Positions 1 through 64,000 of a stretch of DNA of 64,000 bases are shown in pieces; positions within the stretch are counted from its first letter, which is position 1, and each line of letters starts with the position of its first letter. The translations under genes and the position numbers were made by a program. The stretch comes from Gemmatimonadetes bacterium 2013_60CM_65_52 (GTDB taxonomy: Bacteria; Gemmatimonadota; Gemmatimonadetes; Gemmatimonadales; Gemmatimonadaceae), in the NCBI GenBank assembly GCA_002215645.1, contig NGFI01000005.1:114678-178677 (forward strand). The letters run 5' to 3'. The notes below the pieces were generated by a model. It was not told the origin of the DNA, did not search any database, and saw only the letters and a program-made list of their open reading frames with translations.

Positions 1-1
1 C

Positions 2-214
2 GAGCGGGTCAAGCGCCAGGCTGGCGTGCTGGCCGGTGCCGTGGGCCTCATCACCGAAGCCCTCCAGGCCGACGAAATCATCCAGCGCGAACAGGCCGAC
101 GTCGTCATCCTCGCGCGCGAGCTGCTCCGCGATCCGCACTTCCCATTGCGGGCGGCGCGCGAGCTCGGCGTGGACGTCACATGGCCGAAGCAGTACGAGC
201 GGGCAAAGCTGTGA
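2..214 (+). CDS. NADH:flavin oxidoreductase (Old Yellow Enzyme family), C-terminal fragment; 5' end lies outside the window
   Basis: The frame is open from the window edge. The tail ...[29 protein letters not shown]... is the typical C-terminal segment of OYE/NamA flavoenzymes. Stop at 212-214. Confidence 0.7.
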
Positions 215-290
215 GTGGCGACTTCGCCCCTCCCATCCGCAGAGTCCCGCGTTCAATATTCACGTATCTCCACTGACCTCGAGACTGCGC

Positions 291-1871
291 ATGTCCGCTG
301 ACGATTCCGTACCGATTTCACGTCGCACGTTCGTCAAGAACACAGCGACCACCGCCGCCGCACTCGCCGTTGGACCTATGATCGTGCCACGACACGTGCT
401 CGGCATGGGCTTCCAGGCTCCCAGCGATACCTTGAACGTCGCCATGATCGGCATCGGCGGAATGGGGAAGGAGAACATGATCTCCCTCGCCAACGCCGGC
501 GCCAACATCGTCGCCATCTGCGACGCCGACTGGGGCTACGTCGAGCGGGCCATGGCGGGCCGACTTCGCCCGCCGCAGGGACAAACGGAGCTCGCGCCGC
601 AGATGCAGGCCGTGAAGGCCGCCTTCGAGAAGGCCAAGCGCTACACCGATTACCGCACCATGCTCGAGGAGCAGCGGGACATCGATGCCGTGAGCATCGC
701 CACGCCCGATCACCTGCACGCCGTCATCGCCTACACGGCCATGAAGCACGGCAAGCACGTGTACGTGCAGAAGCCGCTCACATATTCGGTGCAGGAGGCG
801 CGCATCCTCGCGCGGACTGCGCGCGACACGAAAGTCGTGTCGCAGATGGGCAACCAGGGCCACTCGATGGACGGCACCCGCCGCCTCGTTGAGCTCATCA
901 ACGCCGGCGTCATCGGACCCATTCGTGAAGTGCACGTATGGACCGACCGGCCGCAGCGTTACTGGGCCCAGGGCATTCCGCGTCCGGCGCTGCCGGGTGC
1001 GACTCCAGCGCCAACGCCCGCACCGGCACCGAGCCCGTTTCCGCCCGCGCCCCCGAGCTGGAACATGCGCGCCGTCGACCGCGCCGTCCTCGCCGCGATG
1101 GCCGCCAATCCGCAGGAGATCCCGCCCGGCCTTCAGTGGGATCTCTTCATCGGACCGGCCAAGTTCTACCCCTATCACCCGGCCTATCATCCGTTCAGTT
1201 GGCGCGGCTGGGTGGACTTCGGCGTCAGCGCCATCGGCGACATGGGCGCCCACCTCATCGACCAACCGTTCTGGGCCCTCGGACTCGGCCTGCCGACTGC
1301 CATTACGTCCACGTCCACGGCGTGGGGCGGACCCGCCAACAATCCCGGGACGTACCCGCTCGCGATGTCCACGCGCTACGAGTTCGCCGCGCGCGGCGAT
1401 CAGCCGCCCGTCGTCCTGACATGGTACGACGGTGGTCTCGTGCCCATGATCAGCGGCGACTTTGTGCTTCCCCGCGGCGACGGCGGCGGCGGTGTGTTCG
1501 TTGGTGAGAATGGCTTCATCACCTACGAGACGTATGGCAACCGTCCCAAGGTGTATCCCGAAGCTGCCGCGGCTCGGGCGGAGCAGGTGCCCATGTCCGT
1601 CACGCGCATCGAGATGTCGCACGAAGCCAACTTCGTCAATGCGTGCAAGGGCAACGTTGCTCCGAGCTCACCGTTCGACTACGCGGCCAAGCTCACCGAA
1701 ACGATGCTCCTCGGCATCGTGGCGCTCCGTGCCGGCCAGTCCCAGCGCATTCTGTACGACGCCGCACAGATGAAGGTGACGAACATCGCCGACGCGAATC
1801 AGTGGCTCACGCGAGAGTATCGTCCCGGCTGGCAGCCGTGGAGCGCGAGCGAAGCATCGGCCGCCATTTGA
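291..1871 (+). CDS. Gfo/Idh/MocA family oxidoreductase with twin-arginine (Tat) signal
   Basis: The ATG at 291 inside ORF 36..1871 gives [27 protein letters not shown] (an SRRxF Tat motif). This is followed by the Rossmann segment [14 protein letters not shown] and VYVQKPLT (EKP-type motif). The upstream 85 codons are Ser/Arg-rich and overlap the previous gene. Confidence 0.85.
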
Positions 1872-1892
1872 CCAGAACCGCAGGACCGAATC

Positions 1893-2159
1893 ATGTGCAG
1901 AAACATCAAGACACTCGCGAACTTCGAACCGCCGGCCACCAATGACGAGGTGCGAGCGTCCGCATTGCAATTCGTGCGGAAGCTCAGCGGGACGACAAAG
2001 CCTTCACGCGCGAACGAGGAGGCCTTCAGTCGCGCCGTGGATGAAGTCACCGAGACCGCGCGCCGGCTGATCGACGCCATCGAGATTCACGCGCCGCCGC
2101 GCAATCGCGAAGAGGAAGCCCGAAAGGCAAAGGAGCGCTCGCTCAAGCGCTTCGCCTGA
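1893..2159 (+). CDS. DUF2277 domain-containing small protein
   Basis: The 88-aa ORF begins MCRNIKTLANFEPPATNDEVRASALQFVRKLSG..., which I recognise as the conserved N-terminus of the DUF2277 family. It starts 21 nt after the upstream stop. Confidence 0.7.
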   Translation: MCRNIKTLANFEPPATNDEVRASALQFVRKLSGTTKPSRANEEAFSRAVDEVTETARRLIDAIEIHAPPRNREEEARKAKERSLKRFA

Positions 2160-2175
2160 CGTACTGCGATGACCG

Positions 2176-2787
2176 CTAGCGGCCGTCTTCCAATCGGACG
2201 AGTCGCCAGCGGCCGTCGAGCTTCTCGAGGAGAGCAACCCGCCTCACCGTATCACGGTCGGCGCCGAGCGCGACGCCGTTCGCGTTCGGCAGGATGGTGA
2301 AGAGGTAGCTCACTTTCGCCGAGTCGGCCCCGATCGGCGCCGTGCCTCCGACGGCGACGTGTCGGCGGCCCGCCGTCACGTCCCATCCGCGCCGCTCGCC
2401 TCCATTTGGAATGCTCGCGCCATGGACGGGCGCCCACCCGTCGGCCGTGAGCCGCGCCTCGTCGCGCAACGTGGCTGCGCACCAGCCAGGCTCCACCACC
2501 TGTCCCGCCGACGTATCGCGCAGCGTCACCCAGTCGGCCATTACGAGCCAACGCCAATTGGCGAGCGGCTCTGCAACTACGGCGCGATCTGATCGACTGC
2601 GGAGCTTGGCGAGGACTTCGGCGCAGGAGAACCACGGCGGGCCGTCGGCCCAGACGCGCACGGTTGCCACCGCGGAGTCTTCCGCCGGCCTTGCGCGGCG
2701 AATGGCGGCCAGGGCCTCCTCATGGCTGGGCCCGCGCTGGCAGCAGCAGAGCACGGTCGGAAGAACAAGAGTGGCGAGACGTCGCAT
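2176..2787 (-). CDS. hypothetical exported protein or lipoprotein
   Basis: ORF 2176..2799. The ATG at 2787 follows a GGAG 5 nt upstream and gives MRRLATLVLPTVLCCC (signal or lipoprotein-like). I recognise no domain. A GTG at 2799 is an alternative start. Confidence 0.55.
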   Translation of the reverse strand: MRRLATLVLPTVLCCCQRGPSHEEALAAIRRARPAEDSAVATVRVWADGPPWFSCAEVLAKLRSRSDRAVVAEPLANWRWLVMADWVTLRDTSAGQVVEPGWCAATLRDEARLTADGWAPVHGASIPNGGERRGWDVTAGRRHVAVGGTAPIGADSAKVSYLFTILPNANGVALGADRDTVRRVALLEKLDGRWRLVRLEDGR

Positions 2788-2863
2788 TGGACTCCGCACC
2801 GATGCGAATCACGTTCCGCGCCCGGTTGTGCTTTCGGTCTTTATTCGGTATATCCCGAAGTCG

Positions 2864-3946
2864 ATGCGGGAGCTTCAAATGCGCGAACAGACCACGTTTT
2901 TTGGCGACGCAACCGGTGCACGCGCGCTGCCCATGGTGGGCGAGCAGAAGGACATCCGGTATTACGCAAGCGTGCCGCGCAGCGTCCTGAACTCACCGAC
3001 TGCCACCGGCATGGGCTTCTGGTCCATCAACCCATATGTCGGCTGCGCATTCGGCTGCGCCTACTGCTACGCGAGGTACGCGCATCGCTATGCCGCCGAG
3101 CGTCTCAATTCCGCCGCGGCGGAGAGTGGGGACACGGCACTCCCGGTGGATGAGCTGCCGCCGTGGCTCGCCTTCGAGCGGCGGATCATGGTCAAGCGCG
3201 AGGCACCTCTGCTCCTCCGCCGCGCACTCGCTCGCCCCGCCGTTCACTCGGCGCTTCAGCACGAATCCGTCGTGATCGGCACCGCGACCGATCCCTATCA
3301 GCCAGCCGAGCGGCGCTTCCGGATCACGCGTGGCATTCTCGAGGTGCTCACCACGCAGCACGGTCTCTCCGTCACCATCATCACCAAGAGTCCGCTCGTG
3401 ACGCGAGACATCGATCTCCTGGTTCGCCTCCGCGAGCGGGCGAACCGCGTCTCCGTGCACGTGTCGCTCATCACCGTGGACCGAGAGCTCGCGCGCCGGC
3501 TCGAGCCGCGCGCGCCGACGCCCGAGTCTCGGCTGCGAGCCATTGCCCGCCTGCGCGCGCACGACATCGAAGTCGGCGTCAACTGCATGCCCGTGCTCCC
3601 GGGCATCACCGATGCAGCGGACCAGATCGAGGCGCTCGTGGGCCGCATCGCCGAATCGCGTGCGAGCTACGTGGGTGCGTGCGCGCTGCGGCTTCAGTCG
3701 GCCGCGCGCGCTCGGTATCTCCCCTTCATCGAGAGCGAATTTCCCACGCTCGCGGATCGCTATCGTCGCGCGTATGCGAGGAGTCACCAGGTGAGCGAGC
3801 AGTACCGCGCCGCCCTGCGCGAGCGTTTCGTGTCGGTCTGCGAACGGCACGGCGTCAAGTTCGGGAGATATTACGAGGACGATGGCGACGCAGCCGACGT
3901 TGTCGAGTCGCCGGAATTCCCGAGCCAATTGGCTCTTCCGCTCTGA
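2864..3946 (+). CDS. radical SAM protein (SplB / Rv2578c-like DNA-repair photolyase family)
   Basis: An internal ATG at 2864 (alternative 2879) in ORF 2342..3946. The CxxxCxxC cluster motif is GCAFGCAYCYA, preceded by FWSINPYVGC. The length of about 360 aa is typical of the family. The upstream part of the ORF overlaps the divergent gene and is Arg/Ser-rich. Confidence 0.85.
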   Translation: MRELQMREQTTFFGDATGARALPMVGEQKDIRYYASVPRSVLNSPTATGMGFWSINPYVGCAFGCAYCYARYAHRYAAERLNSAAAESGDTALPVDELPPWLAFERRIMVKREAPLLLRRALARPAVHSALQHESVVIGTATDPYQPAERRFRITRGILEVLTTQHGLSVTIITKSPLVTRDIDLLVRLRERANRVSVHVSLITVDRELARRLEPRAPTPESRLRAIARLRAHDIEVGVNCMPVLPGITDAADQIEALVGRIAESRASYVGACALRLQSAARARYLPFIESEFPTLADRYRRAYARSHQVSEQYRAALRERFVSVCERHGVKFGRYYEDDGDAADVVESPEFPSQLALPL

Positions 3947-4052
3947 GCCGTGGTCCGCTGTAATTGGCACGATTCATGGGGAGATCGTAGGTTCCGGTGT
4001 CAGCTCTCACACGGCCCATTGGCCGGACCCGAACCTGAGCGAGGGGGATAAC

Positions 4053-4292
4053 ATGATGGACACGATCCGCATGCGTCGCGTCGCAGGCGCAACACTCATG
4101 CTGGCAGCCGCGTTACTCTGCCAGGCGTGCGCGGTGACCACGGGGCAATTCATTCCCGGTCGCGCGTCGTCGACGAACCGCAGCATGACGAGCCATTTCG
4201 ACGTCACGCGCATGCACTCGGCCGCCCTGACGCCGCACGCCGTCATGGCCACGACGAATGAGAAAGGCTACTTCGACTTCAGATACTATTGA
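4053..4292 (+). CDS. small hypothetical lipoprotein
   Basis: The ATG at 4053 is preceded by GAGGGGGA. The N-terminus MMDTIRMRRVAGATLMLAAALLCQAC looks like a lipoprotein signal. No homology recognised. Confidence 0.45.
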   Translation: MMDTIRMRRVAGATLMLAAALLCQACAVTTGQFIPGRASSTNRSMTSHFDVTRMHSAALTPHAVMATTNEKGYFDFRYY

Positions 4293-4445
4293 TGTCCGCT
4301 ACCGGCCGGCGGGGCTGGTCGGCGCGGGGTGAGAGCATGGGGTGAATGGTGGCGCGCCCGGATATTGCCGTGCCGGGGTTTCGTCAAGGGCTCGTGGGGG
4401 TTTCAGGCCCTTCTGGCGGAAACCGGCCTGGGCACTTAGACTAGG

Positions 4446-4461
4446 CTTAGAAAATCTTAAG
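4446..4461. promoter_or_regulatory. AT-rich 16-bp inverted-repeat motif CTTAR-N6-YTAAG, site 1 of 4
   Basis: CTTAG|AAAATC|TTAAG, with a third CTTAG 11 nt upstream at 4435-4439. It lies 85 nt upstream of the ATG at 4546, and a -10-like TATGTG sits at 4488-4493. Confidence 0.4.
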
Positions 4462-4545
4462 CGGGCGAGCAACAGCCTTTCTCGCTCTATGTGGCGCCAT
4501 CGGCGTCAGACCGACGACAGCCTGTCGTCTCTCTAATCTCATCCT

Positions 4546-4773
4546 ATGCCCGACATCAATCTGCGCCGCCTCGACGTGACCAATCCTGGACGGGGCCCCT
4601 GGAAAGTTGTGCCGGACCTGTCCAACCGCGCCATTCTCGTGAAGAACGGGAGGAGTGGATATGGTCACAAGGTGTATTACGGCACCCGAACCAAGCGCAC
4701 GCAGGAAGACGCCGAGGTGCAGGCGGTCGCGATGTGCGCGATCCTGAACGCGCTCAAGGCCAAGCGGCCCTGA
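4546..4773 (+). CDS. hypothetical small protein (75 aa), stand-alone transcription unit
   Basis: The ORF is bracketed by motif site 1 upstream and a strong intrinsic terminator downstream. There is no obvious SD and I recognise no domain. Confidence 0.45.
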   Translation: MPDINLRRLDVTNPGRGPWKVVPDLSNRAILVKNGRSGYGHKVYYGTRTKRTQEDAEVQAVAMCAILNALKAKRP

Positions 4774-4784
4774 CAAACGACTGA

Positions 4785-4816
4785 AGCGGTGAGCCACAAT
4801 CGGCTCGCCGCTTTTT
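4785..4816 (+). terminator. Rho-independent terminator
   Basis: An 11-bp stem, AGCGGTGAGCC / GGCTCGCCGCT, with one G-U pair and a 6-nt loop ACAATC. It is followed directly by TTTT and starts 12 nt after the stop at 4771-4773. Confidence 0.75.
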
Positions 4817-5040
4817 GCAGGAAATGAGGAGAGTGTGTGGGCTTGCGGGGGGCGCGTTGCGCCGCTCCCCAGCTGGCCCGCCCCCTGAATGTCGCCCGTG
4901 CCAACCATTGGCCGGGCGATTCTGTCTATCTGGGGGCTGGGAATCGCCGGGCGGCGCTTTCGGTACTACCGTCCTCCCGTCCTCCTGTAGGATTCTGGCA
5001 ACGAGCGGCATCCTGACAGCGTAACCCGTACACGTGTTCG

Positions 5041-7515
5041 ATGGACAGACAAGTGCTCCACAGCGTACTCCTCCTCGCCACCGCCGCGATGTGCGCAGGC
5101 ACCGTCGACGCCCAGGCTCCGGCGGCGGCCCCGCGCTCCGCTGGCGGCGGAGTCGGTGAGATTCACGGCCGGCTCGCCGATTCCACGAGCGGGCGAGCCG
5201 TGACCAGTGGGTCTGTCACCCTTCGTCGAGCGAGCGATACCGCCTTTGCCGGCGGGGCGCTGCCCAAAGAGGACGGAAGCTTCCACATCGACGGCGTCGC
5301 GCCGGGCACCTATACGCTTCGCATTCGCGCGCTCGGGTTCGCGCAATTCGTGCGCTCCGGCATCGTCATCACCGCGGCCAATCCGACCGTCGACCTGGGC
5401 GTGCTCCACCTGCACGGCGTGGTGACCAAGCTCGAGGGTCAACAGGTGGTCGCCGAGCGCGAAGAGACCGTCATCGCGCCGGACCGCACATCGTACAACA
5501 CCAGGAACATGACCGCCGCGAGCGGCGGCACCGCGATCGACGTCCTCCGCAACATCCCGCAGGTGGAGGTGGACGGCACCAACAAGGTGAGCCTCCGCGG
5601 CAATCAGAACGTCGTCGTCCAGATCAACGGACGCTCCACTCCGCTCAAGGGCGAGCAGCTCGGCACCTTCCTCTCGCAGATGCCGGCCAACACCGTCAAG
5701 ACCGTGGAAGTCGCCGCGAATCCCTCGGCGAAGGATGATCCGGAAGGCACCGCCGGCATCATCAACATCGTGCTCAATCAGGAAGCGGAGATCGGTCTGA
5801 GCGGGGGCGTCAATGTCGGCACGGGTACGACGGGGCAGGTGAACGCCTCCGGCAACGTGGGCAAACAACAGGGGCACGTCACCGGGTTCATGTCGCTCTT
5901 CGGATATCGGGACAGCCGCGCCACCTCCGGCACCATCTCGCGCACCAACCTCGTCATCCCCGTGCCTGCCTTTGTGGAGACGAGCATGTCCGGGCGACAG
6001 CGGCCGTTGTCGGGCGGCGGCAATTTTCGCGGGGAGTATCGGTTCAACGACCGCGACGCCCTGACCTTCGACAGCTATCTCTACGCGGGCCACTACGGCG
6101 GCAGGAACGCGACCTACTACACCGATCTCGACACCGTGCGCAACATGATCGGCGCGTTCAATCAGCTGAACGACAACGACTCGCACAACCTGTCACAGGA
6201 TTACGACGTTGCATTTCGGCGGCAGGGAAAGCCGACCACGCCGCAGCTCACCGCCGAGATCGAGTACGCGAACAACACCAACAACACCGACGTGAACCTG
6301 TCGGGGTTGGTGACCAAACCAGACGTCTCCACGCCGTCCATCATCCCCACCGAGCGCGATCACACCGTTGGGCGCTATCCGTATGTGAACGCCAAGCTGG
6401 ACTTCACGTATCCCGTGAATCCGGCCACCAAGTTCGAGACGGGCGGGAAGTACGCGGACCGCAACACCGGCAACGACTTCACCGCTGCCTACCTGAACGC
6501 AGCCACCGGGGCATTCGACGTCAATCCCGCACGCAACACGTCGTTCACATATCGGGAACACATCGGCGGCGCGTACGCACTGCTCTCTCGGCAGCTGGGC
6601 AAGTTCCAGACGCAGGGCGGCGTGCGTCTCGAGGACGCCAACACGATGTTCGATCTCCCGCTGACGGGCCAACACTTCGACAAACACTACGCGAGCGCAT
6701 ATCCGAGCGGAGTGCTCACCTACAACATCACCGACATGCGCTCGGTGCGAGCGAGCTATTCACGCCGCGTCTCTCGGCCCAACCCGTATCAGCTCAGCCC
6801 CATCGAGTTCCGGATGGACACGCGCAACGTGTTTCGCGGCAATCCCGATCTGGCCGCCGAGTACACGAATGCGGTGGACTTCAGCCTGCAGGAGGCGCAT
6901 ACATGGGGCTCGCTCCAGCTCAACCCCTATGTGCGTCACACTGCGCATGCCGTACGCAACATCCAGTTCGTGGATGCCAACGGCATCTCGGTCAGCACCT
7001 TCGAGAACGTCGCGAGCACGACCACCATCGGCAGCGATCTCAATCTCAACTACCGGAACGGTCCGTTGACGACGGGCGCCGGGGGCAGCGCGTATCACTA
7101 TTCGAGCGACGCCACCAACCTTGCGACGAATCTGTCGACGAATACGTTCTCGTGGTCCCTGCGGGCGAACGGCACGTACAAGCTGTCGAGCATCGTCGAC
7201 GCGCAGATGTTCTCGTTCTATCGCGCGCCGACGAAGACGGAGGGTGGGTCGCAGCTGGCGTCGGTGAATCTCAATGCCGGCATCCGATACAAGGTCTGGG
7301 GCGACCAGGGGAACATCTCGCTGCGCATCAACGATCCGTTCAAGATGCAGAAATTCGGGTATCGCACGGCGAATGGATCGGTGGTGGAGTACAGCGAGCG
7401 GTTCTTTGGATCCCGGGCGCTGTTCCTGACGGTGTCGCGGAACTTCGGTCAGGCGCTGCGATTGCGTCCGAAGTCGGAATCGGAAGAGGGTCCTTCGGCG
7501 CCGCCGACCCCCTGA
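5041..7515 (+). CDS. TonB-dependent receptor-like outer-membrane beta-barrel protein with N-terminal CarboxypepD_reg domain
   Basis: Signal peptide MDRQVLHSVLLLATAAMCAGTVDAQA. The Ig-like segment GRLADSTSGRAVTSGSVTL...DGSFHIDGVAPGTYTLRIRALGF matches CarboxypepD_reg. A plug-like segment (IDVLRNIPQVEVDG...VSLRG) follows, then a long beta-strand-rich C-terminal region. Confidence 0.85.
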   Translation: MDRQVLHSVLLLATAAMCAGTVDAQAPAAAPRSAGGGVGEIHGRLADSTSGRAVTSGSVTLRRASDTAFAGGALPKEDGSFHIDGVAPGTYTLRIRALGFAQFVRSGIVITAANPTVDLGVLHLHGVVTKLEGQQVVAEREETVIAPDRTSYNTRNMTAASGGTAIDVLRNIPQVEVDGTNKVSLRGNQNVVVQINGRSTPLKGEQLGTFLSQMPANTVKTVEVAANPSAKDDPEGTAGIINIVLNQEAEIGLSGGVNVGTGTTGQVNASGNVGKQQGHVTGFMSLFGYRDSRATSGTISRTNLVIPVPAFVETSMSGRQRPLSGGGNFRGEYRFNDRDALTFDSYLYAGHYGGRNATYYTDLDTVRNMIGAFNQLNDNDSHNLSQDYDVAFRRQGKPTTPQLTAEIEYANNTNNTDVNLSGLVTKPDVSTPSIIPTERDHTVGRYPYVNAKLDFTYPVNPATKFETGGKYADRNTGNDFTAAYLNAATGAFDVNPARNTSFTYREHIGGAYALLSRQLGKFQTQGGVRLEDANTMFDLPLTGQHFDKHYASAYPSGVLTYNITDMRSVRASYSRRVSRPNPYQLSPIEFRMDTRNVFRGNPDLAAEYTNAVDFSLQEAHTWGSLQLNPYVRHTAHAVRNIQFVDANGISVSTFENVASTTTIGSDLNLNYRNGPLTTGAGGSAYHYSSDATNLATNLSTNTFSWSLRANGTYKLSSIVDAQMFSFYRAPTKTEGGSQLASVNLNAGIRYKVWGDQGNISLRINDPFKMQKFGYRTANGSVVEYSERFFGSRALFLTVSRNFGQALRLRPKSESEEGPSAPPTP

Positions 7516-7775
7516 GAGAGCGGCGACGCGCGACGCTCCTAGCTCGACGCACGAGGTTGGCGGCTGCGGAGCGCGCGCATCTCGCGCTCCAGCTGGTCCA
7601 GCTCATCCTGCTCCTCCAAACGAATCATCGTGTTCCGCTGCTCACCCCATAAAGGCTCGTGCCACGCGATATCGCCGAAGGCGAACGCGGAGGCCCGCCA
7701 GCGGACTGCACAAGCCGCCGTGTTGCCACGTCTAAGAGCCGCCCTCGTCAATGGCTGAGAAAGCTCCGAAGTCGC

Positions 7776-7791
7776 CTTAAGAAAACTTAAG
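7776..7791. promoter_or_regulatory. AT-rich 16-bp inverted-repeat motif CTTAR-N6-YTAAG, site 2 of 4
   Basis: CTTAA|GAAAAC|TTAAG has perfect half-site symmetry. It sits immediately upstream of a sigma70-like promoter. Confidence 0.45.
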
Positions 7792-7798
7792 CGCACTG

Positions 7799-7827
7799 TT
7801 GACACGGTGGCTGGTGGGCCCTATACA
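7799..7827 (+). promoter_or_regulatory. sigma70-like promoter for the multicopper oxidase gene
   Basis: TTGACA at 7799-7804, an exactly 17-nt spacer, then TATACA at 7822-7827. This rules out the track's GTG start at 7807. Confidence 0.45.
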
Positions 7828-7842
7828 CCGGATTCTCACGGG

Positions 7843-9378
7843 ATGCGAGCGACCATGAGCGGTACAACGAACAATCGATTCACCGTTGTCTTTGCAGGTC
7901 TCATTGCGGTCGCAGCGGCGCCCGTCGTAAGGGCGCAAGCGGACACGCTCATCGACCCGCCCAGCATTGCCAGCGTCAGCGGCAGGCTCGTGGTGACTCT
8001 CACGGCGGCGCCCGCCTCGGTGATCATCGGCGGGCAGGTCATCGCAACGAACGTGTACAACGGTCTCTACGCGCCTCCCACGCTTCACGTAAGACGCAGT
8101 GATTCACTGGAGCTCACCCTTCAAAATGGAGTCGGCTCCGGCCAGTCGACAAATCTTCACTACCATGGGTGGGCTGTCACGCCACAGGCGCAGGGCGACG
8201 ACGTCTTCGTGCACGTGCCCGTCAATACATCCTACTACTACCAGTTTCAATTGCCGTGGAACCACTCGGAAGGCATGTACTGGTATCATCCCCATCCGCA
8301 CGGCTTCAGCGAATCTCAGGTCCTTGGCGGCATGTCCGGAGCGCTCATCGTCGACGGCCTTTTGGAGGACAACTATCCCGAGCTCGTCGGTATTCGCGAG
8401 CATGTCATGCTCCTCAAAGACATCCAGTTACCTGGAGACTCCGCCGACGCGCCGAAGACCAAGACGATCAACGGGCAGCTGAATCCGGTCATCACCATCC
8501 AACCGGGCGAGCTCCAGTTTTGGCGCATCGGAAACGTGGGGGCGGACTCGTACGTGAACCTGTCCCTCGGAGGCCTCCCGTTCTACGTGATCGCGATTGA
8601 CGGCAACGTGACTGCTTGCATTCCGCTCAATCGCTGGGGACCTCAGGTCTGTCCCGTGCTTGTGACTCAGTATCTTCTTCCCCCGTCGTCCCGAGTGGAG
8701 ATTATCGTATCCGGTCCAGGTCCCGGAGCATACGCGATCAACTCGTTGGCCGTGGATACCGGTCCGGACGGCGACCCAAATCCACAAGTGCAACTGGCAA
8801 CGCTCGTGTCGGGAGGCAGCTCAATGCTGGCAGCGCCGCGCATGGTTGCCGCGAGGCGTCGTCTGGTGGTTCCACACACGACGAGAGCGACGAACGTTCG
8901 CCCGACACCGGCCGCACTCAAGTATGCAGCTATCACGAGGCGCGACACGCTGGTCTACACTGAAGACACTCTGACCAACCAGTTCTTCATCAACGGAAAG
9001 CAGTTCGACCCGAACCGAAACGACACCTATGCCCACGTCGGTGACGTGATCGAGTTCACGATCATCAACCAGACGCGAGAGCTGCACACCTTTCATATAC
9101 ATCAGACTGACTACCTCGTTACAGAGATCAACGGACAGCCGGCCAACTCCGTGAGCTTGCAAGACAATGTGAATCTGCCATACGTGGTTGGCGCTCAGCC
9201 GGGTGTGGTGAAAGTGATCGTGCCATTCTACGAGCCCGTAACGGTCGGCAAGTTTGTGTATCACTGTCACATTCTGGAGCACGAGGACGGAGGAATGATG
9301 GGGACGATGGTGCTCCTTCCCGCTGCGGCCCGTCGGCCAGCAGCTAAGGCCGCTGGAGCGACTCGGTCGAGGCACTAG
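7843..9378 (+). CDS. multicopper oxidase (three-domain, CueO/laccase-like)
   Basis: All four copper-ligand motifs are present: HYHGW, WYHPHPHG, HTFHIHQ and HCHILEHEDGGMMG. The signal-like N-terminus is MRATMSGTTNNRFTVVFAGLIAVAAAPVVRAQA. An alternative ATG lies at 7855. Confidence 0.9.
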   Translation: MRATMSGTTNNRFTVVFAGLIAVAAAPVVRAQADTLIDPPSIASVSGRLVVTLTAAPASVIIGGQVIATNVYNGLYAPPTLHVRRSDSLELTLQNGVGSGQSTNLHYHGWAVTPQAQGDDVFVHVPVNTSYYYQFQLPWNHSEGMYWYHPHPHGFSESQVLGGMSGALIVDGLLEDNYPELVGIREHVMLLKDIQLPGDSADAPKTKTINGQLNPVITIQPGELQFWRIGNVGADSYVNLSLGGLPFYVIAIDGNVTACIPLNRWGPQVCPVLVTQYLLPPSSRVEIIVSGPGPGAYAINSLAVDTGPDGDPNPQVQLATLVSGGSSMLAAPRMVAARRRLVVPHTTRATNVRPTPAALKYAAITRRDTLVYTEDTLTNQFFINGKQFDPNRNDTYAHVGDVIEFTIINQTRELHTFHIHQTDYLVTEINGQPANSVSLQDNVNLPYVVGAQPGVVKVIVPFYEPVTVGKFVYHCHILEHEDGGMMGTMVLLPAAARRPAAKAAGATRSRH

Positions 9379-9485
9379 GACCGGCGAAAGCGCGCGTGTG
9401 AGCGCGTCAGCGTACGGGGATCGCGATGCGGGTGCGTGTACGCTCGCAATTGACGCTCCCGCTCCACTCGCTTCCATTTCGCGCC

Positions 9486-10496
9486 ATGCGAGTCCCATAC
9501 GCTGTCCTGCACAACACGCTACGCGCCGTGCTCGCGGCCAAGGGCATGTCGCCCGAGCGCGCCGACCTGTGCGCGCGCCTCTTTGCCGATGCGAATCGTG
9601 ACGGAGTCCCATCGCACGGGTTGAACCGATTCCCATTGTTCGTCTCCACCATCGAGCGGAAGCTCGTGGAACCGGGCGCCGTGCCGGTACGCGTTGCAGC
9701 GTTCGGCGCGATCGAACGGTGGGACGGCAAGCACGGGCCCGGTCCCCTCAACGCACATCACTGCATGGGCCGCGCGATCGATTTGGCGGGATTGCATGGC
9801 ATCGGCGCCGTAGCGCTGGCCAACACCAATCATTGGATGCGTGCGGGGAACTTCGGTTGGCAGGCCGCCGAGGCGAAGATGATTGGCGTCTGCTGGACGA
9901 ACACGCTGCCGAACATGCCTCCATGGGGATCCGTGAAGCCGGCCATCGGAAACAACCCGATCGTCATCGCGGTGCCGAGGGCGAGCGGGCACGTGGTGCT
10001 CGATATGGCGATGTCGCAGTTCTCGTACGGCGCGCTGTCGCTCTATCGCATGCGCGGCGCAGAGCTGCCGGTGGACGGAGGATTTGATGCCGAGGGAGTG
10101 CTGACGCGTTCACCAGCGGCCATCGAAGCGTCGAAGCGGTTGCTGCCGATCGGATACTGGAAGGGCTCCGGGCTCTCGGTGGTGCTCGACATGATCGCGG
10201 CGCTGCTGTCCGGCGGACGTGCGACCCACGAGATCCCCGATGCGGCTGCGGACGAGACGGGCCAGTCGCAGGTCTTTCTCGCCATGGATCCTTCGATGCA
10301 CGGAGTGGCGACGGATGCGTCGAATGTCGTCGATCGAATCGTCGGCGATCTGCATCGAGCGGGTGACGGCGCGCGGTATCCCGGCGAGCGCACGCTCGAG
10401 ACGCGGCGCGAGAGTTTGGCGAATGGGGTGGAGGTCGACACATCGATCTGGGACGCGACGCAAGCAATGACTGGCGCGACTCCTGCATCTGGCTGA
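9486..10496 (+). CDS. dlgD: 3-dehydro-L-gulonate 2-dehydrogenase (2,3-diketo-L-gulonate reductase), Ldh_2 family
   Basis: It aligns along its full length with E. coli YiaK/DlgD as I recall it: GVPSHGLNRFPLFV, NTNHWMRAGNFGWQAAE, PPWGS...IGNNPIVIAVP, LPIGYWKGSGLSVVLDMIAALLS. The start is the ATG at 9486 inside ORF 9426..10496. Confidence 0.85.
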   Translation: MRVPYAVLHNTLRAVLAAKGMSPERADLCARLFADANRDGVPSHGLNRFPLFVSTIERKLVEPGAVPVRVAAFGAIERWDGKHGPGPLNAHHCMGRAIDLAGLHGIGAVALANTNHWMRAGNFGWQAAEAKMIGVCWTNTLPNMPPWGSVKPAIGNNPIVIAVPRASGHVVLDMAMSQFSYGALSLYRMRGAELPVDGGFDAEGVLTRSPAAIEASKRLLPIGYWKGSGLSVVLDMIAALLSGGRATHEIPDAAADETGQSQVFLAMDPSMHGVATDASNVVDRIVGDLHRAGDGARYPGERTLETRRESLANGVEVDTSIWDATQAMTGATPASG

Positions 10497-10504
10497 GCTC
10501 GTTT

Positions 10505-11212
10505 GTGCCCGGCATCTCGTCGCGGCCCTGGGTCTTGGCAATGGTCTCATCTTCGGTATTCACGCGCTTTCTCCGCGACTGGGCGGTCGTTGTCATCCTC
10601 GGCGTGCTCGCACTGCTGGGCACAGCCCGCGTTGGCGAGGATGTCTTTGCGCATGAGTCGACCGCGTTCGATGCAGCGGTGCAGCGGTGGATGCTCGCGC
10701 ACGAGACGCCCTGGCTGGACAGGGTGTTCATCGTGATCACGAACGCGGGAGGCGTCGTCCCCGTCTGCGTACTCTCGGCTGCCGGTGCGGGCTATCTCTG
10801 GTATCGTGAGAAGCGGCGAGTGGCGGCGACGGTGCTGCTGGCGCCGGTGGCGGCAGTGGCGGTGTTCACGGTCGTCAAACAAGCCTACGCGAGGCCGCGC
10901 CCGGTGGGGCTTGGCGGCATCGTGCCCAGCTCGTATTCGTTTCCGTCCGGCCACGCCACCGCGGCAACTGCGGTCTGCCTCACCTTGGCCTACGTGTACT
11001 GGCGCGAGGGCTTCGTGCGTCGCTCGGCCGCCTTGTGGTTTGCGATCCTCGTGCCGCTGCTCGTCGGTGTCAGTCGGGTCTACCTGAACGTACATTGGGC
11101 GACGGACGTGCTTGGCGGATGGAGCGCGGGCGTCGTCATTGCCGTGCTGTCGATCGTATTGTACGACCGCAACCGGCGACGTGGGCGTGCGACGCCCAAC
11201 GCTGCCGAGTGA
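10505..11212 (+). CDS. PAP2-family phosphatase (membrane)
   Basis: The three PAP2 motifs are VKQAYARPRP, SFPSGHA and SRVYLNVHWATDV, with several TM segments. An alternative ATG start lies at 10541. Confidence 0.85.
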   Translation: MPGISSRPWVLAMVSSSVFTRFLRDWAVVVILGVLALLGTARVGEDVFAHESTAFDAAVQRWMLAHETPWLDRVFIVITNAGGVVPVCVLSAAGAGYLWYREKRRVAATVLLAPVAAVAVFTVVKQAYARPRPVGLGGIVPSSYSFPSGHATAATAVCLTLAYVYWREGFVRRSAALWFAILVPLLVGVSRVYLNVHWATDVLGGWSAGVVIAVLSIVLYDRNRRRGRATPNAAE

Positions 11213-11214
11213 GG

Positions 11215-11230
11215 CTTAAAGAATTCTAAG
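11215..11230. promoter_or_regulatory. AT-rich 16-bp inverted-repeat motif CTTAR-N6-YTAAG, site 3 of 4
   Basis: CTTAA|AGAATT|CTAAG lies 77 nt upstream of the ATG at 11307. A -10-like TATGTT sits at 11255-11260. Confidence 0.4.
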
Positions 11231-11306
11231 CGTGCAGTCGCGAACGTTCCGAGGTATGTTCGGTCGCTCACATTTCTTCCTTACCCACCGTCACAAGGAG
11301 CTCTCG

Positions 11307-12701
11307 ATGCGCATGTCTCGTCTAGGATTTGTTCTCGTGCTCTCGTTCCTCGTTGTTGGGGCATCGGCTCGCAGCAATGCGCAACGCACGCCGCCTGCGG
11401 CCGGCGCCGTGGAGGCCGGCGTCTTCGGGCAGATCGACTGGTTCGACAAGGCCATGCAGACGGACCGTGTCGGGCTGGGCGCCGGGGCGCGGCTCGGCTG
11501 GTTCCTGAATCCCACGTGGGAGCTCGAGGGAGAAGCCTCGTTCTCGCGCGCCAAGCCGACGGCGAAGCGCATCCAGACGGGCGACGTGCAGATCAACTAC
11601 TACGTCGGCCGGCTGAACTACAATCGGCAGCTCGGTTCAGCGTTGGCGGTGCTCGGGATAGGTGCGGGCGCGAATGCGCTCGACGATCACAGCGATCTGA
11701 TTCTTTCGCCTCTGGTCGGGTTGCGCATACCCCTCTCGAGTGATTGGCACCTTCGCATTGACGGGTCGATGATGTTTGCGCCGAACCCGACGAGTGCGAC
11801 GTACAAGTTTCCAGCGCCCGTGGTGGGGGCGGTGAATGAGGGCGCGGCGTATCTCACGAACTTCCAGGGGCGGGTCGGGCTGAGCTGGTTGCCGCTCACA
11901 CAGCGGCCGGAGTCGATCTGGGTTGCCGTGCGACCGAAGAGTCAGACGCTTCAGCTCCTCTGTGTTGGGCCGGCGCCCACACGGCAGTTCTATGACACCG
12001 TAACGAGCAACAAGACCGCGAACGTCTCGCAGGCAGTGACGTGGAGCGTCGGCGACGCGACCGTTGCTACGGTCAATGCGTCCGGGATCGTGACCGCTGT
12101 GAAAGCGGGCAGTACCACTGTCAGCGCCACGTCAGTGGCGGATTCCCGTGCATCCGATCGCGCAGACGTGATCGTCCTCGGAACCACAACGGGGCCGACA
12201 ACGTTTCGCTATGACACGACGGTCAACAGGGTGGCGGTGAGCGCACTCGATACCGCGATCCATTTTGCCACCGACTCACCCAAGGTCGCGCCCCGGTATC
12301 GGTCGGCGGCTCGGCGCGAGGCCAGGCAGAAGGAGCTCAACCTGCTCGCGCTGCGCGACACCGCGCGCGGCATCCTCGACAGACAGATCGACTTTCTCAA
12401 GCAGTACCCCAGCGTCACGCTCAAGATCGAGGGATGGGCGGACACCGTCTACAACACGAAACACAACCTGGCGCTCTCGCAGCGGCGTGCGGATGCCGCT
12501 CGCGAGTACATCATCAGCCGCGGAATCGATGGAAATCGTGTAAGGGCGTCGGTCGGCGAAGGCGAGACCACGGGTTTCAGTCCCAGCAATACCAAAGAGG
12601 GGCTCCAGGCCAACCGTCGGGCGAAGGTAACGATCGACGTGGGGAGAGAGACCATCATCAAGGTTGACACCGTCCGCGTCGCCGGAGTGTGCAGACCCTA
12701 G
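11307..12701 (+). CDS. OmpA-family outer-membrane protein with Big_2 (Ig-like) domain
   Basis: The ATG at 11307 follows AAGGAG (11295-11300). Signal peptide MRMSRLGFVLVLSFLVVGASARSNAQ. The central Ig-like segment is VTWSVGDATVATVNASGIVTAVKAGSTTVSATS. The C-terminal OmpA-like motif is LKIEGWADTVYNTKHNLALSQRRADAAREYI. Confidence 0.85.
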   Translation: MRMSRLGFVLVLSFLVVGASARSNAQRTPPAAGAVEAGVFGQIDWFDKAMQTDRVGLGAGARLGWFLNPTWELEGEASFSRAKPTAKRIQTGDVQINYYVGRLNYNRQLGSALAVLGIGAGANALDDHSDLILSPLVGLRIPLSSDWHLRIDGSMMFAPNPTSATYKFPAPVVGAVNEGAAYLTNFQGRVGLSWLPLTQRPESIWVAVRPKSQTLQLLCVGPAPTRQFYDTVTSNKTANVSQAVTWSVGDATVATVNASGIVTAVKAGSTTVSATSVADSRASDRADVIVLGTTTGPTTFRYDTTVNRVAVSALDTAIHFATDSPKVAPRYRSAARREARQKELNLLALRDTARGILDRQIDFLKQYPSVTLKIEGWADTVYNTKHNLALSQRRADAAREYIISRGIDGNRVRASVGEGETTGFSPSNTKEGLQANRRAKVTIDVGRETIIKVDTVRVAGVCRP

Positions 12702-12864
12702 TCTGAGGTGGTAACGCTGCGAGCCGTGGTAACTCCCGGGGACACCAACGAGCCGACTTGCTCGTAGTGTACCCGGCTGGCGTCGCGGCCGAGGGAACCT
12801 TGGTCGTCCTCGCGGTGTCGAACGCCCGATTTGCCCGTAACACGATTCCCCCATCCCACCAAGC

Positions 12865-15800
12865 ATGGGCTCCCATCGCTCACTCGCCGCTGCGCTGCTG
12901 CTCTTGCTCGCCGGCACTTCCGTCCATGCACAGAACGTCCCAGAGGTAATCCGCGGCAAGATCACTGCCGATTCCGGACGTGTCGCTTCCACCGCGACGA
13001 TCATGGTGACACGCGGGCCCGATCGCCTCACGCAGCAAACGACCACCGACAGCGCGGGACGTTACCTGGTGCGCTTCGAACAGGGCACCGGCGATTATCT
13101 CGTATACGTGACCGCTGCCGGGTTCAAGGCGGCGCGCCGCCGCGTCACGCGACAGACCAACGAGCACGAGTTCGTCGCCGACTTCAGCTTGACGCGCGAC
13201 GTCGCGTTGCTCGACACCATGAAGGTCACGGCGGACAAGGCCGTCCGCGCAAGGAACGACGTCGGGCCAATGGTCCTCGAGCCCGGTTCTGCCGAGAAGT
13301 GGATGGATGGCGTCAATGGCGCCATACCGCCATCGTCGCAGGGGGATCCGAATGCGATCGCCGGCACGATGTCCAACGTCACGATGACCGGACTCGGGCC
13401 GTCGATCCTCGGCTCCGGCGCCGAGTCGAATCTGACGACGTTGAACGGTATGGCGCTCGCTGGCGGGAACATTCCGCGCGCTGCCAACACGCAGACACGT
13501 GTTACCGCCGCCACGTTCGATCCCACGCGTGGAGGATTTGCCGGCGCGAACATCGACGTGCAGCTGGGCGGCGGCGATCGATTCTATCAGCGTCGAAATG
13601 CGTTCCTGACGTTGGACCCTCAGGCGCTACAGTTCACCGACGCCGCCGGACGCTCGCTCGGCGCGCGCAGCGGCGGTGCGCGCGGCAGCGCATCCGCGGA
13701 CGGCGAGATGATCCGGCAAGCGGCGACGTACAACGTCTCGCTCGACGTAGGTCGCAGCGTCAGCGATCCGGCCACGCTGCTCAATGCGGATGCCGACGTC
13801 CTGCTGCGCGCGGGCGTTTCGCCCGATTCCATTGCTCGACTGATGACTGTGGCGAGTCCTCTTGGCCTGACGAGTGGCTCTCGGGCCGTTCCGGCCAATC
13901 GGCAGCACGATGTCGCGACCTTTCTCTCACGGTTCGACGACACACGAGATACGCTGTCCACGCGCGCGCTCACGACGTATGCCAGTTACACCCGCGACGG
14001 TGCGGTGGGTTTCGGTCCGCTCGCTGCGCCGTCGGCGTCCGGAGAGCGGCACGAGCAGACGTATGGTGGGCAGCTCACGCTCGGGAACTATGTGGGTGAG
14101 GGCCGGCGCGTACTCACGGAGACCCGCGTTGCCGCAAGCGCCGTGAGAGCGACCGCGTCGCCTTATCGCGAGATGCCCGGAGCGAGCGTGCTCGTTCGCT
14201 CGGACGGCCTCGACGCCAGCGGCGGAATAGCCGGCGTGACGCTCGGCGGTGCGCCCAATCTCGCGACCGATGATTTGCGCTGGACGACTGAAGGCGCCAA
14301 CGAGACGACGTGGATGGCAGGCGGCCGCCGTCACAGGTTCAAGACGCAGCTCTGGGCTCGCGCGGACGGACTTCGGTCCGACGGCATCCCCAACCGCCTC
14401 GGAACCTTCACGTACAACTCCATCGCCGACCTACAGGCCGGACGCCCCTCGAGCTTCACTCGCACGCTCGCGGAGCCGCGGCGTGCGGGAACCGTGTGGA
14501 ATGCCGCTGGCGCGATAGCGCACAATTGGTCTCCCACGCGTTTCTTCAGCCTCCTGTACGGCGCGCGCGTGGAAGCGGATGGCTTCGCGAGCAGGCCCGC
14601 CTCGAACCCCATGCTGGAGCAGGCACTTGGCGTACGCAGCGGCGTTGCCCCGATGCGTCTGCACGTCAGCCCGAGGCTCGGGTTTTCTTACACCTACAAT
14701 CGCGACAAATCGAACGGCAACGGGATGAACATGACTCAAGTCGGGCGGTACTTTCGCTACCCCACGGGAGTCATTCGCGGTGGCATCGGCGACTTCCGCG
14801 ACCTGCTGCACCCGAACGTTCTCGCGGACGCATCGGCGGCGACGGGTCTCGCGGATGCGACGGCGGTGCTCTCGTGCGTCGGTTCTTCCGTTCCCACCGC
14901 GGACTGGACGCGCTTTGCGGCGGACCCCGCGACCATCCCGACGAGTTGCGCTTCCGGCGGTGGCGTGCTCGCGGAGCGCGCACCAAGCGTCACGCTGATC
15001 GATCCGGGGTACGACGTACCGCACAGCTGGCGAGCGTCCCTCGACTGGAACAGCAGCTACGGCTCCTGGCTGCTGCGCGCGGGCGTGCTGGGCTCTTACG
15101 ATCTGTCACAGCCCGGAACCGTCGACGCGAACTTCAGCGGAACGCAGCGCTTCACGCTCGCGTCCGAAGGCAATCGGCCTGTGTATGTGTCCGCGGCAGC
15201 GATCGACCCATCATCGGGTGCCGTATCGGCGGCGGAGTCTCGTCGCAGCGATCAGTATGGTCGCGTCGCCATGCGCGTGAGCGACCTTCGCGGGTATGGG
15301 GGACAGCTCAATCTGGGGATCTCGCCCGACGTCTTCCGATTCAACAACAGGTACCAGCTCTTCGGATCGCTCAGCTACACGCTCCAGGCCACTCGGCGGC
15401 AATTCCGCGGATTCGACGGCGCGTCGTTCGGCGATCCGCGCACCATCGAATGGTCTGCCGGGCCGTCAGACGCGCGGCATGCGATCGTGTTCAGCACTGG
15501 CCTTTATGCACCGAAGATCGGCGTCGTCACCCTGTTTACGCGGGCGCAGAGTGGATTGCCGTTCACTCCGGTCGTACAGGGGGATATAAACGGTGACGGG
15601 CGCTTTGGGGACCGTGCGTTTGTGCCCGATCCGGGCCGCGAGCTGGATCCCACGGTCGCCGCGCAGATACGCTCTCTGCTCGCGAATGGTGCCTCCGCGG
15701 CGCAGTCGTGCATCGCACAGAACCTCGGCAGAGTAGCGGAGCGCAACGGCTGCCGTGGGCCGTGGACGCAGTCACTCAACGTCCAATGGAGCCCTCGGCT

Positions 15801-16566
15801 TCCGTCGAGGCTCAGCGGCCGCGTTGTGCCCAGCGTGTACTTCCAGAATGTGCTCGCGGGCGTCGATCAACTCGTGCACGGCAGTGAGAACATGAGCGGC
15901 TGGGGCTCGCCAGCCGCCGTCGATGCGGTGTTGCTCGTCCCGCACGGTTTCGACCCGAGCGCCAATCGCTTCCGCTACGACGTGAATCCGCGCTTCGCCG
16001 ACACGCGACCCAGTCGAAACGTGTTGTTGAATCCATTCCACGTGGTCGTGGACTTCAGCGTGAACCTCTCGACCGACTACGATCTTCAGAAGCTTCGCCG
16101 GGCGGTGGAGCCGATCCGTGCGCCCAACGATGCGGGCTGGCAGCGTCGCTCGGCCGATTCACTCGCGGCGTTCTATCTGTCCAATACGTCGAGCGTGTTC
16201 AAGGCGCTGATTCAGGAAGCTGATTCTCTCTTCCTCAGCGTGGGACAGGTGGCCGGTCTGGAACGCGCCGATTCCGCGTTCTCGAATCGCGTAAGGGCTG
16301 TCTACGTTCCGTTGGGCGAGTTCCTGGCGAAGGCGCAGGGCGGCGCGGGCAAGGCGGAGTTGGACACCGTGCAAGCGACGTCCAAAGCGTATTGGAAGAT
16401 CTTCTGGGAGCAGCCGGAGATCGCGGACTCTCTCGTGACGCCCGCGCAGAAGGAGCTCTTTCCCATGCTGAAGAGTCTCCTGGCCGTTCCCAAAGAGCAG
16501 CGGGAGCACAGTCAATGGATGTTCGGCCGCCCCGTGACGTTTGCCGATAAGCCACGAAAGCGCTGA
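12865..16566 (+). CDS. large CarboxypepD_reg-domain outer-membrane protein (TonB-dependent-receptor-like), 1233 aa
   Basis: Signal peptide MGSHRSLAAALLLLLAGTSVHAQ. The CarboxypepD_reg-like segment is IRGKITADSGRVASTATIMV...DSAGRYLVRFEQGTGDYLVYVTAAGF. A long beta-rich body follows. The last roughly 200 aa look helical, which is atypical for a barrel C-terminus. Confidence 0.8.
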   Translation: MGSHRSLAAALLLLLAGTSVHAQNVPEVIRGKITADSGRVASTATIMVTRGPDRLTQQTTTDSAGRYLVRFEQGTGDYLVYVTAAGFKAARRRVTRQTNEHEFVADFSLTRDVALLDTMKVTADKAVRARNDVGPMVLEPGSAEKWMDGVNGAIPPSSQGDPNAIAGTMSNVTMTGLGPSILGSGAESNLTTLNGMALAGGNIPRAANTQTRVTAATFDPTRGGFAGANIDVQLGGGDRFYQRRNAFLTLDPQALQFTDAAGRSLGARSGGARGSASADGEMIRQAATYNVSLDVGRSVSDPATLLNADADVLLRAGVSPDSIARLMTVASPLGLTSGSRAVPANRQHDVATFLSRFDDTRDTLSTRALTTYASYTRDGAVGFGPLAAPSASGERHEQTYGGQLTLGNYVGEGRRVLTETRVAASAVRATASPYREMPGASVLVRSDGLDASGGIAGVTLGGAPNLATDDLRWTTEGANETTWMAGGRRHRFKTQLWARADGLRSDGIPNRLGTFTYNSIADLQAGRPSSFTRTLAEPRRAGTVWNAAGAIAHNWSPTRFFSLLYGARVEADGFASRPASNPMLEQALGVRSGVAPMRLHVSPRLGFSYTYNRDKSNGNGMNMTQVGRYFRYPTGVIRGGIGDFRDLLHPNVLADASAATGLADATAVLSCVGSSVPTADWTRFAADPATIPTSCASGGGVLAERAPSVTLIDPGYDVPHSWRASLDWNSSYGSWLLRAGVLGSYDLSQPGTVDANFSGTQRFTLASEGNRPVYVSAAAIDPSSGAVSAAESRRSDQYGRVAMRVSDLRGYGGQLNLGISPDVFRFNNRYQLFGSLSYTLQATRRQFRGFDGASFGDPRTIEWSAGPSDARHAIVFSTGLYAPKIGVVTLFTRAQSGLPFTPVVQGDINGDGRFGDRAFVPDPGRELDPTVAAQIRSLLANGASAAQSCIAQNLGRVAERNGCRGPWTQSLNVQWSPRLPSRLSGRVVPSVYFQNVLAGVDQLVHGSENMSGWGSPAAVDAVLLVPHGFDPSANRFRYDVNPRFADTRPSRNVLLNPFHVVVDFSVNLSTDYDLQKLRRAVEPIRAPNDAGWQRRSADSLAAFYLSNTSSVFKALIQEADSLFLSVGQVAGLERADSAFSNRVRAVYVPLGEFLAKAQGGAGKAELDTVQATSKAYWKIFWEQPEIADSLVTPAQKELFPMLKSLLAVPKEQREHSQWMFGRPVTFADKPRKR

Positions 16567-16647
16567 CGCAGCCCTGATCACGGGCAAAGGAGAAACGAAA
16601 AGGCGGATACTGCGTGAATCTCGCCGCGATGCTCGGCTGGTGCGCAT

Positions 16648-17292
16648 CTAGCGCGGCTCGGGTCTCGGAGTGTCGGCTGCCGGTATGACGCTGCCGATAA
16701 GAAAGCCACCGAGCGCACCGGCAGTGACCGCGACAGACAGGATATAATCAGCGCCCAGGCCGCAAGGTATCTCGTGCGCTGGGTGACATCGCGCTACCTC
16801 CACGAACACAGTCACAGCTCCCAGAAGACCACCGAGGAGCGCGCCCAGCAACTGGTGACTGCTGCGTGACGAGGCTCTGCCGGTTGCAGGCGGTGTCAGC
16901 ATGCTGTTGGCAAACCAGGTCGCTACCTCGAACTGCGCATCCACGAGGAAGAGCGCTGGATCGTCGGGCGTCGGGTACATCGCGACATACGCGGGGCCAA
17001 GTTGATAGATCAGGAGGTTGACCAAGCGATCGGGAGCTACCCCCTTACGCATCACGGCGCTATCGACGCGCGCGCAGACGCTGTCGAGCGTGGCAAGGTG
17101 CATCGCGCTCGTGTCCAGGCCGCTTACGCCAAGCGCGGTGCGCTCGGCGGCAGTCGCTGGAGCGTTCAGGTAGCGAGCCATCCGACGGAACTGGGCACCG
17201 AAATCGCCACTCCGCGTGAGGCATGTCTGCGCAGACAGAGCAGGAAGCGCCGTGGCAATCAGGGCGAAGACGGCGAGGCAAGGACGTCGCAT
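16648..17292 (-). CDS. hypothetical exported or membrane protein with C-terminal glycine-zipper segments
   Basis: The ATG at 17292 inside ORF 16648..17445 gives the signal MRRPCLAVFALIATALPALSAQ. The C-terminus contains LLGALLGGLLGAVTVFV and AVTAGALGGFLIGSVI. No domain recognised. Confidence 0.5.
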   Translation of the reverse strand: MRRPCLAVFALIATALPALSAQTCLTRSGDFGAQFRRMARYLNAPATAAERTALGVSGLDTSAMHLATLDSVCARVDSAVMRKGVAPDRLVNLLIYQLGPAYVAMYPTPDDPALFLVDAQFEVATWFANSMLTPPATGRASSRSSHQLLGALLGGLLGAVTVFVEVARCHPAHEIPCGLGADYILSVAVTAGALGGFLIGSVIPAADTPRPEPR

Positions 17293-17540
17293 AAGCAGTG
17301 GCGGAAATTGCGAAGATAGATGCGCCGACGCCAACGAAACGGTCTGGCGCGTCGAATGGCGTGGCATTAGTCGCGCGACGAGCGGACCACTCTGGCAGCA
17401 CTGGAGCACATCCGTGGCCAGGCTGGCGTCGGACGCACGAGACAACCGCGAGTCGGGCCCTCACAGCTAACTGCGTGACGTAGGTAGCCTGCGCAATCAT
17501 TCGATGACGGTAAGTCCACGCACCGAGGCGAAGCTGCTCC

Positions 17541-19088
17541 ATGCTCGCCTCCATCCGCTCCGCCGCCGTCCTCGGCATCGACGCCTATGACGTCACCGTC
17601 GAAGTAGACGTCGCGCGCGGCCTCCCCAACTGGGTCATCGTCGGCCTCGCGGCCAGCGCCGTAAAGGAAAGCCGCGAGCGCGTCAGCGCGGCGCTCGCGA
17701 ACGCCGGCTTCACCATACCGTCGCGTCGCATCACGACGAACCTCGCGCCTGCGGACATCCGGAAGGACGGAACGGCATTCGACCTCCCAATCGCCATCGG
17801 CGTCCTCGTTGGCTGCGGTGTGCTGAGTCCCGACGCCGTCAACCGATGCGTATTCGCCGGTGAGCTTGGCCTTGATGCGACGTTGCGTCCGGTGCGCGGC
17901 GCCCTTTCCATCGCGCGGCGAGTGGCGGCGTCTGAGAACTGCAGCGCGCTCACCCTCGTGCTTCCACCGACGAATGTTGCCGAAGCGTCGCTCGTTCGCG
18001 AAGTCCGTATTGCCGCTCCGGCGTCACTCGGAGAGCTCGTCGAGTGGCTCAAGAACGGCGAATTTCCGGAAGCGCGTGCTCGCTCCTCATGGCGGAATGA
18101 AGAACACCTCATCGATCTCGCGGACGTCGCGGGACAGGAGGCCGCCAAGCGCGCGCTGGCGATCGCTGCCGCGGGCTCGCACGGAATTCTGCTCGTCGGA
18201 CCGCCAGGGGCGGGCAAGACGATGCTCGCGCGCCGGCTTCCTACCATTCTGCCCGCGCTCACGGACGCGGAAGCGCTCGAGGTGACGGCGGTGCATTCGG
18301 TGGCGGGGGTGCTCGACGTCGCAACGGGCGCCGTGACGCGACGTCCGTTTCGTGCCCCTCATCACTCCGTGTCGACGGCGGGACTCATCGGCGGCGGATC
18401 GACGCCGCGTCCCGGCGAGGTGAGTCTCGCACATCACGGCGTGTTGTTTCTCGACGAGCTCCTCGAGTTTCCCCGCGGCGTATTGGAGGCACTGCGTCAA
18501 CCGATGGAGGATGGCTTCGTCACCATCGCGCGGGCGCTGGCGTCGGTCAGGTTTCCAGCCCGCTTCGCTCTGGCGGCGGCCATGAACCCGTGCCCATGCG
18601 GCCACTCCGGCGATCCCATCAAGCCGTGTGTATGCGCCGCGGCGGAGATCCTGAAGTATCGCGGGCGTCTCTCGGGCCCATTGGCGGATCGGATCGACAT
18701 GCACGTCAGCGTGCCACCGGTCGCGCTCTCACGCCTCGCGGTGCGTTATGGTGGTGACGGATCGGCGGCCATTCGTGCTAGAGTCGAGCAGGCGCGTTTG
18801 CGCCAGCGAAGGCGGTATGACGGCGAGTCCGCGTGCAATGCCCGTGCGCCAGGACGATGGTTGGAGACCCACGGCGGTTTGGACACTTCCGCGCGGACAA
18901 TGCTCATGACTGCTGGAGACCGACTCCATCTCTCGGCCCGCGCCTTCCATCGCGTGCTCCGTGTTGCGCGCACAATTGCCGACCTTGCCGGCGAATCGTG
19001 CATCAGCGTCGCCCATGTGAGCGAGGCGCTGGGCTATCGCCCGCGGGGAATGGAGCACACACACGAGTCCGGCCTGGAGGTGGCCTGA
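17541..19088 (+). CDS. comM: YifB/ComM family Mg-chelatase-like AAA+ ATPase
   Basis: The N-terminal Lon-like domain is MLASIRSAAVLGIDAYDVTVEVDV...LPNWVIVGL. Walker A is LVGPPGAGKTMLARRLP. The C-terminal region is RAFHRVLRVARTIADL. Full-length family match. Confidence 0.92.
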   Translation: MLASIRSAAVLGIDAYDVTVEVDVARGLPNWVIVGLAASAVKESRERVSAALANAGFTIPSRRITTNLAPADIRKDGTAFDLPIAIGVLVGCGVLSPDAVNRCVFAGELGLDATLRPVRGALSIARRVAASENCSALTLVLPPTNVAEASLVREVRIAAPASLGELVEWLKNGEFPEARARSSWRNEEHLIDLADVAGQEAAKRALAIAAAGSHGILLVGPPGAGKTMLARRLPTILPALTDAEALEVTAVHSVAGVLDVATGAVTRRPFRAPHHSVSTAGLIGGGSTPRPGEVSLAHHGVLFLDELLEFPRGVLEALRQPMEDGFVTIARALASVRFPARFALAAAMNPCPCGHSGDPIKPCVCAAAEILKYRGRLSGPLADRIDMHVSVPPVALSRLAVRYGGDGSAAIRARVEQARLRQRRRYDGESACNARAPGRWLETHGGLDTSARTMLMTAGDRLHLSARAFHRVLRVARTIADLAGESCISVAHVSEALGYRPRGMEHTHESGLEVA

Positions 19089-19129
19089 TGAGCAACGCTG
19101 AGGAGTTGTCAGAAGAAGGAGACGCCAAT

Positions 19130-19153
19130 AGTATTACATATCCAAGTAATACT
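19130..19153. promoter_or_regulatory. inverted repeat, candidate VapB operator or vapBC promoter
   Basis: AGTATTAC-N8-GTAATACT is a perfect 8-bp inverted repeat in a locally AT-rich stretch. It lies 13 nt upstream of the vapB ATG, with GGAG at 19156-19159. Confidence 0.5.
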
Positions 19154-19165
19154 TCGGAGTCTCTC

Positions 19166-19405
19166 ATGCGCATCACAACCAAAGGGCAGGTGACCATCCC
19201 GCTGGCGGTCCGCGAGACGCTCGGCCTCCTTCCACACACCGAGGTCGAATTCACGATTCGCGGCGATACCGCCGTGCTGACGAAGGCAGGCACTCATCGC
19301 AAAGGGCGCATGCTCATCGAGCACATGCGCGGACGCGGGCGCGGACGGCTCACCACGGACGAGATTCTCGCGTTGACGCGTCCGGCCGATCCAGGCGCGC
19401 GATGA
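19166..19405 (+). CDS. vapB: AbrB/MazE/SpoVT-family antitoxin (VapB)
   Basis: MRITTKGQVTIPLAVRETLGL is the SpoVT/AbrB swapped-hairpin motif. The stop overlaps the vapC start (ATGA at 19402-19405). An alternative upstream ATG at 19088 overlaps the comM stop but adds a non-conserved acidic leader. Confidence 0.8.
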   Translation: MRITTKGQVTIPLAVRETLGLLPHTEVEFTIRGDTAVLTKAGTHRKGRMLIEHMRGRGRGRLTTDEILALTRPADPGAR

Positions 19406-19809
19406 GCGAAGTTCTCGTGGACAGCAACGTCCTGCTGGACGTGTTGACCGAAGACCCGGTGTGGTTCGAGTGGTCGTCGAGCTCGTTGTCGGAGCTTGCC
19501 GAGAGTTCGGTCCTGCTTCTCAGCCCGATCGTATACGCCGAGGTCTCGGTGAATTTCGCGCGCGTCGAGGAGCTCGATGAGGCGCTGCCGACGGGCGTGT
19601 TCCGTCGCGATCCGCTGCCGTGGGACGCGGGATTTCTGGCGGGAAAGTGCTTCCTGACGTACCGGAGGCGTGGCGGCTCGAAGCGGTCGCCCCTTCCAGA
19701 CTTCTATATCGGCGCGCACGCTGCGGTGAAGGGCGCGTCGCTGCTGACGCGCGATGGAACGTTGTACCGTTCGTACTTTCCGTCCCTGCGGGTGATCGCG
19801 CCCAGCTAA
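19402..19809 (+). CDS. vapC: PIN-domain toxin (VapC)
   Basis: MSEVLVDSNVLLDVL carries the first acidic PIN residue. Size is 135 aa. It has a 4-nt overlap with the antitoxin gene. The C-terminal segment is DFYIGAHAAVKGASLLTRD. Confidence 0.85.
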   Translation: MSEVLVDSNVLLDVLTEDPVWFEWSSSSLSELAESSVLLLSPIVYAEVSVNFARVEELDEALPTGVFRRDPLPWDAGFLAGKCFLTYRRRGGSKRSPLPDFYIGAHAAVKGASLLTRDGTLYRSYFPSLRVIAPS

Positions 19810-19859
19810 GCGGGAGACGTCGGTCAAAGCCGGCGTGATGAGGGCAAGCGAGATACACT

Positions 19860-19875
19860 CTTAAGAATTTCTCAG
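19860..19875. promoter_or_regulatory. AT-rich 16-bp inverted-repeat motif CTTAR-N6-YTAAG, site 4 of 4
   Basis: CTTAA|GAATTT|CTCAG. A -10-like TATGGT at 19906-19911 argues against the GTG at 19907 as the start of the next gene. Confidence 0.35.
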
Positions 19876-19939
19876 TCTCGATTGGCGCCCTGTCCCATCG
19901 CGCCGTATGGTTGGCGCGCCCGCTCCCGAGAGACGACGA

Positions 19940-20293
19940 ATGTCACTCATCGCTCGAGCTACCAGCGCCGTCATCATCCTGTTTCTCGCCACGCTGGCGG
20001 CCATCGTCGCCCAGCGCCTCCTGACCGGCGAGATCAATACGCACGGCCTGTTGCACCGAAAGGGCTCGGGCGACCCCGTCGAGGCCAGCCCCGAACGCAT
20101 CCAGCTCCTGCTGTCGACCATCGCCATGGCGAGCTGGTACGTCCAACAGACCCTTCAGGCGCGCGGCACGAACCGGTTACCCGACGTTCCCGCCTCATGG
20201 CTCGCCGCCCAGGGCGCGAGCCAATTCATCTATCTGGGCGCAAAGGCGCTTTCATTTCGCGGCCGCGATACCACGGGCAGCGACAAGATGTAG
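19940..20293 (+). CDS. hypothetical two-TM membrane protein, paralogous to the N-terminal half of the next gene
   Basis: ATG at 19940 inside ORF 19907..20293. It shares the pattern L-x-x-EI(N/D)...LL...S-x-x-R-x-QLL...TM...LPDVP...G-x-S-x-x-x-Y with 20313..20948. Confidence 0.55.
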   Translation: MSLIARATSAVIILFLATLAAIVAQRLLTGEINTHGLLHRKGSGDPVEASPERIQLLLSTIAMASWYVQQTLQARGTNRLPDVPASWLAAQGASQFIYLGAKALSFRGRDTTGSDKM

Positions 20294-20312
20294 GTCCCAC
20301 ACGGAGACGACC

Positions 20313-20948
20313 ATGGATATGAAGCAAGCGACCGCGTACGTCTTTCTGGCCTCGGCATGGGTGACCCTTCTGATCGTCGCCGCATTCGCCTTCGCGATTC
20401 TGCGGGATGTTCTGACGCACGAGATCGACCTGACACGCCTCCTGAGCGAGCCGACCGGAGACGCGAGCATGTCGCGCTTCCAGTTGCTCATCTTCACGTT
20501 CGTCGTGGCGTTGAGTCTCTTCCTCATCGTGGTGTCGCAGGCGACGCCGCAGCTCCCCGATGTCCCCGGTGGCGTGCTGACGTTGCTCGGCATCAGCGCG
20601 AGCTCGTACGTCGTCAGCAAGAGCATCCAGTTCAGCAAGCCGGAGGGCGTGGAGGACCGTCCTCCGCACGTCGCCGTGACACCGTCCAACACCTCTGTGA
20701 CACCCGGCCAGCAGGTTCCATTCTCGGCCGAGGTGCAGCGGACGTCAAACACGGAGGTGACGTGGGCCATCGTCGCGCCGGCGTCCGGAACGATCAACTC
20801 GAAGACGGGTCTCTACACGGCGCCGGCAAAGGTGCCTCCCGGGGGGGTGATCGACACGATCCAGGCGCAGAGCGTCGCGAATCCGCTCGGTGTGGGCTCG
20901 GCGATCGTGAAGATCGCGCCGGCTAACGCCGTCGCGGCGGGAGACTAG
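20313..20948 (+). CDS. hypothetical membrane protein with C-terminal Ig-like (Big_2-like) domain
   Basis: Two TM segments and the same SRFQLL...LPDVP module as the upstream gene. After a linker comes VAVTPSNTSVTPGQQVPFSAEVQRTSNTEVTWAIVAPASGTINSKTGLYTAP, which is Ig-like. Confidence 0.65.
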   Translation: MDMKQATAYVFLASAWVTLLIVAAFAFAILRDVLTHEIDLTRLLSEPTGDASMSRFQLLIFTFVVALSLFLIVVSQATPQLPDVPGGVLTLLGISASSYVVSKSIQFSKPEGVEDRPPHVAVTPSNTSVTPGQQVPFSAEVQRTSNTEVTWAIVAPASGTINSKTGLYTAPAKVPPGGVIDTIQAQSVANPLGVGSAIVKIAPANAVAAGD

Positions 20949-20953
20949 GGATC

Positions 20954-21835
20954 ATGCCGAAGAAGACTGTACCCGAGAGGCCACCGCATGCGAAGCCGCA
21001 CCGGGCCGGCGGTGGCGTAAAGGGCGGACATGCCGCGGCGGCGATGCTGCCGGTGGCTCTCGGGCTCGCCATGAAGCTCAATGGGAGTCCCGTAACGTTG
21101 CCTTCCGCGCCCACGGGGCTCGATGTGCAGACGATGACGCCTGCCGCGACGATTGCGGCCGACAAGGCGATTCCGCGCATCGGATTGGACGCTCCCGCGT
21201 CGGAGCTGGACCAGAATTGGGAGAAGCCGGCGCCGAACCAGAGCAGCCTGCCGGGATGTCCATGGTTCGGAGCGGAGAAGTCGGACAAGATCACGAATCA
21301 ACGAAAGAACCGAACGGACCTGCCGAGCGGCTACCACGCCGTGGAATTCAGCGCCCTCACGGACCTCGATTGGCCGCATGAGGCCACGACACGGCGTGAC
21401 AAGTGGACGTCGGATCAACTCGCGCAGATCGCTCCGTTCGAGGGCGAGGCGATCACGGTCACGGGCTTCGTCGTCGCGTTCCGGCCGCAGGGAAAGAGTG
21501 GCGAGTCCCCCAACTGCGGTGAAAAGGGGGAGCCCAATACGGATTGGCACATCGCGCTGGTCGGCGAATTCGGTGACAAGGAGCCGGAGGCCATGGTCGT
21601 CGAAACGACACCGCGCATCAAGCAACACCATCCCAACTGGGTGCCCGCCGCTCTGGAGTCACTGAAGGGCACCGAGGACTCGGTCCGCGTGAGCGGTTAC
21701 CTGCTGCTGGATCCCGTTCACAAGGGGCATCTGGGCAAGTACCGCCGCACACTGTGGGAGATTCACCCGATTCACCGGATCGAAGTGTTCAAGAAGAGTG
21801 AATTGGTCTGGCGAGACATCGATGACCAGAGCTAG
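20954..21835 (+). CDS. conserved hypothetical protein (no recognised domain)
   Basis: Starts 5 nt after the previous stop. The C-terminal half has a distinctive pattern, ITVTGFVVAFRPQGKSGESPNCGEKGEPNTDWHIALV...VVETTPRI...VRVSGYLLLDPVHK...TLWEIHPIHRIEV. It resembles uncharacterised proteins I have seen annotated only as hypothetical. Confidence 0.6.
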   Translation: MPKKTVPERPPHAKPHRAGGGVKGGHAAAAMLPVALGLAMKLNGSPVTLPSAPTGLDVQTMTPAATIAADKAIPRIGLDAPASELDQNWEKPAPNQSSLPGCPWFGAEKSDKITNQRKNRTDLPSGYHAVEFSALTDLDWPHEATTRRDKWTSDQLAQIAPFEGEAITVTGFVVAFRPQGKSGESPNCGEKGEPNTDWHIALVGEFGDKEPEAMVVETTPRIKQHHPNWVPAALESLKGTEDSVRVSGYLLLDPVHKGHLGKYRRTLWEIHPIHRIEVFKKSELVWRDIDDQS

Positions 21836-21862
21836 CGTGACCAAGTTTGCGCGCGCGAATCC

Positions 21863-23776
21863 TCACTCCTCGTTCAGTATCGCGTGCAGCGTCCTGAGGA
21901 GCGTCTCGGCGGTGTAAGGCTTCGGCACGAAGTGGTGCACGCCGGCGCGCATAGCCTTCGCGAGCGCGTTGTCCGTGACGAGCCCACTCGACGCGATGAT
22001 CTTGACGTCCGGATTGATGGCCTTGAGTGCCAGAATCGTGGCCGGACCATCCATGATCGGCATAGCCATGTCCGTCAACACCACACTGACGTCCGCCGCA
22101 TGCTGCGCGTAGAGCGCCACGGCCTCGGCGCCATTGGAGGCCAACAGTACGCGATATCCGAATCGCTCGAGCGTGCCCTGGGCGATGGCACGAATACCCG
22201 GTTCATCATCCGCCACGAGCACGATCTCGCCATTGCCGCGCCGTAGGGACGTTGCCTCCGCAGAGATCTGATCGGAGGCGCACTCCGCGGCGTTGGCGGG
22301 CAAATACACCTTGAACTTGGCACCGTGTCCGGGCTCGCTGTAAACGTGGATGAAGCCACCGTGGGCTTTCACGATGGCCAAGGTCGTCGAGAGTCCGAGG
22401 CCCGTTCCGCTTCCCGTGGCCTTCGTTGTAAAGAAGGGCTCGAACACGCGATCCTGAACGTCCGGCGTCATCCCGACGCCGGTGTCGGCCACGGTGATCA
22501 CGACATAGGCACCGGGCTGCGCATCGATGTGCATGGCGCTGTACGTCTCGTCGACGACGGTGTTCTCCATGGTGACGTTCAGCACTCCTCCGGTTGGCAT
22601 CGCGTCGCGGGCATTGACGCATAGGTTCAGGAGGAATTGGTGTATCTGCGTCGGGTCGCCCGTAACTGTCCAGAGGTCGGGCGGCGAGGTAAAGCGTACG
22701 TCGATGGATTTCGGAAGCGTGTCGCGAAGAATCTTCAGGAGCTCGTTCATCAGGTGGACGGGATTCACCGCAATGCGGTGACCCTGAACACCCCGCGCGA
22801 ACGAGAGGACTTGGCGCACGAGCGATGACCCATGTTCCGCGCTGGTCTTCAGCGTGGCGAGATACTGCTCCGCTTCCGGATCATCGATCATCTCCGTGAG
22901 GAGCTCCACGGATAGGAGGATCGGCGTAAGGACGTTGTTGAGGTCGTGGGCGATGCCGCCGGCCAGCGTTCCAATACTTTCCATCCGCTGCGCGCGCAGG
23001 AGCTGCTGCTCCAGGCGCTTGCGCTCGCTGAGATCCAGGACGAAGCACACGCCTTCGTCGGAGTCGTCCTGAAACGACGCTGCGCCGATCAGGACGGCGA
23101 CACGTGAGCCATCCCTCCGGATGAACTCCTTCTCATACGGCGTGCAGACACTCCGGGCCGCAACCTCCGCCAACGCTCGTCGATCCGCCTCGGCATACTC
23201 GGGCGGTGTGATGGCGGTCCACTTGATGGTGCCGGCATCGAGATCGTCCCTCCCATAGCCGATGATGTCCAGGAAGGCCCCGTTCGCGCTGGTGACGTCA
23301 CCTCGCGTGTTCCAGAACATCACGCCTTGCGCGTTCGAGTCGACGAGACGGCGGAGGCGAGCGTCGTGCCGCTTGCGCTCGGTGGAATCGCGAATGATGC
23401 CCAGGTAGTTTCCGTCGGGCATCTGGGAGACCGTCACCTCCGCCGAGAATGTCGATCCGTCCTTGCGTGTGAAGATCCATTCCCGCTCATGATGGTGCGA
23501 CTCGCCCTCGAGGGAGCGGAGCGCTTCGCCGATGTGCGGCACCTCGGCCGGTGCGACGATGTCCGACGCATGCAGCCCGATGAACTCGTCCTTCGTGTAG
23601 CCGAGCATGCGGCACATGCTCGCGTTCGCGTCCAGGTAGTAGCTCCTCGGATCGGCGATGACGATGCCTTCCGGGGCATAGTCGAACAGCATGCGATACC
23701 GCGCTTCGGCTGCGCGGTGGGCGGTGTCCTCCCGGAGGCCCTCCGGCTCGTTCGCGGAGTGAGATGGCGAGTTCAT
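21863..23776 (-). CDS. hybrid sensor histidine kinase / response regulator with PAS domains
   Basis: PAS-like segments ([17 protein letters not shown]..., [18 protein letters not shown]...). HisKA H-box is [14 protein letters not shown]. HATPase G-boxes are DTGVGM and GTGLGLS. The C-terminal receiver is [11 protein letters not shown]...DMAMPIMDG. Confidence 0.9.
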
Positions 23777-24055
23777 CTATGGCACAATCCGTCAAGCGGG
23801 GCCAAACGTCAACAGTGATCTTGCATCCGAGCGGTCGATCACGAGGATTGTCTCGCGCCCGGCGCCGGCTCAACAGTGACGCCTGTTAGGGGACGCCTCA
23901 GCTGCATAGTATCGGCAGCAAGGCTGAATATTGCCTGCTTCAAGTCGGAGGGCGATCGCGCTCGTGGATCGGTTGGTCTCTGGGCCGGCGAGGGCTTCGG
24001 CGGCCATGTCGCCAACCTGCGCATTGCCCGAATGCGGTAGAGCGCGTTCGTCCCG

Positions 24056-25381
24056 TTAGATCACGAACATCCCGATCGCGGCGGCGAACATCACGATGGC
24101 CGTAAGGCCAACGACCACGCGCACCAATCGCGAAATCGGCTGCCCATGCATCAGCTTCGAGTCCGACGCCGCGATGAGGATGCCGACGAGAAGGAACGGG
24201 GCGAGCACGCCGTTGATGACTGCCGTCCAATAGAGCGCCGAAACCGGATTGACCCCCGAGAAGTCGAGCCCCACGCCAATGGCCACCGAGCAGATGAAAG
24301 CGGCGTAGAAGCCGGGCGCGCGAGTGTATGGCTCGTCCATGCCCTGCCGCCAGCGAAAAATCTCGGCGAATGCATACGCGCCGGCACCGGCGAGGGTCGG
24401 AATGGCCAGCGCGCCGGTGCCGAGGAGACCCGCGGTGTAGAGGAGAGCCGCAAAGCGGCCCGCGAGCGGGGTCAGCGCCTCCGCGACCTGGCCGGATGTC
24501 TCCAGCTTCGTCATCCCCGCGCGATGAAGCGTGAGCGCGGTGGTGAGGATGATGAAGAACATTGCCGCGTTCGAGAAGAGCGTTCCGATGGCAATGTCGA
24601 TCTGTCGCGTCGTGATCTCGTACCGGGTGGCTCCGACGCGATCCGCCGCACGGCGACGTCCGAGTGACTTTTCCTCTTCGACTTCCTGCGACGCCTGCCA
24701 GAAGAAGAGATACGGGGAGATCGTCGTTCCGAGGATGGCGACGAGCGTTGCCCATGCGCCGCCGAGCGGTGGAACGCGCGGCACGACGGTGTCGTGCGCT
24801 ACCCCCGCCCAACGCGGCCCTAGATAGAGTGCCGTGATGACATAGGCCACGAGCACCAGTGCCAACCATTTGAGCCCCGCCGCGAGTACGGTATAGCGCA
24901 GACGAATCGTTGCGGTCGCGATGCCTACTCCCAACGCAACGACCCAGATGTGTGAGTTCACTCCCGTCAACAACTGGGCGGCCGACGCCATTCCGGTGAG
25001 ATCTGCGCCGACGTTGATGGTGTTCGCGATGAACAGCGCAACGGCGGCAACCAGGAGCAGCGGGCGCGGGAACTTGTGTCTCAGCGCGCCCGCGATGCCC
25101 TGTCCCGTGACCATTCCGATACGGGCGCAGGTCGTCTGAACCGCGATCATCAATGGCCATGTAAAGAGCGCGGTCCAGAGGAACGCGGTGCCGTACCGGG
25201 CTCCGGCGACGGAATAGGTCGCAATACCGGATGGGTCGTCATCCGCGGCGCCGGTGACGATGCCGGGGCCGAGGCGCTTCCAGAATGCGCGGACGCCACC
25301 TGGCCCCGGGAACTCGCGTTTCGCCTGGCGGCGGTGCGCCCCGCGATGATCCGTCTTCGGCGCTCCTGTCATCGGCAACAA
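24056..25381 (-). CDS. NRAMP-family divalent metal cation transporter
   Basis: RLGPGIVTGAADDDPSGIATYS is a variant of the NRAMP DPGN metal-site motif. About 11 TM segments and a family-typical length of 441 aa. Confidence 0.88.
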   Translation of the reverse strand: MLPMTGAPKTDHRGAHRRQAKREFPGPGGVRAFWKRLGPGIVTGAADDDPSGIATYSVAGARYGTAFLWTALFTWPLMIAVQTTCARIGMVTGQGIAGALRHKFPRPLLLVAAVALFIANTINVGADLTGMASAAQLLTGVNSHIWVVALGVGIATATIRLRYTVLAAGLKWLALVLVAYVITALYLGPRWAGVAHDTVVPRVPPLGGAWATLVAILGTTISPYLFFWQASQEVEEEKSLGRRRAADRVGATRYEITTRQIDIAIGTLFSNAAMFFIILTTALTLHRAGMTKLETSGQVAEALTPLAGRFAALLYTAGLLGTGALAIPTLAGAGAYAFAEIFRWRQGMDEPYTRAPGFYAAFICSVAIGVGLDFSGVNPVSALYWTAVINGVLAPFLLVGILIAASDSKLMHGQPISRLVRVVVGLTAIVMFAAAIGMFVI

Positions 25382-25451
25382 TCTACTGAGTAGCTTCCAC
25401 TATCCGCTGCCAGCCCTATGGCCCGGCGGTTGCCACCGGACGATCCCAACC

Positions 25452-28400
25452 ATGTTCATCTCCGACTTCGCCATCCGGCGCCCGATCATCACCGTCGTCA
25501 CGACGATCGCACTCGTCGTGTTCGGGATTGCCGCACTGGCTCGGCTTCAGATCGACGAGTTCCCCGACATCGACGCACCCATCGTCTTCATCGGCATCCC
25601 GTATCCTGGCGCATCTCCGGACCAGGTCGAGCGCGAGGTGGTGGACCGTATCGAAGACCGGGTCGCCGCGATCTCCGGACTGGACATCCTCCGCTCCACG
25701 TCGACCGACGGGTTCGCGCAGATCATCGCGCAGTTCCAGTTCGGTAAGCCCACCGATCAGGCGACACAGGACGTCCGCGATGCCATCTCAGCCGTGCGCT
25801 CGCAGTTGCCGGCGGAGATCGTGGAGCCGATCGTCCAGCGCTTCGACCCGTCGGCGCTGCCCATCGTTTCGCTCGCCCTCACGTCGGTCACACTTACGCC
25901 GGCGCAGCTCACGCGCATCGCGGACCAGACCATCGGCGGCGAGCTGAGGTCCATCTCGGGGGTGGCGCAGGTCAACATCGTCGGCGCCGACAGCGCGACC
26001 CTCAACGTCATCCCCGATCCGGATCGGCTCGCGGCCGCGGGTGTCGGCGTCGATCAGGTGGTCGCTGCGCTCCGTGCGCAGAATCTCGCGGCGCCGGTTG
26101 GGCAGGTGACGGGCCCAGTTACGGAACGTGCCATCCGCATCGAGGGGCGTCTTCAGCATCCGGAAGACTTCGCGCAGCTCACCGTAGCGACGCGCGGCGG
26201 GACGTCGATCCGCCTCGGCGACGTGGCTACGGTTGAGGCGGGAGCTGCGGACCGTCGCTCGGCAGCGTTGTTCAACGGCCGAGAGGCGATCGGCATCGAC
26301 ATCGTCAAGTCGAAGGGCTACAGCACAACAACTGTGAGCGACGGCATCAAGGCGCGGCTCCCTGCGCTACGGACGGGGCTGCCGAAGGGGACGACGATCG
26401 AAATCGTGCGCGACGCGGGCAGCCGCGTGCGCAACTCCGTGCGGAACGTGCAGGAGGCGCTCGTCGAGGGTGCGCTGCTCACGGTGCTCGTCGTCTTCCT
26501 GTTCCTCAACTCGTGGCGCTCCACGGTCATTACCGGCCTCGCGCTTCCGGTGTCGGTGCTCGCGTCGTTCGTGCCGCTCATGATCTTCGGCTTTACGCTG
26601 AACACCATGTCGCTGTTAGGCCTGTCGTTGGCAATCGGTATTCTGATCGACGACGCCATCGTGGTGCGCGAGAACATCGTGCGCCACGTAGAGCTGGGAA
26701 AGGACCATCTTACCGCATCGCACGAGGCCACTGAGGAGATTGGACTCGCTGTCGCCGCCACCACGTTTTCGATCGTCGCGGTCTTCGTGCCCGTGGGTTT
26801 CATGAGCGGCTTCGCGGGGCAGTGGTTCAAGCCGTTTGCTCTCACCATCGCCGCGGCCGTTCTCGTGTCCCTGTTCGTGTCGTTCTCGCTCGATCCCATG
26901 CTCTCCGCCTACTGGCCGGATCCGCAGATCGAGGCACATGAACGGCGCAATCCAATTGCGCGCACGCTCGATCGCTTCAACCGCTGGTTCGACCGGCAGT
27001 CGCAGCGCTACCGCCTCGGCATCGCGTGGGCGCTCGACCACCGCAAGACGATGATCGCGCTGGCGTTTGCCTCGTTCGTGGGAGCCATTGCACTTCAGGT
27101 GGTGGTCGGCGGCTTCGGTTTCGTGCCGGCGAGCGACCGCAGCGAGCTCACCGTGAACGTGGAGGCGCCGCCGGGCTCCAGCCTGGAATTCACCCGCGTG
27201 TTGACCGAGCAGGTTGCGCGGCAGGTGCGCACGCATCCGGAGGTGGAGTACACCTACGCGACAGTCGGCAGCGCATCCGGATCTGGGAGTGTGGACGTCG
27301 GCTCGGTGTACGTGCGCCTCAAGCCCAAAGTCGATCGGAGCATCAGTCAAACACAGTTCGGCATGCGAATTCGCCGCGAGCTCCGATTCAGAGGCGACGT
27401 CAACGCCTATTTGCTCGAGGCGGGCGGGCCGGGAGGCGGCATGAAGCCTCTTCAATTGCAGCTCAAGGGCGACGATCAGGCGGTTCTTACGCGACTGGCC
27501 GACTCCATCGCGAAGATCGTTCGTGGCACGCCGGGAGCGGTGGACGTTGGACTCTCCACCAAAGGTGAGAAGCCCGAGCTCAAAGTGAGCATCAACCGCG
27601 GTCTGGCGGGTGCACTCGGCGTGACCGTCGGTCAGATCGCGCAATCCCTGCGGCCGGCCTTTGCCGGTGTGGACGCGGGCAATTGGGTCGATCCGAGCGG
27701 CGAAACGCGATACGTTCGCGTGCGTCTTCCTGCTGCTCTCCGCACGAGTCCGGCCGACATCGCGCGCATTCCCATCGTGATGGGCGGGGCCGGTGGCGCT
27801 CCGTCCGTAGTACCTCTCGGTCAGGTGGCGACCATCACGACGAGCACCGGCCCGGCGCAGATCGAGCACCTCGATCGGAGCCGAGTCGTGACGGTTGGCG
27901 CGAACATCGAAGGCTCACTCGGCAACGTGACGCGCGTGGTCCAGGCTCGGCTTGCTTCGTTCCGTCTGCCGCAGGGATACGAGATCGTGTCCGGCGGACA
28001 GGTGAAGGATCAGGCTACGGTATTCGGGTCGATCTTCACAGCGCTCGGTATTGCGGTGATGCTGATGTATCTGATTCTCGTCATCCAGTTCGGCTCGTTC
28101 GTGGATCCGCTGGCCATTTTGTCTTCGCTGCCACTCTCGCTCATCGGCGTAGTGCTCGCGCTGCTCATCACGGGCGACACGCTCAACATCATGAGCCTGA
28201 TCGGCGTGATCCTGCTGATGGGCATCGTCGCAAAGAACGCGATTCTGCTCATCGACTTTGCCAAGTGGACGCACGAGGAGAAGCACCTGCCAATGCGCGA
28301 TGCGCTCATCGAGGCAGGCGCGATTCGGCTACGGCCGATTCTCATGACGACGCTCGCGCTCATTGCCGGCATGATTCCCGTTGCGCTCGGTCGAGGTGAG

Positions 28401-28592
28401 GGCGCCGACTTTCGGTCCCCGTTGGGCCGCGCGGTGATCGGCGGAGTCATCACGTCCACGGTGCTGACGCTTTTCGTCATTCCCACCGTCTATGAGATCT
28501 TCGACGACTGGCGCGAGGCACTGATGGCGAGGGTGCGAGGAAGGCGAGGCGTCGTCACGCACGGGGAGCCGCTGCCCGCGCCGGGCGACTGA
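25452..28592 (+). CDS. RND efflux transporter permease subunit (AcrB/HAE family)
   Basis: MFISDFAIRRPIITVVTTIALVVFG is the canonical N-terminus. Size is 1046 aa with two large periplasmic loops and 12 TM segments. No adaptor or outer-membrane factor gene is adjacent. Confidence 0.92.
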   Translation: MFISDFAIRRPIITVVTTIALVVFGIAALARLQIDEFPDIDAPIVFIGIPYPGASPDQVEREVVDRIEDRVAAISGLDILRSTSTDGFAQIIAQFQFGKPTDQATQDVRDAISAVRSQLPAEIVEPIVQRFDPSALPIVSLALTSVTLTPAQLTRIADQTIGGELRSISGVAQVNIVGADSATLNVIPDPDRLAAAGVGVDQVVAALRAQNLAAPVGQVTGPVTERAIRIEGRLQHPEDFAQLTVATRGGTSIRLGDVATVEAGAADRRSAALFNGREAIGIDIVKSKGYSTTTVSDGIKARLPALRTGLPKGTTIEIVRDAGSRVRNSVRNVQEALVEGALLTVLVVFLFLNSWRSTVITGLALPVSVLASFVPLMIFGFTLNTMSLLGLSLAIGILIDDAIVVRENIVRHVELGKDHLTASHEATEEIGLAVAATTFSIVAVFVPVGFMSGFAGQWFKPFALTIAAAVLVSLFVSFSLDPMLSAYWPDPQIEAHERRNPIARTLDRFNRWFDRQSQRYRLGIAWALDHRKTMIALAFASFVGAIALQVVVGGFGFVPASDRSELTVNVEAPPGSSLEFTRVLTEQVARQVRTHPEVEYTYATVGSASGSGSVDVGSVYVRLKPKVDRSISQTQFGMRIRRELRFRGDVNAYLLEAGGPGGGMKPLQLQLKGDDQAVLTRLADSIAKIVRGTPGAVDVGLSTKGEKPELKVSINRGLAGALGVTVGQIAQSLRPAFAGVDAGNWVDPSGETRYVRVRLPAALRTSPADIARIPIVMGGAGGAPSVVPLGQVATITTSTGPAQIEHLDRSRVVTVGANIEGSLGNVTRVVQARLASFRLPQGYEIVSGGQVKDQATVFGSIFTALGIAVMLMYLILVIQFGSFVDPLAILSSLPLSLIGVVLALLITGDTLNIMSLIGVILLMGIVAKNAILLIDFAKWTHEEKHLPMRDALIEAGAIRLRPILMTTLALIAGMIPVALGRGEGADFRSPLGRAVIGGVITSTVLTLFVIPTVYEIFDDWREALMARVRGRRGVVTHGEPLPAPGD

Positions 28593-28599
28593 GGGTCGG

Positions 28600-29304
28600 G
28601 TGCCGCAATCGTCGCACGGAACGCGCGAACCCATCGCACTGAGCTGGAGTGGCGGAAAGGACAGTACGCTTGCGCTGCTCGCTCTGCGGGAGCGCGGTGA
28701 CGTGGACGTCGCCGTGCTGCTCACGAGCGTCACGTCCGAATACGATCGCGTCAGCATCCATGGCGTTCGGCGGACGCTGCTGGAGCGACAGGCCGAGGCA
28801 CTTGGGCTGCCTCTGATGATCATCGCACTCGAGCCGAAGTGTTCGAATGCCGAGTACGAGGCTGCGTTTCGCGATGCATTGGTGAGATTGTCCGCGGCGC
28901 ATCCGCGCGTGAAGCGCGTCGCTTTCGGAGACCTGTACCTCACGGAGGTGCGCGACTACCGCGACCGGTTGCTGATTGATACCGGGTTCACGGGCATGTA
29001 CCCACTGTGGGGCGAGCCGACGCGCGCATTGGCCGAGGGCTTCATCGATGCCGGCTTCTCGGCCACGATCGTCTGCGCGGACAACACCCAGATCGACGGG
29101 TCTTTCGCGGGGCGGCGTTTCGACCGTTCGCTGCTGGACGCGTTGCCAGCGGGTGCCGACCCCTGTGGCGAGAACGGCGAGTTCCACACGTTCGTGCACG
29201 ATGGCCCGATCTTCGATCGCGCCGTCGCGGTCATGTGCGGTACCGTGGTTATACGCGACGAACGTTTCACGTACTGCGATCTGGTGGACGCGTCGAGCAT
29301 GTGA
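28600..29304 (+). CDS. PP-loop ATP pyrophosphatase, Dph6/MJ0570-related (diphthine-ammonia-ligase-like N-type ATPase)
   Basis: The PP-loop is ALSWSGGKDSTLAL, followed by GDLYLTEVRDYRDRLL, YPLWG and GENGEFHTFV. The start is a GTG 8 nt after the RND stop. Confidence 0.75.
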   Translation: MPQSSHGTREPIALSWSGGKDSTLALLALRERGDVDVAVLLTSVTSEYDRVSIHGVRRTLLERQAEALGLPLMIIALEPKCSNAEYEAAFRDALVRLSAAHPRVKRVAFGDLYLTEVRDYRDRLLIDTGFTGMYPLWGEPTRALAEGFIDAGFSATIVCADNTQIDGSFAGRRFDRSLLDALPAGADPCGENGEFHTFVHDGPIFDRAVAVMCGTVVIRDERFTYCDLVDASSM

Positions 29305-29462
29305 CGGAGGCGACCAGGGTTGCATAGCGTGCGGTGCGGCGATGCTCACCGCTCTGCCGGCGTCGTTGCTCGATTGTGCGCCCAACGATCCAGCACGTTG
29401 GGTTGTCTCACCCTTTTGAAGGCGGCGACTGTTTTTCAGCATTTTCACTCCACAACGCCCGC

Positions 29463-32030
29463 ATGCACGCCGTCCGGACCACCATCCTTTGCGCGGTCGT
29501 CACTGCATCGCGTCTCCTGGCGCAGCAACCCTCTGCCGGATCTCCCTCTGCCGCGCGGGCTGTGGCCACCGCCATACGCGCCGAGCGTCCCCCGGTGATC
29601 GATGGACGCGACGACGACCCCGTGTGGGCGAGCGCCACCGTGACGAGTGAGTTCCTCGAGTTCCTTCCGACCGAGGGCAAGGCGCCGCGCTTCCGCACCG
29701 AGTTCAAGGTCGCCTACGATGACCGCAACTTCTACGTCTTCATCCGCGCATTCGATCCGCATCCCGACAGCATCATGACCGCGCTGACGCGTCGCGACAT
29801 TCGCGGGCCGTCGGATCAGCTCAAGCTCATGATCGACTCCTACAATGACCGGCGGTCGGGGTTCGAGTTCGCGGTGAATCCGAACGGCGTGAAGCGGGAT
29901 TACGCGATGTACAACGACAACACGGAGGACGTCGCGTGGGACGGTGTATGGGACGTCGCGACGCAGATCGATTCGCTCGGATGGACGGCGGAGTTCCGGA
30001 TCCCGTTCTCGCAACTGCGATACACCAACGCGCGCGAGCACGTGTTCGGGTTCGGTGTCTGGCGCGACGTCGAGCGGTTCAAGGAGCGCACGAGCTGGCC
30101 GCTCTATCGAAGCTCGCAATTCGGGATCTCCTCGCAACTCGGGTATCTCCGCGGCATCAACGACATCGCACCGTTCCGTCGGCTCGAGGTCGTGCCGTAC
30201 ACGATCGCCAAGAACGCATCGGTCGCGAACTCGAGCGCTGCGCCCGGCGCGTCGCCCTGGGGCCGCAAGCAGTCGATGTCCGGCGGGGCGGATGTGAAGT
30301 ACGGCGTTACGCCAAACCTCACTCTGGACGCCACCGTGAACCCTGATTTTGGTCAGGTCGAGGCGGATCCGTCCGTCGTGAACCTCACCGCCTTCGAGAC
30401 GTTCTTTCAGGAGCGCCGCCCGTTCTTCGTCGAGGGCACTGGCCTGTACAACTTTGCCATCGACTGTAGCATCGTCACCTGCAGCGGCGAGGGGCTGTTC
30501 TATTCGCGCCGCATAGGCCGAACGCCTCAGCTCTTCGGACTCTACGCCGATGCGTCTTCGTCGAACGTCTCACCGATCGTCGGTGCCTCGAAACTCACCG
30601 GCCGTCTGGCCGGCGGCCTGAACATCGGCTTGCTCGAGGCAGTCACGGGACGCGTCACAGGCACGCAGGACCGCACCACCGAGCCGAGGACCAACTTCAC
30701 GGTGCTTCGGGCGCAGCAGGATCTTCGCGAAGGGGCGACGAGCCTCGGCGTCATCGCCACGGGAGTGAGCCGCTCGCTCGACCAATGGTCCGATGCGTAT
30801 CTCCGGCGCGGCGCGTATGTCGTGGGAGGCAGGATCACCCATCGCTGGAGCCCGTCTCGCTACGAGATCACGGCCAATGCCTCGCGCAGCACGGTGATGG
30901 GATCTCGCCAGGCCATCCTGAGCACGCAGCTCAACTCCGTGCATCTGTATCAGCGGCCCGACGGCGACCTGTTCCTCGACTCCACGCGCACGTCACTCGT
31001 CGGCGATGAGGAACAGGTGACGTTCGGAAAGTTCGGCGGGAACATGGTCCAGTTCCAGACCGCGTACGATCGCCGGTCCGCCGGCTACGAGGTCAACGAT
31101 CTCGGATTCCTGCGCCGAGCCAATCAGCAGACGATCAACAACTGGATGGGGCTCAACTTCCGCACGCCGACGCCGGTGTACCGGTCGATGTCCGGCAACT
31201 TCAACGCGTGGGAGTACTGGACGATCGGCGGGTTGAAGCTCGAGCAAGGCGTAAACACCAACTGGCACATCAATCTCGCGAACAACATGTGGGTGCACCT
31301 GGGCGTTACGGTCAACAAGCTCGGTACAGCGTACTGCGACAACTGCGCGCGCGGAGGGCCGGCCGTTCGCATCTCGCCGCAGTACAACTACAACGTGGGT
31401 TGGCAAGGCGACGACCGGCGTCACGTCGTGCCGATGCTCTTCGTCAGCGCCGGCACGAGCGACGACGGGCGCTCCGGTTACTGGGACCTGAGCCCCGAGA
31501 TCCAGCTCGTGCCAATGTCGCAGCTTCAGCTCGACATCACCGGCGACTGGAGCACCAACCACGACAACACGCAGTGGCTTGGCAACTTCAGCGACGCGAG
31601 TGGGCAGAGGCACTATTCGTTCGCGCGCCTGGGGCAGGATACGCGCTCGCTCGGAGTGCGCGTGAGCTACACGGCGACGCCGACGCTGAGTCTCCAGATC
31701 TACTCTGCTCCGTTCGTCAGCAGCGGCACGTACTCCGACGTGCGCGAACTGAGCCCCAATCCGCGCGCATCGAGCTACGGCGATCGCTACGTCCGGTATG
31801 CGGCGCCAGCGAGCGTCCCCCTGGGCTTTGACGTCCTGCAACTCCGGTCCACGAGTGTGGGGCGCTGGGAGTTCCGTCCGGGCTCCACGTTCTTTGCGGT
31901 GTGGACGCACGGTCGCGACGGTTTCGATCCACGGTTTCGCGACCGGAGCTTCGGGTCGGCGTACAGCGATCTGTTCGCGCTCCATCCGAACAACACGTTC
32001 TTGCTCAAGCTGGCTTATTGGATCGACTGA
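29463..32030 (+). CDS. DUF5916 / carbohydrate-binding family 9-like outer-membrane-type protein
   Basis: The ATG at 29463 inside ORF 29334..32030 gives the signal MHAVRTTILCAVVTASRLLAQQ. The N-terminal CBM9/DOMON-like segment is PPVIDGRDDDPVWASATVTSEFLEFLPTEGK...FKVAYDDRNFYVFIRAFD. The rest is a long beta-rich body ending in ...LLKLAYWID. Confidence 0.7.
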   Translation: MHAVRTTILCAVVTASRLLAQQPSAGSPSAARAVATAIRAERPPVIDGRDDDPVWASATVTSEFLEFLPTEGKAPRFRTEFKVAYDDRNFYVFIRAFDPHPDSIMTALTRRDIRGPSDQLKLMIDSYNDRRSGFEFAVNPNGVKRDYAMYNDNTEDVAWDGVWDVATQIDSLGWTAEFRIPFSQLRYTNAREHVFGFGVWRDVERFKERTSWPLYRSSQFGISSQLGYLRGINDIAPFRRLEVVPYTIAKNASVANSSAAPGASPWGRKQSMSGGADVKYGVTPNLTLDATVNPDFGQVEADPSVVNLTAFETFFQERRPFFVEGTGLYNFAIDCSIVTCSGEGLFYSRRIGRTPQLFGLYADASSSNVSPIVGASKLTGRLAGGLNIGLLEAVTGRVTGTQDRTTEPRTNFTVLRAQQDLREGATSLGVIATGVSRSLDQWSDAYLRRGAYVVGGRITHRWSPSRYEITANASRSTVMGSRQAILSTQLNSVHLYQRPDGDLFLDSTRTSLVGDEEQVTFGKFGGNMVQFQTAYDRRSAGYEVNDLGFLRRANQQTINNWMGLNFRTPTPVYRSMSGNFNAWEYWTIGGLKLEQGVNTNWHINLANNMWVHLGVTVNKLGTAYCDNCARGGPAVRISPQYNYNVGWQGDDRRHVVPMLFVSAGTSDDGRSGYWDLSPEIQLVPMSQLQLDITGDWSTNHDNTQWLGNFSDASGQRHYSFARLGQDTRSLGVRVSYTATPTLSLQIYSAPFVSSGTYSDVRELSPNPRASSYGDRYVRYAAPASVPLGFDVLQLRSTSVGRWEFRPGSTFFAVWTHGRDGFDPRFRDRSFGSAYSDLFALHPNNTFLLKLAYWID

Positions 32031-32066
32031 TCCGGATTGGGCGGGGATGAGCTCCCGTGTATCAAC

Positions 32067-32417
32067 CTACGTCCCCTCCGTGTTCAGGGCGATGACCAGG
32101 ATCGTAACTGCCGTCACGAAGAGCAGGAGCGCCAGGTAGAGCGTGATTCGGGCTACTCTCCAGCCGTCTACGCCCGTAGTGGGGTTCTCCGTGCGCGAGC
32201 GCGTCCACCGAGCTGTTCCTCCGGCGAGCGAGTCGAGCGAAGAGGAACGATAAGTGGCACGTGCCATCTCCCGAGTTACGCCAGATGGCGAGGTGACGGC
32301 ACCGGCTTGGGCTCCCGCTCCCACGCCAAGGCCGAAAACAAGAACGCTGGCCGGGACCAGGCAGCGGATCCTTCCGACAGCCTTCGAGACGGGTGACCCG
32401 GACTCGATGATGGTCAT
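32067..32417 (-). CDS. small bitopic membrane protein, tandem paralogue 2
   Basis: 116 aa with an N-terminal signal anchor and a C-terminal TM. It shares PVSKAVGRI...GLGVGA.AQAG..TSPSGVT.EMARA...SLDSLA.G.ARW...RITLY.AL.LF with 32525..32878. Confidence 0.6.
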   Translation of the reverse strand: MTIIESGSPVSKAVGRIRCLVPASVLVFGLGVGAGAQAGAVTSPSGVTREMARATYRSSSLDSLAGGTARWTRSRTENPTTGVDGWRVARITLYLALLLFVTAVTILVIALNTEGT

Positions 32418-32524
32418 GTCGCTTCACGTATAGTGGGAAGTGACCGCAAGGAGCCACTAGCGCCGTCGTCAGAAACGATATCCGCGCGACGGGCCCAGTG
32501 CACATGGACTCTAGGGGTACCAGC

Positions 32525-32878
32525 CTAACTCCTCCTGTCAGACTGGAGGATGAGAATGAAGATTGTGGCTGCCGAGATGAAGAGCACGAGTGCCACGTAA
32601 AGTGTAATTCGGCTGGCCCTCCATGCGTCCATGTCCATTGTGAGCTTCTCTATGCCCGACGCCGCCCACCGAGCCCTGCCTGCGGCGAGCGAGTCGAGCG
32701 AAGCGGGACGCTCTCTGGCACGCGCCATCTCCTGAGTCACGCCAGACGGCGATGTGATGGGACCGGCCTGGGCTTGCGCTCCGACGCCGAGGCCGAGCAC
32801 CATGACGGTGGCTAGGGCCAGCAACGAGATTCTTCCAACAGCTTTCGACACGGGTGGCCGGAACTTGATCTTGGTCAT
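32525..32878 (-). CDS. small bitopic membrane protein, tandem paralogue 1
   Basis: 117 aa with the same architecture as 32067..32417. It starts 45 nt after the stop of the upstream lipoprotein gene. Confidence 0.6.
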   Translation of the reverse strand: MTKIKFRPPVSKAVGRISLLALATVMVLGLGVGAQAQAGPITSPSGVTQEMARARERPASLDSLAAGRARWAASGIEKLTMDMDAWRASRITLYVALVLFISAATIFILILQSDRRS

Positions 32879-32923
32879 GCGACCTCGCCTGGATGGAAGT
32901 ATCGAGAGAGGTAACCGGCGGCA

Positions 32924-34426
32924 TCAGAAACCCATCTGTCCCAGTAGATACGCGTGGGCCGTCGCGCCTGGCGTCTGCGCGTTCCAACCCGTGAAGACGC
33001 TGATTTGCGCGTTCTGCCAATAGCACTCGTTATACCAGCTGCCGTTGTTGATTGGAGCACCCACGCAGTCGTGCACACGGTTGTTACGGAAGCCGAGGTC
33101 TGACGCCGTCCCCTGAGAAATACCGAACTCATAGCCGTAGTCGTACGAGTAGCTACAATCATCGCTGTACAGAGCGCCTCGCCCGCACGAGCCGACGTCG
33201 CGGTAATTGCCGTGCTTACCGTAAGACGCATAGATCTTGGGGCGCACGCGAATTTCATTCGAGTAGTACTCGAGCGCATTCCAGTCGCCTCCCCATGAAG
33301 AGTCCGTGCCCCACGATGCGCCATAGTGCGCGGAGAGGAACACGCTGAATAGCACCCAACGCCCAGAACCCGGATAGGTCTCGCCCACGGTCATTGTGAT
33401 GAACTCGGAGTCGCCGTAATGCGCCAGACCCGTCTGCATCCGGTTATTGCAATCCCGGCCATACGAAATGGCGTAGAAAATCTGGATGCGCTGGCTACCG
33501 CTCACGTCCCGGGCCGCCCAGTAGGGTGACCGCGCGTTGCATGGTTCATCGGAGTTGAAAATGAGGTGCGGCCGGAATTCCCATGCGATCGCTTGTCGAC
33601 AGGAGGCGTTCACCTGCTCTCCGGGCGACAGCAACGCCGCGTTCACACAATCGTTGTATGTCTGGCTGCCTGGCAGCACGACATAATACCAGATTGGTGC
33701 TCCGCCGCCGCCACAATCAAGGGGGTCGCAAGGCACAGCGTTCTGATGAAGATCACCCGACGCGATTGTCCGTCCGTGGTGCTTCGTGGCTGCAGCGCGC
33801 GTGGTTTCTGGGGAGAGGCCGAAGGCCTGATACGCGGGACCGATGAGCATGTAGGCCACACCTTCCGGTCCGGCGACGTTCACAGTGACACGCTGACCTG
33901 CCGCGTCGTAGCCTTCCGTGCTCGAAAGCTTGCCCGCTAGGGTCAGCCGCGCCAGGACTTGGATGCTCGTAGCCGTTCCGATGACGGGGATCGGCCTCGT
34001 TGCATCCCAGTTGAGACGGTCGCCAGAGCGGGGCACGGAGAGGAAGAGTCCATCTGCGGAATTTGGTCCCAGCGCGCTCTGGACACGTCCCTCCGGGAGA
34101 CCAAGCGCAGCGGCAATACCGTGAAGAACCCGGGCACCCCGAGCGCCGCGGAGATACGGACCCACAGGTAAACTGTGCTGCTCGAACGGACTGTCGCGCA
34201 TATCGTCGAGCAGCTGCTGCCGGATCTCCGGCGATGCCATCGCGAGCGCGAGGCCTTTCGCCAACAAAGCCACGCCGCTGCTGTCCGCGCGCCAACTTTC
34301 CGCCGCGGAAGAGGCCATCGGCTCCGGGACGCTTACGAGGCGTTCGGGTGTGTGCTCACACCCAACGATGCTGAGCCCCGCAATGCCGAGTGCGAGTACG
34401 TTGATCATCCGGTGCTTTGTCATCAT
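32924..34426 (-). CDS. Cys-rich secreted lipoprotein with Vps62/DUF946-like C-terminal region
   Basis: GGGAG lies 7 nt before the ATG at 34426. The lipobox is LSIVGCEH. The segment IQIFYAISYGRDCNN...GLAHYGDSEFITMTVGETYPGSGRWVLFSVFLSAHYGASW parallels the FxPFNG...GEHVGDWEHxTLRI...W.VYFSQHSGG.W signature of Vps62/DUF946 as I recall it. There are many cysteines. Confidence 0.7.
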   Translation of the reverse strand: MMTKHRMINVLALGIAGLSIVGCEHTPERLVSVPEPMASSAAESWRADSSGVALLAKGLALAMASPEIRQQLLDDMRDSPFEQHSLPVGPYLRGARGARVLHGIAAALGLPEGRVQSALGPNSADGLFLSVPRSGDRLNWDATRPIPVIGTATSIQVLARLTLAGKLSSTEGYDAAGQRVTVNVAGPEGVAYMLIGPAYQAFGLSPETTRAAATKHHGRTIASGDLHQNAVPCDPLDCGGGGAPIWYYVVLPGSQTYNDCVNAALLSPGEQVNASCRQAIAWEFRPHLIFNSDEPCNARSPYWAARDVSGSQRIQIFYAISYGRDCNNRMQTGLAHYGDSEFITMTVGETYPGSGRWVLFSVFLSAHYGASWGTDSSWGGDWNALEYYSNEIRVRPKIYASYGKHGNYRDVGSCGRGALYSDDCSYSYDYGYEFGISQGTASDLGFRNNRVHDCVGAPINNGSWYNECYWQNAQISVFTGWNAQTPGATAHAYLLGQMGF

Positions 34427-34597
34427 TGCCAGGCTCCCTTAGGTTGATGATTGTCGCGCGGATGAGCTTATGCCGCGCGCGGATTTGCACCGTCACAGCA
34501 TGGGCAATGAGCGAGTGGCCGCCTGCCTGCCGAGGGCGCGCCGAAGCTTCCGGGATGGCGAAAGGCGAGGTAATACGCGCAAGTTTGCGGCGGAGCC

Positions 34598-35143
34598 ATG
34601 AGCGACAAACCGAACCCGCCTCCCGCGCGCTGGCACAGAGCTGCCGGCGATCACCGTGCCGCGGCGAGGGAGTTCGCGGCCCGCATCGAAGCGGTGCCGA
34701 GTGAGCAGTGGCTCGCGCCCGCTGCACCCGGGAAATGGAGCCCCGCGGAAGAGGCGCTGCACATACAGAACGTCTACGACGTGCTGCTCGCCACACTGAA
34801 CGGCGGCCCTGGGCTGCGTTCCCGGGTCAGTGAACGGCGTGCGCTATTCATACAACGTGTGATGTTCCCGCTCTTCCTCGCCGTCGGAAGGTTACCCCGA
34901 GGCTTCCGCGCCCCGCGCGAGGTGAGCCCGAACCTTGTCGAGGCCGGACGATTGACGCCGAAGAATCGCTCCGCCGAGATCCGGCGTCTGGCGACAGAGT
35001 TCGAGGAGGCGCTGGCCGCCGCAGAGGCTGCGGGCCGAACAATCGCCCTGCGGCATCCGTACTTCGGGTTGCTGAACGGGGTGCTCAGCCTTCGATTTGT
35101 CGCGCTCCACACGCGCCATCACCTGCGGAACCTCCCGCGCTGA
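34598..35143 (+). CDS. DinB-family (DinB_2) protein
   Basis: Four-helix DinB pattern: ...WSPAEEALHIQNVYDVLL... and a C-terminal ...FVALHTRHHLRNL. Size 181 aa. Confidence 0.75.
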   Translation: MSDKPNPPPARWHRAAGDHRAAAREFAARIEAVPSEQWLAPAAPGKWSPAEEALHIQNVYDVLLATLNGGPGLRSRVSERRALFIQRVMFPLFLAVGRLPRGFRAPREVSPNLVEAGRLTPKNRSAEIRRLATEFEEALAAAEAAGRTIALRHPYFGLLNGVLSLRFVALHTRHHLRNLPR

Positions 35144-35166
35144 ACGGACGCCACCGGTCAGGACAC

Positions 35167-37359
35167 ATGAAGCATTCCATTCTCCTCACTCACGCCGCGG
35201 CACTGAGTCTTGCACTCGCGTCCCACGCACACGCCCAGTCGCTGCAATACCGATCTCCGGCCGGCGTGGAATACCGCGCACAGATCGACACCGGGCCGGT
35301 TGCGCGCGCCGAACGTGCACTGGCGGCGGACCCGGCCAACGCCCAGCGCTTCATCGCGCTGGGCACCGCGCAGGCCGGCGCTCGGCAGATGCAGGAGGCG
35401 GTGCAGACGTTCACACGCGCGCTCGTGGTCGCGCCGAATGACCCGATGCTCTACCGCTGGCGCGGACACAGAAATCTCTCCGTTCGCCATTTTGACGCGT
35501 CGATGGCGGACCTGACGCGGGGCTACGGGATCGACAGTCTCAATTACGGAATTCTCTATCACCTGGGCGTGCTCCGCTTCGTACGCGGAGACTTCAACGG
35601 GGCGGCCGACGCGTTTCGGCGCGCGCAGCCGAGAGCGCCCGATGGCAACGAGCTCGCAGGAGCCACCGACTGGCTCTGGATGTCGCTCCAACGCGCCGGC
35701 CGTTCGGCGGAGGCGACCGCGATGCTCGCGCGCCGTCCGGATTCGATACCGGTGACGAACGCCTACGGCAAGCGCCTCAAGCTGTATCGCGGAGAAATCG
35801 GCCCCGATGCGCTCTTTACGCCCTCCGATACCGGGGACGTGGACGTCGCGACGCTGAGCTTCGGGCTTGGAAACTGGTATCTCGTGAAAGGAGACACGGT
35901 GCGTGCACGAGCACAGTTCGAGCGCTCCGTCCGGTCTGGTGGATGGCCGGCCTTCGGGTTTATCGCCTCGGAGACGGAGCTGGCACGTATGCGCCCACGG
36001 GTGACGATCGACGCGGGCACGCTCGAGGGGCGTGTCGACTCGGCGAGTCGAATCCTGGTGTTCGAGGGCGTCCCCTATGCCGCGCCGCCTGTGGGTGCGC
36101 TCCGCTGGCGCCCGCCAGGCAACGCCGCGAGCTGGCAGGGTGTCCGCCGCGCGGACATGCTGGGGCACAACTGCGTGCAATTGCAGCCGTTCTCCGACAT
36201 CGATCCGTTCACGGCCGGCATCTCGGAGGACTGTCTCTATCTGAATGTCTGGACGCAAGCCACGACAGGTCGGCGGCCGGTGATGGTCTGGGTTCACGGT
36301 GGCGGCTTCTTCGCGGGCTTCGGAGGCGAGGAGCGGCACAATGGTTCAGTGCTGGCCGGCAAGGGCGCCGTGGTGGTCACGATCAACTATCGGCTTGGAC
36401 CATTTGGCTTTCTCGCACACCCGACACTCACGGCTGAGTCGCCACGGCACGCGTCGGGCAACTATGGAATCATGGATCAGATCGCGGCGCTACAGTGGGT
36501 CCAGAGGAACATCGCACGCTTTGGCGGCGATCCGTCGCGAGTGACGATCTTTGGCGAATCGGCTGGGGGATCGAGCGTCGGCACCCTCGTCGCATCGCCT
36601 CTGGCGAAGGGCCTGTTCCATCGAGCGATTCTCGAGAGCGGCACTGGCACCGACTACGCTGGAATGCAGCGAGACTCGGCGGAGAAGATCGGCGTGCGCG
36701 TTGCGCGGGAGCTTGGTGTCGCCGGTACCGACGCAAACGCAGTGGCGCGTTTACGCGAGGCGAGTGCGGACTCGGTGCTCGCAGCGTCGAGACGCGCAGC
36801 GGGAAGTGGCTCGGTGATTCACCGGCCGAACATTGACGGCTATGTCCTTAAGGCGCCCGTCGATTCCACCATTCTGCTTGGCAAGGCGAACCTCGTGCCG
36901 GTCATTGTCGGCACCAATGCGGACGAACCCGCGTCGGCGTTCGGAGCTCCGAGCCGAGCGTTCGCGCGGTTGGTGACGGCGCAGGGCGCGCCCGCATTTC
37001 TCTATCAATTCGCGCGCGTCGGGGACGACAGCGCCAATCGCAAGCGAGGCGCGTATCACAGCGCCGAGATCACCTTCGTGTTCGGACGATCACATCCCTT
37101 GCAGGCATCGGCCGGTCGCACCGCGTACGATTCCACGCTCGCTGACGCCATGAGCGACTACTGGATTGCATTCGCGGCAAGCGGAGATCCGAACGGCCCG
37201 CCTGCGGCTGGAAAGTGGCCACGCTGGCCGAAGTATGATCGTGCCGGCGACGCCTATCTCGAGCTCGGGCCGCGCATAGAGGCGAAACGCGAGATGCGGC
37301 GCGTTCTGTTCGACTCGCTCGACGTCATCGCACGCAAACAGGGCGAGGTGCGTCCATGA
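35167..37359 (+). CDS. TPR-like N-terminal domain fused to carboxylesterase (type B) domain
   Basis: Signal MKHSILLTHAAALSLALASHAHAQ, then about 260 aa of TPR-like repeats. The carboxylesterase core has VFEGVPYAAPPVGALRWRPP, VMVWVHGGGF, the nucleophile elbow FGESAGG, and HSAEITFVFG. Confidence 0.85.
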   Translation: MKHSILLTHAAALSLALASHAHAQSLQYRSPAGVEYRAQIDTGPVARAERALAADPANAQRFIALGTAQAGARQMQEAVQTFTRALVVAPNDPMLYRWRGHRNLSVRHFDASMADLTRGYGIDSLNYGILYHLGVLRFVRGDFNGAADAFRRAQPRAPDGNELAGATDWLWMSLQRAGRSAEATAMLARRPDSIPVTNAYGKRLKLYRGEIGPDALFTPSDTGDVDVATLSFGLGNWYLVKGDTVRARAQFERSVRSGGWPAFGFIASETELARMRPRVTIDAGTLEGRVDSASRILVFEGVPYAAPPVGALRWRPPGNAASWQGVRRADMLGHNCVQLQPFSDIDPFTAGISEDCLYLNVWTQATTGRRPVMVWVHGGGFFAGFGGEERHNGSVLAGKGAVVVTINYRLGPFGFLAHPTLTAESPRHASGNYGIMDQIAALQWVQRNIARFGGDPSRVTIFGESAGGSSVGTLVASPLAKGLFHRAILESGTGTDYAGMQRDSAEKIGVRVARELGVAGTDANAVARLREASADSVLAASRRAAGSGSVIHRPNIDGYVLKAPVDSTILLGKANLVPVIVGTNADEPASAFGAPSRAFARLVTAQGAPAFLYQFARVGDDSANRKRGAYHSAEITFVFGRSHPLQASAGRTAYDSTLADAMSDYWIAFAASGDPNGPPAAGKWPRWPKYDRAGDAYLELGPRIEAKREMRRVLFDSLDVIARKQGEVRP

Positions 37360-38330
37360 GCGTGCGTCGAGCTCTGACCGCGCTCGTTCTTGCGACGAGT
37401 GCTCTCCAGCTCGCGGCGCAGGAGCCCGCGGCACCGAAGCGCCCGCGCATCACGGGTGTATCGCACGCGGCGTTCTACGTGAGTGACATGGCGAAGGCCC
37501 GCGCGTTCTACGAAGGCTTCCTCGGCTTCGCGTCACCGTTCTCGATCCCGCGCCCAAAGGGCGGCGGCGAGCTGGTGTGGATCAAGATCAACGATCGTCA
37601 ATCGGTCGAGCTGTTTCCCGGCGCGGAAGTCGCGTCCGACGCGCCGAGGTTGTATCACGTGGCGCTCGAGGTGGACGACGCGGAGGCGATGCGAGTCTAT
37701 CTCCGCTCGCGCGGGGTCACGGTGCCCGATTCGACACCGGTTGGACGGATCGGCAACCGGAATTACTTCGTGCGGGATCCGAGCGGCAACATCGTCGAGA
37801 TCGTCCAATATCTGCCGGATGGATTCACGGCGCGTGAACGCGGACGCTTCATGCCCGAGACGCGAATCTCGACGCACTTGATGCACGTCGGCGTGATCAT
37901 CGCCCAACTCGACTCGGCCATGCGCTTCTACCGGGACATTCTCGGCTTGGCGGAGTTCTGGCGCGGGAGCGCCGACGACAGGACGTTGAGCTGGGTCAAC
38001 ATGCGCGTGCCGGAGGGGCAGGACTACATCGAGTTCATGCTGTACGACAAATATCCGACGCAGGATCGGATGCACTCGATGGAGCACATCTGTCTCGAGG
38101 TATCGAGCGTAGCGGGGGCGCAGTCGATTCTCTCCGAGCGCACGTTACCGGGTGGAAGCAAGTCGCCGTCGGCGGTCAGGGTGGGTATCAACGGGAAACG
38201 GCAGATCAATTATTTCGATCCGGATGGAACTCGCGTGGAGATCATGGAGCCCGTCACGGATGACGGGAGACCACGGCCGTCATCTAACGCTCCGGCGCCC
38301 GTAGGACAGCGCCAGAGCTCTACCCCCTGA
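37356..38330 (+). CDS. secreted two-module VOC (glyoxalase/bleomycin-resistance/dioxygenase) family protein
   Basis: It has a 4-nt overlap with the upstream gene. Signal MSVRRALTALVLATSALQLAAQ. The two VOC modules begin ITGVSHAAFYVSDMAKARAFYEGFLGF and LMHVGVIIAQLDSAMRFYRDILGL. Confidence 0.8.
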   Translation: MSVRRALTALVLATSALQLAAQEPAAPKRPRITGVSHAAFYVSDMAKARAFYEGFLGFASPFSIPRPKGGGELVWIKINDRQSVELFPGAEVASDAPRLYHVALEVDDAEAMRVYLRSRGVTVPDSTPVGRIGNRNYFVRDPSGNIVEIVQYLPDGFTARERGRFMPETRISTHLMHVGVIIAQLDSAMRFYRDILGLAEFWRGSADDRTLSWVNMRVPEGQDYIEFMLYDKYPTQDRMHSMEHICLEVSSVAGAQSILSERTLPGGSKSPSAVRVGINGKRQINYFDPDGTRVEIMEPVTDDGRPRPSSNAPAPVGQRQSSTP

Positions 38331-38335
38331 TCACG

Positions 38336-39427
38336 ATGGACCTCTCCGTGAATCCGCCCGTTCTACCGATGCTCGCCAAGCGGGTCGGCGAGCTTCCCGA
38401 AGGCGAGTCGTGGATCTTCGAGCCCAAATGGGATGGCTTTCGCACGCTCGTCTTTCGAGACGGCGACGAGATCTTTCTACAGAGCCGCGACGAGAAGCCG
38501 CTTGAGCGATATTTCCCTGATGTCATCGAGCCGTTGAAGGCGGCGCTTCCCGCGCAATGCGTGTTGGACGGCGAGATCGTCATCGCACGTGAGACGGGTC
38601 TGGACTTCGAGGCACTCCAGATGCGGCTCCATCCCGCCGCGTCGCGAGTGAAGAAACTCGCGGGCGAGCTGCCGGCATCCATCGTGTTCTTCGATCTCCT
38701 CTGCGAGGGCGCAGAGGATCTGCGGGGAGTTCCGTTCGCGGCGCGGCGAGACCGTCTCCAGGCTCTGGTGGCACATGCAAAGGCGCCGATTCATCTGACA
38801 CCTGCCACACGGGACCGCGTCGTCGCCGCCGATTGGTTCCGTCGATTTGAGGGAGCGGGGCTGGACGGCGTGATCGCGAAGAGTGAAGCGGGACTCTACG
38901 AATCGAACAAGCGTACGATGCTCAAGGTGAAACACGAGCGCGATGCCGACTGTGTGGTGGCGGGGTTCCGCTGGCACAAGCGTGGCGAGAAGACCTCCGT
39001 TGGATCGCTCCTCCTGGGGCTTTACGACGACAACGGGCATCTCGAGCACGTGGGCGTGTGTGCCAGCTTCACCAATGCGAAGCGGATAGAGCTCGTCGCG
39101 CACTTGTCGCCATATCGCAAGGATGCCATCGAGGACCATCCATGGCGCGAATGGGCGGAATGGGACGAACAGTCGCCGGAGACCGCGGCGCGCCGCCGGC
39201 CCGGCGCGCAGAGCCGGTGGAGTCAGGGCAAGGACCTGTCATGGGAGCCACTGCGACCAGAGCTGGTGGTGCAGGTGGCATACGATCACATGCAGGGCAC
39301 GCGATTCCGGCACACGGCGCAGTTTCGGCGGTGGCGGTCGGACAAGTCGCCGGCGGATTGCACCTTCGAGCAATTGGAGGTGGTAGCGCCACAGGAATTG
39401 ATGGAGATCTTCTCGAAGCTCGATTGA
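38336..39427 (+). CDS. ATP-dependent DNA ligase, stand-alone LigC-like (363 aa)
   Basis: The adenylation motif is EPKWDGFR, followed by LDGEIV, FFDLL, GLDGVIAK and KVKHERDADCVV. The size and absence of fused polymerase or phosphoesterase domains match LigC-type ligases. Confidence 0.9.
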   Translation: MDLSVNPPVLPMLAKRVGELPEGESWIFEPKWDGFRTLVFRDGDEIFLQSRDEKPLERYFPDVIEPLKAALPAQCVLDGEIVIARETGLDFEALQMRLHPAASRVKKLAGELPASIVFFDLLCEGAEDLRGVPFAARRDRLQALVAHAKAPIHLTPATRDRVVAADWFRRFEGAGLDGVIAKSEAGLYESNKRTMLKVKHERDADCVVAGFRWHKRGEKTSVGSLLLGLYDDNGHLEHVGVCASFTNAKRIELVAHLSPYRKDAIEDHPWREWAEWDEQSPETAARRRPGAQSRWSQGKDLSWEPLRPELVVQVAYDHMQGTRFRHTAQFRRWRSDKSPADCTFEQLEVVAPQELMEIFSKLD

Positions 39428-39498
39428 ATGAGACACGGAGAATGTGAGGAATGCGACTAACGACGGAGGGACCGAAGGGCGGAAAACGAAGCTGAATG

Positions 39499-39586
39499 AA
39501 CCACAGAGGACGCAGAGAGCACAGAGAACCGCATCTTTAGAAAGTCAATAAGAAAAGCCTCTGTGTACTCTGTGTTCTCTGTGGTT
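39499..39586. repeat. long imperfect inverted repeat (about 28-bp arms built from CACAGAG units) with an AT-rich 30-nt loop; candidate bidirectional terminator or REP/MITE-like element
   Basis: The left arm AACCACAGAGGACGCAGAGAGCACAGAG pairs with the right arm CTCTGTGTACTCTGTGTTCTCTGTGGTT. The outer 10 bp are perfect, and overall there is 1 mismatch and 3 G-U pairs. It lies between convergent genes. Confidence 0.6.
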
Positions 39587-39636
39587 GAGTAACTGTTCCG
39601 ATTTTGCGGCGTGAACGTGGACGTGCAGTCTGTGGT

Positions 39637-40953
39637 TCATTGACCTTGCTCTCTCGTGCGCGACGCGCGCCACGCTCGCGTCGGATCGTCATCGGGATCG
39701 GGCGTCTCCTGAGCCGGTCTAAGGTCCTCCGGCACGTGCCGCAGGTTGACGCGAATACGCGTCCACGTCGACGACCGGCCACGCATGGAGTCCACGAGCA
39801 CGTCATCGACGGCGAGATGCGACGCCGCCTCCGCATGGCGGAGCTTCCATCGCTCGAGTCCCTCCAGCGCCTTGGCCTTGTCCGGCGAGTTGGCGACGAC
39901 AATCAGCGGCATCTTCGCACGTGGTTTTCTCGGCGCAGGCGCGACTCGTTTGGCGCGGGACGGTGCGACGCGAGGCGCTTCACCCTCCGTCTTGCGATAG
40001 TGCGGCGGCCACGGTGCGTCGCCGAGCCCGGCTGCTTCGTCGCGCGCCGCGAGCTCCAGGAGCGGCTCCAGTGAGCCCGCGAAATCGTTCATCGCCGCAT
40101 GAGGATCACCGAGCTTGGCGAACCGTGCGGGCATCGTCGCCACAGTGAAGTCCGCCGGATCGCACGCCTCGACTTCGCTCCAATGCAACGGCGCGGACAC
40201 TCGCGCATCCGACAGTGGGCGCACCGAATACGCGGAACAGGTCGTGCGATCCTTCGCATTCTGGTTGTAGTCGAGAAAGACGCCGTGGCGCTCCTCCTTC
40301 CACCACTTCGACGTCGCCAGCGTGGGAGCGCGCCGTTCGATCTCGCGCGAGAAGGCAAGCGCCGCGCGCCGCACGTCCGCGAACGGCCACCGCTGTTCGA
40401 TGCGGACGTTGACGTGCATGCCGCGTGAGCCGCTCGTCTTGGGCCAGCCGCGCAGCCCAAGCTCACCGAGCACCGCGTTGGCCTCCATCGCGACGCGGCG
40501 CACGTCGCCCCAGGCGACACCTGGAATGGGATCGAGATCGATGCGCAACTCGTCAGGGTGATCGAGGTCCGCGGATCGTACCGCATGTGGATGCAGCTCG
40601 ATGCATCCGAGGTTCACGATCCACGCGAGACCGGCGGCGTCGTCAACGACGACCTCCTCCGCGGTACGGCCAGAGGGGAAGGACAGGGCGACCGTACGCA
40701 GCCAATCTGGCCGCTTGTCGGGCGCACGCTTCTGGTAGAATGGCTCGCCCTCCGCGCCGTGAACGAAGCGCTTCAGCACGAACGGGCGGTCGCGAATGCC
40801 TGCCAGCGCTCCCGGCGCGACAGATAGGTAGTAGCGAACGAGGTCCAGCTTCGAGAGCTTGGCCTGCCGCGAGAAGTAGAGCTTGTCCGGATGGGTGATC
40901 CGGACCTCGCGGCCCTCGACAACGAGCGTCTCCGCCGCTTCGTGTTTGGTCAT
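39637..40953 (-). CDS. stand-alone primase-polymerase (LigD polymerase-domain family, Prim-PolC-like) with C-terminal extension
   Basis: ATG at 40953 inside ORF 39637..41058. AEP-fold motifs: ITHPDKLYF, FYQKRAP, ELRIDLDP, KTSGSRGMHV. About 130 extra C-terminal residues contain ...LERWKLRHAEAASHLAVDDVLVDSMRGRSSTWTRIRVNL.... Confidence 0.85.
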   Translation of the reverse strand: MTKHEAAETLVVEGREVRITHPDKLYFSRQAKLSKLDLVRYYLSVAPGALAGIRDRPFVLKRFVHGAEGEPFYQKRAPDKRPDWLRTVALSFPSGRTAEEVVVDDAAGLAWIVNLGCIELHPHAVRSADLDHPDELRIDLDPIPGVAWGDVRRVAMEANAVLGELGLRGWPKTSGSRGMHVNVRIEQRWPFADVRRAALAFSREIERRAPTLATSKWWKEERHGVFLDYNQNAKDRTTCSAYSVRPLSDARVSAPLHWSEVEACDPADFTVATMPARFAKLGDPHAAMNDFAGSLEPLLELAARDEAAGLGDAPWPPHYRKTEGEAPRVAPSRAKRVAPAPRKPRAKMPLIVVANSPDKAKALEGLERWKLRHAEAASHLAVDDVLVDSMRGRSSTWTRIRVNLRHVPEDLRPAQETPDPDDDPTRAWRASRTREQGQ

Positions 40954-41060
40954 CGGCGCCGCGATATTGGAAACGGAATCGGCATGGGCGAAACGAAGCA
41001 TGGCGTGCCGCGTACTCGCAATGCATGGCCTGTCATATGACGGCCGGCGCCACGCCACTC

Positions 41061-41603
41061 ATGAACGCACACGATACGCCCGGAGACGCGCTGGTGGATC
41101 ACGCCCGCCTTGCACACGAGTTGGAGGCGCTCCATCCGCACTGCTTCGGCTGGGCGATGGCGTGCTGCGAGCGGCAGCGTGACGTGGCCGAAGATGTTCT
41201 GCATGACGTGTACGTGAAGGTCCTGGAGGGAAGCGCGCGCTTCGATGGACGTTCCACCCTGAAGACGTGGCTGTTCGGCGTGATCCGACGAACGGCGTCT
41301 TCCCATGGCAGGCGCGAGCGGCTTCGAGCAGTGCTGGGAATGCGAGAGGTGTCGCGCACGGATCGCCCGCCTGCGGCGTCGCCGGCAGACGAGGCCGAGC
41401 GAGGTGATAGGGTGGCACGGACGCGTCATGCGCTCACACGACTGTCGGCGCGGCAGCGGCAGGTATTGGAGCTGGTGTTCTATCACGACCTCACCATAGA
41501 GGAAGCGGCGGCAATCATGAACGTCTCGGTCGGCTCCGCGCGGGTGCACTACCATCGGGCCAAGGCCCGAATGGCGACGCTGCTTTTCGGGGACCGCCCA
41601 TGA
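41061..41603 (+). CDS. ECF-type RNA polymerase sigma factor
   Basis: Region 2 is AEDVLHDVYVKVLEG...LKTWLFGVIRR. Region 4 HTH is LSARQRQVLELVFYHDLTIEEAAAIMNVSVGSARVHYHRAKARM. The ATG lies at 41061 inside ORF 41025..41603. Confidence 0.85.
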   Translation: MNAHDTPGDALVDHARLAHELEALHPHCFGWAMACCERQRDVAEDVLHDVYVKVLEGSARFDGRSTLKTWLFGVIRRTASSHGRRERLRAVLGMREVSRTDRPPAASPADEAERGDRVARTRHALTRLSARQRQVLELVFYHDLTIEEAAAIMNVSVGSARVHYHRAKARMATLLFGDRP

Positions 41604-41965
41604 CCGATCCGGAGCGCGAGCACCTGCTCATGCGGGCGGCCTTCGAGCAACTGAAGTCGGAGGACGCGCGCGAGCTGCCTCCATTTTCCGACGTGCTCGA
41701 GCGGCGCGCGCCGCCCGCCAGGCTGACATTTGGGTCGCCGTTGCTTCGCATTGCGGCGGCCGGAGTTGTGCTCGCGGCATCTGTTGCCACGTACCGCGCG
41801 GTCGTCGCGCGCGAAGGCAGGCTCGAGGTGCCGAGTGATGTCGTTTCGCTCGGCGCATGGCGGCCGGTCACCGATGGACTGCTGCCGCAGACCACCCTCA
41901 TCAGCGCCACGCCCGGACTTGGCGCTTCGATGCTCGATTCACTCACCACGGGAGCACTTCCATGA
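41600..41965 (+). CDS. putative anti-sigma factor (single-pass membrane protein)
   Basis: It has an ATGA overlap with the sigma gene. Size 121 aa with one central TM (LLRIAAAGVVLAASVATY). The assignment is by position only. Confidence 0.45.
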   Translation: MTDPEREHLLMRAAFEQLKSEDARELPPFSDVLERRAPPARLTFGSPLLRIAAAGVVLAASVATYRAVVAREGRLEVPSDVVSLGAWRPVTDGLLPQTTLISATPGLGASMLDSLTTGALP

Positions 41966-42435
41966 GACGCACCTCACTGCTCGTCACGGCGTTGGTTGTC
42001 ATGTCCGCGATTTCTGGCGCCGCCCCAACTGCCGCGGCGCAGAAGCCGCCCACTGCGGGAGAGGAGCGGGGCGGCCCCGAGCAACCGCCAAAGGACCCGT
42101 TTGCCCGCTTGCTGTTTCCGCCCGAGCTGATCATGCAGCATCAGAGCGAGCTCGGACTGACCGATGCGCAACGCTCGACGCTCATGACGGCCGTGCAGCA
42201 GGCGCAGGGAAAGTTTGTCGAGACGCAGTTCAAGCTGGCCGGGGAAGGGGAGAAGCTGGCGCGGCTCCTTCAGGCGTCGAGCATCGACGAGTCTCAGGCC
42301 CTGGAACAGGTGGATCGTGTTCTGTCCGCGGAGCGGGAGCTCAAGCGTGCCCAGGTTGGACTCCTCGTCCGCCTCAAGAATGCGCTGACGACGCAGCAGC
42401 AAGCGAAGCTGATGCAGCTGCGGCAGAAGGAGTAG
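41962..42435 (+). CDS. periplasmic Spy/CpxP-family (LTXXQ) protein
   Basis: It has an ATGA overlap with the upstream gene. Signal MRRTSLLVTALVVMSAISGAAPTAAAQ. There are two LTxxQ motifs (LTDAQ, LTTQQ) in a helical protein. Confidence 0.7.
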   Translation: MRRTSLLVTALVVMSAISGAAPTAAAQKPPTAGEERGGPEQPPKDPFARLLFPPELIMQHQSELGLTDAQRSTLMTAVQQAQGKFVETQFKLAGEGEKLARLLQASSIDESQALEQVDRVLSAERELKRAQVGLLVRLKNALTTQQQAKLMQLRQKE

Positions 42436-42576
42436 GCCGCCGAGCGAGATGCAACGTGCTGCTTGACGTGCGGCCTCACACTCATCAAATGTGCAGCCTG
42501 CACGTTCACACCCGCCGGCCCGATGTTCATGGGCCGGCCTCCCAGGTGCGGACGTACTCCACATCGGGGAGCGTGA

Positions 42577-45500
42577 ATGCCCAGGTTCGGCCCGCGGACG
42601 ATTGCTCTACTGCTCGGCGCCACCGTTGTCGTGGCGATCATCGGCTGTCGAAAGAAGGCAGTGCCGATGGAGGTCCTCTTCACCACGCGCACGCAGGCGA
42701 TGTACAGCCTTCAGCGTGGCCAGCTCGCGGAGGCGGAGACCCTCTTCAAGAAACTCGTCGACCAGGCACCCGACGACCCGCTCGGCTACGCGAACCTCGG
42801 GCTCACGTACCTTCAGCAGGGGCGCTACGCCGAGGCCGACAAACAACTGAGCCGCGCGCGAAAGCTCGATCCGGCCAACGCGGACATCGCGTTGATGCAT
42901 GCGAAGCTGTTTGCCCTGTCAGGTCGCCGCGACGACGCCCGCACACTCCTCGAGACCGTTTACAGGGGTGATCCGCACAGTCTTCACGCTCTCTACGCGC
43001 TCGCCGAGCTCGATGCGCAGGAGAAGGACGGTGCGGCGCTCGCGCGACGCGAGCAGCGACTGAAGGCGATTCTCGGGCTGGCGCCAGCGAACATTGTCGC
43101 TCGGCTGGACTTGATGGACATCGCCTCCGGGCGCGGACAGGCCGACAGTGCAGTGCGACATCTCGAGGAAGTACGACGCATACCTCCCGAGCCGCCCAAG
43201 GAGGCACTCCAGGAGATCGACCGATCCATCCAGCTCCTGCGCACCGGGAGCGTTGCCGGCGCGAAGCCATCGCTCGATCGCGTCCGACGCGCGATGGAGC
43301 TGACCAAACCATATCAGGCGTCGTTGGACGACGTGAAGTGGATCGAAGGACCGATCAGTGGCACGCCGCTCCTCACGTTCGTTCCGTCGTACTTCGTTTC
43401 GACGCACGGCAAAGGTGGAAGAGCCGTCGATTCGGTCCGCTTTCGCGACGTCACCGACGACTCGGGTTTACTCACCGCACTCGGCACTGTGGCCGGGGCC
43501 GGCACACCGACCGCTGTCGCGATCGCCACAGGCGACGTCGACGGCGACGGGCGCGACGAGCTGTTCATCTCCTACGGCGCTGCGGGACGCAGCGGCGCGG
43601 TTACACGGCTGCTTCAGATGCAGGGCGGGTTTGTTCACGATATCACGGCTCGTTCCGGTATCTCTCTGCCCACCGGGGCATCGTTCGCGACGTTTTCCGA
43701 CGTTGACAACGATGGCTGGCTCGACCTCTTCGCCATCGGCGGCGACGGACGCGGCCATCTGCTCCACAATCGGGGCAACGGAACGTTCGAGGACGTGACA
43801 GCGAAAGCAGGTGTCGGCGACGTAAAGGGCGCGACGAAGGCGCTGTTTATCGATCTGGACCACGACGGCGATCTCGATCTCGTGCTCGTCGGCAATGGGC
43901 AGCTTCTGGTGTACCGCAACAACCTCGACGGCACGTTTACGGAGGCGACGGCCGCCTTCGGCCTCGCCGACCTGGCAGGCGGTGCGCGCGACGCGGCATT
44001 CGGCGACTTCGATGGAGATGGGCGCATCGACCTGCTCGTCGCGAAGGCCGCAGGGGGGCTTGCCCTCTACCACAACGGCGGCGCACAGCGCTTCAGCGAC
44101 GTGACCGCCGCGAGCGGGCTCGCTAGCGCCGGAGTGATCGCAGGCGCCGTAGCGATCGCTGATTACGACAACGACGGCTCTCTCGACATCCTCGCCGTGA
44201 GCATGAACGGAGGAGAGCCGGCACTCTGGCACAACAAGGGGGACGGCACGTTCACGCTCGATCGTGCAGCTGGCGTGTCACTTCGGGCGCTCCGAGGCGT
44301 ATCGGCACGCGCCGCCGAGTTTGTGGACTATGACAATGATGGCCGCCTCGACGTCCTCGTGGTGGGCACGCCCGCGATCGCGACGGGGCAGGGCGTCGTC
44401 CTCATGCACAATGAGGGCAACGGCCAATTCACCGACCGGTCCGGCAGGCTTCCCGCGTCCGTCAAATCGGGAACTGCAATAGCCGCTACCGATTTCGATG
44501 GCGACGGCGACGAAGACCTCATCGTCGCGGCGACCGGTGCGGGCGTGCACTTGCTGCGAAACGACGGCGGCAACACCAGCATGGCCGTGCGCGTGCAGCT
44601 CAAAGGCTTGCGAACGGGCAGTGGAAAGAACAACGATTTCGGCATCGGCGCGCGGCTGGAGCTGCGCACGGGCGACATGGTACAAACGCGTGTGGTTACC
44701 GGCCGCGTGACACACTTCGGTCTCGGTCCGCATCTCAAGGCCGACGTTCTGCGCGTGGATTGGCCCAACGGCGTGCCGCAGACCGTGTACTTCCCAGGGT
44801 CTGACCAGGATGTCGTCGAGCGCGAGATGCTCAAGGGCTCATGCGCGTTCGCATACACATGGGATGGCACCGGCTTCCGCTTCGTGACGGACGTCATGTG
44901 GCGTAGCGCCCTTGGAATGCCACTCGGCCTCATGGGTGGCACAAGCGCGTTCGCTCCCGCCGGAGCCTCGCAGGAATATCTGCGCATTCCCGGTGACGCG
45001 CTGAAGCCGAAGGACGGACGTTACGTCATTCAGTTCACGGAAGAGCTGTGGGAGACCGCATATGCCGATGAGATCAAGCTCATCGCCGTGGACCATCCCG
45101 ATTCGGTGGATGTCTTCGTGGACGAGCGTTTCGTGCCGCCAGGCCCGGTTGCGCTCAAGCTCTTTCAGGTCGGCCGTCAATATCTGCCGCGATCCGCGAC
45201 AGACGAGCGGGGCAACGACGTCCTGCCCGCACTGCGCGCGAGCGACGATGTCTTCGTCTCGAACCTCACACCGACCCGCTATCAGGGCGTCGTCGAGCCC
45301 CACGACCTCGTGCTCGACCTCGGCGACGAAGCCGGACTCCCGGGGAGCCGTCTCTTCCTTCGCGGATGGATCTACCCGACCGACGCGAGCATCAACGTGG
45401 CCCTTTCCCAACAGAAGGACGTGAAGGTGAGCGCGCCGTCGCTCGAGGTGCGCGATACCCAGGGTCGTTGGACCACCGCCTACGCCAACCTCAGCTTCCC

Positions 45501-46113
45501 CTCCGGCAAGGACAAGACGATGGTGATCGACCTCGCCGGAAAGTTTCCGACGAAGGACCATCATGTGCGTATCCGGACGAACATGCAGATCTACTGGGAT
45601 CAGGCCTTCGTGGCGGCGGACGATCCGTCGAGCCCGGTCAAGCTGACGACCCTCGCTCCGGTAAAGGCCGATCTGCATTTCCGCGGATATTCGCGCATGT
45701 ATCGCAAGGGCGGACGCTACGGGCCGTACTGGTTCGCGTACGATGACGTGAGCCGTTCCTCGCCCTGGCGGCCGATCGCGGGTTCGTTCACCAGATTCGG
45801 TGACGTGCTGCCGCTGCTCGGAAAAGCCGATGACATGTACGTCATCATGGCTCCGGGCGATGAGGCCACCGTGCAGTTCGACGCCGGCTCCGCGGCCACG
45901 CTTCCGCCGGGCTGGAAGCGCGACTTCCTCCTTTACACCGACGGGTGGATCAAGGACTCAGACCTCAACACCGCATTCGGCACGACCGTGGGCCCACTTC
46001 CATTTCACCGCATCAAGTCATACCCGAGTGCGCCCGGCGATAGGTATCCGTCGGATGCCGCGCACCAACGGTACCTGCGAGCGTACGATACGCGAATAGT
46101 CACTCGGCGCTGA
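42577..46113 (+). CDS. TPR + FG-GAP/VCBS repeat + ASPIC/UnbV lipoprotein (CRTAC1 family), 1178 aa
   Basis: Lipoprotein signal ...VVAIIGCRKK and N-terminal TPRs. FG-GAP repeats recur (GDVDGDGRDELF, SDVDNDGWLDLF, DLDHDGDLDL, GDFDGDGRIDLL, DYDNDGSLDIL, TDFDGDGDEDL). The UnbV_ASPIC segment is NNDFGIGARLELRTGD...HFGLGPHLKADVLRVDWPNG. Confidence 0.85.
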   Translation: MPRFGPRTIALLLGATVVVAIIGCRKKAVPMEVLFTTRTQAMYSLQRGQLAEAETLFKKLVDQAPDDPLGYANLGLTYLQQGRYAEADKQLSRARKLDPANADIALMHAKLFALSGRRDDARTLLETVYRGDPHSLHALYALAELDAQEKDGAALARREQRLKAILGLAPANIVARLDLMDIASGRGQADSAVRHLEEVRRIPPEPPKEALQEIDRSIQLLRTGSVAGAKPSLDRVRRAMELTKPYQASLDDVKWIEGPISGTPLLTFVPSYFVSTHGKGGRAVDSVRFRDVTDDSGLLTALGTVAGAGTPTAVAIATGDVDGDGRDELFISYGAAGRSGAVTRLLQMQGGFVHDITARSGISLPTGASFATFSDVDNDGWLDLFAIGGDGRGHLLHNRGNGTFEDVTAKAGVGDVKGATKALFIDLDHDGDLDLVLVGNGQLLVYRNNLDGTFTEATAAFGLADLAGGARDAAFGDFDGDGRIDLLVAKAAGGLALYHNGGAQRFSDVTAASGLASAGVIAGAVAIADYDNDGSLDILAVSMNGGEPALWHNKGDGTFTLDRAAGVSLRALRGVSARAAEFVDYDNDGRLDVLVVGTPAIATGQGVVLMHNEGNGQFTDRSGRLPASVKSGTAIAATDFDGDGDEDLIVAATGAGVHLLRNDGGNTSMAVRVQLKGLRTGSGKNNDFGIGARLELRTGDMVQTRVVTGRVTHFGLGPHLKADVLRVDWPNGVPQTVYFPGSDQDVVEREMLKGSCAFAYTWDGTGFRFVTDVMWRSALGMPLGLMGGTSAFAPAGASQEYLRIPGDALKPKDGRYVIQFTEELWETAYADEIKLIAVDHPDSVDVFVDERFVPPGPVALKLFQVGRQYLPRSATDERGNDVLPALRASDDVFVSNLTPTRYQGVVEPHDLVLDLGDEAGLPGSRLFLRGWIYPTDASINVALSQQKDVKVSAPSLEVRDTQGRWTTAYANLSFPSGKDKTMVIDLAGKFPTKDHHVRIRTNMQIYWDQAFVAADDPSSPVKLTTLAPVKADLHFRGYSRMYRKGGRYGPYWFAYDDVSRSSPWRPIAGSFTRFGDVLPLLGKADDMYVIMAPGDEATVQFDAGSAATLPPGWKRDFLLYTDGWIKDSDLNTAFGTTVGPLPFHRIKSYPSAPGDRYPSDAAHQRYLRAYDTRIVTRR

Positions 46114-46149
46114 CTGTCGCGGATTCGGCCGAACACGTATCGTCTCCAT

Positions 46150-47906
46150 ATGCCTCTTCGTCCCGCCGTTCGGCGTGCGATCATCGCCGTGCCGTTCTTC
46201 GCGGCCATCGGCCTCGCGGTCCATCTGGATCACCAACCGCTCGGCGCCGTCACGGATCCGGGGCACCCCGGGTTCGCGTTGCATGATGCGACCGCCGCGG
46301 CGGGACTCCACTTCGTACATCACCGTGCGAGGTTCGACGCCAGGCTCGCCAACATCGAGCCCCACGTCGCCGCCCTTGGCGCGTCGGTCTCGGTCGTGGA
46401 CTTCGATGGCGACGGGTGGCCCGATCTCTATTTCACCAACAGCCGCTTTGGTGAGCCGAACGCGCTCTATCGAAATCGTGGCGACGGTACGTTCGAGGAC
46501 GTTGCCGCCAGCGCGGGCCTGGCCGACCTCAATCGTCCCGGCGAAGGCGTCTCGATGGGCGCCGTGTGGGGCGACTTCGACAACGATGGCCACGAGGACG
46601 TGCTCGTCTATCGGTATGGCTACCTGTCCCTCTTCAGAAACGTGGATGGCCATCATTTCGAGGACGTCACCGAGAAGGCCGGGCTCAAGCGCTGGATGAA
46701 CAGCAACGGCGCGATCTGGATCGACTACGATCGCGACGGCCTGCTCGATCTCTACGTCACCGGATATTTCCGCAGTGACATCGACCTGTGGCACGTCGCG
46801 ACGACGAAGATCATGCACGACAGCTTCGAGTTTGCGACGAATGGCGGAAAGAACCTGCTCTTCCACAATCTGGGGAACGGCAGGTTCGAGGACGTCACCG
46901 ACAAGATGGGCGTCGGCAGCACGCGCTGGACGCTGGCTGCGGCATCGGCCGACTTCAACGGCGACGGCTGGCCCGACATCTACCTCGCCAACGACTACGG
47001 CCCCGAGGAGCTCTACCTCAACGATCACGGCCGACGCTTCGTCCTGAGCTCCGCCGGCCTCGAGAGCGAATCGAAGAGCGGCATGTCGGTCGCGCTCGGC
47101 GACGCGTTCAACCGCGGCACGTTGGACGCGTTCGTCACCAACATCTCGGAGCGCGGTTACATCTTTCAGAACAACAACCTGCGTCTCAACCAGATGCTCG
47201 AGACGGGGCGCTTTCGCAACGTTGCGGAGGGTGCTGTCGCCGATGCCGGTTGGGCGTGGGGCGCGCAGTTCGGTGATCTCAACAATGACGGATCGAATCA
47301 GCTGTTCGTCGCCAACGGCTTCATCTCCGCCGACCCCAACGTGAACTATTGGTACGCGATGTCGAAGATCGCGGGCGCCAATGGGCGGCTGTTCGAGGAT
47401 GCATCGAGCTGGCCCGCGTTCGGTAACGCCAGTCTCTCCGGATATGAGCACGCCCGTGTCTACATGAATCGTGGTCTCGCCGGCTGGGTGGACGTCGCGC
47501 AGAGAGTCGGTGTCACCAACTCCTACGACGGACGCGCCGTCGCGCTCGCCGACCTGTCGAACCGTGGAGCCGTGGACGTGATAGTGGCGAACCAGAATCA
47601 GCCTGCGGTGCTGTACCGCAACCATCCGGACACTGCGAATCATTGGATCGGCCTCAAGCTCGTCGGTACGCGGAGCAACCGAAGCGCCATCGGGGCCGAG
47701 GTGGTCATCGAAGCGAGCGGCATGACGCAGCGGCGGATCGTTGACGGCGGAATGGGCTTCGCGAGCCAGAACGATCGGCGGCTCCATTTCGGCGTCGGTC
47801 GGCGCGATTGGGTCGACCGCGTGGTCATCCACTGGCCGTCAGGCACGCAGCAAACGCTGCAGCATTTGGCCGTGGATCAGATTCTCACCGTCACGGAACC
47901 GGGCCG

Positions 47907-47910
<4 letters not shown>
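46150..47910 (+). CDS. CRTAC1-family protein (FG-GAP repeats + ASPIC/UnbV)
   Basis: FG-GAP repeats are VDFDGDGWPDLYF, GDFDNDGHEDVL, IDYDRDGLLDLY, ADFNGDGWPDIY and GDLNNDGSNQLF. The C-terminal segment is SNRSAIGAEVVIEASG...LHFGVGRRDWVDRVVIHWPSG. Confidence 0.88.
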
Positions 47911-48765
<855 letters not shown>

Positions 48766-48785
<20 letters not shown>

Positions 48786-49344
48786 AGAGGCGTCTGCCTG
48801 CCTTCGGGTAGTAGCTCTCGTCGGGCAGCTCCCAGCCCAGGGTGTCAGCTAATCGATCGTAGGTATTGAAGAGGAAGGCGACGTAGAACGCGTCGCGAAT
48901 CGCTTCGCGTGTCGCCCCAGCGTCGAGCACCCGCCGAACGCCGCTCGGACCGAGCTGGTCGGGCTGCAACGTGAAGATCTCGAGGAGCCCGAGCATGGCA
49001 CGCAGCTTCTCGTCGATCGGAGCCGTCCGGTAGTCGTTCAGGATCGGCGTCATGATGCCTTGGCCCAGCGCCGTCTCCGCGACCGCGGAGTGAGCACTGG
49101 TTCAGAAGACGCATTGGTTGAGGCGCGACACGAACGCGGCGAAGATCTCGCGCTCGCCCACCGTCCACGGCGACGGTCCACGCATGACCCGCTGTGTCAG
49201 ACCGCTCCACGGGTCGCCGAAGAACTTCTTGCGGTACTTGAGCGTACGGATGACGCCGGGGGCGTGGCCTGCGACCAGTCGAATGATGCGGAGCATCACC
49301 GTGTCGAGAAGTCCGTGGCCCGAGTGAACTCTGTGAAGTCTCAT
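48766..49344 (-). CDS. carboxymuconolactone decarboxylase (AhpD-like) family protein with in-frame TGA at the CxxC position; candidate selenoprotein (CxxU)
   Basis: Track ORFs 49102..49344 and 48766..49053 are in the same frame and separated only by the TGA at 49102-49104 and 16 sense codons. Read-through gives ...SRLNQCVF-U-TSAHSAVAETALGQGIMTPILNDY.... A SECIS-like hairpin follows the TGA. Confidence 0.7.
49065..49100 (-). promoter_or_regulatory. SECIS-like RNA stem-loop immediately 3' of the in-frame UGA
   Basis: On the mRNA strand: UGA-A-[CCAGUGCU]-CA-[CUCCGC]-GGUC-[GCGGAG]-AC-[GGCGCUGG]. This is an 8-bp lower helix with two G-U pairs, a 2x2 internal loop, a 6-bp upper helix and a GGUC apical loop. 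Confidence 0.6.
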
Positions 49345-49640
49345 GCCTGACCGAGGGCGGCGAGCCCGGCGAGGAGTCGCTTTCTCGAGGCTCCAAGCGC
49401 GGCGCTGACGATGATCTCGAACATCCGGTCGTCGCCATACGTCGCCTGGAGAACGGCGATGTCCTCGTCGGTGACCTTGTAGGCGTGGCGATGAATCTTG
49501 TCGATGAGGGATTCGAGGTCGCTGGGCGCGCCTGTTCCCTCGGCGGCGGCGTTCCGTACGGCGGGATCGCTCTCACCTGGGCCGTCGAAGACAGTCCGGA
49601 AAACTGCGTCGCGGTCCTCTGCATAGGGGTCGCTCGTCAT
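49341..49640 (-). CDS. small AhpD/CMD-fold-like protein without CxxC
   Basis: The stop overlaps the downstream start (ATGA at 49341-49344). ...DLESLIDKIHRHAYKVTDEDIAVLQATYGDDRMFEIIVSAALGAS... resembles the helical CMD-family C-terminal region. I chose the ATG at 49640; the alternative is a TTG at 49676. Confidence 0.5.
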   Translation of the reverse strand: MTSDPYAEDRDAVFRTVFDGPGESDPAVRNAAAEGTGAPSDLESLIDKIHRHAYKVTDEDIAVLQATYGDDRMFEIIVSAALGASRKRLLAGLAALGQA

Positions 49641-49691
49641 GCGCGGAATGTGAGGCCGCGGAGAGTCGTCGTGCAAGGCAGTTGGTTCGTG

Positions 49692-51245
49692 CTATCTGTG
49701 GCGGCGCGCGCGGCCCGAGGGTTGGTAGAGATCCTCGAGATTCAGGAGAAATGCGTGCCGCCTCGCGGCTCGGACGGTCTTCTCGAACTCCGGGGTGAAT
49801 CCGCTCGCCGCGACCCACAGGAGTGGAGAATCTGGTTTGGAGGCTTTATGTGCCCAGGCGACGCCTGATGTCGCGAGGCGTTCGATCATCTGCATGTGGT
49901 GATGGTGCCACGCTACGCCGAGCGGCTTCTTGTTCCACTTCACGCCGCCCGTCATGACGCCGCCGTCGCTCAGGACGCATGCGATGTCCATCTCGAGCGA
50001 GGCGCCGTCACGGTCGCGGCCCTCCCATCTCCCCCACTCTCGTACCATGGGAAGCTTCAGTCTAGTCCGGAGACGTGTGTAGGCCTGCTCCGCGATCTGC
50101 TCAAACACCGGCCCCATGTACGTGTCGAGCACGGGCGCGATGTGGGCGTTCCACACGTCCTTTGGGCTGTTGCGCTCGAGCACCGTTTCGAACTTGGACA
50201 CGTACTCGTGGTGGAACATGAAGGCGGGGTCAGCCAGGCGGTATCGGAACGGAACGGTTCCTTTTGCTCCGAGATTGCGCTCTGTCCTCACATAGCCCAT
50301 GGCGATGAGACGTTCGAGCTTCGAGCGCAGTGGTGTGTCCACGCCCAGTCCTGCGCGCTGTGCGATCTCATTGAGGTCCGTGCGGCCAGAGCCAATGGCA
50401 CGCATGATCGCCGTGTATTGCGTGGTCTCCCGAAGACTCTGCTCTTGCAGGAGCGCGGTGCGGACGAGCTCGCGCACTTCGCCGCTCGGCGCCAGCAGGA
50501 GTCGCGTTGCGTTGCCGGCAAGCGTCTCCCGCGGCTTGATGGTCGCGAGATAGCGTGGCGTACCTCCGAAGAGCCCGTACGTGTAGCAGCGGTCGCGCAG
50601 TCGGCGGAAGGGGACCATCTCCGCAGTGGTCCAGTAGTCGAACGGCTGGATCTGTCGCTTCCAGGCAAATCGCCCGTGGAGGGGCGCTCCTCCGGCATCG
50701 AGTGCCTCGAGCGTTCTGGTTGCGGAGCCCGACAGGACACACACCAATGGGCGCGCGGGCCTGCGGCGCTCCCACGCTGCATTGAGCTCGGATGCGACAC
50801 CGGACAATGCTGTCTCGGTCTCGCCGAGATATTGAAACTCGTCGAGCACCACGACGATGGGGGCGGGGCTTCTGAAATCGAAGAGCAGACGAAAGACGGT
50901 CCGCCACGTTGGGTAGTCCTCGTGTCGCAACGGCTCCCCCGACCACTGGGCCAGATCGGCAATGAGCTGTTGACGATTTTGCTCGGGCGTCGTTGCCGAG
51001 GCGGTGAAGTAGAACGCCCGATCCGTTGGCCAGAGATGCGTGAGCAGGTGCGTCTTGCCCACTCGCCGGCGGCCATAGATGAGGACGAGCTGCGGCGTTC
51101 CCTCGGCCAGAAGCGACGACAGGTGGTCCTGCTCTTCCGCACGGTCGATGATCGCGCTGGACAATGGCGCCGATGTTATGGGGGGGGTCTCTACTACTAT
51201 ACAAGTATACTTGTACAGTAGCATAGTTGTCTGCCGGGGGGGCAC
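49692..51245 (-). CDS. ATP-binding protein, archaeal-type ATPase (PF01637-like) with DUF234 C-terminal domain
   Basis: The GTG at 51245 lies 6 nt after GGGAG. ...IDRAEEQDHLSSLLAEGTPQLVLIYGRRRVGKTHLL is the Walker A region. VVVLDEFQYL is Walker B. A winged-helix-like middle region follows. The C-terminal LEMDIACVLSDGGVMTGGVKWNKKP looks like a PD-(D/E)xK motif. Confidence 0.85.
   Translation of the reverse strand: MPPRQTTMLLYKYTCIVVETPPITSAPLSSAIIDRAEEQDHLSSLLAEGTPQLVLIYGRRRVGKTHLLTHLWPTDRAFYFTASATTPEQNRQQLIADLAQWSGEPLRHEDYPTWRTVFRLLFDFRSPAPIVVVLDEFQYLGETETALSGVASELNAAWERRRPARPLVCVLSGSATRTLEALDAGGAPLHGRFAWKRQIQPFDYWTTAEMVPFRRLRDRCYTYGLFGGTPRYLATIKPRETLAGNATRLLLAPSGEVRELVRTALLQEQSLRETTQYTAIMRAIGSGRTDLNEIAQRAGLGVDTPLRSKLERLIAMGYVRTERNLGAKGTVPFRYRLADPAFMFHHEYVSKFETVLERNSPKDVWNAHIAPVLDTYMGPVFEQIAEQAYTRLRTRLKLPMVREWGRWEGRDRDGASLEMDIACVLSDGGVMTGGVKWNKKPLGVAWHHHHMQMIERLATSGVAWAHKASKPDSPLLWVAASGFTPEFEKTVRAARRHAFLLNLEDLYQPSGRARRHR
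51194..51221. repeat. 28-bp near-perfect palindrome (core TACAAGTATACTTGTA) inside the first codons of the ATPase gene
   Basis: CTACTATACAAGTATACTTGTACAGTAG has a perfect 16-bp core at 51200-51215 and one mismatched pair in the flanks. It is flanked by G8 (51180-51187) and G7 (51235-51241) runs. Confidence 0.6.
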
Positions 51246-51263
51246 GCAGCACTCCCAAAGGAG

Positions 51264-51305
51264 AACTATACTAGCATACTAGTATACCTCTATACTAGTA
51301 TAGTT
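51264..51305. promoter_or_regulatory. AT-rich nested palindromes / TATACTAG repeats; candidate promoter-operator of the ATPase gene
   Basis: AACTATACTAG-CATACTAGTATAC-CTCTATACTAGTATAGTT contains a 10-bp palindrome ATACTAGTAT (51276-51285) and a 14-bp palindrome CTATACTAGTATAG (51290-51303). The outer arms AACTATACTAG / CTAGTATAGTT are also inverted repeats. Three CTAG tetramers occur within 42 bp of a high-GC genome. Confidence 0.5.
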
Positions 51306-51355
51306 TCCCCCAGGAGCAGCTCTTCAGTCCCGCCCTGGTGTCCGCCGCGGCCCGC

Positions 51356-52948
51356 TCACGCCCCCACTCCTCGCAGGCGCGGCAATGCCTCGATGACAGC
51401 ATCGCGGCCAAGCCCCAGGAGCTCGTGCCGCGCGATCAGCGTGTCGAGGTCCACGGCATAGAGGTTCCTGCGCTGTGGATCTGCCAGCCCGGCCACGTTC
51501 CGCGGCGCAATCGCGTCCGCCATCCACGCCACGAAAGCCTGACGGTCCTCCGGGCTGCCCCGGTCCCCTCGACGACGCGTGATATGCCGCAGACGCCCGA
51601 GACTCTCCCGCGGGAGGGCATCCAACACAGGGTCTTCCACGCCGAGGAAGCCATGCCATGGCGCGGACTCATCCGGGACGAGTCGCTGCCGCGCCTCCGC
51701 AAACGAGACCGCGCTGAAATAGAGCATCGCCTGCGCGGCGAAGAGATCGAAGTGCGACATCGCCTCGTACGCCCCGGCGACGACGAGATCGACCTGATCC
51801 GCCTCCGCGCCCAGCGCCGCATTGTAGCGCTCAAGCATCTCCGCGCTCGGCACCCGGTGGCCGCCAACGGCAGACTCGAACGCGAGCGCGAGCCGCTCCA
51901 CCGCGCGAAGTCCCCACGCGATGCCTGTCGAGAAGAGTGGATCCACGAACGCGAATGCATGAGGCATCAGCACCCAGCGCTCGCCCGCCGCGCGCGCGAG
52001 CCGATGCTGAATGGCTGGCTGATGCTTGATGGGCATCAACGGCCTGGCGTCGGCGAAGACACGTTCGAGTGTGGGATACCGGCGGAGCAGGGTGCGCCAG
52101 AGCGACGCCGCATCTGCGTCGCCCGCGTGCAGGGTCGCCATGCCGCGCGGAGTGAGCAGAAATCCGGCGCTGGTGACCCCGTGGTCGAAGCGAAGCGAAT
52201 ACATCCAGCCTTCGTCGATCACATGGTGCACGGCAGCCCAATCGTCGGGATACGGCCCGTCCGGCAGGCCGGGCTCGACGTCACGCATCAACTGCACTCC
52301 GTCGAAGTGGCTCCAGACGAGCGCCGATCGTGTCTCGGTGCGTTCGAGCCCGGATGGAATGGAAAGCTGCCGTGCGAGAAAGCCGCCCGGACCGGACGCA
52401 TCGATGAGAAAGGTCGCGCTCAGCGTGAACGCGATACCCTCGCGGTTTGCGCACAACAGTACACCATCCGAATCGATCTCCGCGCTCGTCACCTCGACGC
52501 GATCCCGATAATCCACGCCCGCCGCGACGGCCTGACGGACGAAGTGATGATCGACGTCGGCGCGCACCCAATGGGTGTCGCCAAGCGCGTCAATCGGACT
52601 TGCGGCGACCAGCAGCCGCTCCGAGTCCAGCCCGCGATTCGCGAAGGATTCTCCCGGATGATGACGGTAGAACGTGAAGCCTCGCTTCAGCCCGCGACGG
52701 AGCTCCGGAAAATGATCGAGCCATCGTCCGTGCGTCGCCAATTGATAACAGTCGTCCAGCCCGTAACGGACACCGAGCCGCTCCAGTGACAGATTGGCGA
52801 GCGGGGTGGAGGACTCGCCGATGGCGAAGCGTGGATGCGTACTGCGCTCGAGCAACACGACGTCGTAGCCGAGCACCGCGAGGCAGCGCGCCATGAGCGA
52901 TCCGGCGAATCCACTTCCGACGATCGCGACCTCGCAACGCTCCGTCAC
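51356..52948 (-). CDS. FAD-dependent oxidoreductase, flavin-dependent halogenase/monooxygenase-like
   Basis: The GTG at 52948 overlaps the upstream stop (GTGA). Motifs are VAIVGSGFAGS (GxGxxG), PRFAIGESS and FVDPLFSTGI (the FxxPxxSxG motif of halogenase-like flavoproteins). The WxWxIP position is degenerate (GWMYSLRF). Confidence 0.8.
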   Translation of the reverse strand: MTERCEVAIVGSGFAGSLMARCLAVLGYDVVLLERSTHPRFAIGESSTPLANLSLERLGVRYGLDDCYQLATHGRWLDHFPELRRGLKRGFTFYRHHPGESFANRGLDSERLLVAASPIDALGDTHWVRADVDHHFVRQAVAAGVDYRDRVEVTSAEIDSDGVLLCANREGIAFTLSATFLIDASGPGGFLARQLSIPSGLERTETRSALVWSHFDGVQLMRDVEPGLPDGPYPDDWAAVHHVIDEGWMYSLRFDHGVTSAGFLLTPRGMATLHAGDADAASLWRTLLRRYPTLERVFADARPLMPIKHQPAIQHRLARAAGERWVLMPHAFAFVDPLFSTGIAWGLRAVERLALAFESAVGGHRVPSAEMLERYNAALGAEADQVDLVVAGAYEAMSHFDLFAAQAMLYFSAVSFAEARQRLVPDESAPWHGFLGVEDPVLDALPRESLGRLRHITRRRGDRGSPEDRQAFVAWMADAIAPRNVAGLADPQRRNLYAVDLDTLIARHELLGLGRDAVIEALPRLRGVGA

Positions 52949-53889
52949 GACGCGCACTCCGCGCACGCGACCCGCGGCTCTGATCGCCCCGACACGTTGA
53001 GCCGACGAAGTCGCTGAAGCCGAGCCGGCCGACATGTGTCACACGCCGCAAGGCGCTCCGCGTCCCAGCAATCGGCCGTCACGACACCCGGGCCGAGAAA
53101 CAGGCACTGGTCGAGGGCCGATTCGAGCTCCGTCAACGTCGGCGACGTGAAGTGGCCGAGCGACGCAAGACGCTCCAGCTCCCCATTGCCTCCTCGCACG
53201 GGGATGATCGACACGACGGCCGCCCCTCGTGCGAGAGCATACTCGACGCTCCGCATGGTCCACTCCACGCTCTCCTCCGCGCGAACGTACGGCGTTCCGA
53301 GCAGCACGAAGACGCGAAGGTCGATGTCGTGGGCGGCCAGATCGTCCGCCGCGCGATCAAACCGATCGAAGTCGAGTCGCTTGTTCAGGTGCGCCATTGC
53401 GTCAGCATGGACGGTCTCCAGTCCGATGGCCACCTCGAGCCGGCCGTTCAAGCGGCGCGCGAAGTCAACCACATCCGGTCCGATGCCCCTCGCGTGCGAC
53501 TCTACAGTGATGCCCGTGAACGGTGCCGCGAGCGCGGCGATGGCGGCATGATCCGCGATCGGCACGGCTCTTCGGTCGAAGAAGTTGCTCGCATTGTACA
53601 GTTTGAGTCGGTCGGGAGACGGTTCGCCGAGCGTGCCAAGAACATCCTCGAGCTGACGAACCAGCGCGCCGTTCGGCGTTGCGCCGTCAATCGTCCACTG
53701 CCAGAGGTCGCAGAACGAGCAGGTGAACGGACATTCCGCGCCGGCGAGAAAGACGGTGAGTGCGCGCTCGATCGTAGCGCCGGGGCGCCGCTCCTCGTCG
53801 ATCACCGACCCGTGCGCCTTGTACGGATCGACCTTCGGCTTCGGCGGACGCAAGCTCCGGATCCGCCGGTCGGCGGCAGATCCGCTCAC
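52945..53889 (-). CDS. radical SAM enzyme (small, about 314 aa)
   Basis: The GTG at 53889 overlaps the upstream stop (GTGA). The CX3CX2C motif is AECPFTCSFCDLW, followed by LKLYNASNFFD and IGLETVHADAMAHLNKRLDFDRF. There is an extra C-terminal CxxC...CxxC (ACDTC...ACAEC). Confidence 0.85.
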   Translation of the reverse strand: MSGSAADRRIRSLRPPKPKVDPYKAHGSVIDEERRPGATIERALTVFLAGAECPFTCSFCDLWQWTIDGATPNGALVRQLEDVLGTLGEPSPDRLKLYNASNFFDRRAVPIADHAAIAALAAPFTGITVESHARGIGPDVVDFARRLNGRLEVAIGLETVHADAMAHLNKRLDFDRFDRAADDLAAHDIDLRVFVLLGTPYVRAEESVEWTMRSVEYALARGAAVVSIIPVRGGNGELERLASLGHFTSPTLTELESALDQCLFLGPGVVTADCWDAERLAACDTCRPARLQRLRRLNVSGRSEPRVACAECAS

Positions 53890-55217
53890 ACCATGGCCGC
53901 GTGCAGCGCCTCGAAATGCTTGCGGTAGCGGACTTCGTTCTGCGGGAACAGGCGGCTGACGTGCGCCGCCGCCACGGATCCATGCTGGAATCGACGCTTC
54001 GTGAACACCGGCATCTCGATGCCGAGCACGGAGCGGATCCCGCGTGAGACGATTTCACCCTTCAACGCATAGAGCCGCTCGTGCGAGCCGTGCGTCAGCT
54101 CGGCAAACGGAATCGCTTCCGCCACGGCGATGACCGCTGGACGCGTGTACGGACTGAACCCTTCGAACCCGTACTCGCGCGCGCATGCGTAGCTCCGCAC
54201 GCACGCGCGGCTGTACCCACCCGAGTACGTGAGCGAGTGCTTGATCGACTCGACGCCCCATCCCTCCTGATACAGCATGCGATTGTTGACGACGCTGCGG
54301 ATCGTCAGCTCGCTATTCTCCTCGATGGGATAGTCCTTGAGGTTCTCGTCGCCGCCGTCGCCGTCCACCAGGAGGCGCCACTGGGGGTAGCGGCCGCGGA
54401 TGGCAGCCAGCAGGCCGAGGTTCACGGCGGCACACTCGACGTCGAGCGGTTTGTAGTCTTCTATGACCGCCACGGCACGCAAGGGATCCAGTGCGCTCGA
54501 AGGGACGCCGATAGTCTCGCCGAGCATCTCGAGATTTGTACGCCGCAGGAATTCGCGCGCCTGTTGCGCGTCGTCGCCCCCACCGTCGATGGACAGCGTA
54601 AAGGCCTTGAGTCGCGCCGCCGATTGTCCCTCGTTCAACAGCAGGGCAGACAGGCAGAGCAGAACGGCGCCACTGTCGATTCCTCCCGAGAACGGAACGC
54701 CGATCGGCGTCGAGGCGTCATGTGCTGCGAGCCACCGGCGCAGTTCCTCGTACAGCGCCTCGATGTAGCGTCGCCCGATCACGTCGAGATCCGCGGGAAG
54801 TGTTCCACGCGCCGGGTCGAAGAAACGCTGATGGATCGGGTTCGGATCGGGGCAGCCGACCAGGCGCAGCGTCGTGGTGTGGTGGGCGGGCACCATGCGC
54901 GTGTAGCTCGGATGGAACTGGTCGGCCCAGCCATGTCGCGATAGCTCCGACGCGATCTCGTCGATTCGCTCGGCGACGATCAGCACGGGTCCGTCCGCGG
55001 CCTTGGCCAGGAAGTAGCGGAGCGGGCGGTCGAGACTCCGCGCGAGTATCACGCGCTCGTCCTGCTGTGCGACAAGTGCGAAGGAGCCCTGGATGCCGAG
55101 GAGTCCGTTCGCATCGGCCGCGAGCAACTGCCGCGTCGCCTCCGCGTGTGTCGCATTCCAGAGGCGTTGTGACTCGGGACCAATGAGATTGATGACGCGG
55201 GCGACGGGATAAAGCAT
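53886..55217 (-). CDS. asparagine-synthetase-like PP-loop adenylating enzyme lacking a functional glutaminase domain
   Basis: PFSGGIDSGAVLLCL is the SGGxDS PP-loop and LVDGDGGDENLKDY is the AsnB-type motif. Only a remnant of the N-terminal Ntn domain is present (GSFALVAQQDERVILARSLDRPLRYFL), and there is no Cys2. The ATG at 55217 is chosen; the frame stays open up to a GTG at 55397. Confidence 0.8.
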   Translation of the reverse strand: MLYPVARVINLIGPESQRLWNATHAEATRQLLAADANGLLGIQGSFALVAQQDERVILARSLDRPLRYFLAKAADGPVLIVAERIDEIASELSRHGWADQFHPSYTRMVPAHHTTTLRLVGCPDPNPIHQRFFDPARGTLPADLDVIGRRYIEALYEELRRWLAAHDASTPIGVPFSGGIDSGAVLLCLSALLLNEGQSAARLKAFTLSIDGGGDDAQQAREFLRRTNLEMLGETIGVPSSALDPLRAVAVIEDYKPLDVECAAVNLGLLAAIRGRYPQWRLLVDGDGGDENLKDYPIEENSELTIRSVVNNRMLYQEGWGVESIKHSLTYSGGYSRACVRSYACAREYGFEGFSPYTRPAVIAVAEAIPFAELTHGSHERLYALKGEIVSRGIRSVLGIEMPVFTKRRFQHGSVAAAHVSRLFPQNEVRYRKHFEALHAAMV

Positions 55218-55671
55218 ATGAGGACGGCGACCAGCGCCGAACAGAGTTGAACACGCGTCGCGCGCAGCGACGCTGCTGGTCGAATCTACCCGGGCGCTCC
55301 GTCGCGCTGCCACTGTGGCGGCGCCGACCGCCCGGACACCGGCGTCGCTGACGCCTGGAACCCTCAGTGTCGTGGCGTCCGCGCAACAACTCGACACGTG
55401 GGGCGCCAGACAGTCGAAGATTCAAGAAACCAAACGCGTTGTCGTCGTTGCCGTTACTCATGCGGACCACGTTTCGTCCATTGGTCACGCGGCTTGCATC
55501 AGTGGCGCGCGGGTCGGAGCGGAGCACGGAAGGGCTTCGTGACCGGCATCACACATCACGCAAGCACGTCGCATGACACGGTTCATGTGATGGTGTCGCG
55601 AGAGGGCGCCCGGTCGCAGGACCGTGGCGCTCTCGTCCATTTCGGGACCTGCTTTCGGGGCCCGCGCCCGA

Positions 55672-56226
55672 TCAGCCCGGCCGCTGCCGCGCACTGACCT
55701 CGGCCAGCCACTCACGTTCCGTCTCCATCAGGCGCAAACCGAGCCGCACCACCATCGCGGCGTCCGAGCTCGCCGACGTCTCGGCGATGACCGCCGCAAG
55801 CGCCGCGCGATCTTCCTCGATCTGCTCACTCAGGAACCGATGACGGCGACGCACCTGTTCCACGAAGTCCTTCGAGGTGGCCTGCCACGCCAACACCATC
55901 CACGTGACGAACGGCGGCGGAGGACGCTGAGTGGACCAGTCCGCACGCCCCAGCGAACGGGTGAGGGCACGATGTCCCGACGCAGATGGCCGCAGCACTC
56001 GCCGCTCGGGACCGAGCGCGACGTCGTGATCTCCAGCGGCCACGAGGTAGCCGGCGCGGGACATCTTGTTGAGCGAGTAGTACACCTGCGGGCGCGACAG
56101 GGCGGCCCATTTCCAGACGTGCCGCCGCATCAGCTCCGCCCACAGTTCGTACCCGTGCATGGGACGCTCGGCGAGCATGCTCAGGACGACGAGATCGGCG
56201 ACCGACAACTCGGTGCCTCGGGCCAT
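55672..56226 (-). CDS. PadR-family transcriptional regulator
   Basis: LVVLSMLAERPMHGYELWAELMRRHVWKWAALSRPQVYYSLNKMSRAGYL is the PadR winged-helix signature. A C-terminal helical dimerisation region follows. Confidence 0.88.
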   Translation of the reverse strand: MARGTELSVADLVVLSMLAERPMHGYELWAELMRRHVWKWAALSRPQVYYSLNKMSRAGYLVAAGDHDVALGPERRVLRPSASGHRALTRSLGRADWSTQRPPPPFVTWMVLAWQATSKDFVEQVRRRHRFLSEQIEEDRAALAAVIAETSASSDAAMVVRLGLRLMETEREWLAEVSARQRPG

Positions 56227-56240
56227 GCCAATTCCCTCCC

Positions 56241-56269
56241 TTGACGATGCTACAAGTCTAATTTAGACT
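56241..56269 (+). promoter_or_regulatory. divergent promoter region with 7-1-7 palindrome (candidate PadR operator)
   Basis: TTGACG (56241-56246), a 17-nt spacer, then TAGACT (56264-56269). The perfect inverted repeat AGTCTAA-T-TTAGACT (56255-56269) overlaps the spacer and -10. GGAG lies 8 nt before the ATG at 56296. Confidence 0.45.
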
Positions 56270-56295
56270 AGTGATCCCGTCAACGGAGAAGTCCC

Positions 56296-56703
56296 ATGGC
56301 TGCACCATATGCTCTGCGCGCGCTGGCGCCTGTTCTCATCGTCGACGCGGTCGAGCCATGCGTCGCGTTCTGGAGTGAGAGGCTTGACTTCGCGAAGGAG
56401 AACGAAGTTCCCGGGCCGGATGGCAAGCTGGTCTTCGCCAGCGTAAAAAAGGATGGCGTGGAGATCATGTATCAGACGAAGGCGTCGGTGCTGTCCGACT
56501 ACCCCGGCACAGCCCAGGAGCTACAGGGACACAGCGTCGGGCTGTTCATTACGGTGCCGGCGGTCGCGGACCTCGACGTCATCGAACGGCGCACGAGCGG
56601 CGCACCGGTGGTGAAGCCGAGACATGATACGTTCTACGGCGCAACCGAGTTCTATATCCGCGAGCCGGGTGGGAACACGGTGGGATTTGCGGCCTTCAAG
56701 TAG
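56296..56703 (+). CDS. VOC-family protein (glyoxalase / bleomycin-resistance-like)
   Basis: 135 aa. LIVDAVEPCVAFWSERLDF... and C-terminal ...DTFYGATEFYIREPGGNTVGFA are typical of bleomycin-resistance/glyoxalase-fold proteins. Confidence 0.8.
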   Translation: MAAPYALRALAPVLIVDAVEPCVAFWSERLDFAKENEVPGPDGKLVFASVKKDGVEIMYQTKASVLSDYPGTAQELQGHSVGLFITVPAVADLDVIERRTSGAPVVKPRHDTFYGATEFYIREPGGNTVGFAAFK

Positions 56704-57001
56704 TGCGGTCTGTGAAGGTCGGTTCAAGTTCGCCAGATCGTCGGCGGGCACTCGCGCCGTCGGGCGGACGGGCTTACACGCAGCGAGCCCGCGCAAACTG
56801 CCGCGCGGTCTCTTGCTACGCGCGTCGCCCGACTCTACGAGCCCCCGCCTCCTTTCGATCTACCCTATCTCAGCGACGCAAGCGCGCGTTGTTACATCGG
56901 CACCCCGGTTCTGCCGCTTCGGCCCGAGCGTTCACGCGAAATCCCGCCGTCGGAAGGATCACGCGTTCCCGACCGTCTGCGCGACCGACTAAATTCTCGG
57001 C

Positions 57002-57850
57002 ATGCAGGCACCCCATGCGGATGCAGACACCAGCGTCAAGGCCTCGACTCGGCTCGAGGAATGGCTGCGGGCACGCGGCCGTGTCGCCATCGGATTCAGT
57101 GGCGGCGTGGACTCCGCGTATCTGGCCGTGGAGGCTGTGCGCACGCTCGGTCCGATCAATGTCCTCGCGATCATCGGACGGAGCGCGTCGTATCCCGCGG
57201 ACCAATGGGCCGCGGCGCGCAGTGTCGCGGAGGCGTTCGGCGTGCCGGTGCTCGAGCTGGATACGCAGGAGTTGGACGACCCACGCTACGCGGCGAACCC
57301 ATCCAATCGCTGTTACTTCTGCAAGGCGGAGCTCTGGTCGAAGCTGGTGCCGGAAGCACACGGACGCGGGTTTCACACCGTGATCGACGGGACGAATGCT
57401 GACGACCTGATCGACTATCGGCCCGGCGCGCAGGCTGCGAGAGAGCAATCCATCGAGAGTCCTCTCGCGCTTCTCGGCTTTTCGAAGGCGGAGATTCGTG
57501 AACGGTCACGGGCGCTCGGCATTCCGACGTGGGCACAGCCGTCATCACCATGCCTTTCGTCGCGCCTGCCGTATGGAATCGCCGTCACTCCCGAGCGGCT
57601 CGGCATGGTGGAGCGCGCCGAGCGGGCGCTGCGGGAGCTGGGAATCGGTGGCGACCTGCGGGTCCGGCATCATGCGGATCTCGCACGCGTCGAACTGGCG
57701 CCCGGTCTGTTGGCGGAATGGCTCACCGCTGACGGAATGCGATCGATCGCCCGTGCCGTGCGCGGCGCGGGGTTCGCGCGGGTGACGCTCGATCTCCGTG
57801 GGTTCCGTTCGGGGTCTCTCAACGTCTTGCACGGCGTGAGCGCGGCGTGA
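57002..57850 (+). CDS. larE: ATP-dependent sacrificial sulfur transferase LarE family (PP-loop, TIGR00268-like)
   Basis: VAIGFSGGVDSAYLA is the PP-loop, followed by NRCYFCKAELW and QPSSPCLSSRLPYG (the LarE Cys-containing motif) and a C-terminal RVRHHADLARVEL. Confidence 0.82.
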   Translation: MQAPHADADTSVKASTRLEEWLRARGRVAIGFSGGVDSAYLAVEAVRTLGPINVLAIIGRSASYPADQWAAARSVAEAFGVPVLELDTQELDDPRYAANPSNRCYFCKAELWSKLVPEAHGRGFHTVIDGTNADDLIDYRPGAQAAREQSIESPLALLGFSKAEIRERSRALGIPTWAQPSSPCLSSRLPYGIAVTPERLGMVERAERALRELGIGGDLRVRHHADLARVELAPGLLAEWLTADGMRSIARAVRGAGFARVTLDLRGFRSGSLNVLHGVSAA

Positions 57851-58113
57851 GCATTCGCCGCGAGATGCCTGGCGGTCCGTCCGCGCTGGAGCGCGGGCTG
57901 ACGGAGCTGGGTGTTCCGTGCCGAGTCGAATCGAGAGCGGGGCTCGCTGTGCTCATCACGACGCCAGACGTGGCCGCGCGCCTCGGCGAGGCCGAGCTCC
58001 GCCGGCAGGCGCTCGCACTCGCGCGCGAGCACGGCTTCACGCACGTCGCCATCGAGCTGCGAAGTGACGCCGATGCCAAACACACTCCCGATGCGTCTCT
58101 TCCTGGCGCTTGA
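57847..58113 (+). CDS. hypothetical small protein
   Basis: The GTG start overlaps the larE stop (GTGA). The 88-aa product has plausible composition but no recognised domain. Its 3' end overlaps the thpR start by 23-41 nt. Confidence 0.35.
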   Translation: MSIRREMPGGPSALERGLTELGVPCRVESRAGLAVLITTPDVAARLGEAELRRQALALAREHGFTHVAIELRSDADAKHTPDASLPGA

Positions 58114-58654
58114 GCTGGGCGACGCGATTCTCGGGGAGTTGGCAGCGGCCATCGCGCCTTTGCGCGAAGCCGCGCCGGAGCTGGCGTGGACGCGCGACGA
58201 GCAGCGTCACCTGACCCTGAAGTTCTTCGGGTCCGTCGAGCCGGAGCGACTCGACGGGATCGTGCAAATGACCGAGACCATCGCGCGGACCCATCGCCCA
58301 TTCGCCATGGAAATCGGCGGCGTGGGCGCCTTTCCGAACTTTCGGCGGGCACGCGTCGTATGGGTCGGGGTAGAGCATGAGGCACGGCTGGAGCTGCTGC
58401 ATCACGACGTCGAGGTTGCCGCGGCCGAACTCGGATTCGAGATCGAGGGGCGTCCATTCCGGCCGCACGTTACGCTTGCGCGGACACGCACGCCCGAACC
58501 GGAAGATCGGGTCCGGCGTCTCGCGCGGGCGGCGAAGGCGGTAGACTTCGGCGCGAGCGTGACCGTCGCGGAGATGGTGCTGTTCGAGAGCGTGGTCGCG
58601 CCAGGTGGCGCGCAGTATCGGCAGGTGCACGTGGCGAACCTGGGAGGACGCTGA
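58073..58654 (+). CDS. thpR: RNA 2',3'-cyclic phosphodiesterase (2H family, ThpR/LigT)
   Basis: The two HxT/Sx motifs are HLTLKF and HVTLAR. MRLFLALELGD is the typical N-terminus. The ATG at 58073 (alternative 58091) lies inside ORF 57911..58654. Confidence 0.85.
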   Translation: MPNTLPMRLFLALELGDAILGELAAAIAPLREAAPELAWTRDEQRHLTLKFFGSVEPERLDGIVQMTETIARTHRPFAMEIGGVGAFPNFRRARVVWVGVEHEARLELLHHDVEVAAAELGFEIEGRPFRPHVTLARTRTPEPEDRVRRLARAAKAVDFGASVTVAEMVLFESVVAPGGAQYRQVHVANLGGR

Positions 58655-58657
58655 CCG

Positions 58658-59311
58658 ATGGGCTGTCTGCTTCGACTTGGCTGTCTATTCGTGCTGCTTT
58701 GCGTGGGCGTCGTCGCGTGGCTGACGCACGACAAGTGGATCGCGCGTGTTTCGGGCACACCGCCCACTGTATCGAGCACACCCGTGTGGGAGCCGTTGAC
58801 GCCAGAGGCGGGCGAGCGAGGCCACCGCGCCATCGAGGCATTGGCGAAGCCAACCGGTCCCGTGTTCGAGAATCTGCATGCGGGCGAAGTGGCGTCGTAC
58901 GTCTTCCAGTCGGTGGCGAAGACGATTCCTACCACCGCGGATAGCGCCCAGGCGGCGGTGATTGGCGACGCGCTGTTCGTGCGCGCAGTAGTGCCCGTTC
59001 GCGCACTCACCGGCACCGGCGCGCTCGGCCCTCTCGCCTCGCTCCTCAACGACCGCGAAACGCTCTCGTTCGGCGGGACGTTTCGAGTGATTCGACCGGG
59101 GCTCAGCGAGTTTCAGGTGCGCGAGATCAAGTTGCGGGACTTCAAGGTGCCGGCCGGCGCGGTGCCGCGCCTGCTGCGTCAGATCGACCACGGAAAGCGC
59201 CCCGAAGGTGTCGCCGCCGATGCCATTGCGGTTCCGACGCCCGCGTCGCTCGGCGACGTCCGCATCGCGAATGGACGCGTCACCCTCTACAAGACCACTG
59301 GCGCGCCATGA
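58658..59311 (+). CDS. hypothetical membrane-anchored protein
   Basis: N-terminal TM MGCLLRLGCLFVLLCVGVVAWL. The stop overlaps the next start (ATGA). No domain recognised. Confidence 0.55.
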   Translation: MGCLLRLGCLFVLLCVGVVAWLTHDKWIARVSGTPPTVSSTPVWEPLTPEAGERGHRAIEALAKPTGPVFENLHAGEVASYVFQSVAKTIPTTADSAQAAVIGDALFVRAVVPVRALTGTGALGPLASLLNDRETLSFGGTFRVIRPGLSEFQVREIKLRDFKVPAGAVPRLLRQIDHGKRPEGVAADAIAVPTPASLGDVRIANGRVTLYKTTGAP

Positions 59312-60723
59312 AGCGCCGGATCCTCATCGTCGACGACGAGCCGGGCATTCGTGCCGCGCTCGGCCAGTTGCTCGAGTTCGAGGGCTACGACGTCCGGAAC
59401 GCTGCCAATGCCGTGGACGGGCTGAGCGAGTACGCGCGCTTCCGCCCCCATCTCGTCTTCATGGACGTGAAGATGGCGGGCATCGATGGTCTGGAAGCGC
59501 TGCGCAAGCTGCGAGAGCAGGATCCGAACGCGGTCGTGGTGATGATCAGCGGCCACGCAACGATTCAAACGGCGGTGGAAGCGACGCAGCACGGGGCGTA
59601 CGACATCCTCGAGAAGCCGTTGGACACCGATCGCATTCTCGTCACCCTGAGAAATGCGCTGGCGCACCTCGATCTTTCGGCGGAGAACGAACGATTGCGC
59701 GACACGGTGCACTCGCGCTTCGCCATCGTGGGAAGCTCGTATGCGATCCGCGCCGTCACGGAGAAGATTGCCCTCGTCGCAAGGACACCTGCACGCGTGC
59801 TCGTGACGGGAGAGAACGGCACCGGCAAGGAGCTGGTCGCTCGAGCCATCCACGCACAGTCTACTCGCGCCAAGGCGCCGTTCGTCGAGGTCAACTGTGC
59901 GGCGATTCCCAGTGAGCTCATCGAGAGCGAGCTGTTCGGTCACATGAAGGGCTCGTTCACGGGCGCCGTTGCGGACCGGCCGGGCAAGTTCGAGCAGGCG
60001 GACCGCGGAACTATCTTTCTCGACGAGATCGGCGACATGAGTCTCGCGGCTCAGGCGAAGGTGCTCCGCGTGCTTCAGGACGGCGTCGTCACGCGCATCG
60101 GCGGTTCGAAGCCGTTGCAGGTGGACGTCCGTGTGCTCGCCGCGACGAACAAGAACGTGACGGACGAGATCGCCGCCGGGCGATTCCGCGAAGACCTCTA
60201 CTATCGGCTCAACGTCGTTCCCATCCACGTGCCGCCACTGCGCGAGCGACGCGAGGACATTCCGTCGCTCATCGGCCACTTCGCTGCGCAGCTCACGGGG
60301 CCAGGCGGGCTCGCGCCGCGCGCCATCGGCGACGATGCGGTGACGAGACTCTCGCAGCTCGATTGGCCCGGCAACGTGCGTGAGCTGCGCAACACGATCG
60401 AGCGCTTGCTCATCCTGAGCCCGGGACCACGCGTGGCTTCGGAGGACGTCGACCGCCTGGTGGGCCGGCACGGCGAGCCCGTGGAGGGAGGACTCGGGTC
60501 GCTGCTCGACATCGCCACGTTCGAGGACTTCAAGCACGCAGCGGAGCGGGCGTACCTCCTCGCCAAGCTGCGCGCATTCGACTGGAACGTCAGTGAAACG
60601 GCGCGCGCGCTCGACATGCCCCGGTCGAATCTCTACAAGAAGATCGAACGTTATGGACTGAACCGGGAGGGCGCTCCGGCCGTCCTGGCGGCGGCACCCG
60701 CGGACGAGGACACGGACTCATGA
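59308..60723 (+). CDS. sigma-54-dependent response regulator (NtrC family)
   Basis: The receiver is ILIVDDEPGIR...DVKMAGIDG. The AAA+ domain has VLVTGENGTGKELVARAIH, ESELFGHMKGSFTGA and FLDEIGDM. A C-terminal Fis-type HTH (NVSETARALDMPRSNLYKKI) follows. Confidence 0.92.
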   Translation: MKRRILIVDDEPGIRAALGQLLEFEGYDVRNAANAVDGLSEYARFRPHLVFMDVKMAGIDGLEALRKLREQDPNAVVVMISGHATIQTAVEATQHGAYDILEKPLDTDRILVTLRNALAHLDLSAENERLRDTVHSRFAIVGSSYAIRAVTEKIALVARTPARVLVTGENGTGKELVARAIHAQSTRAKAPFVEVNCAAIPSELIESELFGHMKGSFTGAVADRPGKFEQADRGTIFLDEIGDMSLAAQAKVLRVLQDGVVTRIGGSKPLQVDVRVLAATNKNVTDEIAAGRFREDLYYRLNVVPIHVPPLRERREDIPSLIGHFAAQLTGPGGLAPRAIGDDAVTRLSQLDWPGNVRELRNTIERLLILSPGPRVASEDVDRLVGRHGEPVEGGLGSLLDIATFEDFKHAAERAYLLAKLRAFDWNVSETARALDMPRSNLYKKIERYGLNREGAPAVLAAAPADEDTDS

Positions 60724-61220
60724 CCGACTGGGACGCGGAGCTCAAGAAGATCGACCGGCAGCTCGAGTCCATCTCGGACTCGGCGCTGAAGCCGATGCCG
60801 GCCAGGAGCGCGCCACCGCCGCCATCGCCGCCGAAAGCGGGCGTGCCACCGGCACGGGTCGAGGGCCGGACATGGCCAGCGCTCCTTCGTCTCGCTCTCG
60901 CCACCATGCTCGCGGTCGGCATTCTCTTCTGGCCGTACCCGTCGCGGTGCGGCCTCGGTCTCGCGGGATATCTGGCGGCGCTCACTGGCGTCACTGCGGC
61001 AGGGCTCTGGAGCAGCGTATGGACATGGCGTCACCGCACGCCGCGAGCCCACGTGATCTCATTGCTCCTGGTGGTGTACGGCATCACGCTCGCCGCCGTG
61101 GAGATTCTGCCACGCGTCGGTTACGCGAAGGCCGATATCCAGCGGCCGACTGGATTCTCGTGTGTGGCGCCCGCGGTGCCAGCGCCCGTCGCGCCGGCTC
61201 CACAACAGAAAACACGATAG
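60720..61220 (+). CDS. hypothetical membrane protein
   Basis: It has an ATGA overlap with the regulator gene, a Pro-rich linker and three predicted TM segments. No domain recognised. Confidence 0.5.
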   Translation: MTDWDAELKKIDRQLESISDSALKPMPARSAPPPPSPPKAGVPPARVEGRTWPALLRLALATMLAVGILFWPYPSRCGLGLAGYLAALTGVTAAGLWSSVWTWRHRTPRAHVISLLLVVYGITLAAVEILPRVGYAKADIQRPTGFSCVAPAVPAPVAPAPQQKTR

Positions 61221-61226
61221 AGCTCC

Positions 61227-63170
61227 ATGTCACGATTTCTTGCGCCGTGCTTGTTGTGTGTCGCGGCGGTTTGCGGCGCGCAGCCTCCAGCCACAACGGG
61301 CGACTGGTCGGCCTATGGCCGCGACGCGCTCGGCAGCCGCTTCTCACCGCTCACCGACATCACGGCGGCGAACGTCGGGCGGCTGTCGGTCGCATGGACC
61401 TATCGCACCGGCGACACCGCCACCTTGAGGCGGTCCACCGCCAAGTTCGAGGCGACGCCGTTGATGGTGGACGGCACCCTGTATCTCTCGACACCGTTCG
61501 GGCAAGTGATCGCGCTCGATCCCGCCACAGGGACGCCGCGCTGGACGTTCGACGGCAAGGTGGACCGCGGAGCATCGTGGGGCGACTTTGCAAACCGCGG
61601 CGTGTCCACATGGCTCGACATGTCCCGGCCTAACGGTGCCCCATGCCGGCGCCGCATCTACCTCGGCACGATCGATGCGCGGATCATCGCGCTCGACGCT
61701 AAGACAGGAGCGCCGTGCACGGACTTCGGCGACGGGGGCACCGTCTCGCTACGCAAAGGGCTGCTGAATACGCCCGCGTACCTGGAGGAGTACGAGCTCA
61801 CGTCGCCCCCCGCACTCGTGCGCGGTCTCGTCATCACCGGCTCCGCGATCGCGGACAACAATCGCACGAACGCAGCGAGCGGCGAGGTCCGTGCGTTCGA
61901 CGCGCGAACCGGCGCACTTCGGTGGACGTGGGATCCGGTACCGCGCGATTCGACGGATGCCGCATGGAGCAGTTGGCGCGGCGTGATGGCGCATACCACG
62001 GGCGCCGCCAATGCCTGGTCGATCATCGCGGCCGACTCGGCGCGCGATCTCGTCTTCGTGCCGACGGGCAGCGCCAGCCCGGACTATTACGGCGGAGAGC
62101 GTGCCGGCGACAACCGCTACGCCAACTCGATCGTCGCGTTGCGCGCGTCAACGGGAAAGGTCGTCTGGCACTTCCAGGCCGTGCATCACGATCTCTGGGA
62201 CTACGACGTCGCGTCGCCGCCGGCGCTCGTGACCATCACGCATGACGGCCGCCGACGAGACGTGGTGTTGCAAGCAACCAAGACTGGCCAGCTGTACGTG
62301 CTCGACCGGGACACCGGACAACCCGTGTTCCCCGTGGACGAGCGCTCAGTCCCGCAGAGCTCCATCTACGGCGAGCGCTCGTCGCCGACTCAGCCATTCA
62401 ACACGGTCATCCCTCCGCTCAGTCCGCAGGGGCTCGATACCGCCGATGTCTGGGGCGTCAACGCGGAGTCGCGGCAGTCGTGCCTCGATCAGATCACACC
62501 GCTGCGAAATGAAGGTCCGTTCACGCCGCCGAGCCTTCAGGGTACGTTGGTGCGGCCGTCGAACATCGGTGGTGCGCACTGGGGTGGTCTCGCGTTCGAT
62601 CCGGCGCGGCAGATCGCTGTCGTTCCAGTGAACACGCTCGCGGCCTTCGTGCAGCTCATTCGACTCGACCAGTTGGACACGACACAGGTGCGGCAGAACG
62701 AGTCGCGGCTCGACGACCAATACACGCGAATGCATGGCACTCCTTACGTGATGCGCCGCCGGATGCTCAAGGCGCCCAACGGACTGCCGTGCGTGGCACC
62801 GCCATGGGGCTCGCTCGTCGCCATCGACCTCGGCACGGGGGCCATGAAGTGGAACGTGCCGCTTGGAGACGGTCGGCTCCTGAAGCCACAGCTCGCCAGT
62901 CTCTTCAAGGCAACGACCGGGCTTCCGAATCTCGGCGGGCCTGTCGCGACGGCCGGAGGCCTCGTGTTCATCGGCGCTGCGATGGATCCCGTTCTGCGTG
63001 CATTCGAGACTGAAACGGGGCGAGAGGTGTGGAGTGGCGCGCTACCAGGAGGCGCGCGATCCACACCGATGACGTATCGCTACGAGGGACGCCAGTATGT
63101 CGTCGTCACCGTTGGCGGCGGTGAGGACTGGGGCAAGGGCGACTACGTGGTCGCTTTCGTCTTGCGCTGA
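61227..63170 (+). CDS. PQQ-dependent (quinoprotein) dehydrogenase, glucose/quinate dehydrogenase family, soluble with signal peptide
   Basis: Signal MSRFLAPCLLCVAAVCGAQP. GDWSAYGRDALGSRFSPLTDI, EATPLMVDGTLYLSTPFGQVIALD, repeated W-motif propeller blades and HDLWDYD are characteristic of PQQ beta-propeller dehydrogenases. Confidence 0.88.
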   Translation: MSRFLAPCLLCVAAVCGAQPPATTGDWSAYGRDALGSRFSPLTDITAANVGRLSVAWTYRTGDTATLRRSTAKFEATPLMVDGTLYLSTPFGQVIALDPATGTPRWTFDGKVDRGASWGDFANRGVSTWLDMSRPNGAPCRRRIYLGTIDARIIALDAKTGAPCTDFGDGGTVSLRKGLLNTPAYLEEYELTSPPALVRGLVITGSAIADNNRTNAASGEVRAFDARTGALRWTWDPVPRDSTDAAWSSWRGVMAHTTGAANAWSIIAADSARDLVFVPTGSASPDYYGGERAGDNRYANSIVALRASTGKVVWHFQAVHHDLWDYDVASPPALVTITHDGRRRDVVLQATKTGQLYVLDRDTGQPVFPVDERSVPQSSIYGERSSPTQPFNTVIPPLSPQGLDTADVWGVNAESRQSCLDQITPLRNEGPFTPPSLQGTLVRPSNIGGAHWGGLAFDPARQIAVVPVNTLAAFVQLIRLDQLDTTQVRQNESRLDDQYTRMHGTPYVMRRRMLKAPNGLPCVAPPWGSLVAIDLGTGAMKWNVPLGDGRLLKPQLASLFKATTGLPNLGGPVATAGGLVFIGAAMDPVLRAFETETGREVWSGALPGGARSTPMTYRYEGRQYVVVTVGGGEDWGKGDYVVAFVLR

Positions 63171-64000
63171 GTCGAGGTGCGTGGCGCGAGCAGCCAGCGC
63201 TTCGCGTCTTCCTGAGTCACGTTCCCGCCGCAGAGCGGAATGCCGAGGCGCGCACCCTTCCATCGCTTCGGTTGTTCGAGCAGGGCGGCGAGGCCAGCGG
63301 CGCCCGCCGGCTCGACGACGAGCCCGAGATGTCCGTGCAGCAGACGCATTGCGCGGATGATGCTTTCGTCGCTGACGCTGACGACTTCGTCCACCGTGTC
63401 CTTCATGCAGCTCACCGCGAATGGAACCGGCTCGCGTACCGCGATGCCGTCGGCGATGGTATTCGCCGTCGGGGTGGATACGGGCTCCTTCGCGGCGAAC
63501 GAGAGGCGCATCGACTGCGCGCCCTCCGGCACCACGCCGATGACGTGCGTGGACGGTTCCGCGTGCCGGAACCACGTACCGATACCCGTGACGAGCGCTC
63601 CGTTGCCGAGTGGAACGAGCATCGCTTCCGGAATTTGCCCGGCCTCGCTGAGCTCGAGCGCGATCGTTCCTGCACCTTCGGCGATTTCCGCGATGCCGCC
63701 GTCCTCGACGTAGTAGGCGTCGGTGGATGCAGCAAATCGGCGCGCGGCGTCTTTGGCCGCATCGAAGTCCGCGCCATACTGCCGCACCTCTGCGCCGAGG
63801 TCGCGCATTGCGGCGACTTTCAGTGGATTCGCATTGCGCGCGGCGAAGACGATGACCGGGCGCTTTCGTTTCGCGGCCGCGCGCGCGAGACCCTGGCCAA
63901 AGTTGCCGGCCGACGCGCACACGATGGTCCGGCGGTCCTTCATGCGTGCGATGACGAGGTCCGTTCCGCGTCCCTTGAACGAACGGATGGGATTCAGCGT
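63143..64000 (-). CDS. PLP-dependent threonine/serine dehydratase family enzyme; N-terminus outside the window
   Basis: The frame is open to the window edge. ...NPIRSFKGRGTDL carries the PLP-lysine motif, followed by ASAGNFGQG and VPLGNGALVTG (the Gly-rich phosphate loop). The 3' end overlaps the convergent PQQ dehydrogenase gene by 28 nt. Confidence 0.85.
   Translation of the reverse strand, partial: TLNPIRSFKGRGTDLVIARMKDRRTIVCASAGNFGQGLARAAAKRKRPVIVFAARNANPLKVAAMRDLGAEVRQYGADFDAAKDAARRFAASTDAYYVEDGGIAEIAEGAGTIALELSEAGQIPEAMLVPLGNGALVTGIGTWFRHAEPSTHVIGVVPEGAQSMRLSFAAKEPVSTPTANTIADGIAVREPVPFAVSCMKDTVDEVVSVSDESIIRAMRLLHGHLGLVVEPAGAAGLAALLEQPKRWKGARLGIPLCGGNVTQEDAKRWLLAPRTSTQRKTKATT

Follow-up and report, generated by a model that had tools for sequence, protein, structure and literature searches.

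The window, by which we mean the whole stretch of 64,000 nucleotides analysed here, carries on its minus strand two short open reading frames (ORFs) that are very probably one gene, coding for a 192-residue AhpD-like redox protein, and the in-frame TGA codon that divides them almost certainly encodes selenocysteine (Sec). Judged from sequence comparison, the product would with high probability be a thiol/selenol oxidoreductase of the AhpD-like type (CMD superfamily), in which Sec takes the place of the second cysteine of a CxxC motif. The original prediction, that of a selenocysteine-containing protein of the AhpD/CMD family, is supported by the conservation of the TGA, by the existence of Cys homologues, by the selection acting on the gene and by the constraint on a hairpin that follows the UGA codon. 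The positions of the relevant features are given in Table 1.

Table 1. Features of the predicted selenoprotein locus, in window coordinates.
Feature	Position	Strand	Basis
Predicted AhpD-like selenoprotein CDS	48766..49344	-	192 codons and TAG stop, Sec at codon 81
UGA probably read as Sec (U81), second Cys position of CxxC	49102..49104	-	TGA conservation, alignment with Cys
Active-site motif C78-V-F-U81-T-S-A-H85	49090..49113	-	homologue alignment, AhpD spacing
E66, part of the proton-relay pattern E-x11-C-x2-C/U-x3-H	49147..49149	-	homologue alignment
Extended hairpin of the original prediction	49065..49100	-	folds in the window sequence
Lower 8-bp stem	49100..49093 with 49072..49065	-	forms here, without covariation support
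SECIS-like core CACUCCGCGGUCGCGGAG	49075..49092	-	identical in 147/148 sequences
6-bp stem CUCCGC/GCGGAG	49090..49085 with 49080..49075	-	RNAalifold, conservation
GGUC apical loop	49084..49081	-	nt 21-24 from the U of UGA
Partner gene, 99 aa, without Cys, all-helical	49341..49640	-	gene call, conservation

The interrupted reading frame and its conservation

The region 49344..48766 of the minus strand constitutes a single frame of 192 codons with one internal TGA at 49104..49102, and upon read-through of this codon the frame terminates at the TAG in 48768..48766. Its 5' part corresponds to an ORF of 80 aa (49102..49344, minus strand) ending in NQCVF-TGA, and its 3' part to an in-frame ORF of 95 aa (48766..49053, minus strand), with one TGA and 16 sense codons between the two; this arrangement, on which the original prediction was built, agrees in all its coordinates with our reading. 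It had also been anticipated that automated annotation would split the gene, and indeed the gene callers give a product of 95 aa and another of 80 aa at the locus; among the relatives present in databases there are many C-terminal fragments of 111 aa that begin with M, and the JGI translations of relatives place a Trp ('W') at the Sec position. In public data the gene is thus misannotated: it figures as a pair of hypothetical proteins, as fragments of 111 aa or as a protein with Trp at its catalytic position. Also, since the NCBIfam models of selenoprotein type that match the product all do so below their cut-offs, surveys of soil metagenomes for function or for selenium use would miss the gene.

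We have compared the locus in three independent assemblies (NCBI, WNFM01321885.1, GCA_009772315.1; ENA; JGI), and the 582 nt, including the TGA, are identical in all of them. The TGA codon, for which a sequencing error had been considered, is therefore not such an error. As to the genetic code, 13 of the 18 neighbouring genes stop at TGA, which indicates that in this genome TGA has not been reassigned.

The conservation of the codon was analysed in a scan with one genome per GTDB species, which returned 69 loci with 66-78% protein identity, all but one labelled as Gemmatimonadaceae, Gemmatimonadales, Gemmatimonas or Gemmatimonadota/Gemmatimonadetes, the exception being an 'unidentified bacterium'. 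A TGA is found at codon 81 in the window and in the 67 GTDB species genomes that cover the site (68/68), as well as in 80/80 soil metagenome contigs; all 148 sequences, i.e. the window and the 147 relatives covering the codon, with protein identities of 66-94%, carry it. Five more distant forms that were checked at the DNA level (L162, L166-L169) have TGA as well, and in one related genome (P0029) the CxxU region is deleted. A frameshifted or degraded locus is found in none of the close relatives that retain the codon, with 147/147 of the covering relatives keeping the TGA.

The original prediction had further proposed that CMD/AhpD homologues be aligned and inspected for Cys at this column. 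Among 105 full-length, more distant homologues, 88 have a Cys and 15 a 'W' at the aligned position; for five of the 'W' records the DNA was inspected, and it reads TGA in each of them (5/5), in ordinary contigs of code-11 type. The Cys-form homologues include proteins from Mycobacterium marinum (49% identical to the window protein) and M. persicum. The locus presents in this way two of the features by which selenoproteins are recognised computationally, namely a UGA that orthologues conserve and that falls on Cys in homologues, and coding conservation that persists 3' of the UGA.

This last point, which had likewise been singled out for inspection, is evidenced by the substitution pattern in 63 full-length species sequences: dN/dS amounts to 0.13 in codons 2-80 and to 0.16 in codons 82-192 (without codons 85-90), with approximately 0.6 synonymous differences per site outside codons 85-90. 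Purifying selection is alike on both sides, and therefore what follows the TGA undergoes translation and selection just as does what precedes it. In the same 63 species no conserved start codon follows the TGA: 59/63 of them have Thr (ACN) at codon 82, and the ATG that the window has at codon 98 corresponds to Met in 34/63 only, which speaks against a C-terminal protein with an initiation of its own.

The hairpin downstream of the UGA codon

Immediately 3' of the UGA, an extended hairpin with the architecture of a bacterial SECIS element and a G-U-containing loop had been drawn, and the window sequence does fold as described: in 49100..49065 a lower helix of 8 bp and an upper one of 6 bp are separated by a 2x2 internal loop, the upper helix beginning 11 nt after the UGA and carrying the GGUC loop. 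For the 61 nt of 49110..49050 the MFE is -31.2 kcal/mol, against a shuffle mean of -20.3 (z = -3.76), and 0/200 dinucleotide shuffles fold as well as this segment. The RNAalifold consensus retains exactly the 6-bp stem CUCCGC/GCGGAG and the GGUC loop, with the lower stem absent; across 67 distinct relatives around 68% of the cells pair in the lower 8-bp stem, and no covariation signal above that of shuffles is observed for it within this set. The fold originally drawn therefore stands, but its 8-bp lower stem does not stand as a conserved element, given the absence of covariation.

The SECIS-like architecture is borne out by the upper stem and its loop, which are under extreme constraint at the nucleotide level. 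Codons 85-90 (His-Ser-Ala-Val-Ala-Glu) spell CACUCCGCGGUCGCGGAG, and these are the only codons, 6/91 of the conserved columns with a degenerate amino acid, that are represented by a single codon in all 63 species; pS is 0.000 in codons 85-90 and ~0.60 elsewhere. Within the 18-nt core, the lone variant found in 148 sequences converts a G-C pair to G-U.

Outside the close relatives, the TGA and the GGUC are found at the same offset in four distant Sec forms, three of them with 67-71% GC and one with 49% GC. The three high-GC forms, together with the relative L163, have the stem-loop CGGCGC-GGUC-GCGUCG, so that the distant stems contain compensating changes (U-A to G-C, C-G to G-U) and keep the GGUC, while in the 49%-GC form only the four inner stem pairs are kept. 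Three distant Sec forms, L166-L168, do have lower stems, of other sequence. In the Cys form L161 the GGUC loop and the perfect pairing are both lost.

As a candidate SECIS, the element combines a stem-loop located 3' of the UGA and inside the ORF, a G/U loop at a distance similar to that in fdhF, and RNA-level selection on the upper hairpin, as inferred from the absence of synonymous change and the presence of compensatory changes. The upper 6-bp stem is perfect, that is, without the bulged U that is among the SECIS traits, and no match to a curated Rfam model was obtained, either for the whole window at the gathering score or for 48950-49200 at E <= 10. A bulged U in the upper stem is a requirement of E. 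coli SelB, and not a universal one. The original prediction had attributed a GGUC loop to the SECIS of E. coli fdhF as well, and this is correct, as seen in the K-12 genome.

Protein fold, partner gene and Sec machinery

Profile and PDB searches were carried out with a Cys in place of the TGA codon. The protein falls within the Pfam family CMD (PF02627), with 29 bits against a cut-off of 23 bits over residues 46-90. Its best NCBIfam match is TIGR01926, with 61.7 bits over residues 50-171 against a cut-off of 81.8 bits, and as this score is below the NCBI cut-off the protein is to be seen as part of a divergent sister group, and not as a member by that criterion; with the same model, the Cys relatives P0004 and P0008 score 80.0 and 96.6 bits. 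The match to NF041238, an 'alkylhydroperoxidase-related (seleno)protein' (profile positions 224-338 of 357), amounts to 40 bits for a cut-off of 175 bits, and as the window protein is not a member of this family, the NCBI pipeline is left without a model that would flag it as a selenoprotein.

In the PDB, end-to-end sequence matches were obtained with 6k40, 2prr, 2pfx, 2oyo and 3c1l, of which 6k40 is the best (E = 7e-14). The Cys homologue P0004, 55% identical, was used as a stand-in for the window protein in AF2 modelling, and its model (pLDDT 88.6) is matched by Foldseek with a probability of 1.00 to 6k40, 2prr, 3c1l, 2pfx and 2oyo. The TM values to AhpD-like structures are 0.72-0.80 (0.72-0.76 when normalised to the query length), and 6k40 is again the best match, at the level of the fold (TM 0.73-0.77). 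An all-helical AhpD fold is thus indicated by the P0004 model in combination with the sequence alignment of the window protein.

In respect to the active site, E66 and H85 are invariant in the homologue alignment and C78 is nearly so (>= 90% conserved), and the Glu-x11-Cys-x2-Cys-x3-His relay is present as E66, C78 and H85, with U81 standing where the second Cys would be. The TGA had been assigned to the second Cys position of C-x-x-C-x-x-x-H, with which the Cys homologues agree, as do 6k40 and 2prr: in the two alignments inspected, U81 falls in the column of their second CxxC cysteine. The window type has in addition a signature of its own, NQCVF-U-T-x-[AS]-HSAVAE.

The selenoprotein gene is preceded by a partner gene whose stop codon overlaps its start (ATGA), a 4-nt overlap that is found in 114/122 loci, and the two genes adjoin in essentially all related loci, including those of the Cys form. 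The partner has 1186 homologues at E <= 1e-3; Pfam and NCBIfam returned no match for it, and profile-profile and PDB profile searches gave insignificant results. Its AF2 model is a four-helix protein (pLDDT 92.4), the best PDB fold matches of which are weak (2prr, 2oyo, 3c1l and 6k40, with TMq 0.62-0.69 and E 0.5-3.5). On the basis of this model we read it as a Cys-less AhpD-like protein, co-translated with the selenoprotein, with which it may assemble in a physical complex. No AhpC-type gene is found near the selenoprotein gene in the window.

The Sec machinery was searched using the E. coli proteins SelA, SelB and SelD as tblastn queries, and ARAGORN for tRNA. Neither selA, selB, selD nor tRNA-Sec was detected in the window plus 10 kb on each side (~83 kb, <10% of the 949-kb contig), and the same result was obtained in ~160 related loci (~0.9 Mb, a small and non-random sample of the genomes). 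ARAGORN found no tRNA in the window, and a tRNA-Gly was the sole tRNA found across the extensions and the related loci. The window contains no other credible TGA-interrupted gene. A second putative Sec gene is present in contig L062, from a Gemmatimonadaceae MAG: it is a canonical TIGR01926 protein (104.2 bits), has an in-frame TGA within NRCRY-U-ITSH, and after this comes a hairpin whose loop is GUU. Such a CxxU gene would provide indirect support for Sec use in the clade. No report of Sec use in Gemmatimonadota or Gemmatimonas was found in the literature searched; a 2026 database paper reports Sec pathways in 16,621 species from 88 lineages.

From these elements a mechanism can be proposed. 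When the ribosome reaches the UGA, SelB carrying Sec-tRNA(Sec) would bind the hairpin that begins 11 nt downstream and deliver Sec in competition with release factor 2, so that translation would run on to the TAG in 48768..48766; Sec insertion at this UGA, and its dependence on SelB, are suggested by the sequence features described above. In the folded protein Sec81 would be positioned with Cys78, His85 and Glu66 in the proton-relay geometry of AhpD, and by analogy with it the protein would most likely alternate between selenol/thiol and selenenylsulfide forms. Its substrate may be a partner of peroxiredoxin type, which it would reduce, or alternatively a peroxide or disulfide.

Alternative explanations and relation to known systems

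The alternative that deserves most consideration, albeit a very unlikely one, is that the UGA is read through without selenium, either by near-cognate or suppressor decoding that the stable hairpin would promote (with insertion of Trp, Cys or Arg), or because the UGA is a leaky stop, from which mostly the 80-residue peptide and some full-length protein would result. Such a process would be compatible with a stable hairpin after a stop codon and with a Sec machinery that was not found in the DNA covered (~83 kb and ~0.9 Mb), and the relative L163, which has AGA (Arg) at this codon and an intact hairpin, also points in this direction; however, P0048, the closest relative of L163, has a 'W' in its JGI translation, and the 'W' records that were checked are TGA. 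In fact, in 88 homologues the position of the codon is exactly that of the second, catalytic Cys of CxxC, and a Trp or Arg at this redox position would inactivate the motif. Also, the constraint on the hairpin is more specific than what read-through would demand: the GGUC loop of fdhF type and the 11-nt spacing fit a SelB site and not just any stable structure, and the loop nucleotides are invariant in 148 sequences and in distant clades.

Considerably less probable is that the UGA terminates translation and that re-initiation downstream gives rise to two small proteins, of 80 aa and ~95-111 aa. We have rejected the existence of two independent genes on account of the conservation at codons 82 and 98 described above (ACN for Thr in 59/63 species at the former, Met at ATG98 in only 34/63), of the single fold and of the single-polypeptide homologues: the two halves jointly make up one AhpD-like fold, and all Cys homologues, like the solved structures, have them in one chain. 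The codons between the TGA and ATG98 are moreover selected as protein, as inferred from Ala84, for which four codons are used, and from a dN/dS of 0.31. These observations outweigh those in favour of two products, which are the 80-aa and 95-aa gene calls, the many M-starting C-terminal entries of 111 aa in databases, and the ATG that three species (L038, L046, L051) have directly after the TGA. The least probable scenario of all is that of a pseudogene, an assembly error or a genome that uses TGA as a sense codon (genetic code 4 or 25). The Trp shown by the JGI translations is what would be expected under code 4, but the underlying codons are TGA in contigs of code-11 type and TGA stops 13/18 of the neighbouring genes; together with the identity of the three independent assemblies, the presence of the TGA in the window and 147 relatives and the strong purifying selection on both sides of it, this refutes pseudogene, sequencing error and alternative code alike.

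A Sec-containing AhpD-like protein is thus the reading that we favour, and as the AhpD-like CxxU family is long known, the gene in the window counts as a new member of a selenoprotein family already on record; no concept is changed by the finding. AhpD-like CxxU selenoproteins are known from metagenomes since 2005, and what is mildly new are the soil Gemmatimonadaceae lineage, a partner gene that is strictly conserved, a minimal hairpin that is frozen in sequence and the systematic misannotation. A broader interpretation, which we advance tentatively and with the balance slightly against it, is that these genes represent a very abundant, uncurated soil subfamily of AhpD-like selenoproteins, with Sec decoding in Gemmatimonadaceae, a hetero-oligomeric selenol reductase encoded by two genes, and a rigid minimal SECIS. 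If this were true, a Cys-less half-size partner and a CxxU catalytic subunit would constitute a two-gene unit, the SECIS would be reduced to a hairpin of 16 nt, without bulged U, inside a core of 18 nt that is invariant in at least 148 sequences, and the Gemmatimonadaceae, a dominant soil lineage, would be a clade that decodes Sec. The favoured reading by itself already implies Sec decoding in many Gemmatimonadaceae. A SECIS so compact and invariant would be useful material for analysing recognition by SelB outside model organisms, and the Cys orthologues in culturable mycobacteria offer an experimental route to the substrate. For the partner gene by itself, the homologous clusters number more than 1,100.

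With respect to known selenoproteins, the original prediction had pointed out that Sec forms of AhpD-like proteins had been predicted computationally before, and these are in effect a long-established predicted family (PMC1088965, PMC2398784, PMC13188914). Its prediction goes back to the metagenomes of the Sargasso Sea and GOS, and it figures in current inventories (PMC1088965, PMC2398784, PMC9312934, PMC13188914). The window protein shares with this AhpD-like CxxU family (TIGR01926/COG2128 'peroxidase-related enzyme') the all-helical AhpD/CMD fold and the CxxU that substitutes CxxC and is followed by His, as well as a stem-loop directly after the UGA, the existence of Cys homologues and a function assigned by analogy only. 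However, the window type scores below the TIGR01926 cut-off and has its own signature, is always preceded by the small Cys-less partner gene, and, unlike the family members from marine plankton, has assignable close relatives (66-78% identity) that are almost all Gemmatimonadaceae or other Gemmatimonadota, from soil or other non-marine sources. Two curated AhpD-related families, NF041238 AhpD_rel_CFYUT and NF053654 GroundWater_YciW '(seleno)protein', have the motif C-x-x-U-T, of which C-V-F-U-T in the window is an instance, although the match of the window protein to NF041238 is partial and weak.

The E. coli fdhF SECIS, an mRNA hairpin to which SelB binds, is, like the hairpin described here, located within the CDS, with a spacer of 11 nt and a GGUC apical loop. 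Counting from the U of UGA, the GGUC occupies nt 22-25 in fdhF and nt 21-24 in the window, i.e. the loop is 1 nt nearer to the UGA; the window hairpin differs also in having no bulged U, in its unrelated stem sequence and in a lower stem that is not conserved in the clade.

At the level of the active site, the relay residues are E118, C130, C133 and H137 in M. tuberculosis AhpD and E36, C48, C51 and H55 in P. aeruginosa PA0269 (PMC3141380), and their spacing is identical to that of E66, C78, U81 and H85 in the window protein; D. radiodurans DR1765 (PDB 6k40) has the same Glu-x11-Cys-x2-Cys-x3-His spacing. In contrast to these three proteins, the second Cys is predicted to be Sec in the window protein, no AhpC-type gene adjoins its gene, and the homologue that was modelled is only 23-28% identical to them.

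Residues recorded at the Sec position

At the Sec position of the AhpD-like selenoprotein, several JGI translations of related proteins show Trp (P0001-P0003, P0048, P0053, P0055, P0060, P0062-P0064 and P0078-P0081, among others), and in some JGI records the selenoprotein and the small protein encoded directly upstream, its partner, are merged into a single protein of 313-319 residues. Both kinds of translation look like the outcome of translating with genetic code 4, and the underlying DNA reads TGA in all five Trp records checked (P0001, P0053, P0060, P0064 and P0079). A distinct case is the homologue at the related locus L163, whose codon at this position is AGA (Arg) despite an intact SECIS-like hairpin, its nearest relative being P0048, one of the records with Trp. 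The AGA codon reflects either a true change from Sec to Arg or an assembly error.

A second Sec-type gene and a form lacking the CxxU region

The related locus L062 (contig DATEHJ010000412.1, a Gemmatimonadaceae MAG) holds a second gene with an in-frame TGA, which is followed by the hairpin ACGCAGA-GUU-UCUGCGU; relative to the main gene, it lies about 1.6 kb upstream and on the opposite strand. In one related genome, represented by four independent sources (L005-L008), the partner ORF is joined to selenoprotein residues ~96-192, the CxxU site and the hairpin being deleted, and the deletion seems to be located between two 'AYG[DN]' stretches.

Features of the window and of related loci
Feature	Location	Strand	Remarks
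FG-GAP/ASPIC-UnbV repeat protein, large	window 42577-46113	plus	downstream of selenoprotein gene, other strand
FG-GAP/ASPIC-UnbV repeat protein, large	window 46150-47910	plus	downstream of selenoprotein gene, other strand
292-aa membrane protein	window 47808-48785		after the two FG-GAP/ASPIC-UnbV genes; faint RnfD/NqrB-like match
Partner, 99 aa	window 49341-49640	minus	Cys-less, conserved; ATGA overlap with selenoprotein gene
ATPase_2/DUF234 (archaeal-type ATPase), 517 aa	window 49692-51245	minus	directly upstream of partner gene, same strand
Second canonical TIGR01926 AhpD-like gene	L062 710-1375	minus	in-frame TGA, NRCRY-U-ITSHAEF
In-frame partner-selenoprotein fusion, P0029	L005, L006 and L008 10001-10504; L007 4707-5210
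Homologue with AGA at Sec codon	L163 1332-1913		JGI Ga0633465_0024304, P0005; 52% identity

The partner gene and its surroundings

The gene of the membrane protein is convergent with the selenoprotein gene; neither it nor the FG-GAP/ASPIC-UnbV genes have an evident tie to the selenoprotein finding. At L005, the single related locus examined in this respect, the neighbours differ from those in the window, and therefore synteny outside the module of partner and selenoprotein genes appears not to be conserved. Within the module, the ATGA overlap couples the two genes translationally at 114 of the 122 related loci, and the partner gene also adjoins the homologues with Cys at the Sec position. The AF2 model of the partner, predicted with high confidence, bears a weak resemblance to AhpD-like structures.

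Follow-up and report, generated by a model that had tools for sequence, protein, structure and literature searches.

Several described systems contain enzymes of the kinds discussed here. In the archaeosine synthase complex ArcS-RaSEA of Euryarchaeota, lysine is first attached and later cleaved off, leaving -NH2. The substrate of RaSEA is the adduct produced by its partner, and RaSEA is functional only in an obligate complex with this lysine-adding enzyme (PMC11298593). Beta-lactam and carbapenam synthetases are two-domain AsnB-fold enzymes that keep the PP-loop and have an inactive N-terminal domain without Cys2, and lasso-peptide cyclases of the McjC/LasC type are AsnB-like adenylating enzymes without the glutaminase nucleophile. 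For the flavin-dependent halogenases PltM and CtcP, the substrates are free, small phenolic compounds. In the beta-lysylation of EF-P, one target is modified by EpmA, EpmB, and EpmC, which are a LysRS paralogue, lysine 2,3-aminomutase, and YfcM, respectively.

The locus described here resembles each of these systems in part. It was found in a 64,000-nucleotide stretch of DNA from a Gemmatimonadota genome, the whole of which is referred to as the window. Like ArcS-RaSEA, it combines a TIGR01210-lineage radical SAM enzyme with an enzyme expected to form C-N bonds, here with translational coupling of the two. It differs in that the partner is an ATP-dependent AsnB-fold enzyme instead of a TGT/PUA-type ArcS, in its bacterial distribution, and in the absence of 7-deazaguanine genes nearby. 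Unlike the beta-lactam and carbapenam systems, the locus has a radical SAM partner and no clavulanate or carbapenem genes. The features expected beside a lasso-peptide cyclase, namely, B protease, RRE, and precursor peptide, are absent from the window and are not conserved in the 80 loci retrieved. Pyoluteorin and tetracycline genes are also absent, and the flavoprotein belongs instead to a cassette with adenylating and radical SAM enzymes. The combination of an ATP-dependent ligase, a radical SAM enzyme, and a hydroxylase is shared with EpmA/EpmB/EpmC by analogy only, as the protein families are unrelated and no linkage to efp was observed.

Gene order, distribution, and genomic context

The cassette consists of three genes:

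53889..55217 (-), AsnB-like adenylating enzyme (443 aa), first member of the conserved core
52948..53889 (-), radical SAM enzyme of compact size (314 aa), second member of the conserved core
51359..52948 (-), PltM/CtcP-like flavin-dependent halogenase-family protein, 530 aa; accessory third gene

An earlier note on this DNA described three minus-strand genes joined by GTGA start/stop overlaps, and both the reading frames and the two junctions are confirmed in the sequence. The AsnB-like stop overlaps the radical SAM start at 53886-53889 (...ATG GTG TGA / GTG AGC GGA), and the radical SAM stop overlaps the flavoprotein start at 52945-52948 (...GCG TCG TGA / GTG ACG GAG). JGI gene calls are available for a contig that encodes AsnB-like and radical SAM proteins 100% identical, and a flavoprotein 99% identical, to those of the window; they give proteins of 443 (AsnB-like), 314 (radical SAM), and 526 (flavoprotein) aa with 4-nt overlaps at both junctions. 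The AsnB-like start at 55217 is backed by aligned orthologues beginning at the same position. A longer frame from an upstream GTG at 55397 is possible, but neither the orthologues nor the gene calls support it.

The trio occurs in the same gene order in 70 of the 80 retrieved genome loci; among the others, seven are of insufficient length for a verdict, and three have only two of the genes. The ordered trios come from four phylum-level groups, Gemmatimonadota, Acidobacteriota, Planctomycetota, and one "Deltaproteobacteria" MAG. Overlap is the norm, with median projected gaps of -4 and -1 nt at the two junctions. Thus, the proposed translationally coupled unit stands as a tight operon that is syntenic across phyla. 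Relatives of the radical SAM enzyme are encoded in at least 588 species genomes, and one metagenomic protein fuses a flavoprotein-like N-terminal part with a radical SAM C-terminal part. The AsnB-like and radical SAM genes form the conserved core, and the flavoprotein is accessory, because the pair stands without it in six Bacteroidota/Chlorobi-type contigs.

The cassette is patchy in bacteria, being absent from most phyla, and its flanks are not conserved across loci. A search of plasmids did not find it. In Thermoanaerobaculia it sits amid housekeeping genes, which we take to be tmk, holB, and trmB from reading the printed translations. In Bacteroidota the pair lies beside SusC/SusD, and the genes after it encode a LacI regulator, an Asp/Glu racemase, peptidase S58, URO-D, a creatininase-family amidase, and a glucosamine-6-phosphate-deaminase-like protein. 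No uptake genes were seen in the Gemmatimonadota, Acidobacteriota, and Planctomycetota contexts.

Two further genes of the window recur beside the cassette:

46150..47910 (+), exported FG-GAP/UnbV_ASPIC (CRTAC1-family) beta-propeller protein, 586 aa; Pfam FG-GAP_3 9e-43, UnbV_ASPIC 2e-22
47808..48785 (+), NQR2/RnfD/RnfE-family membrane protein, maximal reading frame; PF03116 29.4 bits, cut-off 27.7

The true start of the latter probably lies downstream of 47808; the corresponding Gemmatirosa gene call gives 283 aa. The association with ASPIC/UnbV genes was unexpected and had been missed by the earlier note. In 15 Gemmatimonadota loci, which show two different layouts, the trio has an ASPIC orthologue (73-80% identity) as its neighbor, with the RnfD-like gene co-conserved. 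In the Bacteroidota/Chlorobi-type loci the gene immediately after the AsnB-like/radical SAM pair encodes the closest relative of the window ASPIC protein (about 573 aa). An ASPIC/UnbV gene adjoins the pair in all six annotated contexts of this type and in one further locus (L072); in several of these it lies immediately downstream in the same orientation. The count for Acidobacteriota and Planctomycetota is one of about 35 loci. The ASPIC/UnbV and NQR2/RnfD/RnfE-family proteins are possible functional partners of the trio.

Relationships of the three enzymes

All sequence motifs quoted previously for the three proteins are present in their translations. The AsnB-like protein has the PP-loop FSGGIDSG and the motif DGDGGDE. 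It begins with MLYPV and hence has no Cys2 nucleophile, and its N-terminal Ntn-remnant domain is truncated. It scores 39 bits against Pfam PF00733 and only 26.5 bits against TIGR01536 (cut-off 267). The best PDB fold matches of its AF2 model (pLDDT 78.6) are beta-lactam synthetase (1mb9 and 1jgt, E ~2e-12), followed by ASNS, CarA (9e-11), AsnB, and TsnB9, which bears out the description of an AsnB fold without glutaminase. Sequence similarity to beta-lactam and carbapenam synthetases is not detectable by phmmer against PDB; the family profile reaches human ASNS at E 3e-4 and TsnB9 marginally at E 0.74. Compared with these synthetases, the protein is shorter and has a family-specific hyper-conserved segment, 292-335, which is its most conserved stretch, yet has the lowest model confidence. 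The mean column identity in the orthologue alignment is 70% across phyla. Gemmatimonadota orthologues are about 79% identical to the window protein, those of Acidobacteriota and Planctomycetota about 65%, and those of Bacteroidota about 52%, and the interphylum values of 51-68% are above what is usual in secondary metabolism.

The radical SAM enzyme carries CPFTCSFC and a C-terminal CDTC...CAEC. The family comprises 288 representatives of 50%-identity clusters at E<1e-30. In the family alignment C53, C57, and C60 are invariant, C283, C286, and C312 are kept in at least 90% of diverse members, and C309 is kept among close relatives; the compact form and the additional C-terminal CxxC...CxxC had been noted earlier. 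By profile comparison, this is a sister family of archaeal RaSEA, a remote but consistent kinship. The window protein scores 60.9 bits against TIGR01210 (cut-off 212), and the alignment covers the radical SAM core only (model positions 4-212 of 313), leaving the C-terminal cysteine region outside. Nevertheless, TIGR01210 is the best NCBIfam match for all 40 of 40 diverse members (best E 1.6e-32), the next-best family being MnmL/YtqA. The AF2 model (pLDDT 92.4) matches only generic radical SAM folds at TM ~0.5, Elp3 and MiaB among them. The kinship with RaSEA was not recognized in the earlier note.

The flavoprotein of the window contains GSGFAG, FVDPLFSTG, and EGWMYSLRF. Its closest PDB sequence matches are PltM (1.2e-43) and CtcP, the tetracycline 7-halogenase (2.2e-38), over about 410 residues, in agreement with its earlier description as halogenase-like. 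With both it shares GxGxxG, HPRF.GE..TP, the lysine in G(L/I)K.GF, and F.DP.FS.G. Weak Pfam/NCBIfam matches are to Trp_halogenase, CmlS, and QhpG, and also to GoxB and LodB. The flavin motifs are conserved in the family alignment, and at least 95% of its 40 sequences retain the catalytic-type Lys88 (GLKRGF). The degenerate WxWxIP (WMYSLR), a difference from PltM and CtcP pointed out before, is real in this genome but is not a trait of the family: it is limited to Gemmatimonadota, whereas the Planctomycetota orthologues keep the canonical GWMWVIPFD. Because the motif has decayed here, halogenation in this organism is doubtful. A flavin reductase partner was not seen near the trio.

Possible function and alternative explanations

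The trio matches no characterized pathway, as originally claimed, and a full-text literature search found no description of such a module; a recurrent trio of this kind probably represents chemistry that nobody has yet studied. Likewise, Pfam scans found no lasso B protein, YcaO, or SPASM, in line with the first analysis. Its suggestion of a RiPP-type module gains no support: short ORFs next to the trio are not conserved across loci, and none of the three proteins has an RRE or PqqD domain detectable by Pfam. No neighboring gene supplies an obvious precursor, no conserved leader RNA or Rfam element was found at the trio, and the only defense-system match of the three proteins is a marginal one for the radical SAM enzyme (E 7e-4).

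Our preferred, still tentative explanation (probability about 0.4) is that the trio is a self-contained, chromosomally inherited cassette for tailoring a small molecule or cofactor by adenylation and radical chemistry. It builds on directly observed gene structure, synteny, family assignments, and retained catalytic-type motifs. The AsnB-like and radical SAM enzymes are probably made together and may act as a complex. As the substrate, we favor a small metabolite or cofactor precursor over a ribosomal peptide. Beta-lactam synthetase, the closest fold to the AsnB-like protein, acts on a small molecule, as do the closest solved relatives of the flavoprotein. The lack of a short ORF, leader or Rfam element, defense match, and plasmid carriage fits this explanation. 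The AsnB-like enzyme would use ATP to adenylate a carboxylate (or carbonyl) of a cytoplasmic substrate and then couple the activated group to an amine. Without a glutaminase domain, no ammonia would be obtained from glutamine, so the amine would be within the substrate or in a free amino acid; in the former case a lactam would form, as in beta-lactam synthetase. The radical SAM enzyme would process the adduct via hydrogen-atom abstraction, possibly leaving an amide or amidine, for which ArcS-RaSEA offers the analogy. In loci with the third gene, the same molecule would also be halogenated or hydroxylated on an electron-rich (phenol-like) moiety by the PltM-type flavoprotein. We infer the order of steps and the lysine-surrogate chemistry; since the homology to RaSEA is remote and confined to the core, RaSEA chemistry may not carry over.

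Given the high conservation of the AsnB-like protein and the housekeeping setting in Thermoanaerobaculia, a macromolecular or central-metabolic substrate fits equally well. The pair, with or without the flavoprotein, could modify a nucleic acid or translation factor, e.g., by placing an amide- or amidine-type group on a tRNA or rRNA nucleoside. The AsnB-like PP-loop enzyme would start by adenylating the base or side chain, leaving the RaSEA-like enzyme to complete the reaction as in archaeosine synthesis. The families closest to the radical SAM enzyme are tRNA-modification enzymes, Elp3 and MiaB are among its fold matches, conserved neighbors and plasmid carriage are lacking, and the EpmA/EpmB/EpmC system offers an analogous logic on EF-P. 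However, we regard this scenario as unlikely. An RNA-binding domain (PUA, THUMP, TRAM, etc.) was not detected in any of the three proteins, the structural matches are generic, no flavin halogenase is known to act on RNA, and the distribution is patchy. In addition, a role in translation does not predict the association with exported ASPIC/UnbV proteins and SusC/SusD in two phyla. The adjacency of ASPIC/UnbV genes would fit a role of the enzymes as maturases of a protein or peptide encoded nearby or elsewhere, most plausibly of the exported FG-GAP/UnbV_ASPIC beta-propeller proteins before Sec export. Such a role would have a parallel in anaerobic sulfatase maturases or in QhpD/QhpG, the builders of a protein-derived cofactor, and the flavoprotein weakly matches QhpG, GoxB, and LodB. 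AsnB-like enzymes, radical SAM enzymes, and flavin halogenases or hydroxylases are all found in RiPP and protein-cofactor maturation (PMC13060819). This role is also improbable in our view: the adjacency nearly disappears in Acidobacteriota and Planctomycetota, ASPIC paralogues are so numerous in these phyla that some of it could be inherited synteny, no RRE/PqqD domain or conserved short ORF was found, and QhpG is a far more distant match of the flavoprotein than are PltM and CtcP, which are small-molecule halogenases.

The Bacteroidota contexts, with SusC/SusD followed by LacI, racemase, peptidase, and amidase-type genes, could also point to a catabolic or salvage role, in which the cassette processes an imported nitrogen-containing compound (TonB-dependent SusC/SusD-type uptake) and synthesizes nothing. 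ATP-consuming adenylation followed by radical SAM chemistry would be unusual in catabolism, such neighbors are not conserved beyond a few Bacteroidota contigs, and the other three phyla lack uptake genes in these contexts, making this role very unlikely.

The upstream PadR gene

One more gene of the window is a local neighbor of the cassette:

55672..56226 (-), PadR-family regulator (PF03551), co-oriented with the trio

The earlier note placed a co-oriented PadR gene upstream, and it is indeed there, separated from the AsnB-like start by 454 nt. It is not part of the unit, as the single locus in which tblastn recovers it is L001, a contig whose source is this organism or one nearly identical to it. 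No promoter-like site was found in the 454-nt spacer; one lies upstream of PadR itself, at 56283-56255.

Structure and distribution of the cassette

The three minus-strand genes of the cassette encode a co-translated set of enzymes: an AsnB-fold adenylating enzyme without the glutaminase nucleophile, a radical SAM enzyme related to RaSEA (TIGR01210, the radical SAM subunit of the archaeal archaeosine synthase complex ArcS-RaSEA), and an optional flavoprotein of the PltM type. The G+C content is about 65% all along the window, and the maximal ORFs and likely products are as follows:

53886-55397, minus strand, AsnB-like protein (likely 443 aa from ATG at 55217)
52945-53889, minus strand, radical SAM enzyme (likely 314 aa)
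51356-53035, minus strand, flavoprotein (likely 530 aa from GTG at 52948)

The 443-aa form of the AsnB-like protein has the same start position in aligned orthologues from other phyla. Independent gene calls on a JGI contig, whose radical SAM and AsnB-like products are 100% identical and whose flavoprotein is 99% identical to those of the window, give proteins of 443, 314, and 526 aa with 4-nt overlaps. The GTGA start/stop overlaps described in the earlier note can be read at both junctions, and the motifs it named are all found in the translations (FSGGIDSG and DGDGGDE; CPFTCSFC and CDTC...CAEC; GSGFAG, FVDPLFSTG, and WMYSLR), as is the lack of Cys2. The PadR regulator gene, placed by that note about 450 nt upstream, lies on the same strand across a gap of 454 nt.

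The profile of an alignment of diverse radical SAM relatives (A1), scanned against one genome per GTDB species, identified at least 588 stretches encoding such relatives, and the best 80 of these loci were compared with the three window proteins by tblastn. The order AsnB-like, radical SAM, flavoprotein is kept in 70 of the 80 loci, from several phyla; seven loci are too short to judge, and three are without one of the genes despite sufficient room. The median projected gaps at the two junctions are -4 and -1 nt. Thus, overlapping junctions are the rule and not a quirk of this genome. By record title, the loci belong to Gemmatimonadota, Planctomycetota, and Acidobacteriota (Thermoanaerobaculia, including Ca. 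Multivorans, and Vicinamibacterales), apart from one "Deltaproteobacteria" MAG and one Bacteroidales MAG. Cluster look-ups add relatives from Rubinisphaera and one Verrucomicrobiota MAG.

All-against-all clustering of ORFs from 46 loci produced no universal clusters except the trio itself. Other clusters are lineage-confined: tmk, holB, and trmB in Ca. Multivorans and its relatives, and genes for exported FG-GAP/UnbV_ASPIC (CRTAC1-family) beta-propeller proteins, hereafter ASPIC, in Gemmatimonadota. No flanking genes conserved between lineages were found, and the immediate neighbors in ten diverse loci are mutually unrelated. PadR, which the earlier note had set beside the trio, and LarE were both rejected as partners of the cassette, being conserved beyond the window on a single contig, L001, which is from the same or a near-identical organism; a glyoxalase-like gene shows the same pattern. 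A mobile element or defense island was rejected as well: no plasmid match to the cassette was found, and in a PADLOC scan the AsnB-like protein and the flavoprotein had no match, the only hit of the trio being a marginal one of the radical SAM enzyme to PDC-M51A (E = 7e-4).

The composition of the cassette was further delimited with a Bacteroidales AsnB-like protein as the query, for which six encoding contigs were looked up. In these Bacteroidota/Chlorobi-type genomes, the AsnB-like and radical SAM genes overlap by 8 nt, and no flavoprotein gene was found within 8 kb of the pair. The flavoprotein, encoded in the cassettes of Gemmatimonadota, Acidobacteriota, and most Planctomycetota loci, is therefore an accessory third component. 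A metagenomic radical SAM relative, P0264 (450 aa), joins the last two-thirds of the radical SAM enzyme to a flavoprotein-type N-terminal Rossmann part; it may be a real fusion or result from a gene-call run-on or missed stop codon, and ties the two genes together in either case. No other longer radical SAM relative has informative extra domains.

Relation of the three enzymes to characterized families

Each protein of the trio belongs to a known superfamily, yet none could be assigned to a characterized family among those considered. The AsnB-like protein is placed in the AsnB-fold superfamily by its PP-loop (FSGGIDSG) and two-domain fold, and scores 39 bits with PF00733 (Asn_synthase; cut-off 21). 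With TIGR01536 (asparagine synthetase B) it reaches 26.5 bits against a cut-off of 267, and both matches are limited to the PP-loop region. Its N-terminus, MLYPVARV, lacks the Cys2 nucleophile of the Ntn glutaminase domain, and the N-terminal column of an alignment of 26 orthologues contains no conserved Cys. As a single sequence, the protein has no match in the PDB; the family profile finds human ASNS (E = 3e-4), partly in the glutaminase domain, and, marginally, TsnB9 (E = 0.74). For the AlphaFold2 model (mean pLDDT 78.6, pTM 0.83), the best Foldseek match is beta-lactam synthetase (E about 2e-12), followed by ASNS, carbapenam synthetase (CarA), E. coli AsnB, and TsnB9; the alignments to the first four span about 440 columns. 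The protein thus has a two-domain AsnB fold with a shortened, nucleophile-less N-terminal domain, in line with the assignment to glutaminase-less AsnB-type enzymes made earlier from motifs.

Beta-lactam synthetase has a catalytic Tyr-Glu dyad and a Lys (Y348, E382, and K443). Its fold is similar to that of the AsnB-like protein. Clavam or carbapenem genes were not seen in any locus. Lasso-peptide cyclases differ in their genomic context: the window neighborhood has no B-protein protease, RRE, or precursor gene, and no neighbor gene, short or long, is conserved across loci.

The mean column identity of the AsnB-like protein across phyla is 70%, and the median identity to the window protein falls from 79% among Gemmatimonadota to 65% among Acidobacteriota/Planctomycetota and 52% among Bacteroidota. 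Residues 292-335 (window approximately 54213-54344, minus strand; consensus NLKDYPIEEN.ELTIRSVVNN.MLYQEGWGV..IKHS.TYSGG) are the most conserved, being near-invariant from Gemmatimonadota to Bacteroidota, and form the sole region with AlphaFold2 pLDDT below 50. This is probably a loop peculiar to the family, which takes on order when a substrate or partner binds. Another segment, QFHPSYTRM.PAH...GCPDP, located between the two domains, is invariant.

The radical SAM enzyme belongs to its superfamily by the CX3CX2C motif, whose cysteines (C53, C57, and C60) do not vary, and by the partial TIM-barrel fold. Nearer the C-terminus, C283, C286, and C312 occur in 90% or more of diverse members, and C309 shows no variation among close relatives. 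SPASM and twitch domains have seven and three cysteines, respectively, in a canonical pattern. Only the four C-terminal cysteines above (CxxC...CxxC) and no SPASM match in Pfam or NCBIfam were observed, in agreement with the previously reported absence of a SPASM-type arrangement. The Pfam radical SAM score, 21.7, is under the gathering score of 29.5. The AlphaFold2 model (pLDDT 92.4) has generic fold neighbors at TM about 0.5 (NifB, PFL-AE, MgmA, Elp3, and LipA), with matches at probability 1.0 to PFL-AE, NifB, LipA, and Elp3. A single-sequence search of the PDB returned nothing, and the profiles of this enzyme and of the AsnB-like protein gave only weak ASNS or chance-level matches there.

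The radical SAM family is represented by 288 clusters of 50% identity at E < 1e-30. TIGR01210 is the best curated family for all 40 of 40 diverse members, followed by MnmL/YtqA. The window protein aligns to positions 4-212 of the 313 in this model and scores 60.9 bits against a cut-off of 212; the best of the 40 members also has a partial match (E = 1.6e-32). Thus, the name "archaeosine synthase beta-subunit", given to some members by some sources, is unsupported. The partners are also different, the TGT/PUA-type ArcS for RaSEA and the AsnB-like protein here, and among the cassette neighbors neither an ArcS-type partner nor genes of the TGT, PUA, or Que types came up.

Along some 410 residues, the flavoprotein has PDB matches to PltM (1.2e-43) and to tetracycline 7-halogenase (2.2e-38); its matches to CmlS, QhpG, GoxB, and LodB are weak. 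PltM and CtcP, the nearest relatives, act on free phenolic molecules. The GxGxxG motif of flavin-dependent halogenases, noted earlier, is present as GSGFAG, and its glycines (G11, G13, and G16) are conserved in orthologues. Catalysis by these halogenases depends on a lysine, such as K87 in PltM and K79 in PrnA. K88 of the flavoprotein (GLKRGF) aligns with the lysine of GIKLGF in PltM, which we take to be K87, and is kept in 95% or more of the 40 family sequences aligned, without exception in the displayed rows. The HPRF.GES.TP and F.DP.FSTG motifs are widely conserved, the latter being substituted in some Acidobacteriota and Planctomycetota. The halogenase motif WxWxIP is, as previously described, degenerate in the window protein (WMYSLR). 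It is canonical in the Planctomycetota locus L079 (GWMWVIPFD), near-canonical in L082 (GWMWVLPFD), close to canonical in many Acidobacteriota (GWMYVLPFD), and decayed to GWMYSLRFD in Gemmatimonadota. Because of the conserved lysine, the flavin motifs, and the canonical Trp motif elsewhere, the family in general has the look of a genuine halogenase lineage; the window copy may still halogenate or may only hydroxylate. No flavin reductase gene conserved near the cassette was found.

Membership of the trio in a known pathway or family was rejected: Pfam, NCBIfam, and PADLOC searches with the three proteins and their neighbors yielded only remote superfamily matches, so that the earlier failure to match the trio to a characterized pathway stands. 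The reported lack of YcaO and lasso B proteins in the trio and its immediate neighbors was reproduced in Pfam and NCBIfam searches, in which RRE and PqqD were likewise undetected. A RiPP precursor was sought by clustering, across loci, every ORF of 18-90 aa located up to 1.5 kb from the cassette. This candidate was rejected, every short-ORF cluster being lineage-restricted and resembling the shadow of a large neighbor gene, and the idea of a short ORF always preceding the trio failed at the retrieved loci, where no such ORF is conserved. Rfam has no element relevant to the cassette at E <= 1, an alignment of 19 upstream regions contains no conserved block, and a full-text literature search found no description of the module.

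Association with ASPIC proteins and possible function

The cassette has an unexpected association with ASPIC genes, represented in the window by the following features:

42577-46113, plus strand, second ASPIC paralogue (1178 aa), just upstream of the ASPIC gene pair
46150-47910, plus strand, exported ASPIC protein (586 aa), whose orthologue adjoins the trio in Gemmatimonadota
47808-48785, plus strand, RnfD/NqrB-family membrane protein, paired with the ASPIC gene

The ASPIC and RnfD/NqrB gene pair abuts the trio in 15 Gemmatimonadota loci (including L008, L015, L017, L019, L024, L027, L031, L042, L047, and L087), either divergently upstream or, as in the window and Gemmatirosa, convergently downstream. 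For this gene pair, an analogy with enediyne UNBV/UNBU was considered and set aside. ASPIC genes are also found beside the AsnB-like/radical SAM pair in all six annotated Bacteroidota/Chlorobi-type contigs, as well as in locus L072, and SusC/SusD genes in five of the six. In four Bacteroidota/Chlorobi-type contigs, the pair is directly followed by a same-strand gene run encoding an ASPIC protein of about 572 aa, a hydrazine-synthase-alpha-like protein, a beta-propeller/c-type cytochrome, an unknown protein, and a periplasmic binding protein. The coordinates of such runs are:

L085, 10357-16709, same strand as the pair
L088, 10474-16863, same strand as the pair
L090, 10649-17055, same strand as the pair

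The binding protein belongs to Peripla_BP_6. The hydrazine-synthase-alpha-like protein is also a beta-propeller, and the cytochrome-bearing one is hydrazine-synthase beta/gamma-like with a c-type cytochrome/CCP-MauG domain and matches NF052342 (6e-73) far below the cut-off. These hydrazine-synthase-like proteins occur here outside anammox bacteria.

The link between ASPIC proteins and the cassette is suggestive in that it is found in two phyla and has persisted through rearrangement. It is not universal: ASPIC genes are within the flanks in one of about 35 Acidobacteriota/Planctomycetota loci, and these phyla have many ASPIC paralogues.

The reading proposed for the pair is that the AsnB-like enzyme would adenylate a carboxylate and couple it to an amine not derived from glutamine, and the radical SAM enzyme would then transform the adduct. 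By analogy, ArcS-RaSEA appears to be the closest characterized precedent: lysine is added, RaSEA turns the adduct into an amidine, and the enzymes are active only as a complex (PMC11298593). For the trio, we favor tailoring of a small molecule or cofactor, at a probability of roughly 40%. The ASPIC association keeps this option alive where a cofactor is concerned, and equally the model in which the trio matures exported ASPIC-type proteins, which we consider unlikely. Modification of tRNA, rRNA, or a translation factor is to be doubted to a similar degree; the macromolecule models are sustained by the very high conservation and by the housekeeping neighborhoods in Thermoanaerobaculia. A catabolic role seems very improbable.

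A bolder reading is that the pair may be a bacterial counterpart of the ArcS-RaSEA principle, in which glutamine-independent addition of an amino acid followed by radical cleavage would furnish a carboxylate with the nitrogen of an amide or amidine. What it makes would be a metabolite or cofactor new to science, carrying a halogen or hydroxyl group in genomes that encode the flavoprotein, and exported CRTAC1/ASPIC-UnbV beta-propeller proteins would use it. Taken as a whole, this scenario is a long shot; if true, it would at last provide a biochemical context for the large and enigmatic ASPIC-UnbV family.

The combination of the three genes is previously undescribed, an uncharacterized cassette built from known folds, and the prospect of new chemistry is real. 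Hundreds of species carry it, in phyla that abound in soils, sediments, and the sea (Gemmatimonadota, Acidobacteriota, Planctomycetota, and Bacteroidota); single relatives were also seen in Verrucomicrobiota. Its database names are "asparagine synthase", "radical SAM protein", and the misleading archaeosine synthase label. Each enzyme forms a deep uncharacterized branch of a superfamily noted for unusual reactions: ring closure in beta-lactams and lasso peptides, synthesis of archaeosine, and halogenation of phenols. If one member were solved, a new sequence of reactions would probably emerge and thousands of annotations be corrected. The cassette is widespread and cleanly delimited, and experiments are feasible in a cultured carrier, Gemmatirosa kalamazoonensis, whose strain KBS708 has it at about 4,646,014-4,650,160 of CP007128.1. 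The ASPIC/UnbV link offers experiments an uncommon way into a functionally uncharacterized protein family with members as far afield as vertebrates.

Other genes around the cassette in the window

On the PadR side of the operon, and divergent from it, are two genes not conserved beside the trio elsewhere. One encodes a LarE-type ATP-dependent sacrificial sulfur transferase (57002-57850, plus strand; TIGR00268, 291 bits), with LarB and LarC not nearby. It is followed by an 88-aa ORF and the other gene, which is LigT/2'-5' RNA ligase-like (57911-58654, plus strand).

Downstream, a 517-aa ATPase_2/DUF234 protein matching the PADLOC candidate defense family PDC-S27 (3.5e-40) is encoded at 49692-51245 (minus strand), between the flavoprotein gene and a 111-aa ORF (49341-49676). 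Gemmatirosa has an MFS transporter gene at this place, so the ATPase gene looks like a local insertion. The 111-aa ORF precedes a probable selenoprotein gene (48766-49344, minus strand) for a 192-aa AhpD/CMD-like "peroxidase-related" protein with the motif C-V-F-U-T-S-A-H. Its frame consists of an 80-aa ORF ending in ...LNQCVF, an in-frame TGA at 49104-49102, and then 16 codons leading into a 95-aa ORF. With U replaced by C, the protein matches TIGR01926 (7.6e-17) and NF041238, the AhpD_rel_CFYUT (seleno)protein family (2.7e-10). A bacterial SECIS is expected directly 3' of the UGA codon, and the hairpin predicted over this codon (-31 kcal/mol, z = -3.8) lies mostly there. At least nine more Gemmatimonadota loci, Gemmatirosa among them, have the same split conserved downstream of the trio.
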